A stretch of 64,000 nt of DNA from an uncultured delta proteobacterium (GTDB lineage: Bacteria > Myxococcota > Myxococcia > SLRQ01): positions 1,312,001 to 1,376,000 of the forward strand of contig CAVSGM010000002.1 of assembly GCA_963727485.1 (NCBI GenBank), written 5' to 3'. The notes beneath the pieces were generated by a model. It was given only the letters and a program-made list of their open reading frames with translations, did no database searches and was not told the DNA's origin. The position numbers were made by a program, and so were the translations under genes. Below are positions 1-64,000 of this stretch, piece after piece (the first letter of the stretch is position 1; every line of letters begins with the position of its first letter).

Positions 1-898
1 GGAAGAAGAGCTTGGGGTCGTCGCTCTCGTCCTCCGGGTACTCCCCGTAGACCATGTAGCTGCCGATGCCGGCGCCGATCCCCGCCCACTCCTTGTAGAA
101 GCCGGCGATGGCCAAGAGGTCGGGGATGTAGACCTTGCTCACGAACTCCTTGGCGCTCCCGATCAGCTGGCGCATGAACTGGAGGGTCGTCATGTTGATC
201 GACCCCTGCTTGTTGGGGTCGACCGGGGTCGCCATCCCGCCCACCAGGAAGCTCTGGAGGTGGGGGTTCTTGCCGCCGAGGACGGCGTGGATGCGGATGA
301 AGTCCCGCTGCCAGTCGAGGGCCTCGAGGTAGTGGGCCACCGCCATCAGGTTCGCCTCCGGCGGCAGCTTGTACGCCGGGTGGCCCCAGTAGGCGCCGGC
401 GAAGGGCCCGAGCTGCCCGGCGTCCACGAACTCCTTGAGCCTCGTCTTCACCCCGGCGAAGTAGCTCTTGGAGCTCTTGGGCCAGTCGGAGAGCGACTGG
501 GCGAGCTGGCTGGTCTTCCCCGGATCCGCGGACAGGGCGCTGACCACGTCCACCCAGTCCAGGGCGTGCAGGTGGTAGAAGTGGATCACGTGGTCCTGGA
601 CCATCTGCGCGGCCATGATCAGGTTGCGCAGGAGCACCGCGTTGGGCGGAGGCTTGGCCCCGATGGCCTTCTCCACCGCCCGGATGGAGGCGATGGCGTG
701 GACGGTGGTGCACACCCCGCAGATGCGCTGGGTGAACACCCAGGCGTCCCTCGGGTCGCGGCCGTTCAGGATCAGCTCGATGCCGCGGAACATGGTGGAC
801 GAGGACCAGGCGTTGGTGACCTTGCCGCCGTTCACCTCGGCCTCGATGCGGAGGTGGCCCTCGATGCGGGTCACCGGGTCGACGACGACGTGGCTCAT
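1..898 (-). CDS. hyaB: Group 1 [NiFe]-hydrogenase large subunit (N-terminal part; runs off the window edge)
   Basis: Manual translation MSHVVVDPVTRIEGHLRIE...FRGIE...TQRICGVCTTVHA (L1 Ni-binding motif)...HFYHLHALDWVD...GGKNPH. ATG overlaps the small-subunit stop (ATGA). Confidence 0.95.
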   Translation of the reverse strand, partial: MSHVVVDPVTRIEGHLRIEAEVNGGKVTNAWSSSTMFRGIELILNGRDPRDAWVFTQRICGVCTTVHAIASIRAVEKAIGAKPPPNAVLLRNLIMAAQMVQDHVIHFYHLHALDWVDVVSALSADPGKTSQLAQSLSDWPKSSKSYFAGVKTRLKEFVDAGQLGPFAGAYWGHPAYKLPPEANLMAVAHYLEALDWQRDFIRIHAVLGGKNPHLQSFLVGGMATPVDPNKQGSINMTTLQFMRQLIGSAKEFVSKVYIPDLLAIAGFYKEWAGIGAGIGSYMVYGEYPEDESDDPKLFF

Positions 899-2043
899 GA
901 CTTGCTCCCGTTCTCAGCGGAGGAAGAGGGGGTCTGGCTCGGAGGCGGCGGGGGCGCCTTGCCCTCGGCGGGTCCCTGCACCACCCGCTTGCCGATCTGC
1001 ACCAGGCCGTGGGCGCCGAAGGCGGCGGCGACGCCGGCGGTGGCCCACATGCCCACCGTGTCCACGCTGGTCCCCACCCCGGCCCCGGGGATCCCGTCGA
1101 GGTGCCGGTAGAAGGGCGTCATGGTGTCCCAGAAGTTCGGCTCGGCGCAGCCCACGCACGGGTGCCCGCAGCCGATGGGCCAGTTGGTGGCCTCGTTCCA
1201 GCGGACGATGGGGCAGTTCTGGTAGGTGACCGGGCCCTTGCAGCCCATCTTGTAGAGGCACTCGCCGTTTCGGTGGGCCTCGTCGCCCCAGGCCTCGACG
1301 TACTGGCCGGCGTCGAAGTGGGCCCGGCGCTCGCAGTTGTCGTGGATCGACTTGCCGTAGGCGAAGAGCGGGCGCTTGTAGGCGTCCAGCGGCGGCCAGC
1401 GCTTGAAGGTCATGTAGTAGACCAGCAGCGCCGTGAGGTTCTCCACGTTGGCCGGGCACGCCGGGAGGTTGATGAGGTTCTTCGCCCCCGGCACCGCGTC
1501 GGCGACCGAGAGGGCGCCGGTGGGGTTGGGGGCGGCGGCGGGGATCCCGCCGTAGGCGGCGCAGGTGCCGATGGCGATGGTCGCCGCGGCGCCGCCGCAG
1601 GTCTCCCGGGCGATCTGCAGGGCCGAGCGCCCGCCGATGGTGCAGTAGGCGCCCCCGGCGCCGGTGGGGATCGAGCCCTCGACCACCACCAGGTACTGGC
1701 CCTGCTTGTTCTTGACCACGCCCTCGAGGGCCGCCTCGGCCTGGTGGCCGGCGGCGGCCATGATGGTCTCGTGGTAGTCGAGGCTGATGGCGTCGAGGAT
1801 CACCTGGGCCGCCGAGGGCCGGCTGGCCCGCAGGAAGCTCTCGGAGTTCCCGGCGCAGTCCTGGAACTCGAGCCAGACCACCGAGGGCTTGGGTCCCTTC
1901 TCCACCGCCTCGGCCATCTGGGCGATGGCCACCTTCGGCAGCGAGAAGTAGGCGGCGACGGCGCCGCAGAACTTCATGAAGTCCCGGCGCGAGAGGTGAT
2001 GCCGCTCGAGCTCCGTCTCCAACCAGCTCTTGGCCTTGCCCAT
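895..2043 (-). CDS. hyaA: Group 1 [NiFe]-hydrogenase small subunit with Tat signal and C-terminal membrane anchor
   Basis: SRRDFMKFC Tat motif; WLEFQDCAGNSES; GTCAAYGG; PACP; HDNCERR...CLYKMGCKGP...NCP...HPCVGC; C-terminal hydrophobic helix with His. Confidence 0.95.
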   Translation of the reverse strand: MGKAKSWLETELERHHLSRRDFMKFCGAVAAYFSLPKVAIAQMAEAVEKGPKPSVVWLEFQDCAGNSESFLRASRPSAAQVILDAISLDYHETIMAAAGHQAEAALEGVVKNKQGQYLVVVEGSIPTGAGGAYCTIGGRSALQIARETCGGAAATIAIGTCAAYGGIPAAAPNPTGALSVADAVPGAKNLINLPACPANVENLTALLVYYMTFKRWPPLDAYKRPLFAYGKSIHDNCERRAHFDAGQYVEAWGDEAHRNGECLYKMGCKGPVTYQNCPIVRWNEATNWPIGCGHPCVGCAEPNFWDTMTPFYRHLDGIPGAGVGTSVDTVGMWATAGVAAAFGAHGLVQIGKRVVQGPAEGKAPPPPPSQTPSSSAENGSKS

Positions 2044-2114
2044 GACACAGTCCCCCTAAGTGAACGACGCCCGTGCCGGCCCCCGAGCCGGCGACGCAGA
2101 ACGCTGGGATTCGG

Positions 2115-2130
2115 AGCATCCGCCGTGCCG
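2115..2130 (-). promoter_or_regulatory. Putative sigma54 promoter of the hydrogenase operon
   Basis: Minus strand CGGCACGGCGGATGCT (GG-N10-GC), ~70 bp upstream of the ATG. Confidence 0.65.
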
Positions 2131-2219
2131 GGATCCGGATCCCCGGAGATGACGCGGGGTTTTTCCCTGGATCCTGATCCCGGCAGGGTGCATTCCCTGC
2201 CGTTGGGGGGCACCGCCCA

Positions 2220-2232
2220 CGCAGCGAATGCG
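2220..2232. promoter_or_regulatory. CGCA-N5-TGCG palindrome (candidate sigma54 activator binding site)
   Basis: CGCAGCGAATGCG ~90 bp upstream of the -24 element; the same motif recurs at other sigma54 promoters in the window. Confidence 0.55.
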
Positions 2233-2300
2233 CGTACCCCGGTTTACCCCGGCGGGCCCCCAGGGGTCCTGCTTCTGCCCCATCGCCCCCGGGAGGCCCC

Positions 2301-3527
2301 TTGCCCATGCGCCTCGTCTGCCTCGTTCTCGCCGTCATCCTGCCCGCTTCCGCGCACGCGGCGCGCCCCGCCGAGGTCCGCCACCTCCTCGACCGGGCGG
2401 GGTTCGGGGCCCCCGAGGCGGAGGTGGCACGGCTGGCCCGGCTCCCCTACCCGGCGGTGGTCGATCACCTCCTCGCCGGCCTGCGCACCGTGGCGGTGAC
2501 GCCCCCGCCGGCGTGGGTGCGGACCCCCCTGCGGCCGACGAGGGGGATGCGCGCCGACCCCATGGCGAGGACGGCGTTCCGGGAGGCCCTGCGCGGCCGG
2601 GACCTCGACCTGAAGCGCTGGTGGTACGGCGAGATGATCCACACCGACTCGCCCCTGACCGAGCGGATGGTGCTGCTCTACCACGGCCTGCTCACCTCGA
2701 GCCTCAAGAAGGTCCGCTCGCCGACGCTGATGTTCCGGCAGAACGCCCTCTTCCGCCGGGAGGCCGGGGGGAACTTCGCCCGGCTGCTCCACGAGATCCT
2801 CCGCGACCCGGCGATGCTGAAGTACCTGGACAACCAGCGCTCGCGGAAGGCCCACCCCAACGAGAACCTCGGCCGCGAGCTGATGGAGCTGTTCACCCTC
2901 GGCGTCGGCCACTACACCGAGGCCGACGTCCACGCGGCGTCGAAGGCGCTCACCGGCTACCAGTTCGATCCCAGGACCTTCGCCTTCCGCTTCCGGCCGC
3001 GCAACCATGACGACACGGTGAAGACCTTCCTCGGTCGGACCGGTGACCTCGACGGCGACGCCATCATCGACCGGATCCTCGCCCAGCCCGCCGCGGCGGT
3101 GCACCTGGTGACCCGGGTGTGGACGACCTTCGTCTCGCCGACCCCGGATCCGAAGGAGGTGGGGCGCCTGGCGGCCCTGCTGGTCCGCGAGCACTGGGAG
3201 CTGAAGCCGCTGTTGCGGGCGGTGTTCCTCTCCCGGGCCTTCCGCGATCCGAAGAACGCCCACGTGCTGGTGAAGTCGCCGGCGGTGCTCCTGGTGGGGA
3301 CCGTCCGCGCCCAGGGCCGGGAGATGAGCGACCTCACCGCCCTGGTGCGCGCCGGCCGGCGCCTGGGTCAGGACCTCTTCGATCCGCCCAACGTCAAGGG
3401 CTGGCCCGGGGGCAACCGGTGGATCGACGCGACCACCCTGCTCGTCCGCCGGCAGATCCTCGCGCGCTTCGCCCGGTCCCGCGCCGAGCGGCAGCGCCTC
3501 CTCGACCCCACCTACCAGCTCGAGTGA
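2301..3527 (+). CDS. DUF1800 family protein, Sec signal peptide (start may be 2307)
   Basis: HLLDRAGFG, LTERMVL, DPAMLKYLDN, PNENLGRELMELFTLG, PPNVKGWPGG..WI motifs; adjacent to DUF1501 as usual. Confidence 0.9.
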   Translation: MPMRLVCLVLAVILPASAHAARPAEVRHLLDRAGFGAPEAEVARLARLPYPAVVDHLLAGLRTVAVTPPPAWVRTPLRPTRGMRADPMARTAFREALRGRDLDLKRWWYGEMIHTDSPLTERMVLLYHGLLTSSLKKVRSPTLMFRQNALFRREAGGNFARLLHEILRDPAMLKYLDNQRSRKAHPNENLGRELMELFTLGVGHYTEADVHAASKALTGYQFDPRTFAFRFRPRNHDDTVKTFLGRTGDLDGDAIIDRILAQPAAAVHLVTRVWTTFVSPTPDPKEVGRLAALLVREHWELKPLLRAVFLSRAFRDPKNAHVLVKSPAVLLVGTVRAQGREMSDLTALVRAGRRLGQDLFDPPNVKGWPGGNRWIDATTLLVRRQILARFARSRAERQRLLDPTYQLE

Positions 3528-3534
3528 GGACGCC

Positions 3535-4752
3535 ATGAACCGCCGCGACTTCCTCGGATCCCTCGCCGTGCTGCCGCTGGGCCTCGCCCTGCCCCGCCTC
3601 GCCCTCGCCGGGCCCGCGGACGCCGGCGACCGCCCCCACCCGGCCGCCGCCCGCCGCCGGGGCCCACGCCGGGGCCGGCACCTCATCCTCGTCGAGCTCA
3701 AGGGCGGCAACGACGGCCTCAACACCGTCATCCCCTACGCCGACCCGGCCTACGCCGCCGCCCGGCCCCACCTTCGGATCCCCGCCGACCAGGTGGTGAG
3801 GCTCGACTCGCACCTGGGCCTCCACCCGGCCCTGGCGCCGCTGATGCCCGCCTGGAAGGCCGGGGACCTGGGGATCGTCCTCGGCGTCGGCTACCCGGAC
3901 CCCAACCGGTCCCACTTCCGCTCCATCGACATCTGGAACACCGGCAGCGGGAGCCACCGCTACCTCGACGCCGGCTGGGTGGATCACGCCCTGGCGCACC
4001 GCCCCCAGCCGACGCGGCGGATCGCCGAGGGGATCGTGGTCGGCCACGGGGGCCTGGGGCCGCTGGCTGGCGGGGACATCCGGTCCCTGGTCCTCGCCCG
4101 GCCCCGGCAGCTCATCCGCCAGGGGGGCCGCCTCGCCGCGCCCACCTCGGTCTCCACCAACCCGGCCCTCGCCCACATCCTCCAGGTGGAGGCCGAGCTG
4201 CGCCACGCCGCCGACGGCCTGCGCACGCGTCTCGAAAGCGCGCCTCCGGTCCCCGAGGCCGCCTTCCCCCACGGGCCCTTCGGCCGGGACCTCCACACCC
4301 TGGCGCGCCTCATCCTCGCCGGGGTCGAGGCCCCGGCGTTCAAGGTGAGCCTCCCGGGCTTCGACACCCACGTCTCCCAGCTCCCGCGCCAGGCGCGGCT
4401 CCTGAAGCTCCTCGCCGACGGCCTCGCCGCCTTCCGGGCGGTGCTGGTCCAGGCGGGCCGGTGGGACCGGGTGGCGATGCTCACCTACTCGGAGTTCGGG
4501 CGCCGGGTCGCCGAGAACGCCAGCGGCGGGACGGACCACGGGACGGCGGCGCCCCACCTGCTCCTCGGCGGCCGGGTCCGCGGCGGGTTCCACGGCAAGC
4601 AGCCCTCGCTCACCCGCCTCGACGCCAACGGCGACCTCGTCCACGGCGTGGACTACCGGGCGGTCTACGACACCCTGGCGCAGCGGTTCTGGGGCCTGGA
4701 GCCGGGGGCGGCCACGGGCAGGCGCTACCCGGCGCTGGCGCTGGTGCGGTGA
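3535..4752 (+). CDS. DUF1501 family protein, Tat signal
   Basis: MNRRDFL; L.GGNDGLNTVIP; GLHP; NRSHF; GFDTH; SEFGRRV.EN..GGTDHG motifs. Confidence 0.92.
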   Translation: MNRRDFLGSLAVLPLGLALPRLALAGPADAGDRPHPAAARRRGPRRGRHLILVELKGGNDGLNTVIPYADPAYAAARPHLRIPADQVVRLDSHLGLHPALAPLMPAWKAGDLGIVLGVGYPDPNRSHFRSIDIWNTGSGSHRYLDAGWVDHALAHRPQPTRRIAEGIVVGHGGLGPLAGGDIRSLVLARPRQLIRQGGRLAAPTSVSTNPALAHILQVEAELRHAADGLRTRLESAPPVPEAAFPHGPFGRDLHTLARLILAGVEAPAFKVSLPGFDTHVSQLPRQARLLKLLADGLAAFRAVLVQAGRWDRVAMLTYSEFGRRVAENASGGTDHGTAAPHLLLGGRVRGGFHGKQPSLTRLDANGDLVHGVDYRAVYDTLAQRFWGLEPGAATGRRYPALALVR

Positions 4753-4769
4753 CGGGCCGATCGGCGGGC

Positions 4770-4800
4770 TTGCCACGTCGACGGCGAGCGCTGCTAGAAT
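4770..4800 (+). promoter_or_regulatory. Putative sigma70-type promoter of hicB
   Basis: TTGCCA-N19-TAGAAT with extended -10 TGn; spacing is longer than ideal. Confidence 0.4.
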
Positions 4801-4850
4801 CGAGACACTTGCTCCTGGCGCGGGAGACGCGTGAGCCCCAAGGTTTCGTC

Positions 4851-5078
4851 ATGCCCCTCGACCACCATCACCAGCTGACTGCGAGCCTCACCCGTGAGGG
4901 AGACTGGTACGTTGCCCAGTGCCTTGAGGTGAACGTAGCCAGCCAGGGGCATGACCCCAAGGAGGCGCTGGACAACCTCCGCCAGGCGCTGGAGCTCTAC
5001 TTCGAAGACCAACCCGAGGATGCCATCCCCCAGGCCGCGGTCATCAGAAGTATCGACCTAGCGCACGACGGCCGTTGA
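4851..5078 (+). CDS. hicB: HicB-family antitoxin (short form, no DNA-binding domain)
   Basis: TREGDWYVAQCLEVNVASQG...EALDNLRQALELYFE is the typical HicB partial RNase H fold. Confidence 0.85.
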   Translation: MPLDHHHQLTASLTREGDWYVAQCLEVNVASQGHDPKEALDNLRQALELYFEDQPEDAIPQAAVIRSIDLAHDGR

Positions 5079-5214
5079 CGCCCCCCGGGAGGCGCGCCGA
5101 CCTCCCCCTGAGCGTGTCTTGTGTTGGGTGTACTCCCACTCGTCATGTTCAGGTGGAATCTTCCGGTTTCCGCGTTGTCTTCTTTGGGAGGTGTTCGGAT
5201 CTCCGGCCGGGAGG

Positions 5215-5254
5215 CCCTAGCGCCTCCGGGCCCTGGGACCCTAGCGCCTCCGGG
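5215..5254 (+). repeat. 16-bp direct repeat x2 (CCCTAGCGCCTCCGGG), 24-bp period
   Basis: Copies at 5215-5230 and 5239-5254; a partial inverted copy lies at ~5081-5095. Confidence 0.85.
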
Positions 5255-5333
5255 GCAGAGGTTCTGCGGCCTCCCCGCCCTCGTTGAACTCCTCGCCAAA
5301 TGACGACAATCTGCACGGCAGGAGGTCACTCTG

Positions 5334-5846
5334 ATGGCGAGGCAGAGTACAGGTGCGACGAAGAAGCAGGCGTCCAAGTCTCGAGCGAGCGGAGGGCGAC
5401 GAGGGCTTGAGGCCAAGTGGTCAAAGGCGGTCATTGAGACCGGCTACACGGTGATCCCCAATGTTCTTCTCCAGGCGCAGTCGCGGCTTGGACTTGATTC
5501 ACTGAACCTGAACCTGATCCTACAGATCGCGAAACACTGGTGGACGGCTGACGAGAATCCCTACCCTGGGCGCGCCCATCTTGCGGAGGTGCTCAACGTT
5601 CACCCTCGAACCGTTCAGCGCCGGTTGCGCGAACTTGAGCAAGCAGGGTTCATTCGCCACCTTGAGCGCCAAGGGGCCGACGGTCGCCAGCTGACGAACG
5701 AGTACGACCTGCGAGGACTCGTGGAGAAGCTCCAGCCGTACGCGGAGGAGATCCTCGAGGCCAAGGACGAGGCCAGGCGCGCAGGACGCCAACGACGGCA
5801 GAAGGGCACCCGCCGGCGGAGAACGCATGGAGGAGATGACCGGTGA
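5334..5846 (+). CDS. Winged helix-turn-helix protein (HTH_36/DnaD-N or replication-initiator-like)
   Basis: GYTVIPNVLL...PYPGRAHLAEVLNVHPRTVQRRLRELEQAGFI; GGAGG RBS; more AT-ending codons than the flanking genes. Confidence 0.75.
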   Translation: MARQSTGATKKQASKSRASGGRRGLEAKWSKAVIETGYTVIPNVLLQAQSRLGLDSLNLNLILQIAKHWWTADENPYPGRAHLAEVLNVHPRTVQRRLRELEQAGFIRHLERQGADGRQLTNEYDLRGLVEKLQPYAEEILEAKDEARRAGRQRRQKGTRRRRTHGGDDR

Positions 5847-6058
5847 GTCTCGTTGGGGTCTCGGGCGCACGCTTGGTGAGGGCCCTGAAGCGCGTTGGGT
5901 TCGTGAAGGCCGGTGGGAAGGGAAGCCACGTCAAGCTCAAGCATCCGAACGGCCGTATCGTCATCGTCCCCATGCATCGTGAGATCGCGCCCGGGACAAT
6001 GAGGAGCATCCTCGGCCAGGCGGGCCTTACCGAAGAAGCGCTGCGCGCTCTCCTGTAG
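5843..6058 (+). CDS. hicA: HicA-family toxin (mRNA interferase)
   Basis: SG..LVRALKRVGF....KGSHVKLKH......IVPMH.EI..GT.RSIL.QAG; catalytic GSH present. Confidence 0.92.
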   Translation: MSLVGVSGARLVRALKRVGFVKAGGKGSHVKLKHPNGRIVIVPMHREIAPGTMRSILGQAGLTEEALRALL

Positions 6059-6080
6059 CCACTCAGACGCGCGTCGCACG

Positions 6081-6914
6081 TCAGAACGGCCGGGTCCTCC
6101 CGATCACCCCGTCGCTCACCACCTTGGCGACGTCGTCGCAGGTGGCGCCGTCGGGGAGCCGGGTCTCGTCGAACCAGCTGCGCTGGGGGTTCGGGTCCGC
6201 GCTGACCGGCGTGGGGCTCGCCAGGAGGCTCGAGGTCGCGCCGATGGTCACCTTCCGGGCGTCGGCGAAGTCGAGGCCGATGACCCGGTCGGCCCCACGC
6301 ACCACGCCCTTGAGGTTGATGCGCCGGCGCTGGACGAAGTAGACGTCGCCGCTGGCGAAGCCCTGGACGTGGGCGGTCATCCCCGCGTGGCCGTCGTGAT
6401 CCATGTCCACCACCCAGTCCTTCGCCGGGGCCTGCTGGAAGCCCGCGGCGTCGGTGGGCAGGTCGGTGTCGTAGGGGTCGGGGAGGCCGGCGAGGCCCCA
6501 GAGCTCGAGGTGGCCGAGGAGGCCGTAGTCGCCGGCGGGGGTCACGGTCACCGAGCGCACCGCCTGGGCGGGGACCCTCCGGCGGGCGGCGTCGGGGATG
6601 GTGGTCTGGGTGCCCATGACCTCCCAGATCTGGCCCCCGCAGAGCTGGTGGGTCTCGTGGTAGGCCTGCGCCTTGGCGTCCCAGGTGCGGGTGACCAGAA
6701 ACCAGCTGTCGCCGCCGCCGGGCTGGGGACCGACGCCGGCGATGGGCACGCCCACCATGGTGGCCACCTCGAGGTAGAGGGCGAAGGTGCCCTTGAGGGC
6801 GCCGGCCTTCACCGGGATCGCGTGGACCCCGATGGTGGCGTTGTAGGCCGGGGCCGGGGGCGCGCCGCAGGCGGCGGTGGCGACGACGAGGGCGAGGACG
6901 TGGAGGAGCCGCAC
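6081..6914 (-). CDS. Hypothetical lipoprotein
   Basis: GTG start, lipobox-like VATAAC, GC3-rich codons, DMDHDGHAG possible Ca-binding loop. Confidence 0.65.
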   Translation of the reverse strand: MRLLHVLALVVATAACGAPPAPAYNATIGVHAIPVKAGALKGTFALYLEVATMVGVPIAGVGPQPGGGDSWFLVTRTWDAKAQAYHETHQLCGGQIWEVMGTQTTIPDAARRRVPAQAVRSVTVTPAGDYGLLGHLELWGLAGLPDPYDTDLPTDAAGFQQAPAKDWVVDMDHDGHAGMTAHVQGFASGDVYFVQRRRINLKGVVRGADRVIGLDFADARKVTIGATSSLLASPTPVSADPNPQRSWFDETRLPDGATCDDVAKVVSDGVIGRTRPF

Positions 6915-6976
6915 CGGGCCAGGATACAACGGGTCGGCCGGGGCGCACGCCTTGCGCTCCGCGGGATCCGTCGGTC

Positions 6977-8317
6977 TCACGCCACGGCCCGGGGCCCCCG
7001 GCCCAGGGGGAAGCCGCAGGCGGGGATGGCGTCGCCGGGGATTGCCCGGGAGACCAGGAAGCCCTGGGCGTAGTCGCAGCCCTGGCGCGCCAGCATCCCC
7101 AGGTGGGTCCCGGTCTCCACCCCCTCGGCCACCACCTCGAGATCCAGGGCGTGGGCGAGGTCGACCACCGCCCGGGCGATGGCGGCGTCGGCGGGGTCGT
7201 CGGCCATCCCCCGGACGAAGCTCTGGTCGAGCTTGAGGAGATCCACCGGGAAGCGCTTGAGGTAGGCGAGCGACGCGTAGCCGGTGCCGAAGTCGTCGAT
7301 CACCAGGCCCATCCCCAGGGCCTTGAGGCCGGTGAGGGTGGCGACGGTGGTCTCGTCGGTGCCGAGGACCACGCTCTCGGTGACCTCGAGCTGGAGGAGG
7401 CCGGGGTCGACGCCGGTCTCCTCGACCACCCGGGCCACGGTGGCCACCAGCCCCGGCTGGCGCACCTGGAGGGCCGAGAGGTTCACCGCCAGCTGGAGGT
7501 CGGGGAGGCCGGCGTCGTGCCAGCGGCGCCACTGGGTGCAGGCGGCCCGGAGCACCCACTCCCCGAGGGGGACGATGAGGCCGGTCTGCTCGGCGACGGG
7601 GATGACCTCCGCCGGGGACACCTCGCCGAGCTCGGGGTCGGTCCAGCGCAGCAGCGCCTCGACGCCGACCACCCGGCCGGTGCGCAGGTCGAGCTGGGGC
7701 TGGTAGTGGACGTCGAGGGCCTCCTCGGCGATGGCCCGGCGCAGGTGGCTCTCCCGGAGGAAGCGCTGGAGGCCCTCCTGGGCGAGCTCGGCGGACCAGA
7801 AGCGCCAGCCCCCGCCCTGGGCCCGGGCGCGCTGGCCCGCGGCGCCGGCGTGGCGGACGAGCCGGGCGACGTCGGCGCCGTCCTCGGGGTGGACCGCGAC
7901 CCCGAGGCTCACGCCCACCGCCACCTCCTGCCCCGCGACGCGCACCGGCCGGGTCACCGCCCGGGTGATCTTCCCGGCGAGGGTGGCCAGCCCGGTGCGG
8001 CTCTCGGCGCCGTCCACCAGCACCACCAGGGCGTTGCCCCCGAGGCGGGCGACCACGTCGGACCCGCGCACCGTCTCCGCCATCCGTGCCGCGGCGGCGT
8101 CGACCACCGCCTCACCCACGTCGTAGCCAAGGGTGGTGCTCACCCGGGCGAGGCGGTCGAGGGTCACCACCAGCACCGCCACCCGCTCGCCCTGGCGATC
8201 GGCCCGGGCGAGGGCGTGGCGGGCGAGGTGCTCGAAGATCCGGCGGTCGGGCACCGCATGGGCGACCGGGGGCGGCGGAGCGGACGTCGGGCGTCTTGGC
8301 GGCTGTGGTGTCGTCAC
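6977..8317 (-). CDS. Degenerate GGDEF + intact EAL c-di-GMP phosphodiesterase
   Basis: GGDEF position reads RLGGNAL; the EAL domain has YQPQ, VEALLRW, AVNLS, LEVTE, IDDFGTGY, LKLDQSF, AEGVE. Confidence 0.88.
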   Translation of the reverse strand: MTTPQPPRRPTSAPPPPVAHAVPDRRIFEHLARHALARADRQGERVAVLVVTLDRLARVSTTLGYDVGEAVVDAAAARMAETVRGSDVVARLGGNALVVLVDGAESRTGLATLAGKITRAVTRPVRVAGQEVAVGVSLGVAVHPEDGADVARLVRHAGAAGQRARAQGGGWRFWSAELAQEGLQRFLRESHLRRAIAEEALDVHYQPQLDLRTGRVVGVEALLRWTDPELGEVSPAEVIPVAEQTGLIVPLGEWVLRAACTQWRRWHDAGLPDLQLAVNLSALQVRQPGLVATVARVVEETGVDPGLLQLEVTESVVLGTDETTVATLTGLKALGMGLVIDDFGTGYASLAYLKRFPVDLLKLDQSFVRGMADDPADAAIARAVVDLAHALDLEVVAEGVETGTHLGMLARQGCDYAQGFLVSRAIPGDAIPACGFPLGRGPRAVA

Positions 8318-8496
8318 GTGTGGAGCGCCCTCGCTCCCCCCATGGCCGTGGGTGGGGTGCACGCCCCGTGCCCGGGATCGACGCGCCGCGGCGTCGCGCG
8401 AGTGCCCCGTGGTGTCGCAGGTTCGCGTGAGGGGCGCCGGCCCGGAGGCGCAGCTTCTGCGAATGGGGTGCAGGCTGCGCGCAAGGGCTTGCGCCG

Positions 8497-9846
8497 CTAC
8501 GCCAGCTCGAAGTACCGCGCCAGCTCCCAGTCGGTCACCGCCCGGCGGTGCTGCGCCACCTCCCACCGCCGGGTGCGCACGTAGTGGTCCACGAACTCGG
8601 CGCCGAGGAGGTCCCGGGCCTCGGCGCTGGCGGCGAGGGCCTCGGTGGCGGCGGCGAGGTCCCCGGGGATCTGGGGCGCGCCCGGGGCGTCGTAGGCGCT
8701 GCCGCTGGTGGGCGCGCCGAGCTCGAGGCCCTGCTCGACGCCATGGAGCCCGGCGCCCAGGGTCGCCGCGAAGGCGAGGTAGGGGTTGATGTCGGCGCCG
8801 CCCTGGCGCCACTCCACCCGGGTCGCCTTCTGGCCGGGGCCGGTGATCACCCGGCCGGTGCAGGTGCGGTTCTCCAGCCCCCAGGTCACGGTGGTCGGCG
8901 CCCAGGTGCCCGCGACGAAGCGCTTGTAGCTGTTGACGTTGGGGGCGATGAGCGCGGTCAGCGCCGGGGCCAGGTGGATCTGCCCGGCGAGGTAGTGGCG
9001 CATCAGGGCGCTCATGTGGTGCGGGTCGGCGCCGTCGGCGAACAGCGGCGTCGTCCCCTCGGCGTCCCACAGGGACTGGTGGATGTGACCCGAGCACCCG
9101 GGGTAGTCGGTGGACCACTTGGCCATGAAGCAGGCGGTGAGCCCGTGGCGATGGGCGAGCTCCTTGACCGCGGTCTTGAACAGGGCCGCCTGGTCGGCGG
9201 CGGCCAGGGCGCCGGTGGCGGTGAGCGCCGCCTCGTAGACCCCGGGCCCGGTCTCGGTGTGGAGCCCCTCCACCGGGATCCCGAAGGCCTCGAGGCCGTC
9301 GAGGAGGTCGTGGACCAAAGGCGCGTTCTGGCTCGAGCGCAGCCAGGAGTAGCCGAACATCCCCGGGGTCAGGGGCTCGAGGCGGTGGTAGCCCTTCTCC
9401 CGCAGGCTCTCCGGGGTCTCCTGGAAGAAGAAGAACTCGAACTCCGCGGCCATCTTCGCCCGGTAGCCGAGCCCCTCGGCCCGGGCGAGGACCCGCTTCA
9501 GGACCGAGCGGGGCGAGACCCGCTCGTCGAAGTCGAGGAGGAAGGCCGCGGTCTCCGGCTCCCAGGGGATCATCCGGAAGGTGTCGGTATCGACGTGGGC
9601 CTCGAGGTCCGGGTAGCCGGTGCGCCAGCCGGTGAAGGCCTTGGGGTCGTCGTCCTCGTAGAGCGCGTCGCCCACGTCCCAGCCGAAGATCACGTCGCAG
9701 AAGCCCATGCCCTTCTCCACCGCCGAGAGGAGCTTGTCGCGGCTGACGTACTTGCCGCGGAGCACGCCGTCGACGTCGAAGCCGCCGATCTTCACCCGCC
9801 GCACGCCGTGGTCGTCGAGGGTCTGCTTGAGGGTTTCGAGGTCCAT
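8497..9846 (-). CDS. Glutamine synthetase-family protein (PuuA/gamma-glutamylamide ligase-like)
   Basis: DVDGVLRGK, EFEFF, HTETGPGVYE, GCSGHIHQS, NSYKR, ENRT, RVEWR motifs. Confidence 0.9.
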   Translation of the reverse strand: MDLETLKQTLDDHGVRRVKIGGFDVDGVLRGKYVSRDKLLSAVEKGMGFCDVIFGWDVGDALYEDDDPKAFTGWRTGYPDLEAHVDTDTFRMIPWEPETAAFLLDFDERVSPRSVLKRVLARAEGLGYRAKMAAEFEFFFFQETPESLREKGYHRLEPLTPGMFGYSWLRSSQNAPLVHDLLDGLEAFGIPVEGLHTETGPGVYEAALTATGALAAADQAALFKTAVKELAHRHGLTACFMAKWSTDYPGCSGHIHQSLWDAEGTTPLFADGADPHHMSALMRHYLAGQIHLAPALTALIAPNVNSYKRFVAGTWAPTTVTWGLENRTCTGRVITGPGQKATRVEWRQGGADINPYLAFAATLGAGLHGVEQGLELGAPTSGSAYDAPGAPQIPGDLAAATEALAASAEARDLLGAEFVDHYVRTRRWEVAQHRRAVTDWELARYFELA

Positions 9847-9943
9847 GGGATTCGAGCCTACTCCATCGCCGTGGACCCGCCGAGGCCGGCCGGGGGATCA
9901 GGCGGGCCGTCAGACCCGGGGGCCCCTGGTAGACTTGGCTCGT

Positions 9944-10669
9944 ATGAGCGACCTCGCGTTCTATCTTCTCGTGGCCCTCGTGGTGGTGTCGCTGGTGGCC
10001 GGGAGGCCCATCGCCCGGATCCTCAGCCGCCTGTGGGACGAGCTCGGCCGGGAAGGCTGGGAGAACGGGGACGGTGTCGAAGCCGGGGACGTGGTGCCGG
10101 TGGGCGCGGAGCGCTGCGTGGCCTGTGGATCCGACGACCTGGAGCTGCTCGCCCCAAGGGTCTACCGGTGCCGCGCCTGCGGGTACGAGGGCGGCGAGAA
10201 CCGGGGCGCCTGGGAGCGCACGCGGAACCAGGCCGCCTGGGCCGCCCGGCCCTGGTCCGAGCGCCTCGCCGCCGCCCGGAGCGGGGTCCAGGACACCCGG
10301 CGCCAGCTCCTCGCCGTCGAGGACCACGCCCGGCGGTGGCCGGCCCCCGAGGTCATCCAGGCCTACGCCTCCAGCTACCACGACTGGCACCCCGTCCAAC
10401 GGGACCCCTTCATCTCCGATCTCACCGAGGTCCGGCTGCGCCAGCACGCGAAGGAGGCCCTCCTCGAGGCCATCCGCATGGCCCTGGCCCCCCTCTACGC
10501 CGCCGCCGACGCCGTCCCCGGCCTCGAGCTCCCGCCCCCGGACGACCCGGCCTGGGACGGGGAGCCCGACGCGGTCTTCGCCCGGGCGCAGGCCACGATC
10601 ACCGGCGCCCTCGCCCGGATCGACGAGGTCGAGGCATCGGTGCCTGCTGTTAGACTTGGTTCCCGATGA
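9944..10669 (+). CDS. TM + Zn-ribbon paralog 1 (unknown family)
   Basis: N-terminal TM helix; CVACG...YRCRACGYEGG; RPWSERLAAAR; VPGLELPPPDDPAW. Confidence 0.85.
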   Translation: MSDLAFYLLVALVVVSLVAGRPIARILSRLWDELGREGWENGDGVEAGDVVPVGAERCVACGSDDLELLAPRVYRCRACGYEGGENRGAWERTRNQAAWAARPWSERLAAARSGVQDTRRQLLAVEDHARRWPAPEVIQAYASSYHDWHPVQRDPFISDLTEVRLRQHAKEALLEAIRMALAPLYAAADAVPGLELPPPDDPAWDGEPDAVFARAQATITGALARIDEVEASVPAVRLGSR

Positions 10670-11316
10670 GCGCGACCGAGATCTACGTCTGGCTGGCCGT
10701 CATCCTGGCGAGCGTGTTCGCGATCCCCCTGGGCATCAAGGGCCTCGTCCGCGCCTGGGACGCCTGGCACCACCCGCCGTTCCGGGACAACACCTGCGTC
10801 GCCTGCGGCTCCGCCGACCTCGACTCCCAGGGCCCCGGGGTCTACCGCTGCCGGGCCTGCGGCTACGAGGGCGGGGAGAACCGGGGCGCCTTCGAGGAGG
10901 CGAAGCGCCAGAAAGCCTGGGCCGAGCGCCCGTGGTCCGAGCGCCTCGCCGCCGCCCGCGACTACGTCGTCGACGCCCGCCGGCAGCTCGACCTGCACCG
11001 GGACGCCCTCTACTACCAACGCTTCCTGGACTACGACTACTCGACCTACGCCTCCGCGGTGGAGGAGGCGCCCCTGTCCCTGGAGCAGCCGAGCTGGGTC
11101 GTGGCGCGGGACAACATGCGCATCGCCCTCACCCAGGCGTTCGTCCCCCTGGAGAAGGCGGCCGAGGCGGTTCCCCAGATCGAGCTGCCGGTCCTCGACG
11201 ACGCGGCGTGGGAGGCCGACCCCAAGGAGCTGTTCAAGTCCCTCGACGTCCTCGTGGACCGGGTGAAGGCACAGCTCGATGCCCTGGCGGCGGGACCGGG
11301 TCCCACCCCAGGGTGA
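10666..11316 (+). CDS. TM + Zn-ribbon paralog 2 (unknown family)
   Basis: Same motifs (CVACG...YRCRACGYEGG; RPWSERLAAAR; VPQIELP); ATGA overlap with paralog 1. Confidence 0.85.
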   Translation: MSATEIYVWLAVILASVFAIPLGIKGLVRAWDAWHHPPFRDNTCVACGSADLDSQGPGVYRCRACGYEGGENRGAFEEAKRQKAWAERPWSERLAAARDYVVDARRQLDLHRDALYYQRFLDYDYSTYASAVEEAPLSLEQPSWVVARDNMRIALTQAFVPLEKAAEAVPQIELPVLDDAAWEADPKELFKSLDVLVDRVKAQLDALAAGPGPTPG

Positions 11317-11335
11317 TCCCTGGTAGAGTCCGCCC

Positions 11336-12103
11336 GTGATCGCCGTGCTGCCGGGAGCGTGGGCGGGCGCCGCCGCCGGATCCCCGTTGGGGGCGGTAGT
11401 GGTGAGCTGGTTGACGGTCCTCCTCCACGACGTGCTGGAGGTGGCTGCGCTGGCCGTGGCGGGGATCGTCGTCGGCGCCGTGTACTTCTGGTGGGGCCTG
11501 CGGGCCCCGTCGCCGGGCGACGACGGGGGGTGTGTCGCCTGCGGGTCCACCGACCTGGAGGTCGTGGCCCCGGGGGTCTACGTGTGCCGGGCCTGCGGCT
11601 ACGAGGGGGGTGACGGCCGGCCCGCCTGGGAGCGCGACCGGCGCCAGGCCGAGTGGGCCTCGCGCCCCTGGCCCGAGCGTGTCACCGCCGCCCGGACCGC
11701 GGTGCGGGACGCTCTCCGCCAGCTCCTGGCCCTGGAGCCCGACGTGCGCCGCTGGCCCGCCGAGGCGGTCGTCGCCGCCTACGCCGCCACCTGGGAGCAG
11801 GGCGCCACCGACCAGCAGCGCACCTGGTACGCCGCCGAGCGCGAGGGCGTGGCCCGCGGCGCCCTGGTCTCCGCCATCGTCGGGGCCACGGCGCCCCTCC
11901 ACACCGCGGGCGAGGCGGTGCCTGACCTCGGCGTCCCAGACCCGGAGGACCCGAGCTGGAACGGCGAGCCCAGGGAGGTCTTCGCCCGGGCCCAGGCGGC
12001 GGCCACCGAAGCCCTCTCGCGCATCGACAAGACCGAAGCTTCGCTCGTCGCCGGACCGGCGGCGGACGCCAATCCGGCCCCCGACGCGGCGGGCGGCCGG
12101 TGA
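11336..12103 (+). CDS. TM + Zn-ribbon paralog 3 (unknown family)
   Basis: CVACG...YVCRACGYEGG; RPWPERVTAAR; C-terminus closely resembles paralog 1. Confidence 0.85.
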   Translation: MIAVLPGAWAGAAAGSPLGAVVVSWLTVLLHDVLEVAALAVAGIVVGAVYFWWGLRAPSPGDDGGCVACGSTDLEVVAPGVYVCRACGYEGGDGRPAWERDRRQAEWASRPWPERVTAARTAVRDALRQLLALEPDVRRWPAEAVVAAYAATWEQGATDQQRTWYAAEREGVARGALVSAIVGATAPLHTAGEAVPDLGVPDPEDPSWNGEPREVFARAQAAATEALSRIDKTEASLVAGPAADANPAPDAAGGR

Positions 12104-12825
12104 TCGCCGACATCCCGGTGCGGGTGGACGGGCCCATCGTGCTGAACTGGACCTTCCTCTGGGTGCTGCTGGCGCTGCTCGTGCTGCCGACGGTGGGCTG
12201 GTCCCTCCTCTCGTGGCTCGTCTCCGGCTGGCGGCGCCGGACACCGGAGGCGAGCGACGACGCCTGCGCCGCCTGCGGCGCCACCGACCTCCTGGTGGAC
12301 GGGCCCGGGCTCTACACCTGCCGGGCCTGCGGCTACCAGGGCGGGTCCCGGCGCGGCCAGGCCGACGCCGCGGCCCGCCGGGCGCAGTGGGCCTCGCGCC
12401 CCGCCGCCGAGCGCGTCGCCGCCGCCGCCGCCGAGGGGGACCTGGCCACCGCCCGGCACCTGCTGACCAGCCTCGCGAACGACGCCCGGGCGCGATTCTG
12501 GGCGGGGATCGCCGATGGGTACGGGCGGGTGCCCCGGTACTACTACCTCCGCGTCCCCCGCTCCCGGTCCTACCGGGAGATGCAGCTCGCGGTGGAGAAC
12601 CTCTTCGCCGAGGTCTTCGCGGCCCTGCGGGCGGCCGCCGAGAAGGTCCCGGAGATCGAGGTCCCCCCGACGCCCAAGCTGTCCACCGGGCCCGGCGGCC
12701 TCCGCCAGAAGGAGGCCGAGATCCAGGACCGCGTGGCCTGGTGCGCCGAGGCGGTGGACCGGGCCGGGACAATCCTCGCGCTGGTGCCCCGCACCAATCC
12801 ACCGTCCCCCGCCGCCGCGCGCTAG
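12100..12825 (+). CDS. TM + Zn-ribbon paralog 4 (unknown family)
   Basis: CAACG...YTCRACGYQGG; RPAAERVAAA; VPEIEVPP; GTGA overlap with paralog 3. Confidence 0.85.
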   Translation: MIADIPVRVDGPIVLNWTFLWVLLALLVLPTVGWSLLSWLVSGWRRRTPEASDDACAACGATDLLVDGPGLYTCRACGYQGGSRRGQADAAARRAQWASRPAAERVAAAAAEGDLATARHLLTSLANDARARFWAGIADGYGRVPRYYYLRVPRSRSYREMQLAVENLFAEVFAALRAAAEKVPEIEVPPTPKLSTGPGGLRQKEAEIQDRVAWCAEAVDRAGTILALVPRTNPPSPAAAR

Positions 12826-12834
12826 GAGCGCCTC

Positions 12835-13446
12835 ATGCCCGCCGTCTACCACGCCCGCGCCCTCATCGGCCTCACCGTCACCGCCGTCCTCGTGGTGGGC
12901 ACGGTGGTCCTCGTGATCCGCGCCCGAAGGATGGGGCCCGAGGTCCCCCGGTGCGTCGCCTGCGGGTCGCCGGCGCTCACGGTCCTCGCCCGGGAGGTCT
13001 ACACCTGCCGGGCCTGCGGCCACGAAGGCGGCGCCGGGCGCCCCCTCTATGACCTGGCCCGGACCCGGGCGGCGTGGGCCGGGCGACCCTGGGCCGAGCG
13101 CCTGGCGTCGGCCCGGGACGACCTGCGGGTCGCCGCCCGGGAGCTCGAGGCCCTCGAGCCCGTCCGGGCCCGGGTGGCCCGCCATGACCCCTTTGCCTGG
13201 GCGAAGAAGTCGGAGTACGACGACCCCGAGCTCGTCGAGGCCCAGCACACCCTCCTCGGGGGCCTCGCCGGGGTGCTGGGCCACGTGCGCGAGGCGGCGG
13301 GCAAGGTGCCGGGCCTCGAGGCGCCGGACCCGGAGGCGATCCTCCCGGTGCGGATCGAGCCGGAGACGGTGGCCGAGGTCTGGGACGCGGTCGAGGGGGC
13401 CGTCGTCGCCGCGGCGCGGGCCCTGAAGGCCGCCGCGACGCCCTGA
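12835..13446 (+). CDS. TM + Zn-ribbon paralog 5 (unknown family)
   Basis: CVACG...YTCRACGHEGG; RPWAERLASAR; VPGLEAPDP; AGGAG RBS. Confidence 0.85.
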   Translation: MPAVYHARALIGLTVTAVLVVGTVVLVIRARRMGPEVPRCVACGSPALTVLAREVYTCRACGHEGGAGRPLYDLARTRAAWAGRPWAERLASARDDLRVAARELEALEPVRARVARHDPFAWAKKSEYDDPELVEAQHTLLGGLAGVLGHVREAAGKVPGLEAPDPEAILPVRIEPETVAEVWDAVEGAVVAAARALKAAATP

Positions 13447-13451
13447 CGGAC

Positions 13452-13667
13452 TCAGGCCCGCGGCCGGGGCCGGCTCGCCGGGGTCGCCACCTCGTTCTTC
13501 ATCATCTTCCGCAGCGCCGCGCGGAACGCCGGGGTGTCGTCCTCGTCGTGGACGTCGATGGCGTGGGCCACCGCCGCCCGCATCAGCTCGTCCTCCTCCC
13601 CGGACATGGTCAGGGTGCAGCCGACTTCGTTGGGCAGGTCGCGACAGTCGAGGGTCTTTCGTGCCAT
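13452..13667 (-). CDS. DUF1059-family small metal-binding protein
   Basis: MARKTLDCRDLP...GC......EEDEL....AHAIDVH; strong AAGGAGG RBS. Confidence 0.8.
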   Translation of the reverse strand: MARKTLDCRDLPNEVGCTLTMSGEEDELMRAAVAHAIDVHDEDDTPAFRAALRKMMKNEVATPASRPRPRA

Positions 13668-13819
13668 GGCGGTCCTCCTTCGGGTCCCCTCCCGGCCCAA
13701 GGCGTGGACACGGGTGGCCGCCGCGGCAACGGCGGACGAAGCCCCTCGGGGGACCGCCGGGCGGGGACGACCCCCTGGGCCTACTCGCCCCCGGGCGGCG
13801 TCTGCCGGGCCGCCCTCGG

Positions 13820-13910
13820 GCGCACGGATCCGCGCCATCACGTGGACGTCGGCGTAGGCGCCGTCGCGGAAGGCGTCGCGCCGGAGCGTCCCCTCGACCA
13901 CCAAGCTCAT
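13820..13910 (-). pseudogene. C-terminal remnant of a GNAT (RimJ/RimL-like) acetyltransferase
   Basis: VVEGTLRRDAFRDGAYADVHVMARIR resembles the GNAT C-terminal motif; the N-terminal part is absent. Confidence 0.5.
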
Positions 13911-14482
13911 GACCGGGCTCCGGGGAGGGCGCGGCCGTGGAGGAAGCCGCGGACGTGGGCCTTGGGATCCACCGGGGGCACCGCCAGGTCACGGGCCGCG
14001 CGGCGGAAGCTCTCGGAGGCGAGGAGGGGACCGAGGAGGGCGCCGAGGGTCTGGAGGGGCGGCTCGGGGCGCAGCTGCCCCCGGGCCTGGTAGGCGCCCA
14101 GGATCTCCACGATCCCGCCGATGGTCTTCACCGGCCGGTCGAGGGCGGGCCGGAGCTCGGGGCGGCGCGAGAGCTCGAGGAGGATCCCCTGGACCAGGGC
14201 CCCGTGGCCGGCGCTGGTCTCGAGATAGGCGACCACGATGGCCTCGAGGTCGGCCTCGAGGTCCCCGGTGAAGGTCACCCGGGCGAGCGGCACCTGGTCG
14301 AGGAGCCGGGTCACCGCCCGGGCCACCAGCGCCGCCTTGCTCCCGTAGCGCCGGAACAGGGTCGCCTCGTGGACCCCGGCCCGGGCGGCGATGGCCCGGG
14401 TGGTCGCCTGGTCGTAGCCCGCCTCCACCAGGAGGGCGGTGGTCGCCGCGAACACGGCGTCCTCGTCGATGAGCTTGGGCAT
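13907..14482 (-). CDS. TetR/AcrR family transcriptional regulator
   Basis: GYDQATTRAIAARAGVHEATLFRRYGSKAAL HTH. Confidence 0.92.
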   Translation of the reverse strand: MPKLIDEDAVFAATTALLVEAGYDQATTRAIAARAGVHEATLFRRYGSKAALVARAVTRLLDQVPLARVTFTGDLEADLEAIVVAYLETSAGHGALVQGILLELSRRPELRPALDRPVKTIGGIVEILGAYQARGQLRPEPPLQTLGALLGPLLASESFRRAARDLAVPPVDPKAHVRGFLHGRALPGARS

Positions 14483-14495
14483 CTGCGGGGGAGTA

Positions 14496-14554
14496 TATGC
14501 AAGTCTTGACTCGCATACACGGGGTGGCTAGGTTTGCAAGCGTTCACTCGCAAA
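14496..14554. promoter_or_regulatory. Two related palindromic operators (probably TetR sites)
   Basis: TATGCAAGTC-TT-GACTCGCATA (14496-14517) and TTTGCAAGCG-TT-CACTCGCAAA (14533-14554) lie between the divergent tetR and nitroreductase genes. Confidence 0.75.
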
Positions 14555-14566
14555 AGGAAGCCTCCC

Positions 14567-15539
14567 ATGGCCGCTCCGTCCCTCACCCCGCCGCCGCCCG
14601 CCACCCTGGTCCCCGACGTCGATCTCTACGACGCGGTCCTCGCCCGGCGCAGCGTCCGCACCTTCGACGGCGGGCCCCTGCGCCCCGAGCACGTGGCGCT
14701 CATCCGCGACTACCTCGCCGAGCCGGCCCGCACCACCGGTCCCTTGGGCCACCGGGCGCGCATCGCCTTCCTGGAGGACGTGGGCGAGGGCGACCAGGAG
14801 ATCGGCACCTACGGCTACGTGAAGGGTTACCAGGCGGTCCTCGCCGGCGTCGCCCCGGACGACCCGGTGGCCCTCTTCGACCTCGCCTACGCCTTCCACG
14901 GGCTCGTCCTCCAGCTCACCCGCGTGGGGGTGGGCACGGTGTGGATCGGCGCCGCGTTCAAGCGCTCGGAGGTCCTCCGGTCCCTGGAGGTCGCCCCCGG
15001 AGAGCTGCATCGCCGCCATCGCCCCGGTGGGCTACCCCGAGGACAAGCGGCTCCTGGAGAGGACCATGCGCCTCGCCCTCGGCGCCGACCACCGGAGGCC
15101 CCTGGACTTCACCTACCGCCTCGGCGACCTCGCCACCCCCCTCGGCGAGGCCGGCGGCGAGCTGCGCCCGGCCCTCACCCTCGCCCGCCGCGCCCCCTCG
15201 GCGAAGAACAAGCAGAGCTGGCGGGTGGTGGTCGCCCGGGACGGCGGGCGCCTCGACGTCTACTGCGCCTTCGGGCTGCGCGGCCAGGTGGGCACCGGGC
15301 GGAAGAGCTACGCGGTCAGCCCCGAGTACCTGGACGTGGGCACCTTCGTCCGCAGCCTCACCATCGGCCTCGCCCACGACGGGATCGCCGGGCACCTGGT
15401 GGTCGACGACCCGGGCCTCGCCGTCCCCGAGGGCCAGGACCTCGGCTACCTGGTGAGCTGGGTGCGCGATGAGGGAGCGTCGTCCACCTCGGCGCCCGGG
15501 CGGGTGACCACCGCGCACACCGCCCCGTCCCGCTCGTAG
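14567..15539 (+). CDS. Two-domain nitroreductase-family protein (frameshift ~15005-15025)
   Basis: ARRSVRTF; GVGTVWIG; after the shift GYP...RRAPSAKNKQSWR. Confidence 0.8.
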
Positions 15540-16136
15540 AATCTCGAGGCCCTCGAACCCGGCGTCGTCGAGCCACTCCAGCCACCCGGCCTCGGCCTGG
15601 AGCGCCGGGTGGGCGAAGGCCACCGCGAGCTTCCCCCCGGGCTTGAGGACCCGGAGGAGCTCCCGGAGCCCCGCTTGGGGATCGGGCCAGTGCTGGAGGC
15701 TGTTGACCGAGAGCGCCCGGTCGAAGGAGGCGTCGTCGAAGGGCAGGTGGCCGGCGGTGCCCAGGGTGAGGGTCACCTGGCCCGACTCCACCGCCGCCAG
15801 GTTCCGGGCCCGGGCCATGAGCACCATCTCGGCCGAGGGATCGACGCCGGCGACCCGGCCGTGCGGCACCTCGGCGACGAGGCGGGCGATGGCGACGCCG
15901 GGACCGAAGCCCACCTCCAGGACCTGGTGGTCCTCGGCGAGGTCGAGGCTGTCGATGACCCAGGCGTTGAGGGCCTGGTGCTTCCGGGCCATGAGCCAGC
16001 CGCCGACGCGGCCGAGGAGGCCCCTCGGCTGGCCGAAGCTGCGCTCGAGGAGGGCGCGCGTCAGCGGCAGGGGCCGTCCCGCCCCGCCCCGGGCGCGGAC
16101 GAGGAGGCGGCCGAGGGTGTCCTGGACGACCGACAT
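15446..16136 (-). CDS. Class I SAM-dependent methyltransferase (3' end uncertain, probable frameshift ~15540)
   Basis: FGQPRGLLG, VLEVGFGPG, GVDPS.EM, LPFDDASFD, RVLKPGG. Confidence 0.8.
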
Positions 16137-16162
16137 GGGGACCTCCCGGGCTCGCCTTGAGC

Positions 16163-17144
16163 CTAGGCGGTCCGCGCCGCCCCCGCCACCGGCGCCTCGG
16201 GCGCCACCTCCGCCGCCGCCTCCGAGGCCGCGGGCCGGGCGAGGATCGCCGCCGCGGTGAGCACCAGGACCAGCCACAGGACCTGGGCGAGGAGCAGGTG
16301 GACCACCTGGAGCCACCCGGGCGCGGCCAGGGCGATGTTGAGGATGCCGGCGCCGAGCTCGAGGCCCACCGAGATCATCAGCAGGGTCGGCAGCCGCCCC
16401 CCGAGGCGCCGGTGCTTGAGCCACCCCCCGAGGTAGAGGAGCAGCGCCCCCACGACCACCGCCAGGATGGGGTGGAGGACCCGCAGGCGCATGAGGAAGT
16501 TCGCCGTGGGCGAGAGGTCGGTGCGCAGGTGGCCCATGACCCCCGCCGCCGCCGAGGGCGGGAAGAGGGTGTCGCCCAGGGCGGTGATGGCCCCGGCCAT
16601 GCCCAGGAGCGCCACGGCGACGAGGGCCAGGGCGAGCAGCCAGCGCTCGAATCCCGTGGCCGCGCCACCTTGGGGCGGGGACGCCCTGGGACCACCAGGC
16701 GGCGAGCCCCGCGGCGCCGATGAGCACCAGGGTGTTGACCAGGTGGAGCGAGATGACCACCGCCCGGGCCTCGGAGGCGTTGTTGAGCACCAGGCCCTTG
16801 AGCACCAGCCCGGCGCCCACCGCCGCCTCCACCAGCAGGAAGAAGAAGGTCACCGCCGAGGCCCAGGTCACCCGGTGGGCCCGGAACCGCCGCGCCGCCC
16901 AGATGAGGAGCACCAGGCCGAAGATCCCCGAGAGCCCGCTGGTGACCCGGTGGGTGTACTCGATGATCCGCTCCACCGAGGGGTTCATCGGGATCACCTG
17001 CCCGTCGCACAGGGGCCAGTGGCTCCCGCAGCCGGCGCCCGAGTGGCTGATGCGCACCCAGGCCCCGAAGAGGATCACGAAGACCAGGTAGGCGAGGAAG
17101 ACCCAGGCGTACCGGGTGAAGGCGCGGGAGGCTTTGGCGACCAT
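16163..17144 (-). CDS. ctaA: Heme A synthase, COX15/CtaA family (frameshift ~16640-16690)
   Basis: GAWVR..HSGAGCGSHWPLC, IEYTHR, ISLHL, RVLHP, QVVHL conserved His; multiple TM helices. Confidence 0.85.
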
Positions 17145-17191
17145 GAGCGCCCTTGTAGATCCATCGCCCGGTGAGCGCGAGGGGCGCCGCC

Positions 17192-17599
17192 TCAGGTACG
17201 GGTGCGCCGGCGGAACGCGTCCACCGAGAGGCCGTCGTCGGCGAAGCGGGCGAGGAGCAGGTAGTAGACCAGCAGGTAGACCAGCTGGGTGCCAAGGACC
17301 GGCCAGTCCTGCTTGAGGGCGGTGCCGGTGACCAGGAGGATCATCAGCCCCATGCCCGCGACCAGGGCCTTGCGGCCGTAGAGGCCCAGGGTGAGGAGGA
17401 GGCCGATGCCCGCCTCGGCGATGGGGATGGCGCCGGCGACGAGGTGGACCAGGCCCAGGGGCAGGGCGGTCTTGGCGAAGCCCTGGGTGAGGCCGTCGGC
17501 GAAGGCGGTGAGGTGGGGCAGGCGCACCAGGCCATGGAGGAGGATGTCGATCCCCAGGGCGAGGCGCAGGAGGCCGTGGGCGAGCTGGCGGTCGGTCAT
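17192..17599 (-). CDS. DoxX family membrane protein
   Basis: LLRLALG....HG..., E...GLLL.LGL, SVD near the C-terminus. Confidence 0.8.
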   Translation of the reverse strand: MTDRQLAHGLLRLALGIDILLHGLVRLPHLTAFADGLTQGFAKTALPLGLVHLVAGAIPIAEAGIGLLLTLGLYGRKALVAGMGLMILLVTGTALKQDWPVLGTQLVYLLVYYLLLARFADDGLSVDAFRRRTRT

Positions 17600-17799
17600 G
17601 GCCGGTGAAGCTAGGGCCGGCCAGGGCCCGGCGCCCGACGGTCGGCGGGGGCCGCGGGTCGCGGATTCCTGAGGGAGACGGGGATCCTCGAGGGCGGCCC
17701 ACCGGGGCGGTGAACGGGATTCCGGGGGGTTGGGCGCCCCGGGGCCCTGGAACGGGCCTTGCTCCCGTGGGAGGCTCGAGTCCACCCTGGAGGCCTCCG

Positions 17800-18474
17800 A
17801 TGATCCGCACCCCGCCCCCCCACGCCCACGTCCCGCGCCGCGCCCGCGTCGCCCGGCGCCTTCGCGCGCCCGCCCTCGGCGTCCTCGCCGGCGCCCTGGT
17901 CGCCCTGGCCTTCGCCGGCTGCGGGAGCCTGGCGGTGGTCGGCGCCCACGACGGGAGCGGGAACGGCCAGGGGGGCGACGGAGGCGTGGCCGATGGCGGC
18001 GTGGCCGATGGCGGCGTCGCCGATGGCGGGGCCGCCGGGGACGGGGGCGTGATCCTCGACGGCGGCACCCACGATGGCGGCGCCCTCGGCGACGGGGGCG
18101 ACACCGACGGCGGCGGCAGCACCCTGCGGTGCCGCACCGACGCCGACTGCCCCACAGGCCAGCTCTGCCAGAGCCACTGCCCGGTCTGCGACACCGACGC
18201 CGGCCCCTGCCCCGGGACCCCCTGCTACCTGGCGTGCACCCCGCAACCGAACTGCGGCGACCTCACCTGCACCCCGGACCAGGTCTGCGTCATCGGCGAG
18301 GGCGGCGCGGTCCTCGGCGACGGCGGCGCCAACGTGACCTACACCTGCGAGAGCTACCCGGCCCAGTGCCAGACCGTGGCCGCGTGCGACTGCGTGGGCC
18401 GGGCCATCTGCGGGGTGGCGAGCCAGACCGACTGCTCCGGGACGATCCCGGTGGTCACCTGCCAGTACCCGTGA
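17800..18474 (+). CDS. Cys-rich putative lipoprotein with DGG low-complexity linker
   Basis: Lipobox-like FAGC; (DGGVA)n linker; many Cys in the C-terminal half (CRTDADCP.GQLC...), a type common in myxobacteria. Confidence 0.7.
   Translation: MIRTPPPHAHVPRRARVARRLRAPALGVLAGALVALAFAGCGSLAVVGAHDGSGNGQGGDGGVADGGVADGGVADGGAAGDGGVILDGGTHDGGALGDGGDTDGGGSTLRCRTDADCPTGQLCQSHCPVCDTDAGPCPGTPCYLACTPQPNCGDLTCTPDQVCVIGEGGAVLGDGGANVTYTCESYPAQCQTVAACDCVGRAICGVASQTDCSGTIPVVTCQYP
17986..18030 (+). repeat. 15-bp coding tandem repeat x3 (VADGG)
   Basis: GTGGCCGATGGCGGC x2 plus a variant third copy. Confidence 0.85.
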
Positions 18475-18541
18475 GGCCCGGGCCCCCGCGCGACCGGCTC
18501 CGGCGCGCGACCGGCGCGACCCTGCACCATCGGCCGCGTGG

Positions 18542-19033
18542 TCACCCGCGCTGCACCGCGATGTCGTGGACGCAGGTGTCGCAGATGGCGACCTTGGGCC
18601 CGGCGACGAGGCGGTGGACCTGGTCCCGGCCCCGGCCGCAGTAGCCGCAGCGGTCGGTGCGCGGCGGGCCATACCAGTCGACGTCCGGGGGCGGCGGCGG
18701 CGGCGCGGGCGGCGCCTCGGGGGTGGAGGACGCGGCGCCGAAGCGGGGGACGGCGGTGCCGTCGGTGGCCGGGCCGGTGACGCCGCCGGCCGCCGCGACC
18801 TCCGGCGGGTCGTCGGCGACGTCCTCGGCGTCCTCCCCGGAGAGCACCCGCAGGCACCGGTCGATGCACCGATCGCAGATGTGCCGCCCCGGCTCCCCGG
18901 CGAGCCACCCGGTCTCCTCGGGCCGCCGCCCGCAGAACACGCAGAGATCCCGCGCGGGCTCCAGGCGCCCGGGGCAGTCCGGGTAGTGGGGCCGGAAGAG
19001 GTGGGCCCCACAGTGCGGGCAGTCGAAGAGCAC
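18542..19033 (-). CDS. Stand-alone protein with two ClpX-type C4 zinc fingers (may start at 19145 across a frameshift)
   Basis: CVFCG...ICDRC and CGYCG...LVAGPKVAICDTCV; additional CPHC near the N-terminus. Confidence 0.75.
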   Translation of the reverse strand: MLFDCPHCGAHLFRPHYPDCPGRLEPARDLCVFCGRRPEETGWLAGEPGRHICDRCIDRCLRVLSGEDAEDVADDPPEVAAAGGVTGPATDGTAVPRFGAASSTPEAPPAPPPPPPDVDWYGPPRTDRCGYCGRGRDQVHRLVAGPKVAICDTCVHDIAVQRG

Positions 19034-19260
19034 GGGGCCGTCAGGGGGTCGGGTCGGCGAGGGCCTCGAGGCCGGCGGGGTGCGCCGGGAGCGGGGGCTC
19101 GATATCCAGCGGCGGCCGGGTGTAGGTGAGGGAGATGGGGAACATGCGCAGATCCCGGGGGCGGTCTGGAGCCAGCTTGGAGCGAAGCGGACCCGGCGGC
19201 AAGGACCAGGGGGTTCTCCCTGGGTGGAATCCGCAGTCTCCCCGGGGCCATGCTGTCCAG

Positions 19261-20085
19261 ATGACCTGGCAGGCCGAGCTCCACGCCACCCTCGAGGGCC
19301 TGGTCCACGAGCGGGTGGCGCGCCACAACGAGGCGGTGGCCCAGGGCCTCCCGGACACGACGATGCTGCTCGCCGAGGGGTTCACCGGGACCGAGCACGC
19401 CCCCTGGCTTCCGGGGGGGGAGTTCCGCGGCATCGGCGGCGGGGTGCCGGTGCCCTGGCGCCTCGACGGGCTCCTCGTCCTCCCGCGCAGCCCGGACGAG
19501 GGCGTGGTCGCCGCGCGGATGCACCTTTCCGCCGCCGGTCCCGACGCGCCGGCGACCGGGGCGCTCTTCCTCGGGACCTGGGTGCGCCAGCACGGCGCGT
19601 GGCGCCTCCTCCGGCACCGGGCGGAGCTGGCGCGCCTCACCGAGCCCGAGCCCGCCTGGGCGGCGCGCACCCGGGCGGAGTTGAGCGCCCTCATCCGCCG
19701 GTGGATCGAGGAGCAGACCCTCCTGTGGCAGACCGGCCGCCTGGACCCGGCGACGGTGAGCCGCCGCTACACCGCGAGCCTCGTCCCCGAGCAGTACGCC
19801 GAGTGGCACCCCGGCGGGGTGTGGCGCGGGACCGGCGCCGAGTGGGTCGCGTCCACGGTCGAGGAGGCCCGGAAGGTCGCGGGCCACGACTGGCGCTGGC
19901 GCCTCGAGGGCGAGCTCATGCTCCCCCGCAGCGACGACGAGGCGGCGGTCGCCTACCAGCTCGGCCTGGCCCACGGCCTCGACGCCGACGCCCCGCGCTC
20001 CCGGGGGATCTACCTGGAGACCTGGGTGCGCCAGGACGGGGGCTGGACCCTCCACCGGCACCTCGGCGAGCTCGCCTGGATTCTA
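19261..20085 (+). CDS. Tandem NTF2-like (SnoaL/DUF4440-type) domain protein; 3' end probably frameshifted
   Basis: Internal duplication TWVRQHGAWRLLRH / TWVRQDGGWTLHRH; an out-of-frame TAG sits at ~20083-20085. Confidence 0.6.
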
Positions 20086-20733
20086 GCGCCCGGGCTTGGC
20101 CGCCGGCTTCGGCGCCCGCTCTGGCCCCTTGGTCCGCCGCGCCGGGCGGCGCACCGGCGTCTCCTGGGCGCTCACCGCCTTCCAGGCCCCGTGGCGGTAC
20201 TGGAACACGTCGGTGAACACGGTCCGGTGCACCAGCCGACCGTGGGCGTCCCGGGCATCGACCCGGCCGTTGACCACCGCCACCGCGTCGCCCAGGAGGC
20301 GGATCTTCAGGGCGGAGAAGCCCCGGCGCAGCTTGGGGTCGGGGGGGTGCCGGGCGAACCAGGCGAGCTGCCCGGCCCGGTCGAGGAGGACGCCCGCGGC
20401 CACCGGGTGCACGAAGTCCGGGGCGAGGATCGGCGCCAGCTGCTTGACGGTGGTGGCGCGCAGCCACGCCGCCTCGAGGTGGAGCACCGCCCGGATCCGC
20501 GCGTGCTGGGCCGGGGTGACCCCGCGGCGCGTCGCGGCGCCGTGGGCCGGGGCCCTGGCGGGCGCCGGGGACTTCAGGGACGCGGCGCCGGCGTCGCCGG
20601 CGGCCTCGGCGGGCGGGGGGCCCCCGGCGAGGGCCGGGAGGGCGACGAGGAGGACGGCCCCGGTGACGGCGGCGCGCACGGCGGCGCGGAGGGTGGCAGG
20701 GGCGACGGCGCGGGCGGGGCGAGGTGAGCGCAT
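20083..20733 (-). CDS. Secreted DUF4440/NTF2-like protein
   Basis: Signal-like N-terminus; ILAPDFVH...FTDVF....GAWKAVSAQET. Confidence 0.8.
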   Translation of the reverse strand: MRSPRPARAVAPATLRAAVRAAVTGAVLLVALPALAGGPPPAEAAGDAGAASLKSPAPARAPAHGAATRRGVTPAQHARIRAVLHLEAAWLRATTVKQLAPILAPDFVHPVAAGVLLDRAGQLAWFARHPPDPKLRRGFSALKIRLLGDAVAVVNGRVDARDAHGRLVHRTVFTDVFQYRHGAWKAVSAQETPVRRPARRTKGPERAPKPAAKPGR

Positions 20734-20746
20734 GCCCTCCGTATCC

Positions 20747-22219
20747 CTAGCCGCCCGCCGGGCTCCAGGGCACCGAGACCACCCACAGCCCCGGCGGCAC
20801 CGCGGTCACCCGGCTCCCGGGCACCCGCCAGGCGTTCGGGCTCGCGGTGATCACCGCCCGGACCCCGTGGGCCTTCATCCACCCGGCCCGCGCCGCCCCG
20901 CCCGGGACGTCGTCGTCGTAGAAGTCCGGGCGGGCGTGGCCCATGTACACCGTCCCCGGCAGGTCGTAGGCGACGTAGGGCCCCACGTCGCTGACCACCG
21001 GGGCATCGCCGGCGATCCGGTGGGCCACCTTGGCGGCGGCGGCGAAGCGCCGGTGGCCCTCGAAGAGGTCGAGGCGCGCCGCGTGGAGCCGGCCCACCTG
21101 GAAGCCGTAGCCGGCGCACACCCCGGCGGCGACCCAGGCCAAAGCCAGCGCCCCCCGCCGGCGCCCCACCCGCTCCCCGAGCTCGCCGAGGCCCAGGGCG
21201 AGGACGAGGGCCGCCAGCGGGATCACCACGTCGATGAACCGCTCGTAGCGGTAGAACCAGAAGGCGTGGAGCGCCGCGTAGCCGGTGAACCCGAGGGCCA
21301 CCGTGCGCCGCCACCCCCGGGCGGTCAGCGCCAGCACCAGCCCCGTCAGCCACAGCACCTCCACCCCGAACTGCGCCGCCTGGAGCGCCGGGGGCATGAA
21401 CGCCCGGTAGAGGCGCCACTGGGCGATCTCCTCGAGGGTCGGGTGGTAGGGCCCCTCGACGAGGGTGCGGAAGGTGAGCGGCCAGTCGATCTCGTGGAGG
21501 TGTCGGCCGAGGACCCCGAGGTAGCCCACCGTGTGGTCCGAAGGCGGGAGGTGGGCGTGGAGCCAGAGGCGGTGGGCGCCCTCGGGGAGGAGCACCAGCG
21601 CCACCCCGGCGGCGACGAGGCCCCACCGCCCCCGGAGCCGCGGCCAGGCGACGGCCAGCACCACCGGGGCCACGAGCCACCCCTCCACCCGGGTGAAGGC
21701 CGAAAGCCCCGCGAGGGCCGCGGCGGCGAGCCCCAGCCACGCCGCCCCCCGGGCCCGGAAGCCGAAGGCGAGGTCCACCGCCCACAACGCGCAGGCGGCG
21801 AGGAGCACCTCGGCCATGGGGATCGCGTGCCACTGGAGCCACACCGGGTCGAGGACCGTCAGGGCGAAGGCCAAAAGGCGCCAGGACGCCTCGAGCTCCA
21901 GGCGCCCGAGCAGCCGCCACACCGCCCACGCCGCGAGCGCCTGGGCCACCGCGTTGCCCACGATCCACCCGTGGGGACCGAAGAGGGCGAGGAACGGCGC
22001 CAGCCACACCGCGTACCCCGAGGAGAAGATCCGGTCGTAGCCGCCGTTCCAGGTGAGGTGGAGCCCGAGGCCCCGGGCGAGCTGCCGCGCCTTCACCAGG
22101 TAGAAGTAGCTGTCGATGGTGAAGGTGCGGGTGTGGGCGCCGTTGAACGCCAGCACCGCGACGCTCGCCCCGGTGAGCGCCGCCGCCGAGACCGGCCCGA
22201 GCCATCGTCCCCTCGCCAT
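20747..22219 (-). CDS. Polytopic membrane protein, GT-C glycosyltransferase-like
   Basis: DSYFYL..ARQLA.G.G loop, MAE, TR.EG and ERF motifs; about 10 hydrophobic segments. Confidence 0.65.
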   Translation of the reverse strand: MARGRWLGPVSAAALTGASVAVLAFNGAHTRTFTIDSYFYLVKARQLARGLGLHLTWNGGYDRIFSSGYAVWLAPFLALFGPHGWIVGNAVAQALAAWAVWRLLGRLELEASWRLLAFALTVLDPVWLQWHAIPMAEVLLAACALWAVDLAFGFRARGAAWLGLAAAALAGLSAFTRVEGWLVAPVVLAVAWPRLRGRWGLVAAGVALVLLPEGAHRLWLHAHLPPSDHTVGYLGVLGRHLHEIDWPLTFRTLVEGPYHPTLEEIAQWRLYRAFMPPALQAAQFGVEVLWLTGLVLALTARGWRRTVALGFTGYAALHAFWFYRYERFIDVVIPLAALVLALGLGELGERVGRRRGALALAWVAAGVCAGYGFQVGRLHAARLDLFEGHRRFAAAAKVAHRIAGDAPVVSDVGPYVAYDLPGTVYMGHARPDFYDDDVPGGAARAGWMKAHGVRAVITASPNAWRVPGSRVTAVPPGLWVVSVPWSPAGG

Positions 22220-22267
22220 CCCCTGACCGCTACCGCGCCGCGGCCCGGGGGCACAAGCGCCCGGACG

Positions 22268-22302
22268 AAAAACGCCCCCGAGGCCCGAAGGCCCCAGGGG
22301 CG
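22268..22302 (-). terminator. Rho-independent terminator after the RpoH-like sigma gene
   Basis: Minus strand CGCCCCTGGGGCC-TTCG-GGCCTCGGGGGCG followed by TTTTT. Confidence 0.8.
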
Positions 22303-22327
22303 CACCCACTCACTTCAGGAAAGGGAA

Positions 22328-23212
22328 TCAGGCGCAGCCGAGGCAGACCGAGGGCTCGCCGGCGGTCATCGGCTGGTGGTCCTCGAGGTCGGCGAGCTCG
22401 TCCCGGAGCTTGCGCAGGGCCTCGCGCTCGATCTGGCGGACCCGCTCGCGCGAGAGGTGGAGGTCCTCGCCAATCTGCCACAGGTAGCGCGGCTCGTCGG
22501 TGAGCAGCCGGTTCTCCACCACGAAGCGCTGGCGCTCGTTGAGGCGCTCGATGGCGGCGTAGATCCGCTCGGCGAGCTCGTCGTGGCTCTCGGCCCACTC
22601 CACCGCCCGGGCCGGCGAGGGGGTCCCGTCGGAGACGAAGTCCACCAGCCGGTCGAACTCCTCGTCGCCGACGGTGACGTCGAGGCTGGAGTCCTGGGAG
22701 CTGATCCGCGGCATCACGCTCGCCAGGTCCTTGGTGGAGACCCCGAGGCGCTCGGAGAGCAGGGTGAGCTCGTCGGTGTCGTCGGTGAGCCCCTCGCGGC
22801 GCAGGTCGCGCCTCGCCTTGGCCAGCCCGAAGAAGACCTTGCGGTCGGCGCGGCGGGTCCCGAGGCGCACCAGGCTCCAGGAGCGGAGGATGAAGGCGTG
22901 GATGTAGGCGCGGATCCACCACACCGCGTAGGTCGTCAGCCGGACCCCGCGGTCGGGGTCGAACTTCTCCACCGCGCGGATGAGGCCCATGTTCCCCTCC
23001 TGCACCAGGTCGGCGAAGGAGAGGCGGTAGCGCAGGTACTCCCGGGCGACCTTCACCACGAAGCGCAGGTTGGCGGTCACCAGGCGGTGGCCGGCGACGG
23101 CGTCCTGCTCATCGCGGAACCGGTAGGCCAGCGCCCGCTCGTCCTCGGGCGAGAGCAGCGGGTAGTGGCCGATCTGGCTCAGGTAGGTATCGAATCCGGC
23201 TTCGGCGGACAT
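22328..23212 (-). CDS. Sigma70-family sigma factor, RpoH/sigma32-like (myxobacterial SigB/C/E type)
   Basis: LVTANLRFVVK, DLVQEGNMGL..AV.KFDP.RG.RL.TYA.WWIRA.I..FILRSWSLV; variant RpoH box DRKVFFGL; SRERVRQIE. Confidence 0.9.
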   Translation of the reverse strand: MSAEAGFDTYLSQIGHYPLLSPEDERALAYRFRDEQDAVAGHRLVTANLRFVVKVAREYLRYRLSFADLVQEGNMGLIRAVEKFDPDRGVRLTTYAVWWIRAYIHAFILRSWSLVRLGTRRADRKVFFGLAKARRDLRREGLTDDTDELTLLSERLGVSTKDLASVMPRISSQDSSLDVTVGDEEFDRLVDFVSDGTPSPARAVEWAESHDELAERIYAAIERLNERQRFVVENRLLTDEPRYLWQIGEDLHLSRERVRQIEREALRKLRDELADLEDHQPMTAGEPSVCLGCA

Positions 23213-23235
23213 CGTTGGTCTCCTTGACGGGGGCG

Positions 23236-23619
23236 CTAGTGCAGCGTCCGGGCGCCATTCAGGCTTTCGACCAGGTCGTCATAGGGAAGGGGCTTGACGA
23301 ACCACTGCCGGGGGTGGACCCCGAAGGCCTCGAGGGCCGAGGTCAGGGTCCGGCCAGGGGTCACGGAGTAGAGCTGGGCCGCCGGGAAGCGGGACCGGAC
23401 CTCATCGAGGAGGTGGAGGAGCCAGGGCTCGATCTCCCGGTGCACCGAGACCACCACGTCGAGGTCATCGAGGCCCTCGAGGCTGGCGCCGTCGGCGCCC
23501 ACCGCCTGCACCTCGAACCCGTCGCCCTCGAGGAGGGAGGCCAGGGCGCTGCGCGCCGCCGGGTCCCCGTCGAGGACCAGGACCCGGCGCCGGGGGAAGT
23601 CTGGATGGGAGACGATCAC
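23236..23619 (-). CDS. Stand-alone pseudo-receiver (REC-like) protein
   Basis: RVLVLDGDP..R..L..LLE.DGFEV...FVKP; no Asp at the end of beta3 (DVVVSVH). Confidence 0.6.
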   Translation of the reverse strand: MIVSHPDFPRRRVLVLDGDPAARSALASLLEGDGFEVQAVGADGASLEGLDDLDVVVSVHREIEPWLLHLLDEVRSRFPAAQLYSVTPGRTLTSALEAFGVHPRQWFVKPLPYDDLVESLNGARTLH

Positions 23620-23632
23620 GCTGGGGGAAGCA

Positions 23633-23647
23633 GCAACCCTCATGCCA
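23633..23647 (-). promoter_or_regulatory. Putative sigma54 promoter (pseudo-receiver + sigma factor)
   Basis: Minus strand TGGCATGAGGGTTGC, near consensus. Confidence 0.75.
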
Positions 23648-23724
23648 GCGGCGGAGGCGTCCGGGATCATTGGGGTCGGGTCCTGGGGCGGTCCCTGGGG
23701 GCCCATCCGGATCCCGGTCGTGGA

Positions 23725-23777
23725 CGCAATCGGTGCGCCTCGCGCCAGAGCTGCCTGCACCGGGTGCACCCAATGCG
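23725..23777. promoter_or_regulatory. Cluster of (C/T)GCA-N5-TGC(G/A) sites between divergent sigma54 promoters
   Basis: CGCAATCGGTGCG 23725-23737; TGCACCGGGTGCA 23756-23768; TGCACCCAATGCG 23765-23777. Confidence 0.6.
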
Positions 23778-23830
23778 GCCTGGGGCCCGAAAATCCCCCG
23801 GTTTCCGCGGGCGGTGTCCAGGCCTGGGTC

Positions 23831-23846
23831 CGGCATGGGGTCTGCA
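23831..23846 (+). promoter_or_regulatory. Putative sigma54 promoter of the CBS genes
   Basis: CGGCATGGGGTCTGCA (GG-N10-GC). Confidence 0.6.
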
Positions 23847-23937
23847 GATCCTGCCGGCGGGGGGCTGGCCCGCGGGACCGGCGCGCCGGATGGGTGCGTC
23901 CGGGGCGGGCGTGGCGGCGCCCCGAAGGAGAGCCGCC

Positions 23938-24754
23938 ATGCTGGTCCGCGACGCGATGAACCGCGGGGTGATGACCATCCGCGAGGACGAGCCCTTCTCG
24001 CTCGCAGTGCAGATGATGCTCTGGGCCGGGGTGCGCCACCTCCCGGTGATGCGCGAGGGCAAGGTGGTGGGCCTGGTGAGCGAGCGGGACATCCTCCGCT
24101 TCCGCGCCGACCAGCCCGCGGACAGGCCCGCTGGAGCGCCCGGTGAGCGAGGCGATGGTGGCCCCGGTGGCCTGGGCGGACCCCGAGGAGGACCTCACCG
24201 AGGCGGTGGCCCGCTTCGCCGACTCGAAGGTCGGCTGCCTGCCCGTCCTCTCCAAGGGCGACCTGGTCGGCATCCTCTCGATCATCGACGTCCTGGCGCA
24301 CCAGGTGCGGACCGCCCTGGGCGAGGGCGCCGAGATCGGCCCCCGGGTCCAGGACCTGATGACCCCCGAGCCCCTCACCGTCCGCGCCGACGACTACCTC
24401 CTCGACGCCGCCGCGCGGATGAGCCAGGCGGGCATCCGCCACCTGCCGGTGATCGACGGCGACGGAAGGCTCCTGGGCATGCTCGGCGACCGGGAGGTCC
24501 GCGTCGCCGTGGGCAACCCCCAGCGCTTCCTCGACGAGAAGGCGACCCAGGTGAAGATCCAGTCCATGCGGGTGCGCGACGCCATGGTCCGCCAGCCGCT
24601 CAAGGTGAACCCCGACTCGCCCCTCTCGCTCCTGCTCACCGCCTTCACCGACTGGCGCATCGGCGCCCTCCCGGTGGTCGACGCCGAGGATCGCCTCCAG
24701 GGCATCGTCTCCTACGTGGACGTTCTCCGGGTGCTCCGGGAGCGGATGGGCTAG
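23938..24754 (+). CDS. Four-CBS-domain protein (frameshift ~24110-24140)
   Basis: MLWAGVRHLPV...GLVSERD; VGCLPV; GIRHLPVID; DWRIGALPVVD. Confidence 0.85.
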
Positions 24755-24767
24755 GCTTGCCGCCGCG

Positions 24768-25187
24768 ATGAACGGACCGACGATCCGCCAGTGGATGACC
24801 GCAGCCCCGGTGACCATCGACCGGGACGACACCCTGGAGACCGCCCACCGCCTCATGCGCCGGTGGGCCATCCGGCACCTGCCGGTGGTCGACGGGGATC
24901 AGCTGGTGGGCATCGTCTCCGACCGGGACCTCTCCATCGTCGAGACCCTCTCCAGCGTCGACCCCCAGACCGAGAACATCGAGGAGGCCATGACCTCGGC
25001 GCCCTACACGGTGCACCCGGACGCCCCGGTGGCCGAGGTGGCGCGGGAGATGGCACGGACCCGGTACGGGAGCGCGGTGGTGGTGGAGAACGGGCAGATC
25101 CTGGGCATCTTCACCACCATCGACGCGCTCAACTGTCTCGCCGAGCTCCTGGGGGCGCCGAAGCAGCCGGCGCCGCAGCTCGCGTGA
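24768..25187 (+). CDS. CBS-pair protein
   Basis: IRHLPVVDG..LVGIVSDRD...GIFTT.DAL. Confidence 0.9.
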   Translation: MNGPTIRQWMTAAPVTIDRDDTLETAHRLMRRWAIRHLPVVDGDQLVGIVSDRDLSIVETLSSVDPQTENIEEAMTSAPYTVHPDAPVAEVAREMARTRYGSAVVVENGQILGIFTTIDALNCLAELLGAPKQPAPQLA

Positions 25188-25446
25188 GCGCCGCCGGGGA
25201 CGCCGCGGCACAGCCTGCCGGGTACGACGCCTCCCCGGCGCGTCTCGTTGCACCCCCCCTCGCCCTCGGAGACGGGCTGTGGGCCTGGAACCACGCTGCG
25301 CTGCGCGAAGCCTGTGCAGAAACGGCCCCGGGCGGGGCAAAATGGGGCGATGCGCCCCGCATGCCGGGGCACGGGTCAGAATGACCCAGGCGGGCGCCAG
25401 GGCCGATCCACCTGGATCCGGGCGGTTGGCCCGACCCCCGGAGATC

Positions 25447-25462
25447 TGGCATCCCCTTCGCA
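25447..25462 (+). promoter_or_regulatory. Putative sigma54 promoter of a small ORF
   Basis: TGGCATCCCCTTCGCA (GG-N10-GC). Confidence 0.5.
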
Positions 25463-25507
25463 GAAGCTCCCCCTGCCCGGCGGACGGGCCCTATCGAGGA
25501 GGAGCCG

Positions 25508-25639
25508 ATGCAGACCAAGACGCGCAAGGAGCTGGTGGCCGTTCCCTTTGGCGTGGAGATGTGGTCCCTTTACGCCATGAGCCTCTTCGGGGCCCCACCG
25601 CCCCGGACCCTGCCCCCGCCAAGGCACCGCAGCCGCTGA
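25508..25639 (+). CDS. Small ORF, 43 aa (MQTKTRKELVAVPFGVEMWSLYAMSLFGAPPPRTLPPPRHRSR)
   Basis: Strong GAGGAGGAG RBS and a sigma54-like promoter directly upstream; too short for the ORF track. Confidence 0.45.
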   Translation: MQTKTRKELVAVPFGVEMWSLYAMSLFGAPPPRTLPPPRHRSR

Positions 25640-25705
25640 CCCTTCCCCCGTCTTCCCCCCGGCCCCGCCCGGGGTCCCCTCCAACCCCCCGGGTCCTCGA
25701 CGACC

Positions 25706-26512
25706 GTGTGTGAGCTCCTGGGCATGAGCGCCCGCCACCCCACCTGGGTGAAGGGCAGCTTCTCCGAGCTCGCCGCCCATGGCGGCGGCACCGGCCACCA
25801 CGCCGACGGCTGGGGGCTCGCGGCCTACGAAGGGCTCGACGCGCGCCTGGTCCGCGAGGCCGCCCCCGCCGCCCACTCCGCCTGCGCCCGGCTGCTGGCC
25901 TCCGGCGACCTCCACAGCCCCCTGGTGCTGGCCCACGTCCGCCGGGCCACCCGCGGCGCCCTGACCCTCGCCAACACCCAGCCCTTCTCCCGGCAGCTCG
26001 GGGGGCGGGTGCACCTGTTCGCCCACAACGGCGATCTCCCGGGCATCGCCGACGACCCCTGGTTCGCCCCGGGGTTCCACCGGCCCGTGGGGGACACCGA
26101 CTCCGAGGTCGCCTTCTGCGCCCTGCTCCGGCGCCTCGAGGGCCTCTATGCCGACGCGCCGTCGCCGGCGCCCGCCCGGCGCCTGGCCCTGGTCGCCGAG
26201 CTCGCCGAGCGCCTCCGGCCCCTGGGCCCCGCGAACTTCCTCTACGCCGACGGCGAGTACCTCTTCGCCCACGGCCACCGGCGCCACCAGGCCGACGGCA
26301 CCATCCGCGCCCCCGGGCTCCACCTCCTCCAGCGACACTGCCGCGCCGGCGGGCACCTGGCCCTCGAGGGCCTCTCGCTCGCCGCCGGCGACGCCGAGCA
26401 GGCGGTGTCCCTGGTGGCCTCGGTGCCCCTCTCCGAGGGCGAGGCCTGGCGGCCGCTGGCCGAGGGCGAGGTGGTGGCGCTTTGGGCCGGCGAGGTCGTC
26501 GACCTCGGCTGA
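25706..26512 (+). CDS. Class II glutamine amidotransferase (Ntn hydrolase; YafJ/EgtC-like)
   Basis: N-terminal Cys (MCELLGMS), H.DGWG, AHVRRAT, NTQPF, FAHNG, GDTDSE. Confidence 0.9.
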   Translation: MCELLGMSARHPTWVKGSFSELAAHGGGTGHHADGWGLAAYEGLDARLVREAAPAAHSACARLLASGDLHSPLVLAHVRRATRGALTLANTQPFSRQLGGRVHLFAHNGDLPGIADDPWFAPGFHRPVGDTDSEVAFCALLRRLEGLYADAPSPAPARRLALVAELAERLRPLGPANFLYADGEYLFAHGHRRHQADGTIRAPGLHLLQRHCRAGGHLALEGLSLAAGDAEQAVSLVASVPLSEGEAWRPLAEGEVVALWAGEVVDLG

Positions 26513-26553
26513 CGCCGGCCCGCGGCACCCCCCGGAGGGCGTTGCACGGTTGA

Positions 26554-26653
26554 CGCAAAACCCGCGCAACCGGCTCGCGGGATCGGCCGCCGCTGCGCCG
26601 CGAAGGGGAAATGTCGCCTGTTTTCAGCGCCTCAGGACGGCACGAAGGTTGCT
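26554..26653 (+). promoter_or_regulatory. UAS-like site plus sigma54 promoter of the third CBS gene
   Basis: CGCAAAACCCGCG at 26554-26566; CGGCACGAAGGTTGCT at 26638-26653. Confidence 0.7.
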
Positions 26654-26680
26654 GTGTTCTGGCGCACAGGAGGACACGCC

Positions 26681-27535
26681 ATGCGCATTCGCGAGCTGAT
26701 GAACCCCCGGGTCTTCGCCATCCGCGACACCGATCCTGCGGGCCTGGCCCTGCAGACCATGCTCTGGGCCGGGGTCCGGCACCTGCCCGTGGTCCACGAC
26801 GGGGGGGTGGTCGGGGTGATCACCGAGCGGGACCTGCTCCGGCAGCGCGCCACCGCCGGCAACCGCGCCGCCCTCCAGTCCCCGGTGGCCGAGGCGATGA
26901 CCACGCCGGTGGAGACCACGCCCCCGGAGGCCCCGGTGGACGACGTCGCCGCCCGGATGGCCACCCTCAAGATCGGCTGCCTCCCGGTGGTCGACGACGG
27001 GGTCCTGGTGGGCATCGTCACCACCACCGACCTCCTCGCCTGGCAGGGGCGCCGGGCCTTCGACCCCACCCCCCACTCGGGGCTCACCGTCGGCGCCCTG
27101 ATGAGCCGGGAGCCGGCGTCGGTCCACGTGGGCGACGGCCTCCTCGCCGCCGCCGAGCGGATGTCCATCCTCGGGGTCCGCCACCTGCCGGTGGTCGACG
27201 AGGCGATGCAGGTGGTGGGCATCCTCTCGGACCGCGACGTGCGCATCGCCATCGGTGGCCCCCCCGACCAGCTGCGCGCCCCCCAGGCCCTGGCGCGGAT
27301 CCGGGGCATGCGGGTCGATGAGGCCATGACCGCCGAGCCCCTGACCCTCGAGACCAGCACCCCCCTGATGACCGCGGTGAGCTACCTCATCGACTGGCGC
27401 ATCGGGGCAATCCCGGTGGTGGACGACGCCGGGCGCCTCGCTGGGATCCTGTCGTACGTCGACGCCCTGCGGGGGCTGCGGGAGGTCGAGCTCCGCCGGG
27501 AGGTCGAGGCGCCGGAGAAGCGGCCGCGGGCGTAG
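26681..27535 (+). CDS. Four-CBS-domain protein (paralog of 23938-24754)
   Basis: MLWAGVRHLPV, IGCLPVVD, GVRHLPVVD, DWRIGAIPVVD; AGGAGG RBS. Confidence 0.92.
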   Translation: MRIRELMNPRVFAIRDTDPAGLALQTMLWAGVRHLPVVHDGGVVGVITERDLLRQRATAGNRAALQSPVAEAMTTPVETTPPEAPVDDVAARMATLKIGCLPVVDDGVLVGIVTTTDLLAWQGRRAFDPTPHSGLTVGALMSREPASVHVGDGLLAAAERMSILGVRHLPVVDEAMQVVGILSDRDVRIAIGGPPDQLRAPQALARIRGMRVDEAMTAEPLTLETSTPLMTAVSYLIDWRIGAIPVVDDAGRLAGILSYVDALRGLREVELRREVEAPEKRPRA

Positions 27536-27558
27536 GTGGCGGCCGGGACACCCCCGCC

Positions 27559-27788
27559 GGCACGAACCGGCGGGGATCCAGACCACTTTGTGTCGCGGGA
27601 CCTGTCTCGGAGGACCCGCCGGGGAGGCCGCCGGCCGGCGGCGTCACAATCGACGCGTACGTCCGGACACACTGCTCGAGGCTTCCCGAGCGGTCTCGTT
27701 GGCCCGGCACACCACTGCTGGCGCGAACCAGCCGGCATCCAGACCACTTTGTGTCGTGGGACCCGTCCCGGAGAACCCACCGGGGTGG
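27559..27788 (+). repeat. Imperfect ~69-bp direct repeat x2, 161-bp period, intergenic
   Basis: Copies ~27559-27627 and ~27720-27788; identical 20-bp core ATCCAGACCACTTTGTGTCG at 27576 and 27737. Confidence 0.9.
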
Positions 27789-27830
27789 TGGACCGACGTG
27801 GGTTGCCGGTACCGGCGCCGCCGCCGGCGG

Positions 27831-28940
27831 CTACCTCGCCGTGTGGCACGCCACGCAGGTGCTCGACGTATGCATCTGGCTCTCCCGGCCGGTGAAGCCG
27901 GCGGGGTGAGGGTCGCCGCCGGGGCCGCCCGGCTTGTGGCAGTTCACGCAGATGCTCGCCGCGCCCTGGTCGTGGCAGGCGGCGCACTGCTCGATGTGCA
28001 TCCGAGCCTGGAGGCCGTGGTTCTGGATCCACCCGGTGGGGTGCGGCGAGGTCGGGAGGTTCAGGTCCTTGGCCACGCCCCGGGTCTTGTCGTGGCAGTC
28101 CTTGCAGAAGGTGGTGCCGTGGCAGGTCTGGCACGTCGCCGGGTGCGCGTCGGCCTCGAGGGCGTGGCGGCCCAGCCAGTCACCCCGGTGGATGAAGTGC
28201 CGGTCGGTGCGGTCGGGCATGGACACCGAGGCGCGCACCGGCGTGGTCCGGCTGTGGCAGTCGGCGCAGAAGGTCGGGTCGTGGCAGGTGGCGCAGAGGG
28301 TGGACGAGCCCTTGGCCCAGGCCCCGTGCATCCCGAAGAACCCGGGCCCGTGCACCGCGGTGCCGGTGGAGGTGTAGGTCAGCTCCCGGAGGTTCTTGTG
28401 GCAGCTGTCGCAGGCCAGGCGATCCATCTGCTGCTGGTGGACGTGGCAGGTGCGGCACACGTTCATCTTGGGCAGGAGCCGCTCGGTGACGTGGGTCGCC
28501 GTCTGCCCGTTGGTGTGGCAGGTCAGGCAGGTCACGCCCTTCATCGCCAGGTGCGCCTTGTGGTTGAAGTGCAGCTGGATGGGCTCGGGCGGCGGCACCG
28601 CCGAGGGATCCTTGGCGTTGACGTGACACATGCCGCACTTCTTCTTGGCCTGGGCCTCGTCGTGGCACTGATAGCAGAAGTCCATCTTGGGCTTGTGCAC
28701 CGTGCCCGCCACCGTGGCGTCCTGGGCGTTGTCGTGGCAGTCGGTGCAGGCCACGCCGTTCTCGTAGTGCTTGTGGTGCGAGAAGATGAGCTGGTCGGGC
28801 TGGGGCAGCTCCCCGGGCTTGGGGAAGAGGACCACCGGTCCGGCGGGCGGGGCGGGCTTGTCCGGCTTCGCCGGCCCGGCAGCCAGCGCCGGGAGGGTCA
28901 CGGCCGCGGCGACGACGAGGGCGAGGGTGCGTCGGATCAC
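27831..28940 (-). CDS. Periplasmic multiheme cytochrome c, 13 CxxCH (cytochrome c3/c7-like repeats plus doubled-CxxCH units)
   Basis: Sec signal; FSH..H...C..CH modules; 13 CxxCH counted; GTGA overlap with the upstream gene. Confidence 0.92.
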   Translation of the reverse strand: MIRRTLALVVAAAVTLPALAAGPAKPDKPAPPAGPVVLFPKPGELPQPDQLIFSHHKHYENGVACTDCHDNAQDATVAGTVHKPKMDFCYQCHDEAQAKKKCGMCHVNAKDPSAVPPPEPIQLHFNHKAHLAMKGVTCLTCHTNGQTATHVTERLLPKMNVCRTCHVHQQQMDRLACDSCHKNLRELTYTSTGTAVHGPGFFGMHGAWAKGSSTLCATCHDPTFCADCHSRTTPVRASVSMPDRTDRHFIHRGDWLGRHALEADAHPATCQTCHGTTFCKDCHDKTRGVAKDLNLPTSPHPTGWIQNHGLQARMHIEQCAACHDQGAASICVNCHKPGGPGGDPHPAGFTGRESQMHTSSTCVACHTAR

Positions 28941-30259
28941 GAGCGGCCTCCCAGATCGAACTCGGTCACCAGGCGGATGAGGGCCCGGGCGTCGAAGGCG
29001 CTGACCACCGTCCGGCCGAGCTCCCCGCCGACGCCGAGGTAGACGCCCTTGGTGACCTGGTACTCCCCGAAGAGCTGGGCGGCGAGGCTCTCGCTGCCGG
29101 CCCGGGGATCGGAGAGCGGCGGCGAGTCGTAGAGCCAGGCGAGGAGATCGAGCGACGCCTGGAACTTCTCCAGCGGCCGCCACCGCCCGGAGAGGCGGAG
29201 GCTCACGTAGCCGTTGTCGCCGGTGGGCATCCGCTCCACCGCGAAGGTGGCCCAGAGCCTCGGCAGGGGATAGGCGGTGATGCGGGCCCCGTAGCGGTCC
29301 CCCTGGGCCCCGAAGCCCGCACCACTCGAGCTGGGAAAGAACACCCGGGCGTAGTGGACCTTGAGGACCCACTGCGGGGTGACCGCGTACTGCACGAAGG
29401 CCCGGGCCTCGGCGTAGTCGGAGAGGGTGAACACGCTGAAGATCGACGACTGGTCGATGAGGCGGCCGGGGCTCGCCTGGGCGGCGCCGACCCCGATGGT
29501 GAGCCGGTCGATGGGCCGCAGCCGCAGCATCGCCCGGGCCTGCATCAGCGCCCCGCCCCCGAGGAAATCCCAGGCGGCGTCGGCGACCACGTCGAAGTGG
29601 TTGGAGAGGTCGAGGGCCAGGTCGGCGCCGGCGGCGTCCCGGGCGATGACCCCGGCGCTGCGCGCCTGCATCCAGCTCACCCCGGCGTTCACCAGGCCGA
29701 AGTGGCGCAGACCCACCCGGCCCCCGACCACCCAGTCGGCGGCGGTGTAGTTCTGGAACCGCGAGCGGTCCACGTGCCCGCCGTAGACCTGGAGGTCGGC
29801 GTTGCCGTAGGACAGGCGCAGCCACCCGCCGTCGATCTGGCCGAAGTAGCCGCTGGCCGGCCCGGTGTCGACGATCTGCCGGCCCACCCGGGCGTCGAGG
29901 TGGCCCTTGGGGTCGAGGTACTGGGCGAAGAGGAGGTTCACGTCCGCGGCCGCCGGCTTGCCGGTGACCGAGTCGCCCCCGGCGCCGAGGGTGCCGCTGC
30001 CCCACACCGAGGCGTGGACCGAGAGCCCCGGGGTCCCCAGGTCGTAGCCGGTGAGCTCCAGCCACTGGTAGACCGGGTAGCCGGCCACCGGGCCCCCGTA
30101 GGCCTGCTCCTGGGCGAGGAAGAGGGTCCGGGTGTGCAGGGTGAGCCGGCCCTGGGAGGTGGCGCCGGCGGGGGCGTCCTTGGCGGTGCCGTCGTCGCCC
30201 CGGGCGGCAAAGGGCAGGGCGAGGGCCGAGGCGAGGATGATGGCGGTGAGCCGTCTCAT
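28937..30259 (-). CDS. Putative outer-membrane beta-barrel (porin) of a porin-cytochrome complex
   Basis: Signal peptide, no heme motif, alternating amphipathic aromatic-rich strands (RVGRQ..., IDGGWLRLSY); lies between multiheme genes with overlapping start/stop codons. Confidence 0.75.
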   Translation of the reverse strand: MRRLTAIILASALALPFAARGDDGTAKDAPAGATSQGRLTLHTRTLFLAQEQAYGGPVAGYPVYQWLELTGYDLGTPGLSVHASVWGSGTLGAGGDSVTGKPAAADVNLLFAQYLDPKGHLDARVGRQIVDTGPASGYFGQIDGGWLRLSYGNADLQVYGGHVDRSRFQNYTAADWVVGGRVGLRHFGLVNAGVSWMQARSAGVIARDAAGADLALDLSNHFDVVADAAWDFLGGGALMQARAMLRLRPIDRLTIGVGAAQASPGRLIDQSSIFSVFTLSDYAEARAFVQYAVTPQWVLKVHYARVFFPSSSGAGFGAQGDRYGARITAYPLPRLWATFAVERMPTGDNGYVSLRLSGRWRPLEKFQASLDLLAWLYDSPPLSDPRAGSESLAAQLFGEYQVTKGVYLGVGGELGRTVVSAFDARALIRLVTEFDLGGRS

Positions 30260-31857
30260 TGGCCGACCTCCACGATGCCGTCGATGTGCTTGGACTTGTC
30301 GACCCAGTGGAAGTTGTCGTCGATCACCTGGCCGTGGCAGCCGCCGCAGGTGGTCGCCTGCGGGTGGGGGCTCCCGTCCATCTTGAGCTTGGGCGGGGTC
30401 CCGTGGCAGGTGCCGCAGACCACCTGGGCCTTGGGATCGTTCCACACCGGGCTGGTCGTCGGGCCCCCGGGGAGGCCGGCGCCGTGGCACCAGACGTTCT
30501 GGCAGGTGCCGGTGGTCGGGTCGAAGGTGGGGTCGAGGCCCCCGGCGGCGGCGACGCCCGTGAGGTGGACCAGCTGGTCCTTGGTGGCGTCGAGGTGCCC
30601 GGGGTCGCCGACCTTGGCCGGCACCGTGTGGCAGATGTCGCAGGTGGCCGCGACCCGCGCCGCGCCCTCGGAGAGGTGCGCGTCATGGGCGCCCACGGTC
30701 ATCAGGCTGGGGTCGGTGTTGCCGTCGGGGTCGCGGAAGGGCACCGGGTCGCTCGGGCCGGCGTGGCAGCCGCTGCACGAGTCGGTGTTCGCCCGGACCT
30801 CGATGATCCCGTCGTTGTGGAGCTCGGGGCGGGCGATGGTCATCCCCGGGCCCGCGGTGGCGTGGCAGATCTGGCACTCGGTGGACTGGGGGTGGAGGGT
30901 CACGCCGTCGGGCATGAACGGCGGCGGGGTCCCGTGGCAGGCGCCGCACTTGCCCGCGGCGTCGCCGCTGTTCCAGCTCGGCGAGGTGAGGGTGCCACCG
31001 GTGAGGCCGAAGCCGTGGCAGGCGACGTTCACGCACTGCCCGGTGCTCGCGTCGAAGGAGGGGGTGGCGCCCCGGGCCAGGGCCAGGCCGGAGAAGGTCA
31101 CCCGGGCCTTGGCGTCGGGGTGGATGTGGACCGGGTCGTCGAAGCGCTTGGGCACCTGGTGGCAGTCGGTGCAGCTCACCCCGAGGAAGCCCTCGTCGGC
31201 GTGCTGGTGGCTCTCGTGGGCCCCGCCGGCGGAGAACAGCGGCCCCGGCGGCGGCCACCCGTCGGCGGTGGTGCCGTGGCAGGTGTTGCAGGCCTCGGGG
31301 GTGGAGGCGTGGCAGCGCAGGCACGAGGCCTGCTCGCCGAACTGCCCGCCGTCGTAGGCGGCGCCGTGGCAGTTGCGGCAGCTCGCCATCGTCCACCCCT
31401 CCCGGGCCACCCGGCGCCCGTGGAAGTCCGTGTCCTGGGGGTTGAGGATCCCCGGGGGGTGGAAGAACGACTCGAAGTACCCGAGCTTGTCGGCGACCAC
31501 CCACTGGGTGAGCATCGCCAGGCGCTTCGCCCGGGTGGGGGCGTCGGCGGCGAGGTAGGTGGCGTGGTCCCCGCTGGCCAGCTTGGTGAGCAGGAGGCTG
31601 GTGCCGTCCCCGGCGATGAGGTTGGGGGTGGCGTCGCTCCCGCCGCCGAGGGCGTGCTCGTAGGTGTCCAGGGCGTAGCTGCCCGCCGGGGTGTCCCCGG
31701 CGTGGCAGCTCGTGCACTGGGCGGCGAAGAGCGGCTTGACGTCCTTCACCCAGGTCACCGGCGGGGCCGGGGCCTTCCGGGCGGTGGAGCAGGCGGTCGA
31801 TAGGGCCAGGAGCGCGACCGCCGCGCCCCAGCCCCGTCTCGTCGGGGGGCGTCGCAT
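30256..31857 (-). CDS. Multiheme lipoprotein cytochrome c with Geobacter-type CxxxxCH/CxxCH repeats (11 CxxCH + 2 CX4CH)
   Basis: Lipobox LSTAC; N-terminal planctomycete-type monoheme domain; CVNVACH...W...CGACH and CQNVWCH...W...CGTCH. Confidence 0.9.
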   Translation of the reverse strand: MRRPPTRRGWGAAVALLALSTACSTARKAPAPPVTWVKDVKPLFAAQCTSCHAGDTPAGSYALDTYEHALGGGSDATPNLIAGDGTSLLLTKLASGDHATYLAADAPTRAKRLAMLTQWVVADKLGYFESFFHPPGILNPQDTDFHGRRVAREGWTMASCRNCHGAAYDGGQFGEQASCLRCHASTPEACNTCHGTTADGWPPPGPLFSAGGAHESHQHADEGFLGVSCTDCHQVPKRFDDPVHIHPDAKARVTFSGLALARGATPSFDASTGQCVNVACHGFGLTGGTLTSPSWNSGDAAGKCGACHGTPPPFMPDGVTLHPQSTECQICHATAGPGMTIARPELHNDGIIEVRANTDSCSGCHAGPSDPVPFRDPDGNTDPSLMTVGAHDAHLSEGAARVAATCDICHTVPAKVGDPGHLDATKDQLVHLTGVAAAGGLDPTFDPTTGTCQNVWCHGAGLPGGPTTSPVWNDPKAQVVCGTCHGTPPKLKMDGSPHPQATTCGGCHGQVIDDNFHWVDKSKHIDGIVEVGQ

Positions 31858-33930
31858 CAGGGCGTCTTGGTGTGGACCACGTCGACGCCGAAGGCCTGGC
31901 CCGCGCCGTGGCAGACCTCGCAGGACTCGACACCGGAGGCCGTGGTGTTCAGGGCCGCGTGGGCCGCGGTGGCGGCGCTGTCGTGGCAGGTCAGACAGGG
32001 GGTGGCCTCGGGCACCTCGTAGCTGGTCCCGATGTGGCAGGTGGTGCAGGCGCCCAGCTGCCCGGGGAACCGGACGTCGCTGAAGTCGTGCTTGCTGCCA
32101 CCGTAGCCGTAGACCGTGAGCCCGTTCTGCAGGTTCTCCCCGGCGTGGATCTTGTGGATGAGCACCGGGAAGTAGATGGACTGCGGGGTCCCGGCGCTCG
32201 CCGGCCGCTGGGAGGCGTCGGTGGCGTTCATGTTGTGGCAGACCACGCAGTACTTGGTGTTCTTGCGGATGGTGCCGTGGAGCTCGAGCTTGTAGTGGCA
32301 CTTCTCGCACTTGGCCTGGTCGACGATCTCCTCCCGGGGGGTCGGGGTCCCGCCGCCCACCGCGAAGTAGGCCACCGGGTTCATCGCCGTCTCCCGGAAG
32401 GAGCCGGCGGTGCCGTAGCGGGTGAAGGGGATCATCTGGTAGCCCTCGAGGCCCACGGTCACCGACTCCCCGCCGGCGAGGGTGGTGGGCAGGGGGTTGG
32501 CGCCGGTGACGGTCCAGGAGCCGTCGGGGTTCTGGGTGGCGCCCGAGAGGTCCTCGCTCACCGACCAGGCGATGTCGGCGTTGGGCCCACCGATGTTGGC
32601 GACGATCCGGGCCAGATCCGAGACCAGGATGGCGTTGCCCGCGTCGTCCTGGACGGTGAAGGTGATGGTGGGCGCGGTGTCGGGCGCCACGTTGGTCACG
32701 TCGACGATGGCCAGGTCGAGGCCCGGGAGCTGGCCGTTCTTCTTCAGCCAGGCCTCGTCGGTGAGGTGGCGGTCCTGGAAGTCGAAGAGGGCCCCGGCGG
32801 CGTGGCAGAGGCTACAGCTGTCCGGCGCCTCGGCCCCGGCGGGGTGGAGCACCTTGCCCGCCGGCGGCGGGTCCACGAAGGAGATGGTGTCGTGGCAGGT
32901 GGTGCACACGAACTCGGTGATCTCGGTCTTGGTGAGGTCCTCCTGGGCGGCGCCGGCGTGGCAGGTGGAGCACTGGCGCTGGTCCCGGGGGAAGCGCACG
33001 CCGGTGACCGTGCCGTCCGGCAGCTTCTCGGACCACACGTGGAGGACGTCCCGGTAGCCGGCGATGGCGTACTGGGTGCCCGGCGGGCCGTTGACCACGC
33101 TGGGGAGGTCCACGCCCATGTGGATCCGGTGGATGAGCACCGGGAGGTTGACGGTGTTGCCGGTCTGGGCGTCGGAGCTGGCGTCGTTGTGGCAGGTGAT
33201 GCACAGGCCGACCAGCCGCCGGGCCCCGCCGTGCATCGCCAGGGGGTTGTGGCACTGGTTGCAGTTCTTCGTGAGGACCACCTGGCGGGTCTGGGGTGTG
33301 GCGCCCGAGGGGGTGAAGTCGACGAAGTCGTTGCCCACGTAGGTGGTGTTCTGGAAGTCGCGCTCGCCGTAGGCGGCGACCCGGATGGAGGTGGTGGGAT
33401 CCGGCGCCTGGGGGAGCTGCACGTTGCTCACGTAGGTGTAGGTGCCGAGGGTGACCTCGGTGGTGGTCCCGTTGCGCTCGCTGGTGGCCTGGGTCGCCGG
33501 TGTTCCCGCCCGCGGCGGTCTCGGTCCGGGTCACGTAGGAGTGGTAGCGGCCGGTCGCCGGGTCGAGGTAGGCGAACACGAAGCTCGGGGTCACCGAGCC
33601 CTCGGTCATCCGGCCCGCCACGTCGAGGGCGTCGCCGTTGTCGTCGGCGAGGGTGTAGGTCACCTGGAAGTGGTTGTCGGCGGTGACCTTTGGATCCGAG
33701 AGGGTGAGCACCAGCCCGGGCCCGGAGTAGAGGGCGCTGGGCCCCTGGGGCCCGGCGGGGCCCGTGGGACCGGTGGCCCCGGGGGTCCCGGCGTCACCGG
33801 TGCCGCCGGTCTGGCCGGCGGGGCCCTGGGCGCCGGTCTGGCCGGCGGGGCCCGTGGGCCCGGGAGGGCCCTCACAGGCGGTGACGAGGACGAGCGAGAG
33901 CAGAAGTGGGATCCAACGGATAGACGGCAT
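31857..33930 (-). CDS. mtrC: OmcA/MtrC-family decaheme outer-surface lipoprotein (single-base frameshift ~33497)
   Basis: Lipobox VTAC plus collagen-like GPxG linker; 5+5 CxxCH separated by a beta domain; HGGARR, IHRIH, IHKIH and FP motifs typical of MtrC/OmcA. Confidence 0.9.
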
Positions 33931-33964
33931 GGGGCCTCCCTGGGACGACGCGTCTCGGAGGCAT

Positions 33965-33980
33965 TCCAACGCGCGTGCCA
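33965..33980 (-). promoter_or_regulatory. Putative sigma54 promoter of the cytochrome operon
   Basis: Minus strand TGGCACGCGCGTTGGA: perfect -24, variant -12 (TTGG). CGCAAAACCTGCG lies upstream at 34135-34147. Confidence 0.6.
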
Positions 33981-34220
33981 GATCTGCGTGGCGCAGCGTC
34001 GCGGTCGGCAACCATCGCGCAACTCCCAGCGTGCATTGGGGAAATGGCCCCTGCCCCCTCTCCGGGATCCACCGGAGTCCGGTCGGGTTTCCCCCCAGCG
34101 TCTTGCAGGCCTTACCGGTTGGCCGGGGAATTTACGCAAAACCTGCGGTGTTCGCGCAGGCGTCCGGCGCAAGGGCGGGCCGGCGCGGGGCCGACCGACG
34201 CACGCCCTACGGGGCCCGGC

Positions 34221-35723
34221 TCAGGCGGCCGGCGCCGGGTCCGCGGTGACCGGGCCCAGGCGCGGGAGCACCACGCGCACCTCGGTCCCCGACCCGGAGC
34301 GGATGCTCACCTCGCCCCCGTGGAGGCTCACCAGGCTGTGGACGATGGCCATCCCCAGCCCCGTGCCCCCGGGCTTGGTCGAGTAGAAGGGCTCGAAGAT
34401 CCGGCTCTGGTGCTCCGCGGGGATCCCCGGGCCGTCGTCGGCCACCGCCAGGACCACCCCCTCGCACCCGGTGTCCACCCGGACGGTGACCCGGCCCCCA
34501 GCGTCCACCGCCTCGGTGGCGTTGCGCACCAGGTTGAGGAGGACCTGCTGGAGCTTGTCGGCGTCGCCGAGGACCTCCACCTTGGCCACCGGGACCTCGG
34601 CGGAGAGGACGATGGACCGCTCCTCGGCCCCGGGGCGCTCGAGATCGACCACCTTGCGCACCAGGGAGACCACGTCCACGGTCTCGGGCAGCAGCTCGCT
34701 GGGCCGGGCGAAGGCGAGGAACTCGACGACCAGGTTCGACAGGCGCCCGAGCTCCTCGCGCACCAGGCCGATGGGCTCGAAGAGGGCCTCGGCCTGGTCG
34801 CGGCCGGTGACCCGGCGCTCCAGGAGCCGGAGCTGGAGGGTGGCGGCGTTGAGGGGGTTTCGGATCTCGTGGGCCAGGCCCGCCGAGAGGGTGCCCACCG
34901 CCGCCAGCTTCTCCGAGAGCCGGGCCCGGCGCTCGAGCTCGCGGACCTCGGTGGTCTCGAGGCCCGAGGCGTAGACCCGCATCGCCCCCTCGGCGTCGGT
35001 GATCACGCTGGAGCGCCAGCTCACCCACCGCTCCACCGGCCGACCGTCCGGGCCCTGACCGAAGATGCGGGTCTCCTGGGAGGTCCCGGGCCCGCCGGCG
35101 CGGAGCCGGGCGAAGGCCGCCTGGGCCGCGGCCCGGTCCGGCTCGGCGACGAAGCGGGCCATCCAGTCGACCCCCACCAGGTCCTCGGGGTCGACGCCCA
35201 CCGCCCGGGCGACGGCGTGGTTCGCCTGGATCACCCGGCCCTCCTCGTCGAGGACCAGGAGCAGGGCCTGGACCGTGTCCACCAGGGTCGAGAGGCGCTC
35301 CTCCCGGGCCGCCAGGGCGACCCGGAGGGCCTCGGCCTCGCGGGTGGAGCGCACCTGGCGCACCGCCCGCCGCACCTGGTGGAGCAGGTCCTCGGGGTCG
35401 AAGGGCTTGAGGACGTAGGCGTAGGCGCCCCCGGCCAAGGCCCCGATGGCGGTCTCCACCGAGGCGTTGCCGGTGATGACGAGCACCTCGCCGCTCCCGT
35501 CGCCGGCGGCCCTGAGGGTGGGCAGGAGCGAGACGCCCACCGCGTCCGGGAGCCCCACGTCCACCAGGGCCACGTCGAAGGGGCGCTCGGCGAGGGCGAG
35601 GCCCGCGGCGGCGGTGGCGGCCACCTCGACCCTCGCCCCGTCGTCCTCGAGGAGCTCCCGGAGGTTCTCGGCGAGGTCCGCGTGGTCGTCGACGACCAGG
35701 ATCCGGGCGCCCGAAAGCTCCAT
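34221..35723 (-). CDS. Hybrid sensor histidine kinase (REC-PAS-HisKA-HATPase)
   Basis: ILVVDD...ALVDVGLPD; PAS domain; AHEIRNPL; NLVRNA; DDGPGI; FYSTK..GTGLG. Confidence 0.92.
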   Translation of the reverse strand: MELSGARILVVDDHADLAENLRELLEDDGARVEVAATAAAGLALAERPFDVALVDVGLPDAVGVSLLPTLRAAGDGSGEVLVITGNASVETAIGALAGGAYAYVLKPFDPEDLLHQVRRAVRQVRSTREAEALRVALAAREERLSTLVDTVQALLLVLDEEGRVIQANHAVARAVGVDPEDLVGVDWMARFVAEPDRAAAQAAFARLRAGGPGTSQETRIFGQGPDGRPVERWVSWRSSVITDAEGAMRVYASGLETTEVRELERRARLSEKLAAVGTLSAGLAHEIRNPLNAATLQLRLLERRVTGRDQAEALFEPIGLVREELGRLSNLVVEFLAFARPSELLPETVDVVSLVRKVVDLERPGAEERSIVLSAEVPVAKVEVLGDADKLQQVLLNLVRNATEAVDAGGRVTVRVDTGCEGVVLAVADDGPGIPAEHQSRIFEPFYSTKPGGTGLGMAIVHSLVSLHGGEVSIRSGSGTEVRVVLPRLGPVTADPAPAA

Positions 35724-36460
35724 CAGAGCACCCGCTCGACCAGCCCCAGCAGGTCCACCGGCCGGAAGGGCTTCTCCAGGAGCGCCACCTCGGGCGGCGC
35801 GCCGGGCCCGCCGAGGGCCTCGGCGAAGTCGGGGCGGTAGCCGGTGATGTAGACCACCGGGATCGGCCCGTCCGGGTGCCGGATGAGCGCCTCCCCCACC
35901 GCGAGGCCGTCGCCGTCGGGGAGGCGCAGATCGACGATGGCGGCCTTGAAGGGCACCGTCTCCAGCAGGCGCCTGCGCGGTGGCGAGGTCCGGCGCCGGG
36001 TGGGGCACCACGCGAGGTGAGCGCCTGGAGCGCCTGGGTGAGCTGGGCCCGGAGGACGTCGTCGTCCTCCACCAGGAGCACCGGGGCCTCGGCGGCGACC
36101 ACCCGGGAGACGAAGGTCGTCAGGGCCCGAGAGATCCACCGGCTTGGCCAGGACGTCCAGGGCCCCGCCGGCCTCGGCCTCGTCGAGGAGGGCGTCCCGG
36201 GAGAAGGCGGTCATCACCACCACCGGCGTCTGGGGCCACCGGGCCTTGACCGCCCGCAGCATCTGCACCCCGTTCATCCCCGGCATCCGCAGGTCGGTGA
36301 GGATGAGGTCCACCGGGTCCCCGGACTCGAGGCGCGCCAGGGCCTCGGCGCCGCCCCCGGCGACCTCCGCCCGGTGACCCTCGTCCTCGAGGATCTCCCG
36401 GAGGTTCTCGGCCAGATCGAGGTTGTCGTCGACGATGAGGACAGTGTGCTTCACGCGCAT
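35723..36460 (-). CDS. Response regulator with two receiver domains (two compensating frameshifts ~36125 and ~35990)
   Basis: VLIVDD...ILTDLRMPG...KP, then VLLVEDD...AIVDLRLPDG...EKPF. Confidence 0.8.
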   Translation of the reverse strand: MRVKHTVLIVDDNLDLAENLREILEDEGHRAEVAGGGAEALARLESGDPVDLILTDLRMPGMNGVQMLRAVKARWPQTPVVVMTAFSRDALLDEAEAGGALDVLAKPVDLSGPDDLRLPGGRRRGPGAPGGGRRRPPGPAHPGAPGAHLAWCPTRRRTSPPRRRLLETVPFKAAIVDLRLPDGDGLAVGEALIRHPDGPIPVVYITGYRPDFAEALGGPGAPPEVALLEKPFRPVDLLGLVERVL

Positions 36461-37683
36461 GCGTCTCCCCCCGGAGCTCGAGACGGACCGCACCCGTCCC
36501 TCGGGCGCCGGCCGCTCACGAGGGATGTTGGGTCCTCGGTGGGGGGGAAGGCAAGGACGAGGCGGATCCGGGCCCCGCCGCCGTCCCGGTTCTCCGCGGT
36601 CACGGTCCCCCCGTGTCGCTCGACGATGCTGCGCACCAGCGCCAGCCCCAGGCCCACCCCCTTGGAGCGGGTGGTCACCAGGGGCTCGAAGGCGTCCCCC
36701 AGGGCCTCGGGGGCGAAGCCGGGCCCGTCGTCCTCCACCGAGAGGGTCACCGCGGTGGCGTCCAGGCGCCGGGCGTTCACCCACACCCGGCCCCCGGCCT
36801 CGCCGAGGACCGAGCCGGCGTTGGTGAGGAGGTTGACCACCGCCTGGCGCAGGAGCCCGGCGTCCCCGAGGAGGGCGGCGTCGACGTCGACCTCGACGGT
36901 GACCTCGGGCGGGAGGGCCGCGCCCTCAATCGCCTCGGCGACCACCCGGGCGAGGTCCACCGGCTCGCGCACCGCCTCCTTCTCCCGGGCGAGCTGGAGG
37001 AGGTCGGTGATGATCTGGTTGCTCACCCGCACCTGGGCGGAGATCTTCTCGAGGTGGCGGCCCGCCCGGTCGTCGTCGCCGATGCGCTTGCGCAGGAGGT
37101 AGAGCGAGCTCTCGATGACCCCCAGGGGGTTGCGCAGGTCGTGGCCGATCCCCGCGGCGACCTGGCCGATGGTGGCGAGGCGCTCCCGGCGCCGGAGCCG
37201 GGCGTTGCTGTCCTCCCGGTAGGTCTCCAGCATGATCGCCAGCTCCATGTCGAAGAGCTTGTCCACCGCGGCGCTGGCCCGCTGCCGGGCGGCGGCGTCG
37301 CCGGCGTAGGCGTCCTCGACGACCTCCCGGAAGTCGAGGCGCATCACGTCCATGGCGGTGAACATGTAGTGCTGGGGCAGCGCGATCTGGACGTGGACCC
37401 GGCCGATGCGGGCCCGGCGCTCGAAGAACGCCTGGTCGTGGGGCCCCTCGAGGCCCGAGTCCATCCACGCCACCAGGGTCCGCTTCAGGCGGTGGGCCTG
37501 GGCCTGGCCCCCGCGGATGGCCTCGTGGGCCTTCGGGTGGGCGAAGATCCGGGCGTAGAAGTGCTCGGCAATCCGCTCGAAGTGCGGCGCCGCCCGGGGC
37601 TTCAGGGCCCGGAGGGCCTCGGTGTCCGCCTCGGTGAACCCGATGTAGGCCTGGATGTCGTCGAGGAGCGTGGCGTCGGGCAT
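36451..37683 (-). CDS. Globin-coupled (protoglobin-domain) O2-sensor histidine kinase, AfGcHK-like
   Basis: YIGFT..D...L..L...FY (B10 Tyr)...IGRVHV (proximal His); GHDLRNPL H-box; HATPase boxes. Confidence 0.9.
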   Translation of the reverse strand: MPDATLLDDIQAYIGFTEADTEALRALKPRAAPHFERIAEHFYARIFAHPKAHEAIRGGQAQAHRLKRTLVAWMDSGLEGPHDQAFFERRARIGRVHVQIALPQHYMFTAMDVMRLDFREVVEDAYAGDAAARQRASAAVDKLFDMELAIMLETYREDSNARLRRRERLATIGQVAAGIGHDLRNPLGVIESSLYLLRKRIGDDDRAGRHLEKISAQVRVSNQIITDLLQLAREKEAVREPVDLARVVAEAIEGAALPPEVTVEVDVDAALLGDAGLLRQAVVNLLTNAGSVLGEAGGRVWVNARRLDATAVTLSVEDDGPGFAPEALGDAFEPLVTTRSKGVGLGLALVRSIVERHGGTVTAENRDGGGARIRLVLAFPPTEDPTSLVSGRRPRDGCGPSRAPGGDACA

Positions 37684-37693
37684 CGCGGGTAGG

Positions 37694-38110
37694 TCACTTG
37701 ACCAGCAGCACCGGGCACGGTGCGAGGATGCCCACCTTGTAGCTCAGAGTGCCCCAGCCTGCACCCGGCTGTTCGAGGTCGATGGGGTGCGAGCCGAGGA
37801 CCACCAGGTCGGTCCCCGCCTCGTCCACGTAGCGGACAATCTCCTCGGCGCGGTCGCCATAGCGCAGGACCCCCTCGGCCCGGGCCCCGGCGGCCTCCAC
37901 GCGCCGCTTCGCCCCCTCGAGGTGGGCGCGGGCCCGCGCCTCGAGGCGCGCGTAGAAGTCCGGGTCCTCGTCGGGGCCGACCCCCGGGATCACCTCCACC
38001 ACGTGGATCAGGGTGATCTCCCCACCTGGGGCCACGATCCTCGCGGCGACGTCCACCGCCGAGAGGTGTCTGGGCGAGAGGTCCAAGGGGACCAGGACGC
38101 GCTCGAACAT
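37694..38110 (-). CDS. Universal stress protein (single domain)
   Basis: MFERVLVPLDLS...DLVVLGSH...APCPVLLVK. Confidence 0.9.
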   Translation of the reverse strand: MFERVLVPLDLSPRHLSAVDVAARIVAPGGEITLIHVVEVIPGVGPDEDPDFYARLEARARAHLEGAKRRVEAAGARAEGVLRYGDRAEEIVRYVDEAGTDLVVLGSHPIDLEQPGAGWGTLSYKVGILAPCPVLLVK

Positions 38111-38119
38111 CGCCGCCTC

Positions 38120-39455
38120 CTACTCGGCGGGCCCCTGCACCACCAGGACCGGCCGGTCGGTGTGCCGCATCACGTACTCGGTGACCGAGCCCAGGAGGCT
38201 GCGGGCCACCCCGGACTGGCCCCGGGAGCCGACCACCACCGCGTCGCACTCCAGGCGCTCGGCGGCGGCCACCAGCTCCCGGCCCACGCTGTCACCCTCG
38301 AGGACATGGACCTCGGTGCGGATGCCCAGGGCCTCGGCGGGGGCGGGGACGCGGGCCCGGAGGGCGTCCTCGAGGCGCGCGCGCTCGCCGACGTCGGGGG
38401 CGCCCTCGAGGACGGTGCACAGGTGGACCTCGCCCCCCTCGCCGACCAGGCCGTAGGCCTGGCGCAGGGCCACGTCGGCGCGCCCGGAGAGGTCGGTGGC
38501 GACCAGCACCCGGTGGAGCCTGGGGACCGGGGCGGTCCGGGCCACCTGGGCGGGGTCCACCGGGACGCAGAGGACCGAGCGCCGGGCGTGGTGCAGGGCC
38601 CCGTGGCTCGAGCCCCCGCGCCAGATCCGTCCCAGGACCCCGCGCCGGTGGCTGCCCACCAGGATGAGAATCGGCGTCCAGGTCCTCGGCGAAGCGGTCG
38701 AGGACGTAGCCGAGGTTCCCCAGGGCGGGCCAGACCTTGAGGGTCGTCTCGCCCTCGCCGGGGAGGGCGCCGATGCGGGCGGTGAGGTCGCGCTCGAGGC
38801 GGGCGACCACCTCCTCGTCGGGGACCACGAAGCCCGAGCCCGCGGCGGGGCGCACGTCGACGGCCTCCCCGGGGGGCCAGTAGGCGTGGACGAAGGTCAC
38901 GTCGACCGGGCCGGCGGCGCGCAGGGTCCGCAGCAGCTCGAGGGCGGCCATCGAGGGGGTGGAGCGGTCGAGGCCCATGACCACCCGCAGCGCCCGGTCG
39001 CCCCGGCCCCAGGCGTCGAAGCCGGCGGTCTCGCCCCGGACCGCCAGCACCGGCCGGGCGGAGAGGCGGGCCAGCCGGTCGGTGACCGAGCCCACCACCA
39101 GGCGCTCCACCGCCCCGCGGCCGAGGCTGCCCACCACCACCAGGCGGACGTCCTCGGCCTCGGCGAGCTCGGCGATCTGCCCGGCCGCCGAGCCCTCGAG
39201 GATCCGGGTCTCGACGGTCACCCGGGCGTCCTCCACCGCGGTGGTGGCGTCGGAGAGGGCGTCGGCCACCCCCTCGCGCATCAGCCGGTCGTACTCGAGG
39301 GTGGCCGCGGCGTCGAGGTTGGCGAGGCCGGCGCTCGGCAGCTGGAACACGTGGACGACGAGGAGCGTGTCCCCGAAGCGGGAGGCCATCCGCGCCGCGA
39401 CCCGGGTGGCCTCGGCGGCCGCCTCGGAGAAGTCGGTGGCGCAGAGGATCTTCAT
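38120..39455 (-). CDS. Multi-domain universal stress protein (frameshift ~38670)
   Basis: KILCATDFS..., VGSVTDRL, VLVATDLS, VVGSRG.SG..R.LLGSV. Confidence 0.85.
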
Positions 39456-39457
39456 GG

Positions 39458-39814
39458 CTACAAGGCTCCGGTCTCCCGCAGATTGCGCAGGACCCGCCAC
39501 ACGTAGATGAGCATGCCCAGCCCGGCAATCGGGATCCCGAGGAAGAAGAAGATCACGAAGGTGATGGGCCGGAAGTAGAGGAGGGGCACCAGCTCCAGTG
39601 CCAGGCCCACGAACACCAGGACGATGGCGATCCGGAGGAGCTTGCCGGTGGGCTCGACGCGGGCCTTGCCCTTCTCGGCGGCGCCGGCCTCTTCGGCCTG
39701 GGCCTTGACGGCGCCGGCCTCGGCGGCCTCGGCGGCGCCCACCTCGGGCTTGGCTCCCTTCGCCTGGTCCTCGGCGGCGTCGGGGGTGCCGCCCTTGGGA
39801 GTGGTCTCGCTCAT
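39458..39814 (-). CDS. Small two-TM membrane protein, translationally coupled to the NapC/NirT gene
   Basis: Ala/Glu/Lys-rich N-terminus then two hydrophobic helices; ATGA overlap. Confidence 0.75.
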   Translation of the reverse strand: MSETTPKGGTPDAAEDQAKGAKPEVGAAEAAEAGAVKAQAEEAGAAEKGKARVEPTGKLLRIAIVLVFVGLALELVPLLYFRPITFVIFFFLGIPIAGLGMLIYVWRVLRNLRETGAL

Positions 39815-40479
39815 TGGTCCGCGTCCTTGGGGGTGTAGGGCTTGTTCGGGTTCCACATGGGCAGGTCCTTCAGATCGCCCACCTGGTGGATGAAGTCGTG
39901 GCACCCGGAGGCCACGCACGACTGCTTGCCGGAGATGATGTTCTCGTAGGGGACGTCCTTGGTGTGGTGCGCCGGTTGGCTCTCGAACAGGCGCATCCCC
40001 TTGTGGCAGTGGAGGCAGTTGGCGTTGGGGTAGGGGTTGTAGAGCTTGATGTCCTGGGTCTTCGGGATCTTGCCGAAGAAGTGGATCCAGACATGCCGCA
40101 TCCCGGTGAGCTTCGCCCGCATGGTGCCGAACAGCCCGTAGTTGGTGTGGCAGGTGAAGCAGGCCTCCTGGGGCGGCACCATGTGGTTCTGGAAGTGGGC
40201 CGCGGGGATGGCGCTCGGGTCGTCGATGTACAGGCTCTGGCCGAACGGCTTCATCTCGTGGCACGAGAGGCAGAAGGTCCGCTGGGAGGCCTCGTGGTAG
40301 TAGTGGTTCCCACCTACCCACATGGCGGCCACCGGGAGGATCACGATCCCCATGAGGAGGACGAACTTCCCGGTGCGCTGGAGGGCGAGGTTGGGCGCCT
40401 GGAGGACGACGTAGAGGCCGACCTCGGCGGCGAGGAAGAGCAGGACCGCCGTCGCCAGGGTGCTTGAGTCGGTGAGCAT
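39811..40479 (-). CDS. NapC/NirT/NrfH-family membrane tetraheme cytochrome c (quinol dehydrogenase)
   Basis: TM helices; FCLSCHEM; CFTCH; AK..G..H; NCLHCH; fourth motif CVASGCH (CX4CH). Confidence 0.88.
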   Translation of the reverse strand: MLTDSSTLATAVLLFLAAEVGLYVVLQAPNLALQRTGKFVLLMGIVILPVAAMWVGGNHYYHEASQRTFCLSCHEMKPFGQSLYIDDPSAIPAAHFQNHMVPPQEACFTCHTNYGLFGTMRAKLTGMRHVWIHFFGKIPKTQDIKLYNPYPNANCLHCHKGMRLFESQPAHHTKDVPYENIISGKQSCVASGCHDFIHQVGDLKDLPMWNPNKPYTPKDADQ

Positions 40480-40508
40480 GTCTGGGCCCTCGGTTGGCCG
40501 TGCTTGGG

Positions 40509-40880
40509 CTAGTGGGCGGTACCGGCGCTCTTGTCCTTGAGGCTGCCGAGCCACTCGGTGAGGTTCTTCAGGTCCTTCTCGGCGCCGATGAAGAACTTCT
40601 TGTGCTTCTTGCCGTCGAGCTCGACCTTCTTCTTGAGGTAGTTGTGGATCCAGGCGGCGTCGTGCTTCACCCCGACGTCCGAGAGATCCGGCGCCTGGGG
40701 CTGACCTGCGGGGGTCTTGCCCACCTGGGCGATCTTCTTAGCCTTGATGCTGTGGCAGAAGTTGCAGCGCTTGGCCGTGAAGACCTTCTTTCCTGCGGGC
40801 TCGTCGGCGTGGGCCACGGCGGGGGCCGTGAGGGCGAAGGCGGCGAGGAGCAGGGCCAAGATCGGGATGCGGCGCTTCAT
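40509..40880 (-). CDS. Periplasmic monoheme cytochrome c, Lys-rich
   Basis: Signal peptide AHA; GKKVF...CNFCH; APDLS.VG; no Met after the heme motif. Confidence 0.85.
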   Translation of the reverse strand: MKRRIPILALLLAAFALTAPAVAHADEPAGKKVFTAKRCNFCHSIKAKKIAQVGKTPAGQPQAPDLSDVGVKHDAAWIHNYLKKKVELDGKKHKKFFIGAEKDLKNLTEWLGSLKDKSAGTAH

Positions 40881-41045
40881 GGGGGGTCTCCTGTGGGAGC
40901 GGGTCCGCGAGCCGGACGGCCCGAGGGAAAGCAAGGGCCGCGCCGGACGCGGCTTCCCCCGGGGCCGATCGCCGGAAGCCCGCCCGCCACCGGGGTTTTG
41001 CCCACTGGGCCCCCTCGGGCCGCCTCCGGTGGGGGCAGGACGCCT

Positions 41046-41099
41046 CGCATTTTCTGCGCACACCTTGCGCCAGACAGGGAAAAATGCGCACCTCCTGCA
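41046..41099. promoter_or_regulatory. Cluster of CGCA-N5-TGC(G/A) sites between the cytochrome c operon and the sigma54 activator
   Basis: CGCATTTTCTGCG 41046-41058; CGCACACCTTGCG 41057-41069; CGCACCTCCTGCA 41087-41099. Confidence 0.65.
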
Positions 41100-41230
41100 C
41101 GCCATGCAGGCGGGCCGATGAACGGAACTTCAATGATTCTGGGTTCGTACGCAGGATTTCGGCCTCGGCACGGTGTTTGTAGCAATTTTTGCGTCAAACC
41201 AGCCCGAGCCCTGCCCGGAGTGACCCGACC

Positions 41231-42682
<1,452 letters not shown>

Positions 42683-42781
42683 CGCAGGATGTGCGCGCAC
42701 CCGGCGTTCTTGCGCGCACATTGCGTTTCCTGCGCATAAACCGACCTGATTTCAACGGTTTTTGGTGGCACGCCGGTTGCT
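42683..42781 (+). promoter_or_regulatory. UAS sites, AT-rich IHF-like segment and consensus sigma54 promoter of the sORF-usp-hemN operon
   Basis: CGCAGGATGTGCG 42683-42695 plus related sites 42713-42734; TTTCAACGGTTTT; TGGCACGCCGGTTGCT 42766-42781. Confidence 0.85.
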
Positions 42782-42839
42782 CTACCGCTTCCCCGGCGGC
42801 ACCCCCCCCTGCCGCCGACCGCATCCCAAGGAGCCTCCC

Positions 42840-42923
42840 ATGAACCGTCCCTTCGAGGTCATCTCCCTCCTGCTCCTGGTCGCCGCCGCCGTGGCCATCT
42901 GCCTGCCCATCCTCTCGCTCTAG
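42840..42923 (+). CDS. Small single-TM peptide, 27 aa (MNRPFEVISLLLLVAAAVAICLPILSL)
   Basis: AAGGAG RBS, GC3-rich codons, first ORF after the sigma54 promoter. Confidence 0.65.
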   Translation: MNRPFEVISLLLLVAAAVAICLPILSL

Positions 42924-42955
42924 CCCGTCCCGGCCAGCCCGCCCCGGAGCCCCCC

Positions 42956-43444
42956 ATGGCAGAGGTCACCTTCCGCTCGATCCTGGTCCCCCTGGACTTC
43001 TCGGCGTCGAGCGAGCACGCCGTGCGCGTGGGCGCGAGCCTCGCCGGGCGCTACGCCGCCAAGCTGACCCTGCTCCACGTGGTCCACCTGCCGATGCCGG
43101 TGCCCACCTTCGACGGCACCGACGTCATCGTCGACTACGAGGTCCTCACCAAGCACTCCGAGGAGGCGGCCCGCACCGAGCTCGGCCGGCTCCTCGAGGT
43201 CACGGGCCTCACCGGGAAGGTCGACGTCCGCATCGAGATCGGCGACCCGGTCACCACCATCCTCGACGTCATCGAGGACCGGCAGGTGGACCTGGTGGTG
43301 ATGGGCACCCATGGACGCACCGGGCTCTCCCGGCTCATCATGGGCAGCGTCACCGACCGCATCCTCCGCACCGCCCCCTGCCCGGTCCTGGCCGTCCGTG
43401 AGGAGGCGGGCGCCGAGGCCCCCACCGAGAAGACCACGCCATGA
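42956..43444 (+). CDS. Universal stress protein
   Basis: ILVPLDFS...DLVVMGTHGRTGLSRLIMGSVTDRILRTAPCPVL (ATP-binding type motif). Confidence 0.93.
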   Translation: MAEVTFRSILVPLDFSASSEHAVRVGASLAGRYAAKLTLLHVVHLPMPVPTFDGTDVIVDYEVLTKHSEEAARTELGRLLEVTGLTGKVDVRIEIGDPVTTILDVIEDRQVDLVVMGTHGRTGLSRLIMGSVTDRILRTAPCPVLAVREEAGAEAPTEKTTP

Positions 43445-44811
43445 GCCTCGACCTCACCCCCGAGCTGATCACCCGGATGGACCGCCCCGGCCCCCGGTAC
43501 ACCAGCTACCCCACCGCCCCGGTGTTCTCGCCGACCTTCGGCGAGGTGGCCTACGCCGACGCCCTCAAGGCCGCCGGCCAGAGCGACGCGCCCCTCAAGC
43601 TCTACGTCCACCTGCCCTTCTGCGAGCGCCTGTGCACCTACTGCGCCTGCAACGTGGTGGTGCGAAAGCACATCGGGCTCGCCGCCGACCCCTACGTCGC
43701 CCGGGTGATGCAGGAGGCCGACCTGGTGCTGGCCCACCTCGGGCACGGCAAGCCGGTGGCGCGCCTCCACCTCGGCGGCGGCACCCCCAACTACCTGATG
43801 CGGCCCCAGATGATGCAGCTGCTCGCCGGGCTGCGCGAGCGCTTCGCCTTCACCGACGACGCCGAGCTCTCGTTGGAGGTCGACCCCCGCCACGTCGAGG
43901 ACGGGCAGCTCGCGTGGCTGCGGAGCCTGGGGTTCAACCGGGTCTCCTTCGGGATCCAGGACTTCGACCAGGACGTGCAGCAGGCCATCGGCCGGCGCCA
44001 GACCCTCGAGGAGACCCTCCGGGCCATCTCCGACGCACGGGCCGCGGGCTTTAAGAGCGTGAACGTCGACCTGGTCTACGGCCTCCCGGGCCAGGACCGC
44101 GAGCGCTTCGGCCGCACCCTCGACCGGGTGCTGGAGATCCGCCCGGACCGCCTGGCGATCTTCTCCTTCGCCTACGTCCCCGAGGTGAAGCCGCACCAGA
44201 AGAAGCTCCCCGCCGACCGGATGCCCGGGCCGCTGGACAAGGCCGCGTTCCTGGTCGACGCCATGACCCGGCTGGTGGACGCGGGCTACGTGCAGGTGGG
44301 CATGGACCACTTCGCGCTCCCCGACGACGCCCTCGCCCGCTCCTACCGGGACGGGTCGCTCCAGCGCAGCTTCCAGGGCTACGAGCCGGGGCCGGCGATG
44401 GACACCCTGGGCCTGGGGCTCACCTCCATCGGCGACATCGGCGGCGCCTACGTCCAGAACCACCACCGGCTGCGCGAGTACGAGGCCGCCGTCGACGCCG
44501 GGATCCTCCCGGTGGAGCGCGGCTGGACCCGCACCGTCGAGGACGAGATCCGGCGCACCGCCATCTGGGACCTGATGTGCCGGTTCCGCCTCGACTACCG
44601 GGGCTTCGCCGACCGCTTCGAGGTGGACCACGACGCCTACTTCGGCGAGGCCCACGCCGCCCTCGAGCACCTGGCCGACGAGGGGCTGGTGGAGCTGAAG
44701 GACGCCGGGGTCGAGGTCACCGAGCTCGGGCGGGTGTTCGTGCGCAACGTGGCGATGATCTACGACGCGTACCTGCCCGGGCAGCGGGCGAAGTTCTCCC
44801 GGACGGTCTGA
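43441..44811 (+). CDS. hemN: Oxygen-independent coproporphyrinogen III oxidase
   Basis: GPRYTSYPTA; YVHLPFC...CTYCAC radical SAM motif; GGGTP; GMDHF. Confidence 0.95.
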   Translation: MSLDLTPELITRMDRPGPRYTSYPTAPVFSPTFGEVAYADALKAAGQSDAPLKLYVHLPFCERLCTYCACNVVVRKHIGLAADPYVARVMQEADLVLAHLGHGKPVARLHLGGGTPNYLMRPQMMQLLAGLRERFAFTDDAELSLEVDPRHVEDGQLAWLRSLGFNRVSFGIQDFDQDVQQAIGRRQTLEETLRAISDARAAGFKSVNVDLVYGLPGQDRERFGRTLDRVLEIRPDRLAIFSFAYVPEVKPHQKKLPADRMPGPLDKAAFLVDAMTRLVDAGYVQVGMDHFALPDDALARSYRDGSLQRSFQGYEPGPAMDTLGLGLTSIGDIGGAYVQNHHRLREYEAAVDAGILPVERGWTRTVEDEIRRTAIWDLMCRFRLDYRGFADRFEVDHDAYFGEAHAALEHLADEGLVELKDAGVEVTELGRVFVRNVAMIYDAYLPGQRAKFSRTV

Positions 44812-45045
44812 GCCGATGCGCCGGCGCCGCCGGTCCGGGCAGGTCCCGGGCTGCGGGGGCGTCACCGGGGCGACGACCCGTCACCTGCCGGTGGGGGCTC
44901 CGAGGCCGGGTTCGGCGTGCACGTTTGATCCGGCGCCGGAGGCCCTCTTCCGGCTGGGATCCGTCCCACTCGGCGCCTGAACGCTTCAGACGAGCACCCG
45001 CCGCGCGTCGGCGTCCCCCGCGCGTTTGCTGCGCCCGCGCAATCG

Positions 45046-45927
45046 TCAGCCCTGGTCCTGCCCCCGCGCCGCCACGAAGATCGCGCTCATGTCCGCGTCG
45101 GTCTCGCCGGCGGCCTCGGCCCGCTCGAAGAGCCTCGCCACCGCGGCGGTGGTCTCTGCCTTCAGGCCCGCGCCCCCGGCGGCCTCGAGGACCAGGCGCG
45201 CGTCCTTGAGGGCGAGGCGCAGGGGGAAGCTGGTCTCGAAGTTCCGGGAGATCATCATCTTGCCCTTGAGCTGGGCGTAGGGGGCGTTGAGGGCTCCGCC
45301 GTCGATGGCGTCGAGGAAGGCCGCCGGGTCGACGCCGGTGGCCTCGGCAAACGCCAGGGTGTCGGCCAGGACCCCGAGGAGGCCCACCAGCCACCCGTTG
45401 ATCACCAGCTTGAGGCGGCTCCCCTCGCCGGCGGCGCCGAGCCACCGCACCCGCTTGCCCACCACCTCGAAGATCGGCGCGCAGGTGGCCCGGGCCGCCT
45501 CGGGGCCCGAGGCGAGGACCAAGAGCTCCCCGCGCTCGGCGGGGGCCTTGGTGCCCAGGACCGGGGCGTCGACGAAGACGACCCGGGCGTCCTCGGCGGC
45601 GGCGGCGAAGCGCCCGGTCCAGGGGACGCCCACGGTGCCCATCTGGACCCAGGTGGTGCCCGGGGCCATGGCCTTCAGGGCCCCCGAGGCGAGGATGGCC
45701 TCCTCGGTGGCCGGGCCGTCGGAGAGGACGGAGAGGACCACCCGGGCGCCGGCCACCGCCTCGGCGGGGGTCTCGCACACGGTGGCGCCGTGGGCCTCGA
45801 GGGGCGCGGCCTTGGCGCGGGTGCGGTTCCACACCCGGAGGGGGAAGCCGGCGTCGGCGAGGCGGGCGGCCATGGCGCCCCCCATGATGCCGAGGCCGAG
45901 GACGGCGAGCTGGGGCTTTTCGGACAT
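45046..45927 (-). CDS. NAD(P)-dependent beta-hydroxyacid dehydrogenase (3-hydroxyisobutyrate dehydrogenase family)
   Basis: GLGIMG, WNRT, DAPVLG, KL.IN, F.L.LA.KD. Confidence 0.9.
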   Translation of the reverse strand: MSEKPQLAVLGLGIMGGAMAARLADAGFPLRVWNRTRAKAAPLEAHGATVCETPAEAVAGARVVLSVLSDGPATEEAILASGALKAMAPGTTWVQMGTVGVPWTGRFAAAAEDARVVFVDAPVLGTKAPAERGELLVLASGPEAARATCAPIFEVVGKRVRWLGAAGEGSRLKLVINGWLVGLLGVLADTLAFAEATGVDPAAFLDAIDGGALNAPYAQLKGKMMISRNFETSFPLRLALKDARLVLEAAGGAGLKAETTAAVARLFERAEAAGETDADMSAIFVAARGQDQG

Positions 45928-46020
45928 GGGGGGACGTTAGGACGGACCGGGTCGGTCCGCCACACGGGGGCCGCGGGCGGGGCGGCGCGGGGGACGCCGG
46001 GGTCGGACGGGGCGGCGAGC

Positions 46021-46431
46021 CTAGGCCGCCGGGTCCTCGGAGGCCTTCTTCCGACCGAAGAGCCGGGAGAGCAGGCCCCGGCCCTCGGCCTTGGCCACGA
46101 GCCAGTCGACCTTCTTCGCCAGGCGGGCTCCGTCCAGGGTCCCCACGTGGACGTCGACGACCTCCCCCCGGTTCACGAACAGGAGGGTGGGGATCGAGCG
46201 CACGTGGAAGGCGTCGCCGAGGGCCGGGTGGGCCTCGGTGTCGATCTTGTAGAAGCCGACGCCGCGGTCCTGGTACTCGGTGGCCACCGCCTCGAAGTGC
46301 GGGGCCATGGCCTTGCAGGGGACGCACCAGGGGGCCCAGAGGTCGATGACCCCGGGACCTGCGTCCGGGGACATGATCGCCTCGACGCTGGCGGGGGAGG
46401 TGAGGTTCCGATAGGGGCTGTGCTTTGCCAT
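46021..46431 (-). CDS. Thioredoxin family protein
   Basis: WAPWCVPCK; VRSIPTL. Confidence 0.88.
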   Translation of the reverse strand: MAKHSPYRNLTSPASVEAIMSPDAGPGVIDLWAPWCVPCKAMAPHFEAVATEYQDRGVGFYKIDTEAHPALGDAFHVRSIPTLLFVNRGEVVDVHVGTLDGARLAKKVDWLVAKAEGRGLLSRLFGRKKASEDPAA

Positions 46432-46453
46432 TTGTCGCACAGCCTAGTCCCGA

Positions 46454-47236
46454 TCAGCGCGGCGGCTCGATGAGGGCAAAGACCGCCCCCTGGGGATCGG
46501 TGAGGACCGCGAAGCGCCCCACCCCCTCCACGCGCTGGGCCGCGACGTTGACGCTGCCCCCCTCGCCCTCGGCGGTGCGCACCGCGGCGTCGAGGTCCTC
46601 CACCCGGAAGTAGGTCAGCCAGCTCGCCGGGACCCCCTCGAGGCCCTCGGGCATGGCCATCATCCCCGCCACCGAGGTGTCGCCGAGCAGCAGCTCCGTG
46701 TACTCGCCCCCCTCGGCCAGGGGCGCGGTCCGCGCCTTCCAGTCGAAGAAGCCGCCGTAGAAGCGCTGCATCGCCGTGACGTCCCGGGTGAGCACCTCGA
46801 ACCAGACCGGGGCCCCCGGGGCCTGGCCCAGATCGGCGAAGCCCGGGTGTCCGGCCGCCTGGAAGAGGCCGAGGGTGGCGCCGTCCGGGTCCTGGAGGAC
46901 GGCGAGGGTCCCCGCCTCGGGCACCTCCAGGGGCCCGGCGAGCACCGTGGCCCCGAGGCCCCGGGCGCGCGCCACCGCCGAGGGGCAGTCGTCGACGGCC
47001 ACGTAGGGCAGCCAGCTCGGGGGCCGTCCGGCGAGCTGCTCGTCGACGTCCTCCTCGTAGACGGCGCCCACGTCGCCCTGGCCCTGGCGCAGGAAGGTGT
47101 AGGTCCCGCCCCCGGGCATCTCGGTGTGGAAGGTCTTCCACCCGAAGAGCCGGCCGTAGAAGCGACCGGCGGCGGCCGGGTCGGTGGTGGCGAGCTCCAG
47201 CCAGCAGAACGTCCCCTGAGGGTGCAGTCGGGCCAT
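46454..47236 (-). CDS. Tandem VOC/glyoxalase family protein
   Basis: FCWLELATTD...FY..LFGW; second repeat WFEV.T.D...FY..FF.W; DPQGA.F. Confidence 0.9.
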   Translation of the reverse strand: MARLHPQGTFCWLELATTDPAAAGRFYGRLFGWKTFHTEMPGGGTYTFLRQGQGDVGAVYEEDVDEQLAGRPPSWLPYVAVDDCPSAVARARGLGATVLAGPLEVPEAGTLAVLQDPDGATLGLFQAAGHPGFADLGQAPGAPVWFEVLTRDVTAMQRFYGGFFDWKARTAPLAEGGEYTELLLGDTSVAGMMAMPEGLEGVPASWLTYFRVEDLDAAVRTAEGEGGSVNVAAQRVEGVGRFAVLTDPQGAVFALIEPPR

Positions 47237-47374
47237 GGGCGGTCCCCCTTTCGGCGCGAAACTAGCCACCCGCCCGGGCCGTGGAAGCGGGGAGACTGAC
47301 CGGGAACGCTTGTCCCCGGGGGCTGGGAGTGCTACCCGGGGGCCCGAAGTCGGACCCTCGCCAAGGAGACATCG

Positions 47375-48982
47375 ATGCGCCGCATCGCCCCCGTCGTCCT
47401 CGCTGCCGCCGTCTTCCTCCTCCCCGCCGGGTGCGCCCACGCACCCAAGGGAGGCACCGCGGCCCCCACCAAGAAAGCCTCGCCCCAGGCCATCAAGCAG
47501 TTCGACCGGGTCCGGGCCGAGATCCACGCGGCCTTCGAGGCCATCCCCAAGAGCTACGGGGCCGACCCCGTCGGGGAGCTGGAGAAGATCGGGGAGGCCA
47601 CCAAGCGGATGCAGGCCGCCGAGGCCGCCCTCACCCCCGACCTCAAGGGGCTGGCGACCTACCCGACCCTGACCACCAACCTCGCCGCCCTGAAGCACAA
47701 GATCCAGGAGGCGACGCTCATCCAGCACTGCTCCGCGGCGCGGCGCCACATCCTCGAGCGCCACCACGCCGGCCACAAGGCCTCCACCCCCGAGCTCAAG
47801 ACCTTGAGCGACGCGGTGGCCGCCCTCGACGCCTTCGAGCCCAAGGCCGACAAGGACGTGGTGGTCCCGTGGAAGACCGAGCTGGCGCGCCTGGAGAAGG
47901 AGAACGACAAGATCGTTCCCCTGCGCACCCAGATCCCCGGGCCCCCCCGGACCCCGCCGGAGCAGGCGCGCTACGACGCCCACATGACCACCGCCTCCGC
48001 GGCGGCCAACAAGGCCCTGGCGGCGGTGGTCGCCGACGCCAAGAAGCCCGGGCCCCTGCCCGCCGCCGACCTCACCGCCCTGGCCACCGCCGCCGGGCAG
48101 GTCAAGTCGGTGGACCCCAAGGCCGCCCGCTACTACCTCCACCGCCTCGAGGCCTTCCACCTCGTCAGCGACCTGCGAGAGGGCAGCGCCGCCGGGGCCA
48201 AGGCCATGGCCGACCGCCTCGGCGGGACGGTGGCCAGGCAGGGGAAGACCCGGGGCCGGCGCCTGCGGGTGACGCTGAAGGGCGAGAAGGACACCTGCTA
48301 CACCCTCTTCGCCCCGGCGGGGACGAAGTTCCGCCCGGCGCGCGCCAAGGACGCCCACGGCTACACCATCGACGACGCCACCTACGACGGCCTCGCCGCC
48401 ACCGGCACCTGCCTCATGGGCGCCTCCTCGGTGCGCCTCGAGGCCGCCACCCCCCGCAAGGCGCCGTACGTGGTCGTGGCCATCCCCCGGGCGAAGATGC
48501 CGCTGTTCCTGGCCACCTACCTCGCCCTGAACCCCGGCGACCCCTGCAACCTCGCCCAGTGGAAGGACGAGTGGCTCCACCCCATCCCCGGCACCGTGGT
48601 CTGGGGCGGCGGCGAGCCCTACCTGGTGACCAAGGTCAGCCCCCCGGCGCAGAAGATCGTCGGGCTCACCACCACCAGCGGCGGCCACGTCCGGGCCACC
48701 AAGCTCCAGCTCGTCGACGACGCGCCCCCGACGGTGAAGTACGCCACCCCGGTGCTCTTCCCCGGGTGCGACGGCTCCCGGGCCCGGCCGGGGATCGACA
48801 GGAAGTTCACCGCCGCGGTCCAGGAGATCCGCCAGGCCTGGAGCACCCACCCGATCCGGGCGCCCTTCGATCGGGCCGGCGAGATGTACGACCACGGCCG
48901 CGCCTGGGTCAGCGGGCACAGCCCCGACGCCAAGGCCAAGAAGGCCGCGGCGCCGGCGAAGCAGGCCCCGGCCAAGAAGTAG
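47375..48982 (+). CDS. Hypothetical lipoprotein
   Basis: AAGGAG RBS; lipobox LPAGC; GC3-rich codons; no family recognised. Confidence 0.8.
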   Translation: MRRIAPVVLAAAVFLLPAGCAHAPKGGTAAPTKKASPQAIKQFDRVRAEIHAAFEAIPKSYGADPVGELEKIGEATKRMQAAEAALTPDLKGLATYPTLTTNLAALKHKIQEATLIQHCSAARRHILERHHAGHKASTPELKTLSDAVAALDAFEPKADKDVVVPWKTELARLEKENDKIVPLRTQIPGPPRTPPEQARYDAHMTTASAAANKALAAVVADAKKPGPLPAADLTALATAAGQVKSVDPKAARYYLHRLEAFHLVSDLREGSAAGAKAMADRLGGTVARQGKTRGRRLRVTLKGEKDTCYTLFAPAGTKFRPARAKDAHGYTIDDATYDGLAATGTCLMGASSVRLEAATPRKAPYVVVAIPRAKMPLFLATYLALNPGDPCNLAQWKDEWLHPIPGTVVWGGGEPYLVTKVSPPAQKIVGLTTTSGGHVRATKLQLVDDAPPTVKYATPVLFPGCDGSRARPGIDRKFTAAVQEIRQAWSTHPIRAPFDRAGEMYDHGRAWVSGHSPDAKAKKAAAPAKQAPAKK

Positions 48983-49240
48983 GCGGCCCTCGAGGCCGAC
49001 CTCGGCTCCCGGCAGACACCGGGGCCGCGCCCGCGGGGCGGCGGATTGACGGATCCCCGCCCCGCGTCGCGTTCCGTCGCCTGTGGCCGCCGTGCCCGGA
49101 GGGCGGGCCCTACTTGCCGGGCGGCGGCGGGGCGCGGGCCCCCGCCGGCGAGGCCGAGGGCGACCCCGGCGAGAAGGGCCAGCCGCCAGCCGGGACGGTG
49201 GCGAAACAGCGAGGCCATGGGCGTCTCCAGGGCGGGCGCT

Positions 49241-51082
49241 TCAGGCCGGCGGCGGCGCCGGCGGGGTCTCTAGCTGGGGTGCCTCGGCGGCGGGCTCCGC
49301 CTCGGCGTACATCGACTCGAGGATGTCGGCGAAGTGCGCGTCCACCACCCGCCGCTTGATCTTCAGGCTGGGGGTGAGCTCGCCGTCCTCCACGGTGAAG
49401 TCCCGGGGGAGGATCCGGAACTTGCGCACGTGCTCCACCCGGGCGAAGCGGGCGTTGACCGCGTCGACGCCCCGCTGCACCTCGGCGACCACCTGGGGGT
49501 GCCGGTGGAGCGCCTCGCCGGTGATCCCCTCGGCGGTGGCGAAGCGCGAGAGGGCCTCGGGGTCGAGGGTGAGAAGCGCCACCAGGTAGCGGCGCTTGTC
49601 CCCGTGGAGCACCGCCTGGCTGACCAGCGGGAGCTGCTTGAGGGCGTTCTCGATGTTCGCCGGGGCGATGTTCTTCCCGCCGGCGGTGATGATGATGTCC
49701 TTCTTGCGGCCGGTGATGTGGAGGAAGCCCTGGGCGTCGATGCGGCCGAGGTCCCCGGAGTGGAGCCAGCCGGCCTCGAGGGTCTCGGCGGTGAGCTCGG
49801 GGTCCTTGTAGTAGCCGAGGAAGACGTTGCGACCCCGGACCAGGATCTCGTCGTCCTCGGCGATGCGGATCTCGGTGCCGGGGAAGGGCGGGCCCACCGA
49901 CCCCAGGCGGGTGCGCCCGGGCTGGTTGAAGCTGGTGGGGCCGCAGTCCTCGCTCTGGCCGTAGACCTCCTGGACCACCAGGTCGATCCCGGTGAAGAAC
50001 TCGAGGACCTCCCGGGCGATGGGGGCGGCGCCGGAGACGCAGACCCGGGCCCGGTCGAGGCCGATGGCCTCCTTGACCTTCTGGAACACCAGGCGGTCGG
50101 CGACGCGGTACTCCCAGGCGAGGCGGCCGCGGGGCTCGACGCCCTGCACCGTCCCCGTGTGGACCCGGCGGCCCACCTCCTGGGACCAGCTGGCGATGCC
50201 CGCCTTGACCCCGCTGGCCTCCTTGAGCTTGGCGGCGATGCCCGCGTAGAGCTTCTCCCAGATCCGCGGCACCCCGAAGATCACCGTGGGCCGGACCTCC
50301 CGGAGGTTCGCCGCCACCTGCTCCAGGCTCTCGGCAAACGAGATCTTCATCCCCGCGGTGATGGCGATGTGGATGGTGAACATCTGCTCGGCGATGTGGG
50401 AGAGCGGCAGGTAGGAGAGCGCCGAGTCGTCGGCGCCGGTGTCGTTGAGCCGCTGGGCCTGGGCCGAGGTCCACGCCAGGTTGTCGTGGGAGAGCATCAC
50501 CGCCTTGGCCGGGCCGGTGGTCCCCGAGGTGTAGATGAGGGTCGCCAGCCCGCCCGGCTCGAGGGCCTCGAGGCGCGCGTCCACCGCCTCCTCGCCGATG
50601 CGGTCGCCCTCGGCGAGGAACTCGGTCCAGGTGAGGGCCTCGGGGTCGTCGATGGGCTCGCACTCCCGCATGAGCACGATGCGGTGGAGGCCCGGGGTCT
50701 CGGCGCGCTCGGCCTTCACCTTCTCGTACTGGTGGCGGTTCTCCACGAGCACCAGGCGCGAGTCGGAGTGGCGGAGGATGTAGCCGACCTCCTCGTGGGA
50801 GCAGGTGGTGTAGATGCCCGCCGGCGCGGCGCCGACCATCATCGCCGCCACGTCGAAGATCACCCACTCGGGGCGGTTGAACCCGAGGATGGAGACGAAG
50901 CCCCCGGGCTCGAGGCCCAGCGCGATCATCGCCCGGGCGGCGCGGCGGACCTCGTCGGCGTAGGCGCGCCAGGTCACCTCCACCCAGGCGCCACCGCGCT
51001 TGTGGGCGTAGGCGACCCGCTCGGGGCTGGTGCGGGCGCGGTCGAGCAGACGCTTGGGGATCGAGTCGATGGCCATGTTCAT
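49241..51082 (-). CDS. fadD: Long-chain fatty acid-CoA ligase (AMP-binding, FadD11-like)
   Basis: IYTSGTTG, YLPLSH, VYGQSE, GWLHSGDLG, GRKKD, ELTPSLKIKR. Confidence 0.92.
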   Translation of the reverse strand: MNMAIDSIPKRLLDRARTSPERVAYAHKRGGAWVEVTWRAYADEVRRAARAMIALGLEPGGFVSILGFNRPEWVIFDVAAMMVGAAPAGIYTTCSHEEVGYILRHSDSRLVLVENRHQYEKVKAERAETPGLHRIVLMRECEPIDDPEALTWTEFLAEGDRIGEEAVDARLEALEPGGLATLIYTSGTTGPAKAVMLSHDNLAWTSAQAQRLNDTGADDSALSYLPLSHIAEQMFTIHIAITAGMKISFAESLEQVAANLREVRPTVIFGVPRIWEKLYAGIAAKLKEASGVKAGIASWSQEVGRRVHTGTVQGVEPRGRLAWEYRVADRLVFQKVKEAIGLDRARVCVSGAAPIAREVLEFFTGIDLVVQEVYGQSEDCGPTSFNQPGRTRLGSVGPPFPGTEIRIAEDDEILVRGRNVFLGYYKDPELTAETLEAGWLHSGDLGRIDAQGFLHITGRKKDIIITAGGKNIAPANIENALKQLPLVSQAVLHGDKRRYLVALLTLDPEALSRFATAEGITGEALHRHPQVVAEVQRGVDAVNARFARVEHVRKFRILPRDFTVEDGELTPSLKIKRRVVDAHFADILESMYAEAEPAAEAPQLETPPAPPPA

Positions 51083-51184
51083 CCTCCGGCAGGTTTCCGC
51101 ACGTTATTGGCGCCCGGCGAGCGGGGCCAGGGGGCCGGCGGCGATCGGTCGCGGTTTCCTCGGGCCTTACCCGTCTCCCCGGGC

Positions 51185-51216
51185 CGTTGACGACTCGCTG
51201 CGTCAACGCCTAGGGT
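51185..51216. promoter_or_regulatory. Perfect palindrome overlapping the -35 of a sigma70-like lipase promoter
   Basis: CGTTGACG-N8-CGTCAACG 51185-51208; TTGACG-N18-TAGGGT. Confidence 0.65.
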
Positions 51217-51226
51217 CGCCGCCACC

Positions 51227-52405
51227 GTGGGACGCCACTCGCCGAGGGGAGCCCGTCACCTGGGGGCCTTTGGCCTCGCCGTCCTCGCCGCCTGCGCCCT
51301 GGCCCTCGCCGGCTGCGGCGACGGCGCGGTGCTCACCCACACCGCGCCCCCGGGCCCGGACTCGGGGGGCGCCTGGAACGCCGGCGGCGACGGCGGCGGG
51401 CAGGCCGGGACCTTCCACCCGGTGGGGCCCATCGACCGCCCCCTGGCACCTCCGTCGGCCGGCGGCGGCACCGGCGGCACCGGGACCGGCGGCGACACGG
51501 GTGGTGGCGACCCCGCGGGCCACGGCCCCCCCTACCCCATCGTCCTGGTCCACGGGATGGGCGGCTTCGACACCCTGCGCCACCTGGGCCTCGGCTACTT
51601 CAACGGCGTCCGGACGACCTCCTCGCCCACGGGGTCAAGGACGTGTTCGTCACCGAGACCTCGCCCTACGACACCAGCGAGGTGCGGGCGAAGGAGCTCC
51701 AGGCCCAGATCGCCGACGATCCTCGCCAAGACCGGCGCCGCCAAGGTCGACCTCGTGGCCCACAGCCAGGGGGGCCTCGACGCGCGGATCCTCGCCAGCC
51801 CCGGGGGCCTCGGCGAGGCCTCGGAGATCGCCTCGATCACCATGATCGGCACCCCCAACCGGGGCACCCCCGTCGCCGACCTGGTGATGACGGCGCTGCG
51901 GAGCCCCTTCGGCGGGATCCTCGATCGGCTGACGGACGCGGTGCTCATGCTCCTCGAGCGCTCGGTCTACGACCTCAAGACCGACCCCAGGCTCCGGGCC
52001 CAGGTCGCCGAGCTGACCACCCGCCACATGACGAAGGTGTTCAACGCCGAGTACCCGGACGCCCCGGGGGTCGCGTACATGAGCTACGCCGGGCGCACCA
52101 ACTTCGAGACCGGGATCGGCGCCTGCGCCGGCTCGTTCTACCCCAACGAGCCGACGCAGCTCGACGCCGCCCAGGTGCCGCTCTTCCCCACGGCCCTCTA
52201 CCTCCAGGGGCTCACCGGCCGGGCCAACGACGGGATGGTGCCGGTGTCGAGCGCCCGGTGGGGCACCTTCCTGCGCTGCATCCCCGCGGACCACGGCCGG
52301 GAGGTCGGGCAGATCGACCTCACCGGCCCGGACCCCCTCACCGGCTTCGACCACCTGGCGTTCTACCGGCGGGTGGTGTCGCGACTGCGGGCCATGGGCT
52401 TCTAG
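51227..52405 (+). CDS. Lipoprotein triacylglycerol lipase-like alpha/beta hydrolase (compensating frameshifts ~51610 and ~51715)
   Basis: Lipobox LAGC; YPIVLVHG; AHSQGG; TPNRG; NDGMV; DH. Confidence 0.85.
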   Translation: MGRHSPRGARHLGAFGLAVLAACALALAGCGDGAVLTHTAPPGPDSGGAWNAGGDGGGQAGTFHPVGPIDRPLAPPSAGGGTGGTGTGGDTGGGDPAGHGPPYPIVLVHGMGGFDTLRHLGLGYFNGVRTTSSPTGSRTCSSPRPRPTTPARCGRRSSRPRSPTILAKTGAAKVDLVAHSQGGLDARILASPGGLGEASEIASITMIGTPNRGTPVADLVMTALRSPFGGILDRLTDAVLMLLERSVYDLKTDPRLRAQVAELTTRHMTKVFNAEYPDAPGVAYMSYAGRTNFETGIGACAGSFYPNEPTQLDAAQVPLFPTALYLQGLTGRANDGMVPVSSARWGTFLRCIPADHGREVGQIDLTGPDPLTGFDHLAFYRRVVSRLRAMGF

Positions 52406-53040
52406 CGCCGGCGCCGGCGGGCGAGCGGCAGCTCGAGCTGGGCCGCGGCCGCCGCCGGGGCGCGCCTCGCCGCCGGGCGCGCCGGGGCCCGCGCCCCACC
52501 GGAGCGGGGCACCGCCTCGGCCTTCCGGGTCGCCCGCCGCCGCGCCGGCGCCACCGCCAGCAGCTGGCGGGCGAGGCTCGACTCCCGGCGGAAGAAGCCC
52601 TCGGTGTGGAAGGAGTCGGCGAGCTGGAGCAGCTCGTAGTCGAGGTGGTGGCAGACCTCGTGGAGCAACGTGCGCAGGAAGGTCCGCGGCGCCACCACCC
52701 GGCCGCGGGCTGCGGTGCGCATCCACACCCGGATCACCGGCCGCTCGCCCTCGACGCGCTCGTAGAGGCCGTGGAGCTCCGCCGACGCCGACGCCGGGCG
52801 CCTCGTGAGGATGCGCACGGTGACCCCGGAAACCTCGAGCTCCCGGCAGAGCGCGGAGGTGAGCCGCCGCGCCGCCCGCTCCACCTCCCGGCGGTCGCCG
52901 AGGGCGAGGGCGTCGAAGATCGCCGCCACCTGCGCGCCGTGTCGCGCGGGGTCCGCGAGGAGCACGTCGGCCACCGCGTCACTGTGCCGGTAGATGGCCT
53001 GCTCACGCCGGGTGAGCCGATGGTAGTAGGCGTAGCGCAT
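52402..53040 (-). CDS. Hypothetical protein with HEXXH zinc-metallopeptidase-like motif
   Basis: ELHGLY...IRVWMRTA...RTLLHEVCHHLDY....DSFHT.GF. Confidence 0.7.
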   Translation of the reverse strand: MRYAYYHRLTRREQAIYRHSDAVADVLLADPARHGAQVAAIFDALALGDRREVERAARRLTSALCRELEVSGVTVRILTRRPASASAELHGLYERVEGERPVIRVWMRTAARGRVVAPRTFLRTLLHEVCHHLDYELLQLADSFHTEGFFRRESSLARQLLAVAPARRRATRKAEAVPRSGGARAPARPAARRAPAAAAAQLELPLARRRRR

Positions 53041-53181
53041 CCTCGGGGTGCCCCATCCGGCAGGGTGGCGCGGGCGGGGATCCCGGGCAAGAGGTGGGGC
53101 GTTCCCCCGTGCGCTCAAGGGGCCGGAACCAGGGGCGCCGGGCGGTGAGAAATCTCCCGGGCCCCCGGGTGCGGCCGCCGG

Positions 53182-55578
53182 CTACGGCCCCAGGGCCGGG
53201 AAGAAGCCGGGGAAGACGCCGATCGCAAAGCTCTGGCCGGAGCTGCCGGGGCCCCCGTTGGGCGCGCCAATCAGCACGGTGCTCGCCGGCGCGACCAGGG
53301 AGGCGCTCTGGGGCTGGAGCGTCGGCGTGATCAGGGGGATCGGGCCCGAGCCGTCGGCGGGGAGGAGGACCATCTGGGGCCCGAGACCGCCGGCGCCGAA
53401 GGTGCCCCCGAAGGCCGAGAAGACCTGGAGGCCCGGGTAGGTGGTCACGGTTCCGGAAGTGCCGTCGATGACGTAGGTGACCGCCGGGCTCTGCGTGCTC
53501 AGGGCGCCGACCGGCATGGGGGTCCCCGTGGTGGGATCGCCGGGGTTGCCTGCGATCGACATCGGGGTCCCCGGCGCGATCGGGAGGTCCACCGCCGCCG
53601 AGGCGCCGACGCGGGCGGCGAGCTTCCCGGTCGAGGGACGGGTCCACACGACCATGCCCCAGCGGACATGGCTGCTGCCCGCCTGGTAGTCGGTGTCCAC
53701 GCTCGGGGCCGCGCCGCCCTGGAAGACCAGCCGCCGCGCCGGGGTCGACTCGTCGAAGGCGACGAAGGTGTCGCCGGACACGAAGGTGCCGTGGAGGCTG
53801 GTGCCTTGGACCTCTGTCCCGGCGAAGGGCGCGGCGGTCAGGCCCACGTACATCCCGGTGAGGGCCTGGTTGATGAACGCCAGCTCGCTGCCGTCGGGGC
53901 TCACGTACACGCGGGGCGCAGGGTAGGGCGCCGCGACGGTCTTCCCGGTGCGCGCGTCCAGCAGGTAGCTCCCGGTGCCGCCGGCCGGGTCCACGAGGAT
54001 CGTCCAGGGACCGTCACTGGTGTAGATCGGGTTGTCGGTGGCGGTGTACGCCGAGCCGTCGGGGAGGGTGACGGGGAGGGTGGCGGTGGCGCCCGGGGTC
54101 AGGTCGACCACGGGGCAGCCGGCGGCGTTCGCACAGGTGGTGATGGCCAGCATCGCGGTGCCGCCCATGTCGGGCGAGGAGCCGGCCTGGAAGGTCCCCC
54201 CGACCCCGTCGAAGATCTTGGAGGTGATGCCGGCGCCGCTCACCCGCGCCCAGGTCTGGGCGCCACTGGCGCTCGCGGTCTCGACCAGGAAGGCGGCGGG
54301 ACCCACCTGCTGGATGGAGCTGCCGGCCGTGGGGGTCATCTTGCCGGTGGCGAGCTCCAGCCGGTCCACGCCGCTGTCCCCCATGACCAGCAGCGACTTG
54401 CCGTCCTGGGCGAAGACCAGCTCGTGGGGGTTGCTCACGTCCACCGGCGCGGTCACCACCGTCCCGGTGGCGATCGAGGTCACGTAGACGGCGCCGGAGG
54501 TGTAGAGGGCAACCTGCTTGCCCTGGGGGTCGAGCACCGGCCGGGGCTGCACCGGGCCATCGAGGGCCGCGATGGGGTGGAGCGCCAGGGTGTCGAGGTC
54601 GACGGCGTAGAGCCAGAAGCCCCCCGGTCCCTGCTGGTAGAGCAGCACCCGCCCCCCGGCATCGAGCGGGCCGTTGATGAAGGGGCCGTCGTTCTGAGCC
54701 GTCGTCCAGTCGGTGCTGCCGCCACCGGGCAGCGGCCGGTACATCGACATCACCTTCGGCGCCAGCGCCACCGTCTGCCCGGAGACCACGTGCGCCTGGC
54801 CCAGGGTCTGCTCGGGGTAGTGGGTCGCGGTGGCGTCGATCCGGTAGGTCCCGGGCGGGAGATCGAGGCTGAAGGTTCCGTCGGGGTTCGGCTGGGCGGT
54901 GGCGGTGGTGCCCACCGCGGTGAGGGTGATGGTCGAGGCGTCGGCGGCCAGCGGGTAGGTCACGGTGCCGGTCACCGTCCCCGGCTCCGGGGCCGGGGGC
55001 GGCGGCGGCGGGGCGGCGAGGGTGAGGCTCGCGGTCGCGGTCGCCCCCCGCTTCACGGTCACCTGCGCGGTCCCGGTCACCCGGTCGGCGCCGGTGCCGA
55101 GGCTCGCCATCACCGTCTGCGCCCCGGTGAGGACCCGATCCAGGCTGAAGGCGCCGGTGGCGTCGGTGCTCGCCGCCCGGTCGGTCCCCAGGAGGCGCAC
55201 CTCGGCGCCCTCGGCGGGGTTGCCCGACGCGTCGACCACCGTGCCGGTGAGGGCGCCCACGGCGGTGAAGGTCAGGGTGGGCACGGTCACCGCGGTCTTG
55301 CCCACGCTCACCACCACCTGGGCGTGCCGCTCCAGGGTGCCGGGGACGTCGGCGGAGAGGACGTAGGCGCCCTCGACCACCTTGGTGAAGGCGAAGTGCC
55401 CCGACCCGTCGGTGGTCGCGGCCTGCGTGGTCGGGCCCGCGAGCCCCAGGGTCACCCCGGTCACCGGGGTGCCGTCGGCGAAGTCCACCTTGCCGTTCAC
55501 CGTGCCGTCGGCCGCGACGCCGCCGCAGCCGGCGACGAGCACACCCAGCCCCACAACCCACGCGAGTCGCGTCCTCAT
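53182..55578 (-). CDS. Large lipoprotein: carboxypeptidase-regulatory-like (Ig/prealbumin) repeats plus probable beta-propeller
   Basis: Lipobox VAGC; three G.V.G...TD..G.F repeats; xPDG-type propeller motifs. Confidence 0.75.
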   Translation of the reverse strand: MRTRLAWVVGLGVLVAGCGGVAADGTVNGKVDFADGTPVTGVTLGLAGPTTQAATTDGSGHFAFTKVVEGAYVLSADVPGTLERHAQVVVSVGKTAVTVPTLTFTAVGALTGTVVDASGNPAEGAEVRLLGTDRAASTDATGAFSLDRVLTGAQTVMASLGTGADRVTGTAQVTVKRGATATASLTLAAPPPPPPAPEPGTVTGTVTYPLAADASTITLTAVGTTATAQPNPDGTFSLDLPPGTYRIDATATHYPEQTLGQAHVVSGQTVALAPKVMSMYRPLPGGGSTDWTTAQNDGPFINGPLDAGGRVLLYQQGPGGFWLYAVDLDTLALHPIAALDGPVQPRPVLDPQGKQVALYTSGAVYVTSIATGTVVTAPVDVSNPHELVFAQDGKSLLVMGDSGVDRLELATGKMTPTAGSSIQQVGPAAFLVETASASGAQTWARVSGAGITSKIFDGVGGTFQAGSSPDMGGTAMLAITTCANAAGCPVVDLTPGATATLPVTLPDGSAYTATDNPIYTSDGPWTILVDPAGGTGSYLLDARTGKTVAAPYPAPRVYVSPDGSELAFINQALTGMYVGLTAAPFAGTEVQGTSLHGTFVSGDTFVAFDESTPARRLVFQGGAAPSVDTDYQAGSSHVRWGMVVWTRPSTGKLAARVGASAAVDLPIAPGTPMSIAGNPGDPTTGTPMPVGALSTQSPAVTYVIDGTSGTVTTYPGLQVFSAFGGTFGAGGLGPQMVLLPADGSGPIPLITPTLQPQSASLVAPASTVLIGAPNGGPGSSGQSFAIGVFPGFFPALGP

Positions 55579-55662
55579 GCCAATCCCTTCCCGTTGGTGG
55601 GACCGGCACCCCCGCCGGCGCCCTTGGTGGTGCGGGGACAATGGGGCAGCGGCCCGGCCGGG

Positions 55663-56351
55663 TCAAATCCCCCGGGTACGCGGCTTCGGAACCAGGGGCG
55701 CGGGGAGGGGAAAGACCTCCCCGCCCCAGGCCATGAAGGCGGCGCCGGGCTCGCGCCACATCACCAGCCCCTCGAGGAACGCCGGCCAGGCCCTCGGGGC
55801 CGGGGCTCGAAGCCGGCGAGCCACCCGGCGACGACGATGACCACCCCGTCGTGGGTCACGTGGGCGTCGACGCGGCCGGGCTCCGGGGGATCGGCCAGCA
55901 GGCTCTCGACCACCAGGCCCACGCCCTCGGCGGTGGGGCGCAGGCCCGGGAGGGGGCCCGGGTCGACCACCTGGCGGCGGGCCGCGCCCATGGCGCCGGT
56001 GTCCCGGAACTCGGCCCAGGCGGCGACCGGGTCGAGGAGGAACGGGCCGGGGTTCCCGAGGACCACCCGGGGCGCCACCCGCGGGGCGACGCCGGCGCCC
56101 GCGGCCAGCGCCTCGGCGGTCTGGCGGCACCGGCCCACCGGGCTGGTGTAGAGCCGCGCGAGGCGGGGGCCGAGGACGGCGCCGAAGGCCCGGGCGTCGG
56201 CGTGGCCGTCGTCGGTGAGCAGCACCGTGTCGCCGTCCACGCCAGGGGGGATCGCGGGCCGCTCGGCGTGACGCAGGAGCAGCGCGGCGCCGGCGCCGGA
56301 CGGGACCCTTGCGAGGCTGGCCAGGGTGGACTCGGGGACCGGAGAGCTCAT
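55663..56351 (-). CDS. Histidine phosphatase family protein (frameshift ~55795)
   Basis: LLRHAER; YTSPV.RC.QTA; VTHD. Confidence 0.75.
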
Positions 56352-56404
56352 CAGGTCAATCGCAGGCTACACCCGGGGGCCGGAGCCGGGTAGGATCGGC
56401 GGCC

Positions 56405-57424
56405 ATGTCCCGCATCAACCCCCTGGCCAAGGAGATCTCCGCCAAGATCGTCTACTACGGGCCGGGGCTCTCCGGTAAGACCACGACCCTCCAGGCGATC
56501 CACCACGCCATCAAGCCCGAGCGCCGGGGCGAGCTGGTGTCGCTGGCCACCGAGGGCGACCGGACGATCTTCTTCGACTTCCTGCCGGTGGTGGTCGACC
56601 GGGTCCAGGGGATGCCGCTGCGGCTGCAGCTCTACACCGTCCCCGGGCAGGTCTACTACGCGGCGACCCGGAAGCTGGTGCTCAACGGCGCCGACGGGGT
56701 GGTCTTCGTCGCCGACAGCCAGGCGGCGGCCATGGACCAGAACCGGACCGCGCTCGCCGACCTCGAGGCGAACCTCCGGGAGCTGGGCATCGCCCTCGAC
56801 CAGTTCCCCCTGGTCATCCAGTACAACAAGCGCGACCTCCCCGGGGTGCTCCCGGTGGCCGACCTCGCCGCCGAGCTCAACCCGAGGGGCGTCCCCGGCT
56901 TCGAGACCTGCGCCCCCAAGGGCACCGGGGTCTTCGACGCCCTCAAGGCCATCGTCCGGGCGGTGGTCCTCGACCTGCGCGCGCGGCAGCGTGCCGCCGA
57001 GGCCCGCCCCACCCCCGCCGAGGCCTTCACCGGCCGGCACCCCGGCGAGGGGCTGGCCGCCGAGGCCGCCGCCGAGGCCGAGCGCCGCAGCGAGCCCGAG
57101 GAGGTCCCGGCCTTCTCCTTCGCGGCCCTCTGGGGCGGAGACCCCGCGGCGGTCCTCGAGGTCGAGGACCACCTCCGCGAGCGCGCCTTCGGCCCGGCGG
57201 TGCGCACCGCCGCGGCGATCCTCTCGCGGCTCCTCGACCAGCTGCCCGGGGCCACCGTCGAGGACGGGCCCATGACCCGGGCGAGCCTCCTGGGCCTCGA
57301 CGGCCGGGAGTACCTGCGCCTGTGCCGGCTGGCCTCCACCCCCGACGAGGCGGTGGGCGAGCCCGACGCCCTCTTCGCCCTCTACGTGCTCCTCGCCGCC
57401 CGGCTCAAGGCCCAGGCGATCTGA
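56405..57424 (+). CDS. MglA-family small GTPase with C-terminal extension
   Basis: KIVYYGPGLSGKTT; ATEGDRTIFFDFLP; YTVPGQ; DGVVFVADS; NKRD. Confidence 0.9.
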   Translation: MSRINPLAKEISAKIVYYGPGLSGKTTTLQAIHHAIKPERRGELVSLATEGDRTIFFDFLPVVVDRVQGMPLRLQLYTVPGQVYYAATRKLVLNGADGVVFVADSQAAAMDQNRTALADLEANLRELGIALDQFPLVIQYNKRDLPGVLPVADLAAELNPRGVPGFETCAPKGTGVFDALKAIVRAVVLDLRARQRAAEARPTPAEAFTGRHPGEGLAAEAAAEAERRSEPEEVPAFSFAALWGGDPAAVLEVEDHLRERAFGPAVRTAAAILSRLLDQLPGATVEDGPMTRASLLGLDGREYLRLCRLASTPDEAVGEPDALFALYVLLAARLKAQAI

Positions 57425-57567
57425 AGCCGGCGGCCTTGCCGGCGCCGGGCGGGCGCGGGCGGGCGTGGGCCGGCGCCGGGCGGGCCCGGGCGAAGGGGCC
57501 CGGGGCCGGTGGGGCGATCCCCGGGGCGCGTTGCCCGAGGCGCTGCGGTCCCTATTCATTAGGGACC

Positions 57568-58659
57568 ATGATCGACAAACCGCCTGCCCCGCCCGTGCTC
57601 GGCAATCGGATCATCACCCTCGAGCGTCACATCCTCGATCACCAGCGCGAGGTCCCCGGCGCCACCGGCGCCTTCAGCCAGCTCCTCTCTTCCATCGCGC
57701 TCGCGGCGAAGGTGATCACCCGGGAGGTCCGCCGCGCCGGGCTCGTCGACATCCTCGGGCTCACCGGCGACACCAACATCCAGGGCGAGAAGGTCACCAA
57801 GCTCGACGAGTACGCCCACAACCTGATGGTGCGGATGCTCGGCCGCTCCGGCGAGGTGTGCGGGATGGCCAGCGAGGAGGCCGACGGGTTCATCCCGGTG
57901 GAGGCCCACCCGGACGCCCGGTACCTCGTCGCCTTCAATCCCCTCGACGGCAGCAGCAACATCGACGCCAACGCCTCCATCGGGACCATCTTCGGCATCT
58001 GGCGCCGGGAGGGCGACGGGGGCCCGGCGACGGCGGGCGACCTCCTCCAGCCGGGGACCCGCCTGGTGGGCGCGGGCTACGTGGTCTACGGCTCGTCGAC
58101 CATCTTCGTCTACTCCACCGGCGCCGGGGTCCACGGCTTCACCCTCGACCCCTCCATCGGCGAGTTCCTCCTCTCGCACCGGGACATCCGCATCCCCGAG
58201 CGGGGGAAGATCTTCTCGGTGAACGAGGGCAACACCGCCGCCTGGTCCGAGGGCGTGCGCCAGTACGTCGCCCACCTCAAGGGCCGGGACAACGCCCTGG
58301 GCAAGCCCTACTCGGCCCGGTACATCGGCTCCCTGGTCGCCGACTTCCACCGGAACCTGGTCTACGGCGGGGTGTTCATGTACCCGGCGACCCGGGAGAA
58401 GCCCGGCGGCAAGCTGCGCCTGCTCTTCGAGGCGGCGCCGCTGTCCTACCTCTGCGAGCAGGCCGGCGGCGGGGCCAGCGACGGCACCCGGCGCATCCTC
58501 GAGGTCGAGCCGGCCAAGCTCCATCAGCGGGTGCCCCTCTTCGTCGGCAGCCGTCTCGACGTGGAGGAGGCGGCGGCGTTCGTCTCCGGTCGCGCCCGGA
58601 CCCCGGCGCGGCGGGACCGCCCCCGGGCCTCCGTCGCCGACACCAGCCCCCGGGCCTGA
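57568..58659 (+). CDS. fbp: Class 1 fructose-1,6-bisphosphatase
   Basis: NIQGE.V.KLD, SEE, (N)PLDGSSNID, RYIGSLVADFHR, GKLRLLFE..P. Confidence 0.93.
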   Translation: MIDKPPAPPVLGNRIITLERHILDHQREVPGATGAFSQLLSSIALAAKVITREVRRAGLVDILGLTGDTNIQGEKVTKLDEYAHNLMVRMLGRSGEVCGMASEEADGFIPVEAHPDARYLVAFNPLDGSSNIDANASIGTIFGIWRREGDGGPATAGDLLQPGTRLVGAGYVVYGSSTIFVYSTGAGVHGFTLDPSIGEFLLSHRDIRIPERGKIFSVNEGNTAAWSEGVRQYVAHLKGRDNALGKPYSARYIGSLVADFHRNLVYGGVFMYPATREKPGGKLRLLFEAAPLSYLCEQAGGGASDGTRRILEVEPAKLHQRVPLFVGSRLDVEEAAAFVSGRARTPARRDRPRASVADTSPRA

Positions 58660-58782
58660 CCGCGGCCCGCCGACACCCGGGCGTTTCTTGACCCCGGGCC
58701 CCGAATCCCACGGACAATCCCCGGACGACGCGGGGGGGCCCCGTTTTCGGGACCTCCTCGCCCGCACCTCGGGGACACGCGC

Positions 58783-59774
58783 GTGCCGACCTACAACTTC
58801 AAGGACCGGGAGCTGACGGCGAAGATCGTCTACTACGGCCCCGGCATGTGCGGAAAGACGACCAACCTCCAGAAGGTCCACGAGAAGATGCGTGGGGACC
58901 TGCGGGGGAAGCTGGTCAGCATCGCCACCGAGACCGACCGGACCATCTACTTCGACCTGCTCCCCATGAACCTGGGGAAGATCGCGGGGATGACCTTCAC
59001 GGTCCGGGTGTTCACCGTCCCCGGCCAGAATCTACTACGCCGAGACGAGGCGGCTGGTGCTCCAGGGGGCCGACGGGATCGTCTTCGTCGCCGACAGCGG
59101 CCAGGACAAGCTCGCCGAGAACATCGAGTCCCTCAAGGACCTCAAGAAGAACCTCCAGGCCAACAAGCTCGACTACGGCGCCATCCCCCTCATCCTCCAG
59201 TGGAACAAGCGCGACCTCCCCGGGGCCCTGCCGGTGGGCGCGCTGAACCGGGCGCTCAACGACCGCAACGCCAAGGCCTTCGAGGCCATCGCCATGAACG
59301 GCGATGGAGTCCTGGAGACCCTCCGGGCGGTCACCGTCGAGGTGTTCAACAAGAATCAAGAACGGGATGGCCCAGGGCCGCTCCGCCCCCAGCGGCGCCC
59401 CCGCCGCGGCGCCGGCGCCGGCGCCCGCCGCCCCCGCGCCCCGGGCCGCGGCGCCCCAGCCGGCGCGGCAGGCCCCGGCGGCCCGCGGCGCCCCCAACGG
59501 CGCGGCCCCCACCAAGGCCCCCCCGCCCGCCGCCGCCCACCACGCGGCGACGCCCCTCACCGACCTCGACGGCCCCCCCGCCGGCGACCCGGACGATCCC
59601 GAGACCCTGCGCAAGCAGATCGCCTTTGCCGAGTTCCAGAACCTGGCGGTGATGCACCACAAGCTGGTGGAGCGGGTGGCCCTCCTGGAGAAGGAGGTCT
59701 TCCGCCTGCGCCGGGACCTGAAGGCCGCCGGCGTCGGCGCCGCCAAGCCGGCCGCGGGGCGGACCAAGAAGTAG
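58783..59774 (+). CDS. Second MglA-family GTPase with Pro/Ala linker and C-terminal coiled coil (frameshifts ~59030 and ~59355)
   Basis: KIVYYGPGMCGKTTNL; ATETDRTIYFD; FTVPGQ; DGIVFVADS; WNKRD. Confidence 0.82.
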
Positions 59775-59847
59775 CGGGGCCGGGGTGCCACCGGTCGATT
59801 GACCGAGGGACGCGGGCCGGGAGGCTGCGCTAGGATCATCCTCGCAG

Positions 59848-60606
59848 ATGCCCGGCGAGACCCCCGCACCGCTCCTGGCCCCCAATCCGGTCACCGAGCC
59901 CGCCTTCACGCCGGGTGACGCCGGGGACGCGCGCCTCGAGATCTTCATCGCCCGCCACCGTGGCCGCCCCGACGTCTACTGGTGGCTCCTCGGCGTGGTC
60001 GGGTCGGTGGGCTGGATCGGCTTCGCGGCCACTGCCGCCTGGTTCGTCGTCGACGGGCACCGGCGCAACGTCTACGACCCGTACGCCTACCCGGCCCTGG
60101 CCTTCGCCGTGATCAGCCACCTCGGCTACCTCTTCCGGCGCCGGTGGAGCCGGGTGGCCGTGCTCTTCCCCTACCTGCTGGTCACCGCGAGCGACGCCTA
60201 CATCGGCTGGATGTCCGCCCGGGATTTTGGGCCGCCCGCCCCCTATCCGGATCCCTTCGGCCCGATCCGGGAGGCGATCTTCGTCGCCCTCTTCGTCGGG
60301 CCGGCGGTCCTCGCCCTCATCAGCCCGCTGAACCGCCTCGCCTTCGGCCTCGAGGTCCCCCGCGACCGCCTCGAGGCCGCCCGGGTCACCTACCAGCGCA
60401 ACCGCCTCGCCGTGGTGGCGGCGGTGCTCTCCTTCGCCCTCGCCGCCGTCCCCCTGGGCTTCATCCTCGCGCTGCCGGTGACGGTGACCGCGTGGTGGCG
60501 CAGCCAGGTGCACGGGGCCGGCCATCCGCGGGTGGCCCGGGTGGCGCTGGCGCTGAGCGGGGTGGGCCTCCTGTGGACGGTGGCCTTCTTCGCCTTCGTG
60601 TCGTGA
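59848..60606 (+). CDS. Hypothetical polytopic membrane protein
   Basis: About 6 hydrophobic segments, GC3-rich codons. Confidence 0.7.
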   Translation: MPGETPAPLLAPNPVTEPAFTPGDAGDARLEIFIARHRGRPDVYWWLLGVVGSVGWIGFAATAAWFVVDGHRRNVYDPYAYPALAFAVISHLGYLFRRRWSRVAVLFPYLLVTASDAYIGWMSARDFGPPAPYPDPFGPIREAIFVALFVGPAVLALISPLNRLAFGLEVPRDRLEAARVTYQRNRLAVVAAVLSFALAAVPLGFILALPVTVTAWWRSQVHGAGHPRVARVALALSGVGLLWTVAFFAFVS

Positions 60607-60684
60607 CCGGGACCCCGCCAGCGCCGGCAACCTGTGCGAGGCCGGCCTGGGCCGCGTTGATCCTGTGCTTCGTCGGGTTCGGGA

Positions 60685-61654
60685 TCACCGCTCTGGCGGT
60701 GGCCCTGCGGTTCCAGCAGACCGGCCGGCTGATCCGACGCCCGCCGGCGCGGCGTCGGCCCGGCGGGCCACGTCGCGGATGGCCGAGGCGATGACGTGGG
60801 GCACCTCCTCCTGGAGAAAGTGCCCGGCGTCGGTGAGGGTCATCGGCGCGTCCGGGAGCGTCCGCTGGGCGCGCCGGGCCAGCCGCCCGAGGATCGGATC
60901 GCGCCGCCCCCACACCAGGGCCGCCGGGCCGGCGAAGGCCTCGAGGTAGCCCTGCACCCCCTCGAGATCCGGCACCGAGGGGTGGTCCGGCCCGTCGGGG
61001 ACCATCCGCGCCAGGGCCAGCGGCGCCGCGTTCGCCGCCAGACCCTTGAGCGGCAGGCGGTAGGCCCGGGCCACCTCGCCGGCGATGGACGACCGGTCGC
61101 CCTGGGCGATGGCGAGGAGGTTCTGGGGGAAGCCGAGGAGGCGGAAGACCAGGTCGCTGACCCCGGGCAGCCGCGCCAGGCGGTGGAAGGCGGTGGGCTT
61201 GAACCCGGGCTTCGGGGGGCCGACGGCGGTGTTCATCAGCACCAGGCCGGCGACCCGCGAGGGGACGTCGGCGACCGCGCGCACGGCGATGGGCCCGCCC
61301 CAGTCCTGGCCCACCACGATGAGGTCCGTGAGGTCGAGGCCGGTCACCAGGCCCCGGATCCAGGCGGCGTGGTTCGCCAGGGTGTGGACCGCCGGGATCG
61401 AGCGGGTGGTCGGAGAAGCCGAGGCCCACCAGGTCCGGGACCACCAGGCGCAGGCCCGCCCCGGCCAGCGCCCGGGCGACCTTCCGGTAGAGGAAGCCCC
61501 AGGTGGGGTTGCCGTGGAGGAGGAGCACCGGGCGGCCGGCGCCGGACTCCATCACGTGGAGGCGCTGGCCGAGGACCTCCACCCGGTAGCGGCGGTCGAA
61601 GGGCAGGAGGGCCTCGAGCCAGGGGGGCAGCGGCGGTGGGGGCAGGGTCTTCAT
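60685..61654 (-). CDS. Haloalkane dehalogenase/OleB-like alpha/beta hydrolase (frameshift ~61395)
   Basis: LLHGNPTWGFLYR; PDLVGLGFSD; QDWGG nucleophile; AGHFLQEE. Confidence 0.85.
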
Positions 61655-61711
61655 CGGGGCCCGAGTGTAGGCGTCCCGGGCCCGGCGCGCATCGGGAGCG
61701 GGCCCGGGGCG

Positions 61712-62413
61712 CTAGTTCGCCGGGCCGTGGCCGCGGCGGCAGGCCGGGTCGACCTTGAGGCAGACCTCGGCGACCTCGCTGACCACCCGCTGGAGGCGAC
61801 GGGTGACATTGGTCTCCTCGAGGATCTGCTGGCGGCGGAGGGGATTGGGGATGAGGCGGCAGGCGAGCTGGTCGGCGAGCTCGGCGGCCCCGCCGACGGT
61901 GTGGAGCAGGCGGCCGAGCGGCGCCTTGACGTCGGGGACCGCGTCGGCGAGGCGCAGCGCCAGCTTCTTGAGGGTCTGGCAGGCCTCGTTGTCGCAGGTG
62001 TCCGGGTCCAGCAGGGCCCCGGGGACGGGGCGGGCGGCGTCGAGGCGGGCGACCTGGAAGCGGCGGAACGCGGTGTCCGGGGGCAGCTCCTGGACCACCT
62101 TCACCCGGTCGGTGCCCCGGAGGAGGATGTTCCACCGGCCGTCGGGGAGGCGCTCCTCGTCGACGATGACCCCGGCGCCCAGCACCTCGAAGATCGGCGG
62201 CCGGCCGTCGTAGTCGGCCTCGTAGCCGGGCTTGAGCAGCGCCACGCCGAGGGCACGGTCGGTCTCGAGGCAGTGCTCGACCAGCGCCCGGTAGCGGGGC
62301 TCGAAGACGTGGAGGGGCAGCTCGGTCCCCGGGAAGAACACGGTCGCCGGCAGGGGGAAGACCGGGAGCCGATCGAGGACCGGGTCCTCGAGGAAGTGGG
62401 CCAACTCCGTCAT
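61712..62413 (-). CDS. LON peptidase substrate-binding (N-terminal) domain protein
   Basis: LPVFPL...FFPG..LPLHVFEPRYR.LV; DGR.NI...G..R; RQ.ILE. Confidence 0.9.
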   Translation of the reverse strand: MTELAHFLEDPVLDRLPVFPLPATVFFPGTELPLHVFEPRYRALVEHCLETDRALGVALLKPGYEADYDGRPPIFEVLGAGVIVDEERLPDGRWNILLRGTDRVKVVQELPPDTAFRRFQVARLDAARPVPGALLDPDTCDNEACQTLKKLALRLADAVPDVKAPLGRLLHTVGGAAELADQLACRLIPNPLRRQQILEETNVTRRLQRVVSEVAEVCLKVDPACRRGHGPAN

Positions 62414-62511
62414 GGGCCGAGAGTCTAGGCCGAGCCCGGAAAACAGCCACTTTACACGGGGGTGGGGCGTTCCCCGGGGGGCGGGACGGGCGGCCCGGCG
62501 CCGGGGCCGGG

Positions 62512-63495
62512 TCAGGCGTAGGCGGCGAGGCGGCGGCGGGCGGTCTCGGCGACCCGGGCCCGCAGGGCGCTGGGGGCCAGGACCTCACCGTCGGCGCCGA
62601 GGGCGAGGACGAGCCCCTCCACCCACTCCCAGCTCGGGGCGTCGAGGCGGACCTCCACCGCGCCGCCGGCCGCGTCGGTCACCTGGGCGTCCTCGAAGCG
62701 CTCGCGCACCCACCGGGCCCGGGCCGGGCCGACCCGGAGGCGCACCGTGGCCTCGCCGGCGCGCTGGAGGAAGCGGGTGCGCCGGAGCCGGTCGAGGTCG
62801 AGGCTCGCCGGCGCCTCGTAGGCCCCGGCGGCGCCGACGAGGCGCGCCTCGCGGACCCGGTCGAAGCGGTAGAGCTTGGGGCCCTCGGCGCCGTCGGGCC
62901 CGGCGACCAGGTACCAGTAGCCCCGGTGCGCCAGGATCCCGTAGGGCTCCACCGTGCGCTCGCCGAAGGCCCCGGAGTGGGCCGAGTAGTAGGTCATGGC
63001 GACGCGCTGCCTGGCCTCCACCGCCCGGCGGAGCACCGCGTGGACGTCCCCCTCGGCGGTGGGATCGCCCCCGAGGACGATGCGGCCCTCGAGGGCCCGG
63101 TAGCGCTCGCGCTCGGCGGGGGTGAGGGCGGCCTCGAGCTTGGCCAGGACCCCCCGGAGCGCCGCGCCCCAGTCGCCGGTCTCGCCCCCGAGCAGGCTCT
63201 GGGCGCCCACCGCCAGGGCCAACGCCTCGTCGTGGGTGAGCCTCGGCGGGCGGGTCAGCGACTGGGCCAGGGCCACGTGGACCCGGTCGCCGTCGACGTA
63301 GACGTCCAGGAAGTCGGCGGGGCTGAACGGCGGCTTGCCCACCAGCAGCAGGAAGTCGATCTCCGCCAGGACCTCGTCGGGGCTGACCCCGAGGCGCTCG
63401 GCGAGCTCGTCCACCGGGATCCCGTCCTCGGCGCGGGCGGCGGCCGGGACCAGGAGGAGCAGCCGGCGGATGCGCTCGGGGACCGGGACGCTCAC
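62512..63495 (-). CDS. WYL-domain transcriptional regulator, PafC-like
   Basis: N-terminal wHTH (DELAERLGV), RPPRLT.DEA.AL, RTVEPY......WYL....YRFDRV, WCX-like tail. Confidence 0.88.
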   Translation of the reverse strand: MSVPVPERIRRLLLLVPAAARAEDGIPVDELAERLGVSPDEVLAEIDFLLLVGKPPFSPADFLDVYVDGDRVHVALAQSLTRPPRLTHDEALALAVGAQSLLGGETGDWGAALRGVLAKLEAALTPAERERYRALEGRIVLGGDPTAEGDVHAVLRRAVEARQRVAMTYYSAHSGAFGERTVEPYGILAHRGYWYLVAGPDGAEGPKLYRFDRVREARLVGAAGAYEAPASLDLDRLRRTRFLQRAGEATVRLRVGPARARWVRERFEDAQVTDAAGGAVEVRLDAPSWEWVEGLVLALGADGEVLAPSALRARVAETARRRLAAYA

Positions 63496-64000
63496 GCCGC
63501 GTCCTCCACCGCGGACCGGGCGAGCGCCCCCTCGAGGCGGGCGACGATCCGGGCCCGGGCGTCGTCGGGGCCGGCGATCACCGCCCCCTCGCCGAGGCCG
63601 AGGACGTGGGAGACCAGGGCGTCGAGGTGGCGCACCGGGACCGCCACCGTGGCCGAGCCGTCCGCCTCGGGGGAGACCCGGGCGCGGTCGCCGAAGAGGG
63701 CCCGGGCGGAGAAGGCCAGGTGGGGGGCGAGGCGCACGGTCACCTCCCGGGGCGGCTCCAGGGCCACCTCCCAGGGGCGTTGCCGGGCGAGGGCCGGGAG
63801 GTCGAGGTCCGCCGGGAGGTCGTAGTCGGCCTGCCGGGGCTTGGCGGGGTTCACGGCCAGGGCGGCGATGCGGTCGAGGTGGAAGGTGCGCGGGGCGCCG
63901 CGGAGGTGGCAGTGCCCGTGGAGGCACCAGGTGCCGTCCCGGAGGAAGAGGCCCCAGGGATCGACGTCGCGCTCGGTGGCCTCGTCCCGGTAGAGGCCCC
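63492..64000 (-). CDS. WYL-domain regulator, PafB-like (C-terminal part; 5' end outside the window)
   Basis: RDVDPWGL...GTWCLHGHCHLR...RTFHLDRI; WCX-like tail; GTGA overlap with the PafC-like gene. Confidence 0.85.
   Translation of the reverse strand, partial: GLYRDEATERDVDPWGLFLRDGTWCLHGHCHLRGAPRTFHLDRIAALAVNPAKPRQADYDLPADLDLPALARQRPWEVALEPPREVTVRLAPHLAFSARALFGDRARVSPEADGSATVAVPVRHLDALVSHVLGLGEGAVIAGPDDARARIVARLEGALARSAVEDAA

What the first reader, a model, noticed from the sequence alone, without database searches (positions are those of the whole stretch)
27831..33930. Hybrid porin-cytochrome conduit: MtrC/OmcA-type decaheme paired with Geobacter-type partners instead of MtrAB
Seen: four translationally coupled genes (TGATG/ATGA/GTGA overlaps) encoding a decaheme lipoprotein with MtrC/OmcA architecture, a lipoprotein with 11 CxxCH + 2 CX4CH, a ~440-aa heme-free beta-strand protein with signal peptide, and a 13-CxxCH periplasmic cytochrome (36 heme motifs in total). 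Established: MtrC normally docks on MtrA (decaheme) inside the much larger MtrB barrel, while CxxxxCH...CxxCH repeats and smaller porins typify Geobacter porin-cytochrome clusters. Inference: a chimeric outer-membrane wire (periplasmic 13-heme -> barrel -> 13-heme lipoprotein -> MtrC-like terminal reductase) in a Myxococcota-like organism; I do not know of a characterised complex with this composition.
Basis: partly seen in the sequence, partly recalled or inferred. Interest (0 to 1): 0.85.

Follow-up and report, generated by a model that had tools for sequence, protein, structure and literature searches.

The report
Myxobacterial porin-cytochrome wire with MtrC
Four overlapping genes encode three heme-chain proteins and a predicted outer-membrane barrel that likely carry respiratory electrons out of the cell, joining a Shewanella-type surface cytochrome to a smaller pore probably of the Anaeromyxobacter/Geobacter kind; the layout is common among myxobacteria, and here the surface-cytochrome gene carries a frameshift that is probably a sequencing error.

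Summary
The four overlapping genes and 36 heme motifs are real.

The heme-free protein models as a 22-strand barrel without a plug (pLDDT 93). The 13-heme protein is predicted to thread its C-terminal part through it (score 0.75, best control 0.00). No MtrB or MtrA was found in this 93%-complete genome.

The cluster is not a one-off chimera. Among 401 genomes of the phylum, 145 of 154 with an MtrC-family gene also have this barrel; only 2 have MtrB. The exact four-gene order recurs in 18 of 80 related loci. The barrel plus 12/13-heme pair is the invariant core (77 of 80) and fits the two-gene Anaeromyxobacter Pcc cluster of Shi et al. 2014; I could not test that homology directly. The lipoprotein and MtrC are movable add-ons.

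Verdict: an uncharacterised, phylum-wide variant of the porin-cytochrome conduit. Docking of MtrC, the membrane side of the 13-heme lipoprotein, and activity are untested.

The parts
33966..33980 (-). sigma-54-like -24/-12 site 36 bases before the first ATG (weak lead)
   Evidence: 1 mismatch to a recalled consensus; the window-wide count is at chance level, 42 vs 44 expected at 2 mismatches. 7 of 51 upstream regions of related MtrC genes (6 distinct) have a site with at most 1 mismatch, against 13 of 3000 random, mostly coding stretches
33499..33930 (-). G1 N-terminal part: lipoprotein signal (Cys19), collagen-like Gly-X-Y linker, start of the first beta domain of an MtrC/OmcA-family protein
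   Evidence: PF01391 29.8 bits; aligns to residues 11-146 of intact relative P0183 at 62%
33499..33506 (-). frameshift inside G1, probably an assembly indel
   Evidence: GC3 switches frame; frame change in the tblastn of P0183; 641 frame switches in the 5.55-Mb genome vs 5 in 0.82 Mb of control loci; no contig bridges the site
31857..33506 (-). G1 C-terminal part: MtrC/OmcA-family decaheme (10 CxxCH, no other Cys)
   Evidence: TIGR03507 336.7 bits, PF22113 151 bits, MtrF 3pmq E 1.9e-20, Cys count
30256..31857 (-). G2: 533-aa lipoprotein cytochrome, 11 CxxCH + 2 CX4CH, with a monoheme N-terminal domain and Geobacter-type CxxxxCH/CxxCH repeats; membrane side not shown
   Evidence: lipobox pattern found in 51 of 75 distinct homologues; no solved relative by sequence
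28937..30259 (-). G3: 440-aa heme-free protein, predicted 22-strand outer-membrane barrel without a plug
   Evidence: AlphaFold2 pLDDT 92.8, pTM 0.85, 22 strands; top fold matches are outer-membrane barrels, best Z 20.0, rmsd 3.8, 368 aligned; no Pfam or NCBIfam family
27831..28940 (-). G4: 369-aa 13-heme cytochrome, predicted barrel insert (hemes 6-13 in the contact range, hemes 1-5 outside it, probably periplasmic)
   Evidence: 13 CxxCH; complex score 0.75 vs best control 0.00; barrel directly upstream in 77 of 80 related loci

Best explanation
This four-gene cluster encodes a predicted 22-strand outer-membrane barrel (G3) that is predicted to hold the C-terminal part of the 13-heme cytochrome G4, forming a wire that likely passes respiratory electrons to two probably surface-exposed lipoprotein cytochromes, G2 and the MtrC/OmcA-family decaheme G1, which would reduce Fe(III), Mn(IV) or humic acceptors.

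Shown: the genes, overlaps, motifs, family hits, conservation and co-occurrence. Modelled: the barrel fold and the G3-G4 complex. Inferred: the orientation (five N-terminal hemes in the periplasm, fed by quinol oxidases encoded elsewhere), the surface location of G1 and G2, the reductive direction, and that G1 is intact in the living cell. G3+G4 is the fixed core; G1 and G2 are exchangeable outer modules, and G1 probably acts like OmcA, an accessory terminal reductase.
For: Barrel model with 22 strands, pLDDT 92.8.

G3-G4 complex score 0.75, best of 3 controls 0.00. That mark was reached by 116 of 157 solved complexes and 2 of 215 mismatched pairs; the runs agree in at least 76% of contacts and partner pLDDT is at least 70. 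Contacts fall on alternating residues of most strands, i.e. the lumen.

In the 80 loci picked by G4 similarity: barrel directly upstream in 77 (the other 3 are cut by contig ends), G2-like in 55, MtrC-like in 42, exact order MtrC-G2-G3-G4 in 18, MtrC-G3-G4 in 13.

In 401 phylum genomes: strong barrel match in 155, MtrC family in 154, both in 145, MtrB in 2. A same-family genome has the same order with an intact MtrC (L007).

Shi 2014 describes two-gene porin + 12-heme Anaeromyxobacter clusters, porins of 18-22 strands, and increased Adeh_3392 under Mn(IV). Loci titled Anaeromyxobacter carry this barrel followed by a 12-heme G4 homologue. G2 homologues reach 38 and 27 heme motifs (L077, L096), which fits the cell surface better than the periplasm (inference). 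The genome has cytochrome c maturation genes and three secretins.
Against: No activity or expression data exist for this cluster. G1 is frameshifted here, and a second, near-identical assembly also has it called only as a 459-aa fragment, so a real lesion is not excluded.

The complex pass may come from likeness to solved barrel-cytochrome complexes such as MtrAB, and the calibration holds only roughly with my own alignments. G4 alone models poorly (pLDDT 68).

MtrC is missing from 38 of the 80 loci, including 14 of 44 with about 10 kb of upstream DNA. It stands alone, far from the barrel, in several genomes. Ten genomes have the barrel without MtrC and nine the reverse. Related genomes are not independent. 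Residues +2 and +7 after the lipid Cys show no consistent sorting signal.
Confidence: 0.65

Rival explanations
1. Same conduit, different wiring: G2 sits on the periplasmic side and bridges from the inner membrane to G4, while the MtrC-type G1 docks directly on the outer face of G3-G4, giving a true analogue of MtrCAB.
For: MtrC lies directly before the barrel in 13 of 80 loci, and 5 loci have MtrC without a G2-like gene. In L006, G2 follows an NrfD/Fe-S/NapC-type inner-membrane module. The literature disagrees on the side of a Geobacter conduit cytochrome with atypical motifs: GSU2724 is listed as outer-membrane in Shi 2014 and periplasmic in Jimenez Otero 2018.
Against: Very long G2 homologues (38 motifs, L077) and the variability of G2 fit outer-surface modules, which are the parts swapped in Geobacter conduits. 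At least two MtrC subtypes occur beside the barrel on different branches of the barrel tree, which argues against one fixed docking surface.
Confidence: 0.2
2. The conduit is the three-gene unit G2-G3-G4, and in this lineage G1 is a decaying pseudogene, the frameshift being real.
For: Frameshift at 33499-33506. The second near-identical assembly also yields only a fragment. A same-family genome has G2-G3-G4 without MtrC in the operon (L006).
Against: The genome has about 115 frame switches per Mb against 6 in control loci, as expected from uncorrected indels. Both halves of G1 keep 62-63% identity to an intact relative, with all ten hemes and no in-frame stop.
Confidence: 0.1
3. The conduit runs inward, taking electrons from Fe(II), reduced humics or partner cells.
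For: Porin-cytochrome complexes are used for oxidation in other bacteria. Sequence alone does not give direction.
Against: Known oxidative systems lack an MtrC analogue. The Anaeromyxobacter carriers of the described Pcc pair are metal reducers.
Confidence: 0.05

Closest known systems
Anaeromyxobacter two-gene Pcc cluster, group IV (Adeh_3391-3392, A2cp1_3538-3539, AnaeK_3474-3475; Shi et al. 2014, PMC4245776)
   Same: Porin gene followed by a 12-heme cytochrome of 338-344 aa in the paper. Loci titled Anaeromyxobacter or Anaeromyxobacteraceae carry this barrel family followed by a 12-heme G4 homologue of about 343-377 aa. The strand count of 22 is within the paper's 18-22.
   Different: The described cluster has no outer cytochrome; here a CxxxxCH lipoprotein and an MtrC-family gene overlap the pair. 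G4 has 13 hemes and no lipobox, whereas 70 of 111 homologues have one. Identity to the named proteins was not tested directly.
Geobacter sulfurreducens ExtABCD / ExtEFG and OmbB-OmaB-OmcB conduits (PMC6148476, PMC4245776)
   Same: Small barrel with lipoprotein cytochromes and atypical heme motifs. Outer lipoproteins are swapped between relatives, and a figure note records an extra lipoprotein decaheme upstream of extE in some cluster. Shi's table gives the Anaeromyxobacter porin 24% identity to GSU2726 and GSU2644.
   Different: The barrel partner has 13 hemes rather than 5 or 8. No direct sequence comparison with these proteins was possible.
Shewanella MtrCAB / OmcA (PDB 6R2Q, MtrF 3pmq)
   Same: G1 passes TIGR03507 and hits MtrF, UndA, OmcA and MtrC. 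The predicted arrangement of a cytochrome in a barrel is alike. OmcA also lacks its own MtrAB operon.
   Different: No MtrA (G4 25 bits vs cut-off 192) and no MtrB. The barrel has 22 strands against 26. G1 has no Cys outside the hemes and lipobox, so it lacks the disulfides recalled for Shewanella proteins, and it has a collagen-like linker.
PCC3 (He et al. 2017, PMC5566968) and peat EET1-4 clusters (bioRxiv 10.64898/2026.05.27.727921)
   Same: Genome-predicted porin plus periplasmic and extracellular multiheme cytochromes. The peat clusters include MtrC-like models with divergent porins.
   Different: No conserved inner-membrane protein in this operon and a smaller barrel than most PCC3. The peat clusters are in Acidobacteriota and Verrucomicrobiota; their supplements were not seen, so homology is unknown.

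Membership tests
MtrCAB conduit | MtrC/OmcA-family decaheme lipoprotein | tested here: met
   TIGR03507 336.7 bits vs cut-off 209.3, 10 CxxCH, lipobox in the N-terminal part
MtrCAB conduit | mtrC reading frame intact | tested here: inconclusive
   frameshift at 33499-33506 in an indel-rich assembly; no read bridges it
MtrCAB conduit | MtrA/DmsE-family decaheme as barrel insert | tested here: not met
   G4 has 13 hemes and scores 25.2 bits vs cut-off 192.2 on TIGR03508; nothing over the cut-off in the genome
MtrCAB conduit | MtrB/PioB barrel (about 26 strands) | tested here: not met
   no PF11854 match in G3 or in the 93%-complete genome; the model has 22 strands
Pcc porin-cytochrome clusters (Shi 2014) | porin-like protein of 18-22 strands | tested here: met
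   22 strands in the AlphaFold2 model, pLDDT 92.8; range
Pcc porin-cytochrome clusters (Shi 2014) | adjacent cytochrome of 5-14 hemes linked to the porin | tested here: met
   G4 has 13 hemes; adjacent in 77 of 80 loci; predicted complex
Pcc porin-cytochrome clusters (Shi 2014) | outer-membrane lipoprotein cytochrome, sometimes with atypical motifs | tested here: inconclusive
   G2 is a lipoprotein with 2 CX4CH motifs, but its membrane side is not shown
Pcc porin-cytochrome clusters (Shi 2014) | sequence similarity to OmbB/ExtB/ExtE or Adeh_3391 | not testable with these tools
   no call returned these named proteins; only indirect fit through loci titled Anaeromyxobacter and the paper's identity table
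Pcc porin-cytochrome clusters (Shi 2014) | [quoted passage not shown] | not testable with these tools
   needs proteoliposome or mutant assays
PCC3 (He 2017) | conserved five-helix inner-membrane protein in the cluster | tested here: not met
   the operon has four genes, flanked by a CBS-domain gene and a PAS histidine kinase; definition

The most novel reading that the evidence does not exclude
MtrC-family decahemes dock directly on a 22-strand barrel holding a 12/13-heme wire, and this MtrAB-free complex is the standard extracellular electron conduit of Myxococcota, encoded by about a third of the phylum's genomes (145 of 401 sampled) and missed by screens that require MtrAB.
Probability: 0.3. 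Interest if true: 0.72.

Novelty: new variant of a known kind. Interest (0 to 1): 0.48.

Why it matters
Published surveys of the Mtr pathway that I read kept only genomes with the full MtrCAB set (PMC12133095, methods passage), and this barrel has no Pfam or NCBIfam family (0 of 110 relatives hit NCBIfam). Such screens would miss or misfile these clusters. If the reading holds, many uncultured soil and sediment myxobacteria can respire outside the cell, and MtrC-type cytochromes are portable surface modules rather than MtrAB-bound parts. Anaeromyxobacter, which is cultured, appears to carry the core pair, so the question can be tested. Interest is tempered because the core was probably described in 2014, module swapping is known in Geobacter, and this scan has noted similar hybrids many times.

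Tried and rejected
Frameshift check with public runs: no RNA holder was listed. Contigs of 6 runs were laid; none bridges 33500-33533, so this gave no verdict. Pieces at 95-100% identity from all four genes occur in salt-marsh, sediment and soil runs of 3 studies.

A genome-contig scan with the MtrC part alone found nothing. Broad alignments A1 and A2 gave no usable patterns; an 8-sequence alignment worked.

G4's model found no solved fold at E <= 0.001; the best were alternative complex III ActA chains at E 0.05-0.2. The low-confidence, heme-free model makes this uninformative. G2 has no solved relative by sequence. No Geobacter Pcc barrel appeared among the listed fold matches, which does not exclude one. 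Atlas look-alikes of G3 were unnamed clusters.

No sigma-70 promoter and no terminator of the operon were found. Lipoprotein sorting rules from Myxococcus (+2 Lys, +7 Ala) were not informative: G2 has +7 Ala but only 2 of 51 homologues do.

The 43 loci were partly chosen because MtrC lay near the barrel, so I did not use them for frequencies.

Rejected: a unique recent chimera (the pairing is phylum-wide); a TonB-dependent receptor (no plug, despite the fold match to their barrels); MtrCAB and PCC3 membership.
Full report
Observation. All four genes lie on the minus strand and overlap as described: TGATG, ATGA, GTGA. G2 (31857-30256, 533 aa) has a lipobox, 11 CxxCH and 2 CX4CH and passes TIGR01904. 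G3 (30259-28937, 440 aa) has no Cys and no Pfam or NCBIfam family. G4 (28940-27831, 369 aa) has 13 CxxCH. G1 has 10 CxxCH, passes TIGR03507 at 336.7 bits and hits MtrF, UndA, OmcA and MtrC among solved structures. The total is 36 motifs. Signal peptides were read by eye or by a simple pattern.

The missed frameshift. G1 is split. An intact 692-aa relative aligns in one frame to 33499 and in another from 33506, at 62-63% identity. A codon-bias scan found 641 frame switches without a stop in the 5.55-Mb genome (115 per Mb, 10 in this window, one at this site) against 5 in 0.82 Mb of 44 loci from other genomes. The control is rough, because it is cytochrome-rich and had its own codon model, but the gap points to an indel-rich assembly. 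Against that reading, a second near-identical assembly also has G1 called only as a 459-aa fragment, and no public contig bridges the site. I put an assembly error at about 80%.

The barrel and its insert. With 116 aligned sequences, AlphaFold2 gives G3 22 strands, no plug, pLDDT 92.8. The top fold matches are outer-membrane barrels: best Z 20.0 (rmsd 3.8, 368 aligned) to the barrel of a TonB-dependent receptor, and MtrB at Z 15.2 (rmsd 6.2, 339 aligned). The G3-G4 complex scored 0.75 against a best control of 0.00; that mark was reached by 116 of 157 solved and 2 of 215 mismatched pairs, the runs agree in at least 76% of contacts, and partner pLDDT is at least 70. The counts hold only roughly with my own alignments, and the pass may reflect likeness to MtrAB. 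Contacts cover G4 residues 169-365 (full-length numbering) and alternating residues of most strands. G4 residues 172-173 touch the short turn between strands 8 and 9, which I read as periplasmic. I infer that hemes 1-5 hang in the periplasm and hemes 6-13 cross the membrane.

No MtrAB. The genome (93% complete) has no PF11854 match and nothing over the TIGR03508 cut-off, and it has one TIGR03507 gene.

Distribution. In 401 genomes of the phylum (own included; one, G196, is flagged unpublished and enters only the tallies), the barrel profile matched 233, of which 155 strongly (E <= 3e-40). TIGR03507 matched 154 (143 over the cut-off) and MtrB matched 2; both MtrB genes sit beside a decaheme with no MtrC in the 20 kb fetched. 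Of these, 145 have both strong barrel and MtrC, 10 only the barrel, 9 only MtrC and 237 neither (lists copied by hand; kin are not independent). The best 80 of 241 G4-like loci in named genomes are nearly all titled Myxococcota or Deltaproteobacteria. With my own profiles, the barrel is directly upstream in 77 of 80, a G2-like gene is present in 55, an MtrC-like gene in 42, both in 37; the exact order occurs in 18 and MtrC-barrel-G4 in 13. Many loci are short, and some come from one genome. Of 44 loci with about 10 kb upstream, 30 have MtrC and 33 a G2-like gene. In the same family, L007 has the same order with an intact MtrC, and L006 has G2-G3-G4 behind an NrfD/Fe-S/NapC-type module instead. 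In several other genomes the pair is two genes and MtrC stands alone elsewhere. A quick barrel tree shows two MtrC subtypes, and absence, spread over several branches (FastTree, midpoint root, no formal test).

Mechanism. Most likely, quinol oxidases encoded elsewhere (candidates: the NapC/NirT protein at 39811-40479; NrfD-type, cytochrome b and alternative complex III-like modules seen by eye) reduce G4's periplasmic hemes. G4 carries electrons through G3, and the lipoproteins G2 and G1 spread them to external acceptors. The core has good support. The positions of G1 and G2 do not: sorting residues are uninformative, and the main rival puts G2 in the periplasm with G1 docking directly.

What is in print. 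Shi 2014 (PMC4245776; parts 1-3 of 6, passages, supplement table rows) describes two-gene porin + 12-heme clusters in Anaeromyxobacter. Loci titled Anaeromyxobacter or Anaeromyxobacteraceae carry my barrel plus a 12-heme G4 homologue, so the core is probably that group, though I could not compare it with the named proteins. Jimenez Otero 2018 (PMC6148476; passages and section 19) reports swapping of outer lipoproteins and an extra decaheme lipoprotein upstream of extE. Olmsted 2022 (10.1101/2022.03.26.485925; passages) notes MtrC and ExtABC hits in Myxococcota genomes. Shaw 2025 (PMC12133095; abstract and passages) finds mtrC apart from mtrAB in Desulfobacterota, with no mention of Myxococcota. 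Baker 2022 (PMC8805035; passages) has no occurrence of Myxococc- or Anaeromyxobacter. I also read passages of PMC11492766, PMC5566968, PMC13013709, PMC3222651, PMC7096707 and PMC12545173, and passages plus section 9 of a 2026 peat preprint, whose supplements are closed and may describe related clusters. Ten searches listed no paper describing this four-gene design; the library lacks most subscription papers. The disulfides of Shewanella MtrC and the sigma-54 consensus are recalled, not taken from a call.

Earlier scan notes. A word search returned 132 findings, of which 8 were shown, reporting MtrC beside non-MtrAB conduits in several phyla, one of them in a myxobacterium. These are unchecked leads and add no evidence, but they lower the surprise. 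Look-ups by place, by sequence and by a longer word list returned nothing.

Verdict. This is a real, conserved, uncharacterised variant of the porin-cytochrome conduit and appears to be the usual design in this phylum. It works like MtrCAB or Pcc, is not a member of MtrCAB, and is probably an extended member of Shi's Anaeromyxobacter group. Interest 0.48.

Noticed in passing
window 15008, 16682, 24130, 36003, 36142, 51614, 51718, 59029, 61408: Further apparent frameshifts from the codon-bias scan. Split genes in this genome should be treated as likely assembly errors.
   Followed up: partly
window 39458-42682: NapC/NirT-family cytochrome (PF03264) with a small downstream membrane protein and a monoheme cytochrome c, next to a sigma-54 activator; a candidate quinol oxidase 6 kb upstream of the operon.
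   Followed up: partly
window 23700-27535 and 34200-39500: The operon sits among CBS-domain genes, probable universal-stress proteins (by eye), a PAS hybrid kinase and a protoglobin-coupled histidine kinase, suggesting an oxygen-responsive neighbourhood.
   Followed up: no
G000:C2:791946-795000: A second, distant barrel (85 bits, frameshifted) followed by another 13-heme cytochrome related to G4. Many phylum genomes have a weak barrel match at about E 1e-25 that may be this paralogue; those were not inspected.
   Followed up: partly
G000:C3:96918-104174: An Fe-S-containing protein (by eye), a 30-heme repeat cytochrome, an 8-heme lipoprotein and a probable barrel: a possible further conduit.
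   Followed up: partly
L006:8661-18393: A complete quinol-to-surface operon in a same-family genome: tetrahemes, Fe-S protein, NrfD, NapC-type 12-heme, then G2-G3-G4, with no MtrC.
   Followed up: partly
L077:4508-8647; L012, L013, L015, L019, L023-L025: A G2 homologue with 38 heme motifs, and a 23-25-heme gene directly after G4 in several loci.
   Followed up: no
proteins P0186, P0206, P0237: Close named relatives of G1 (37-41% identity) come from Anaerolineales, Acidobacteriota and Hydrogenedentes, so this MtrC subtype extends beyond Myxococcota.
   Followed up: no
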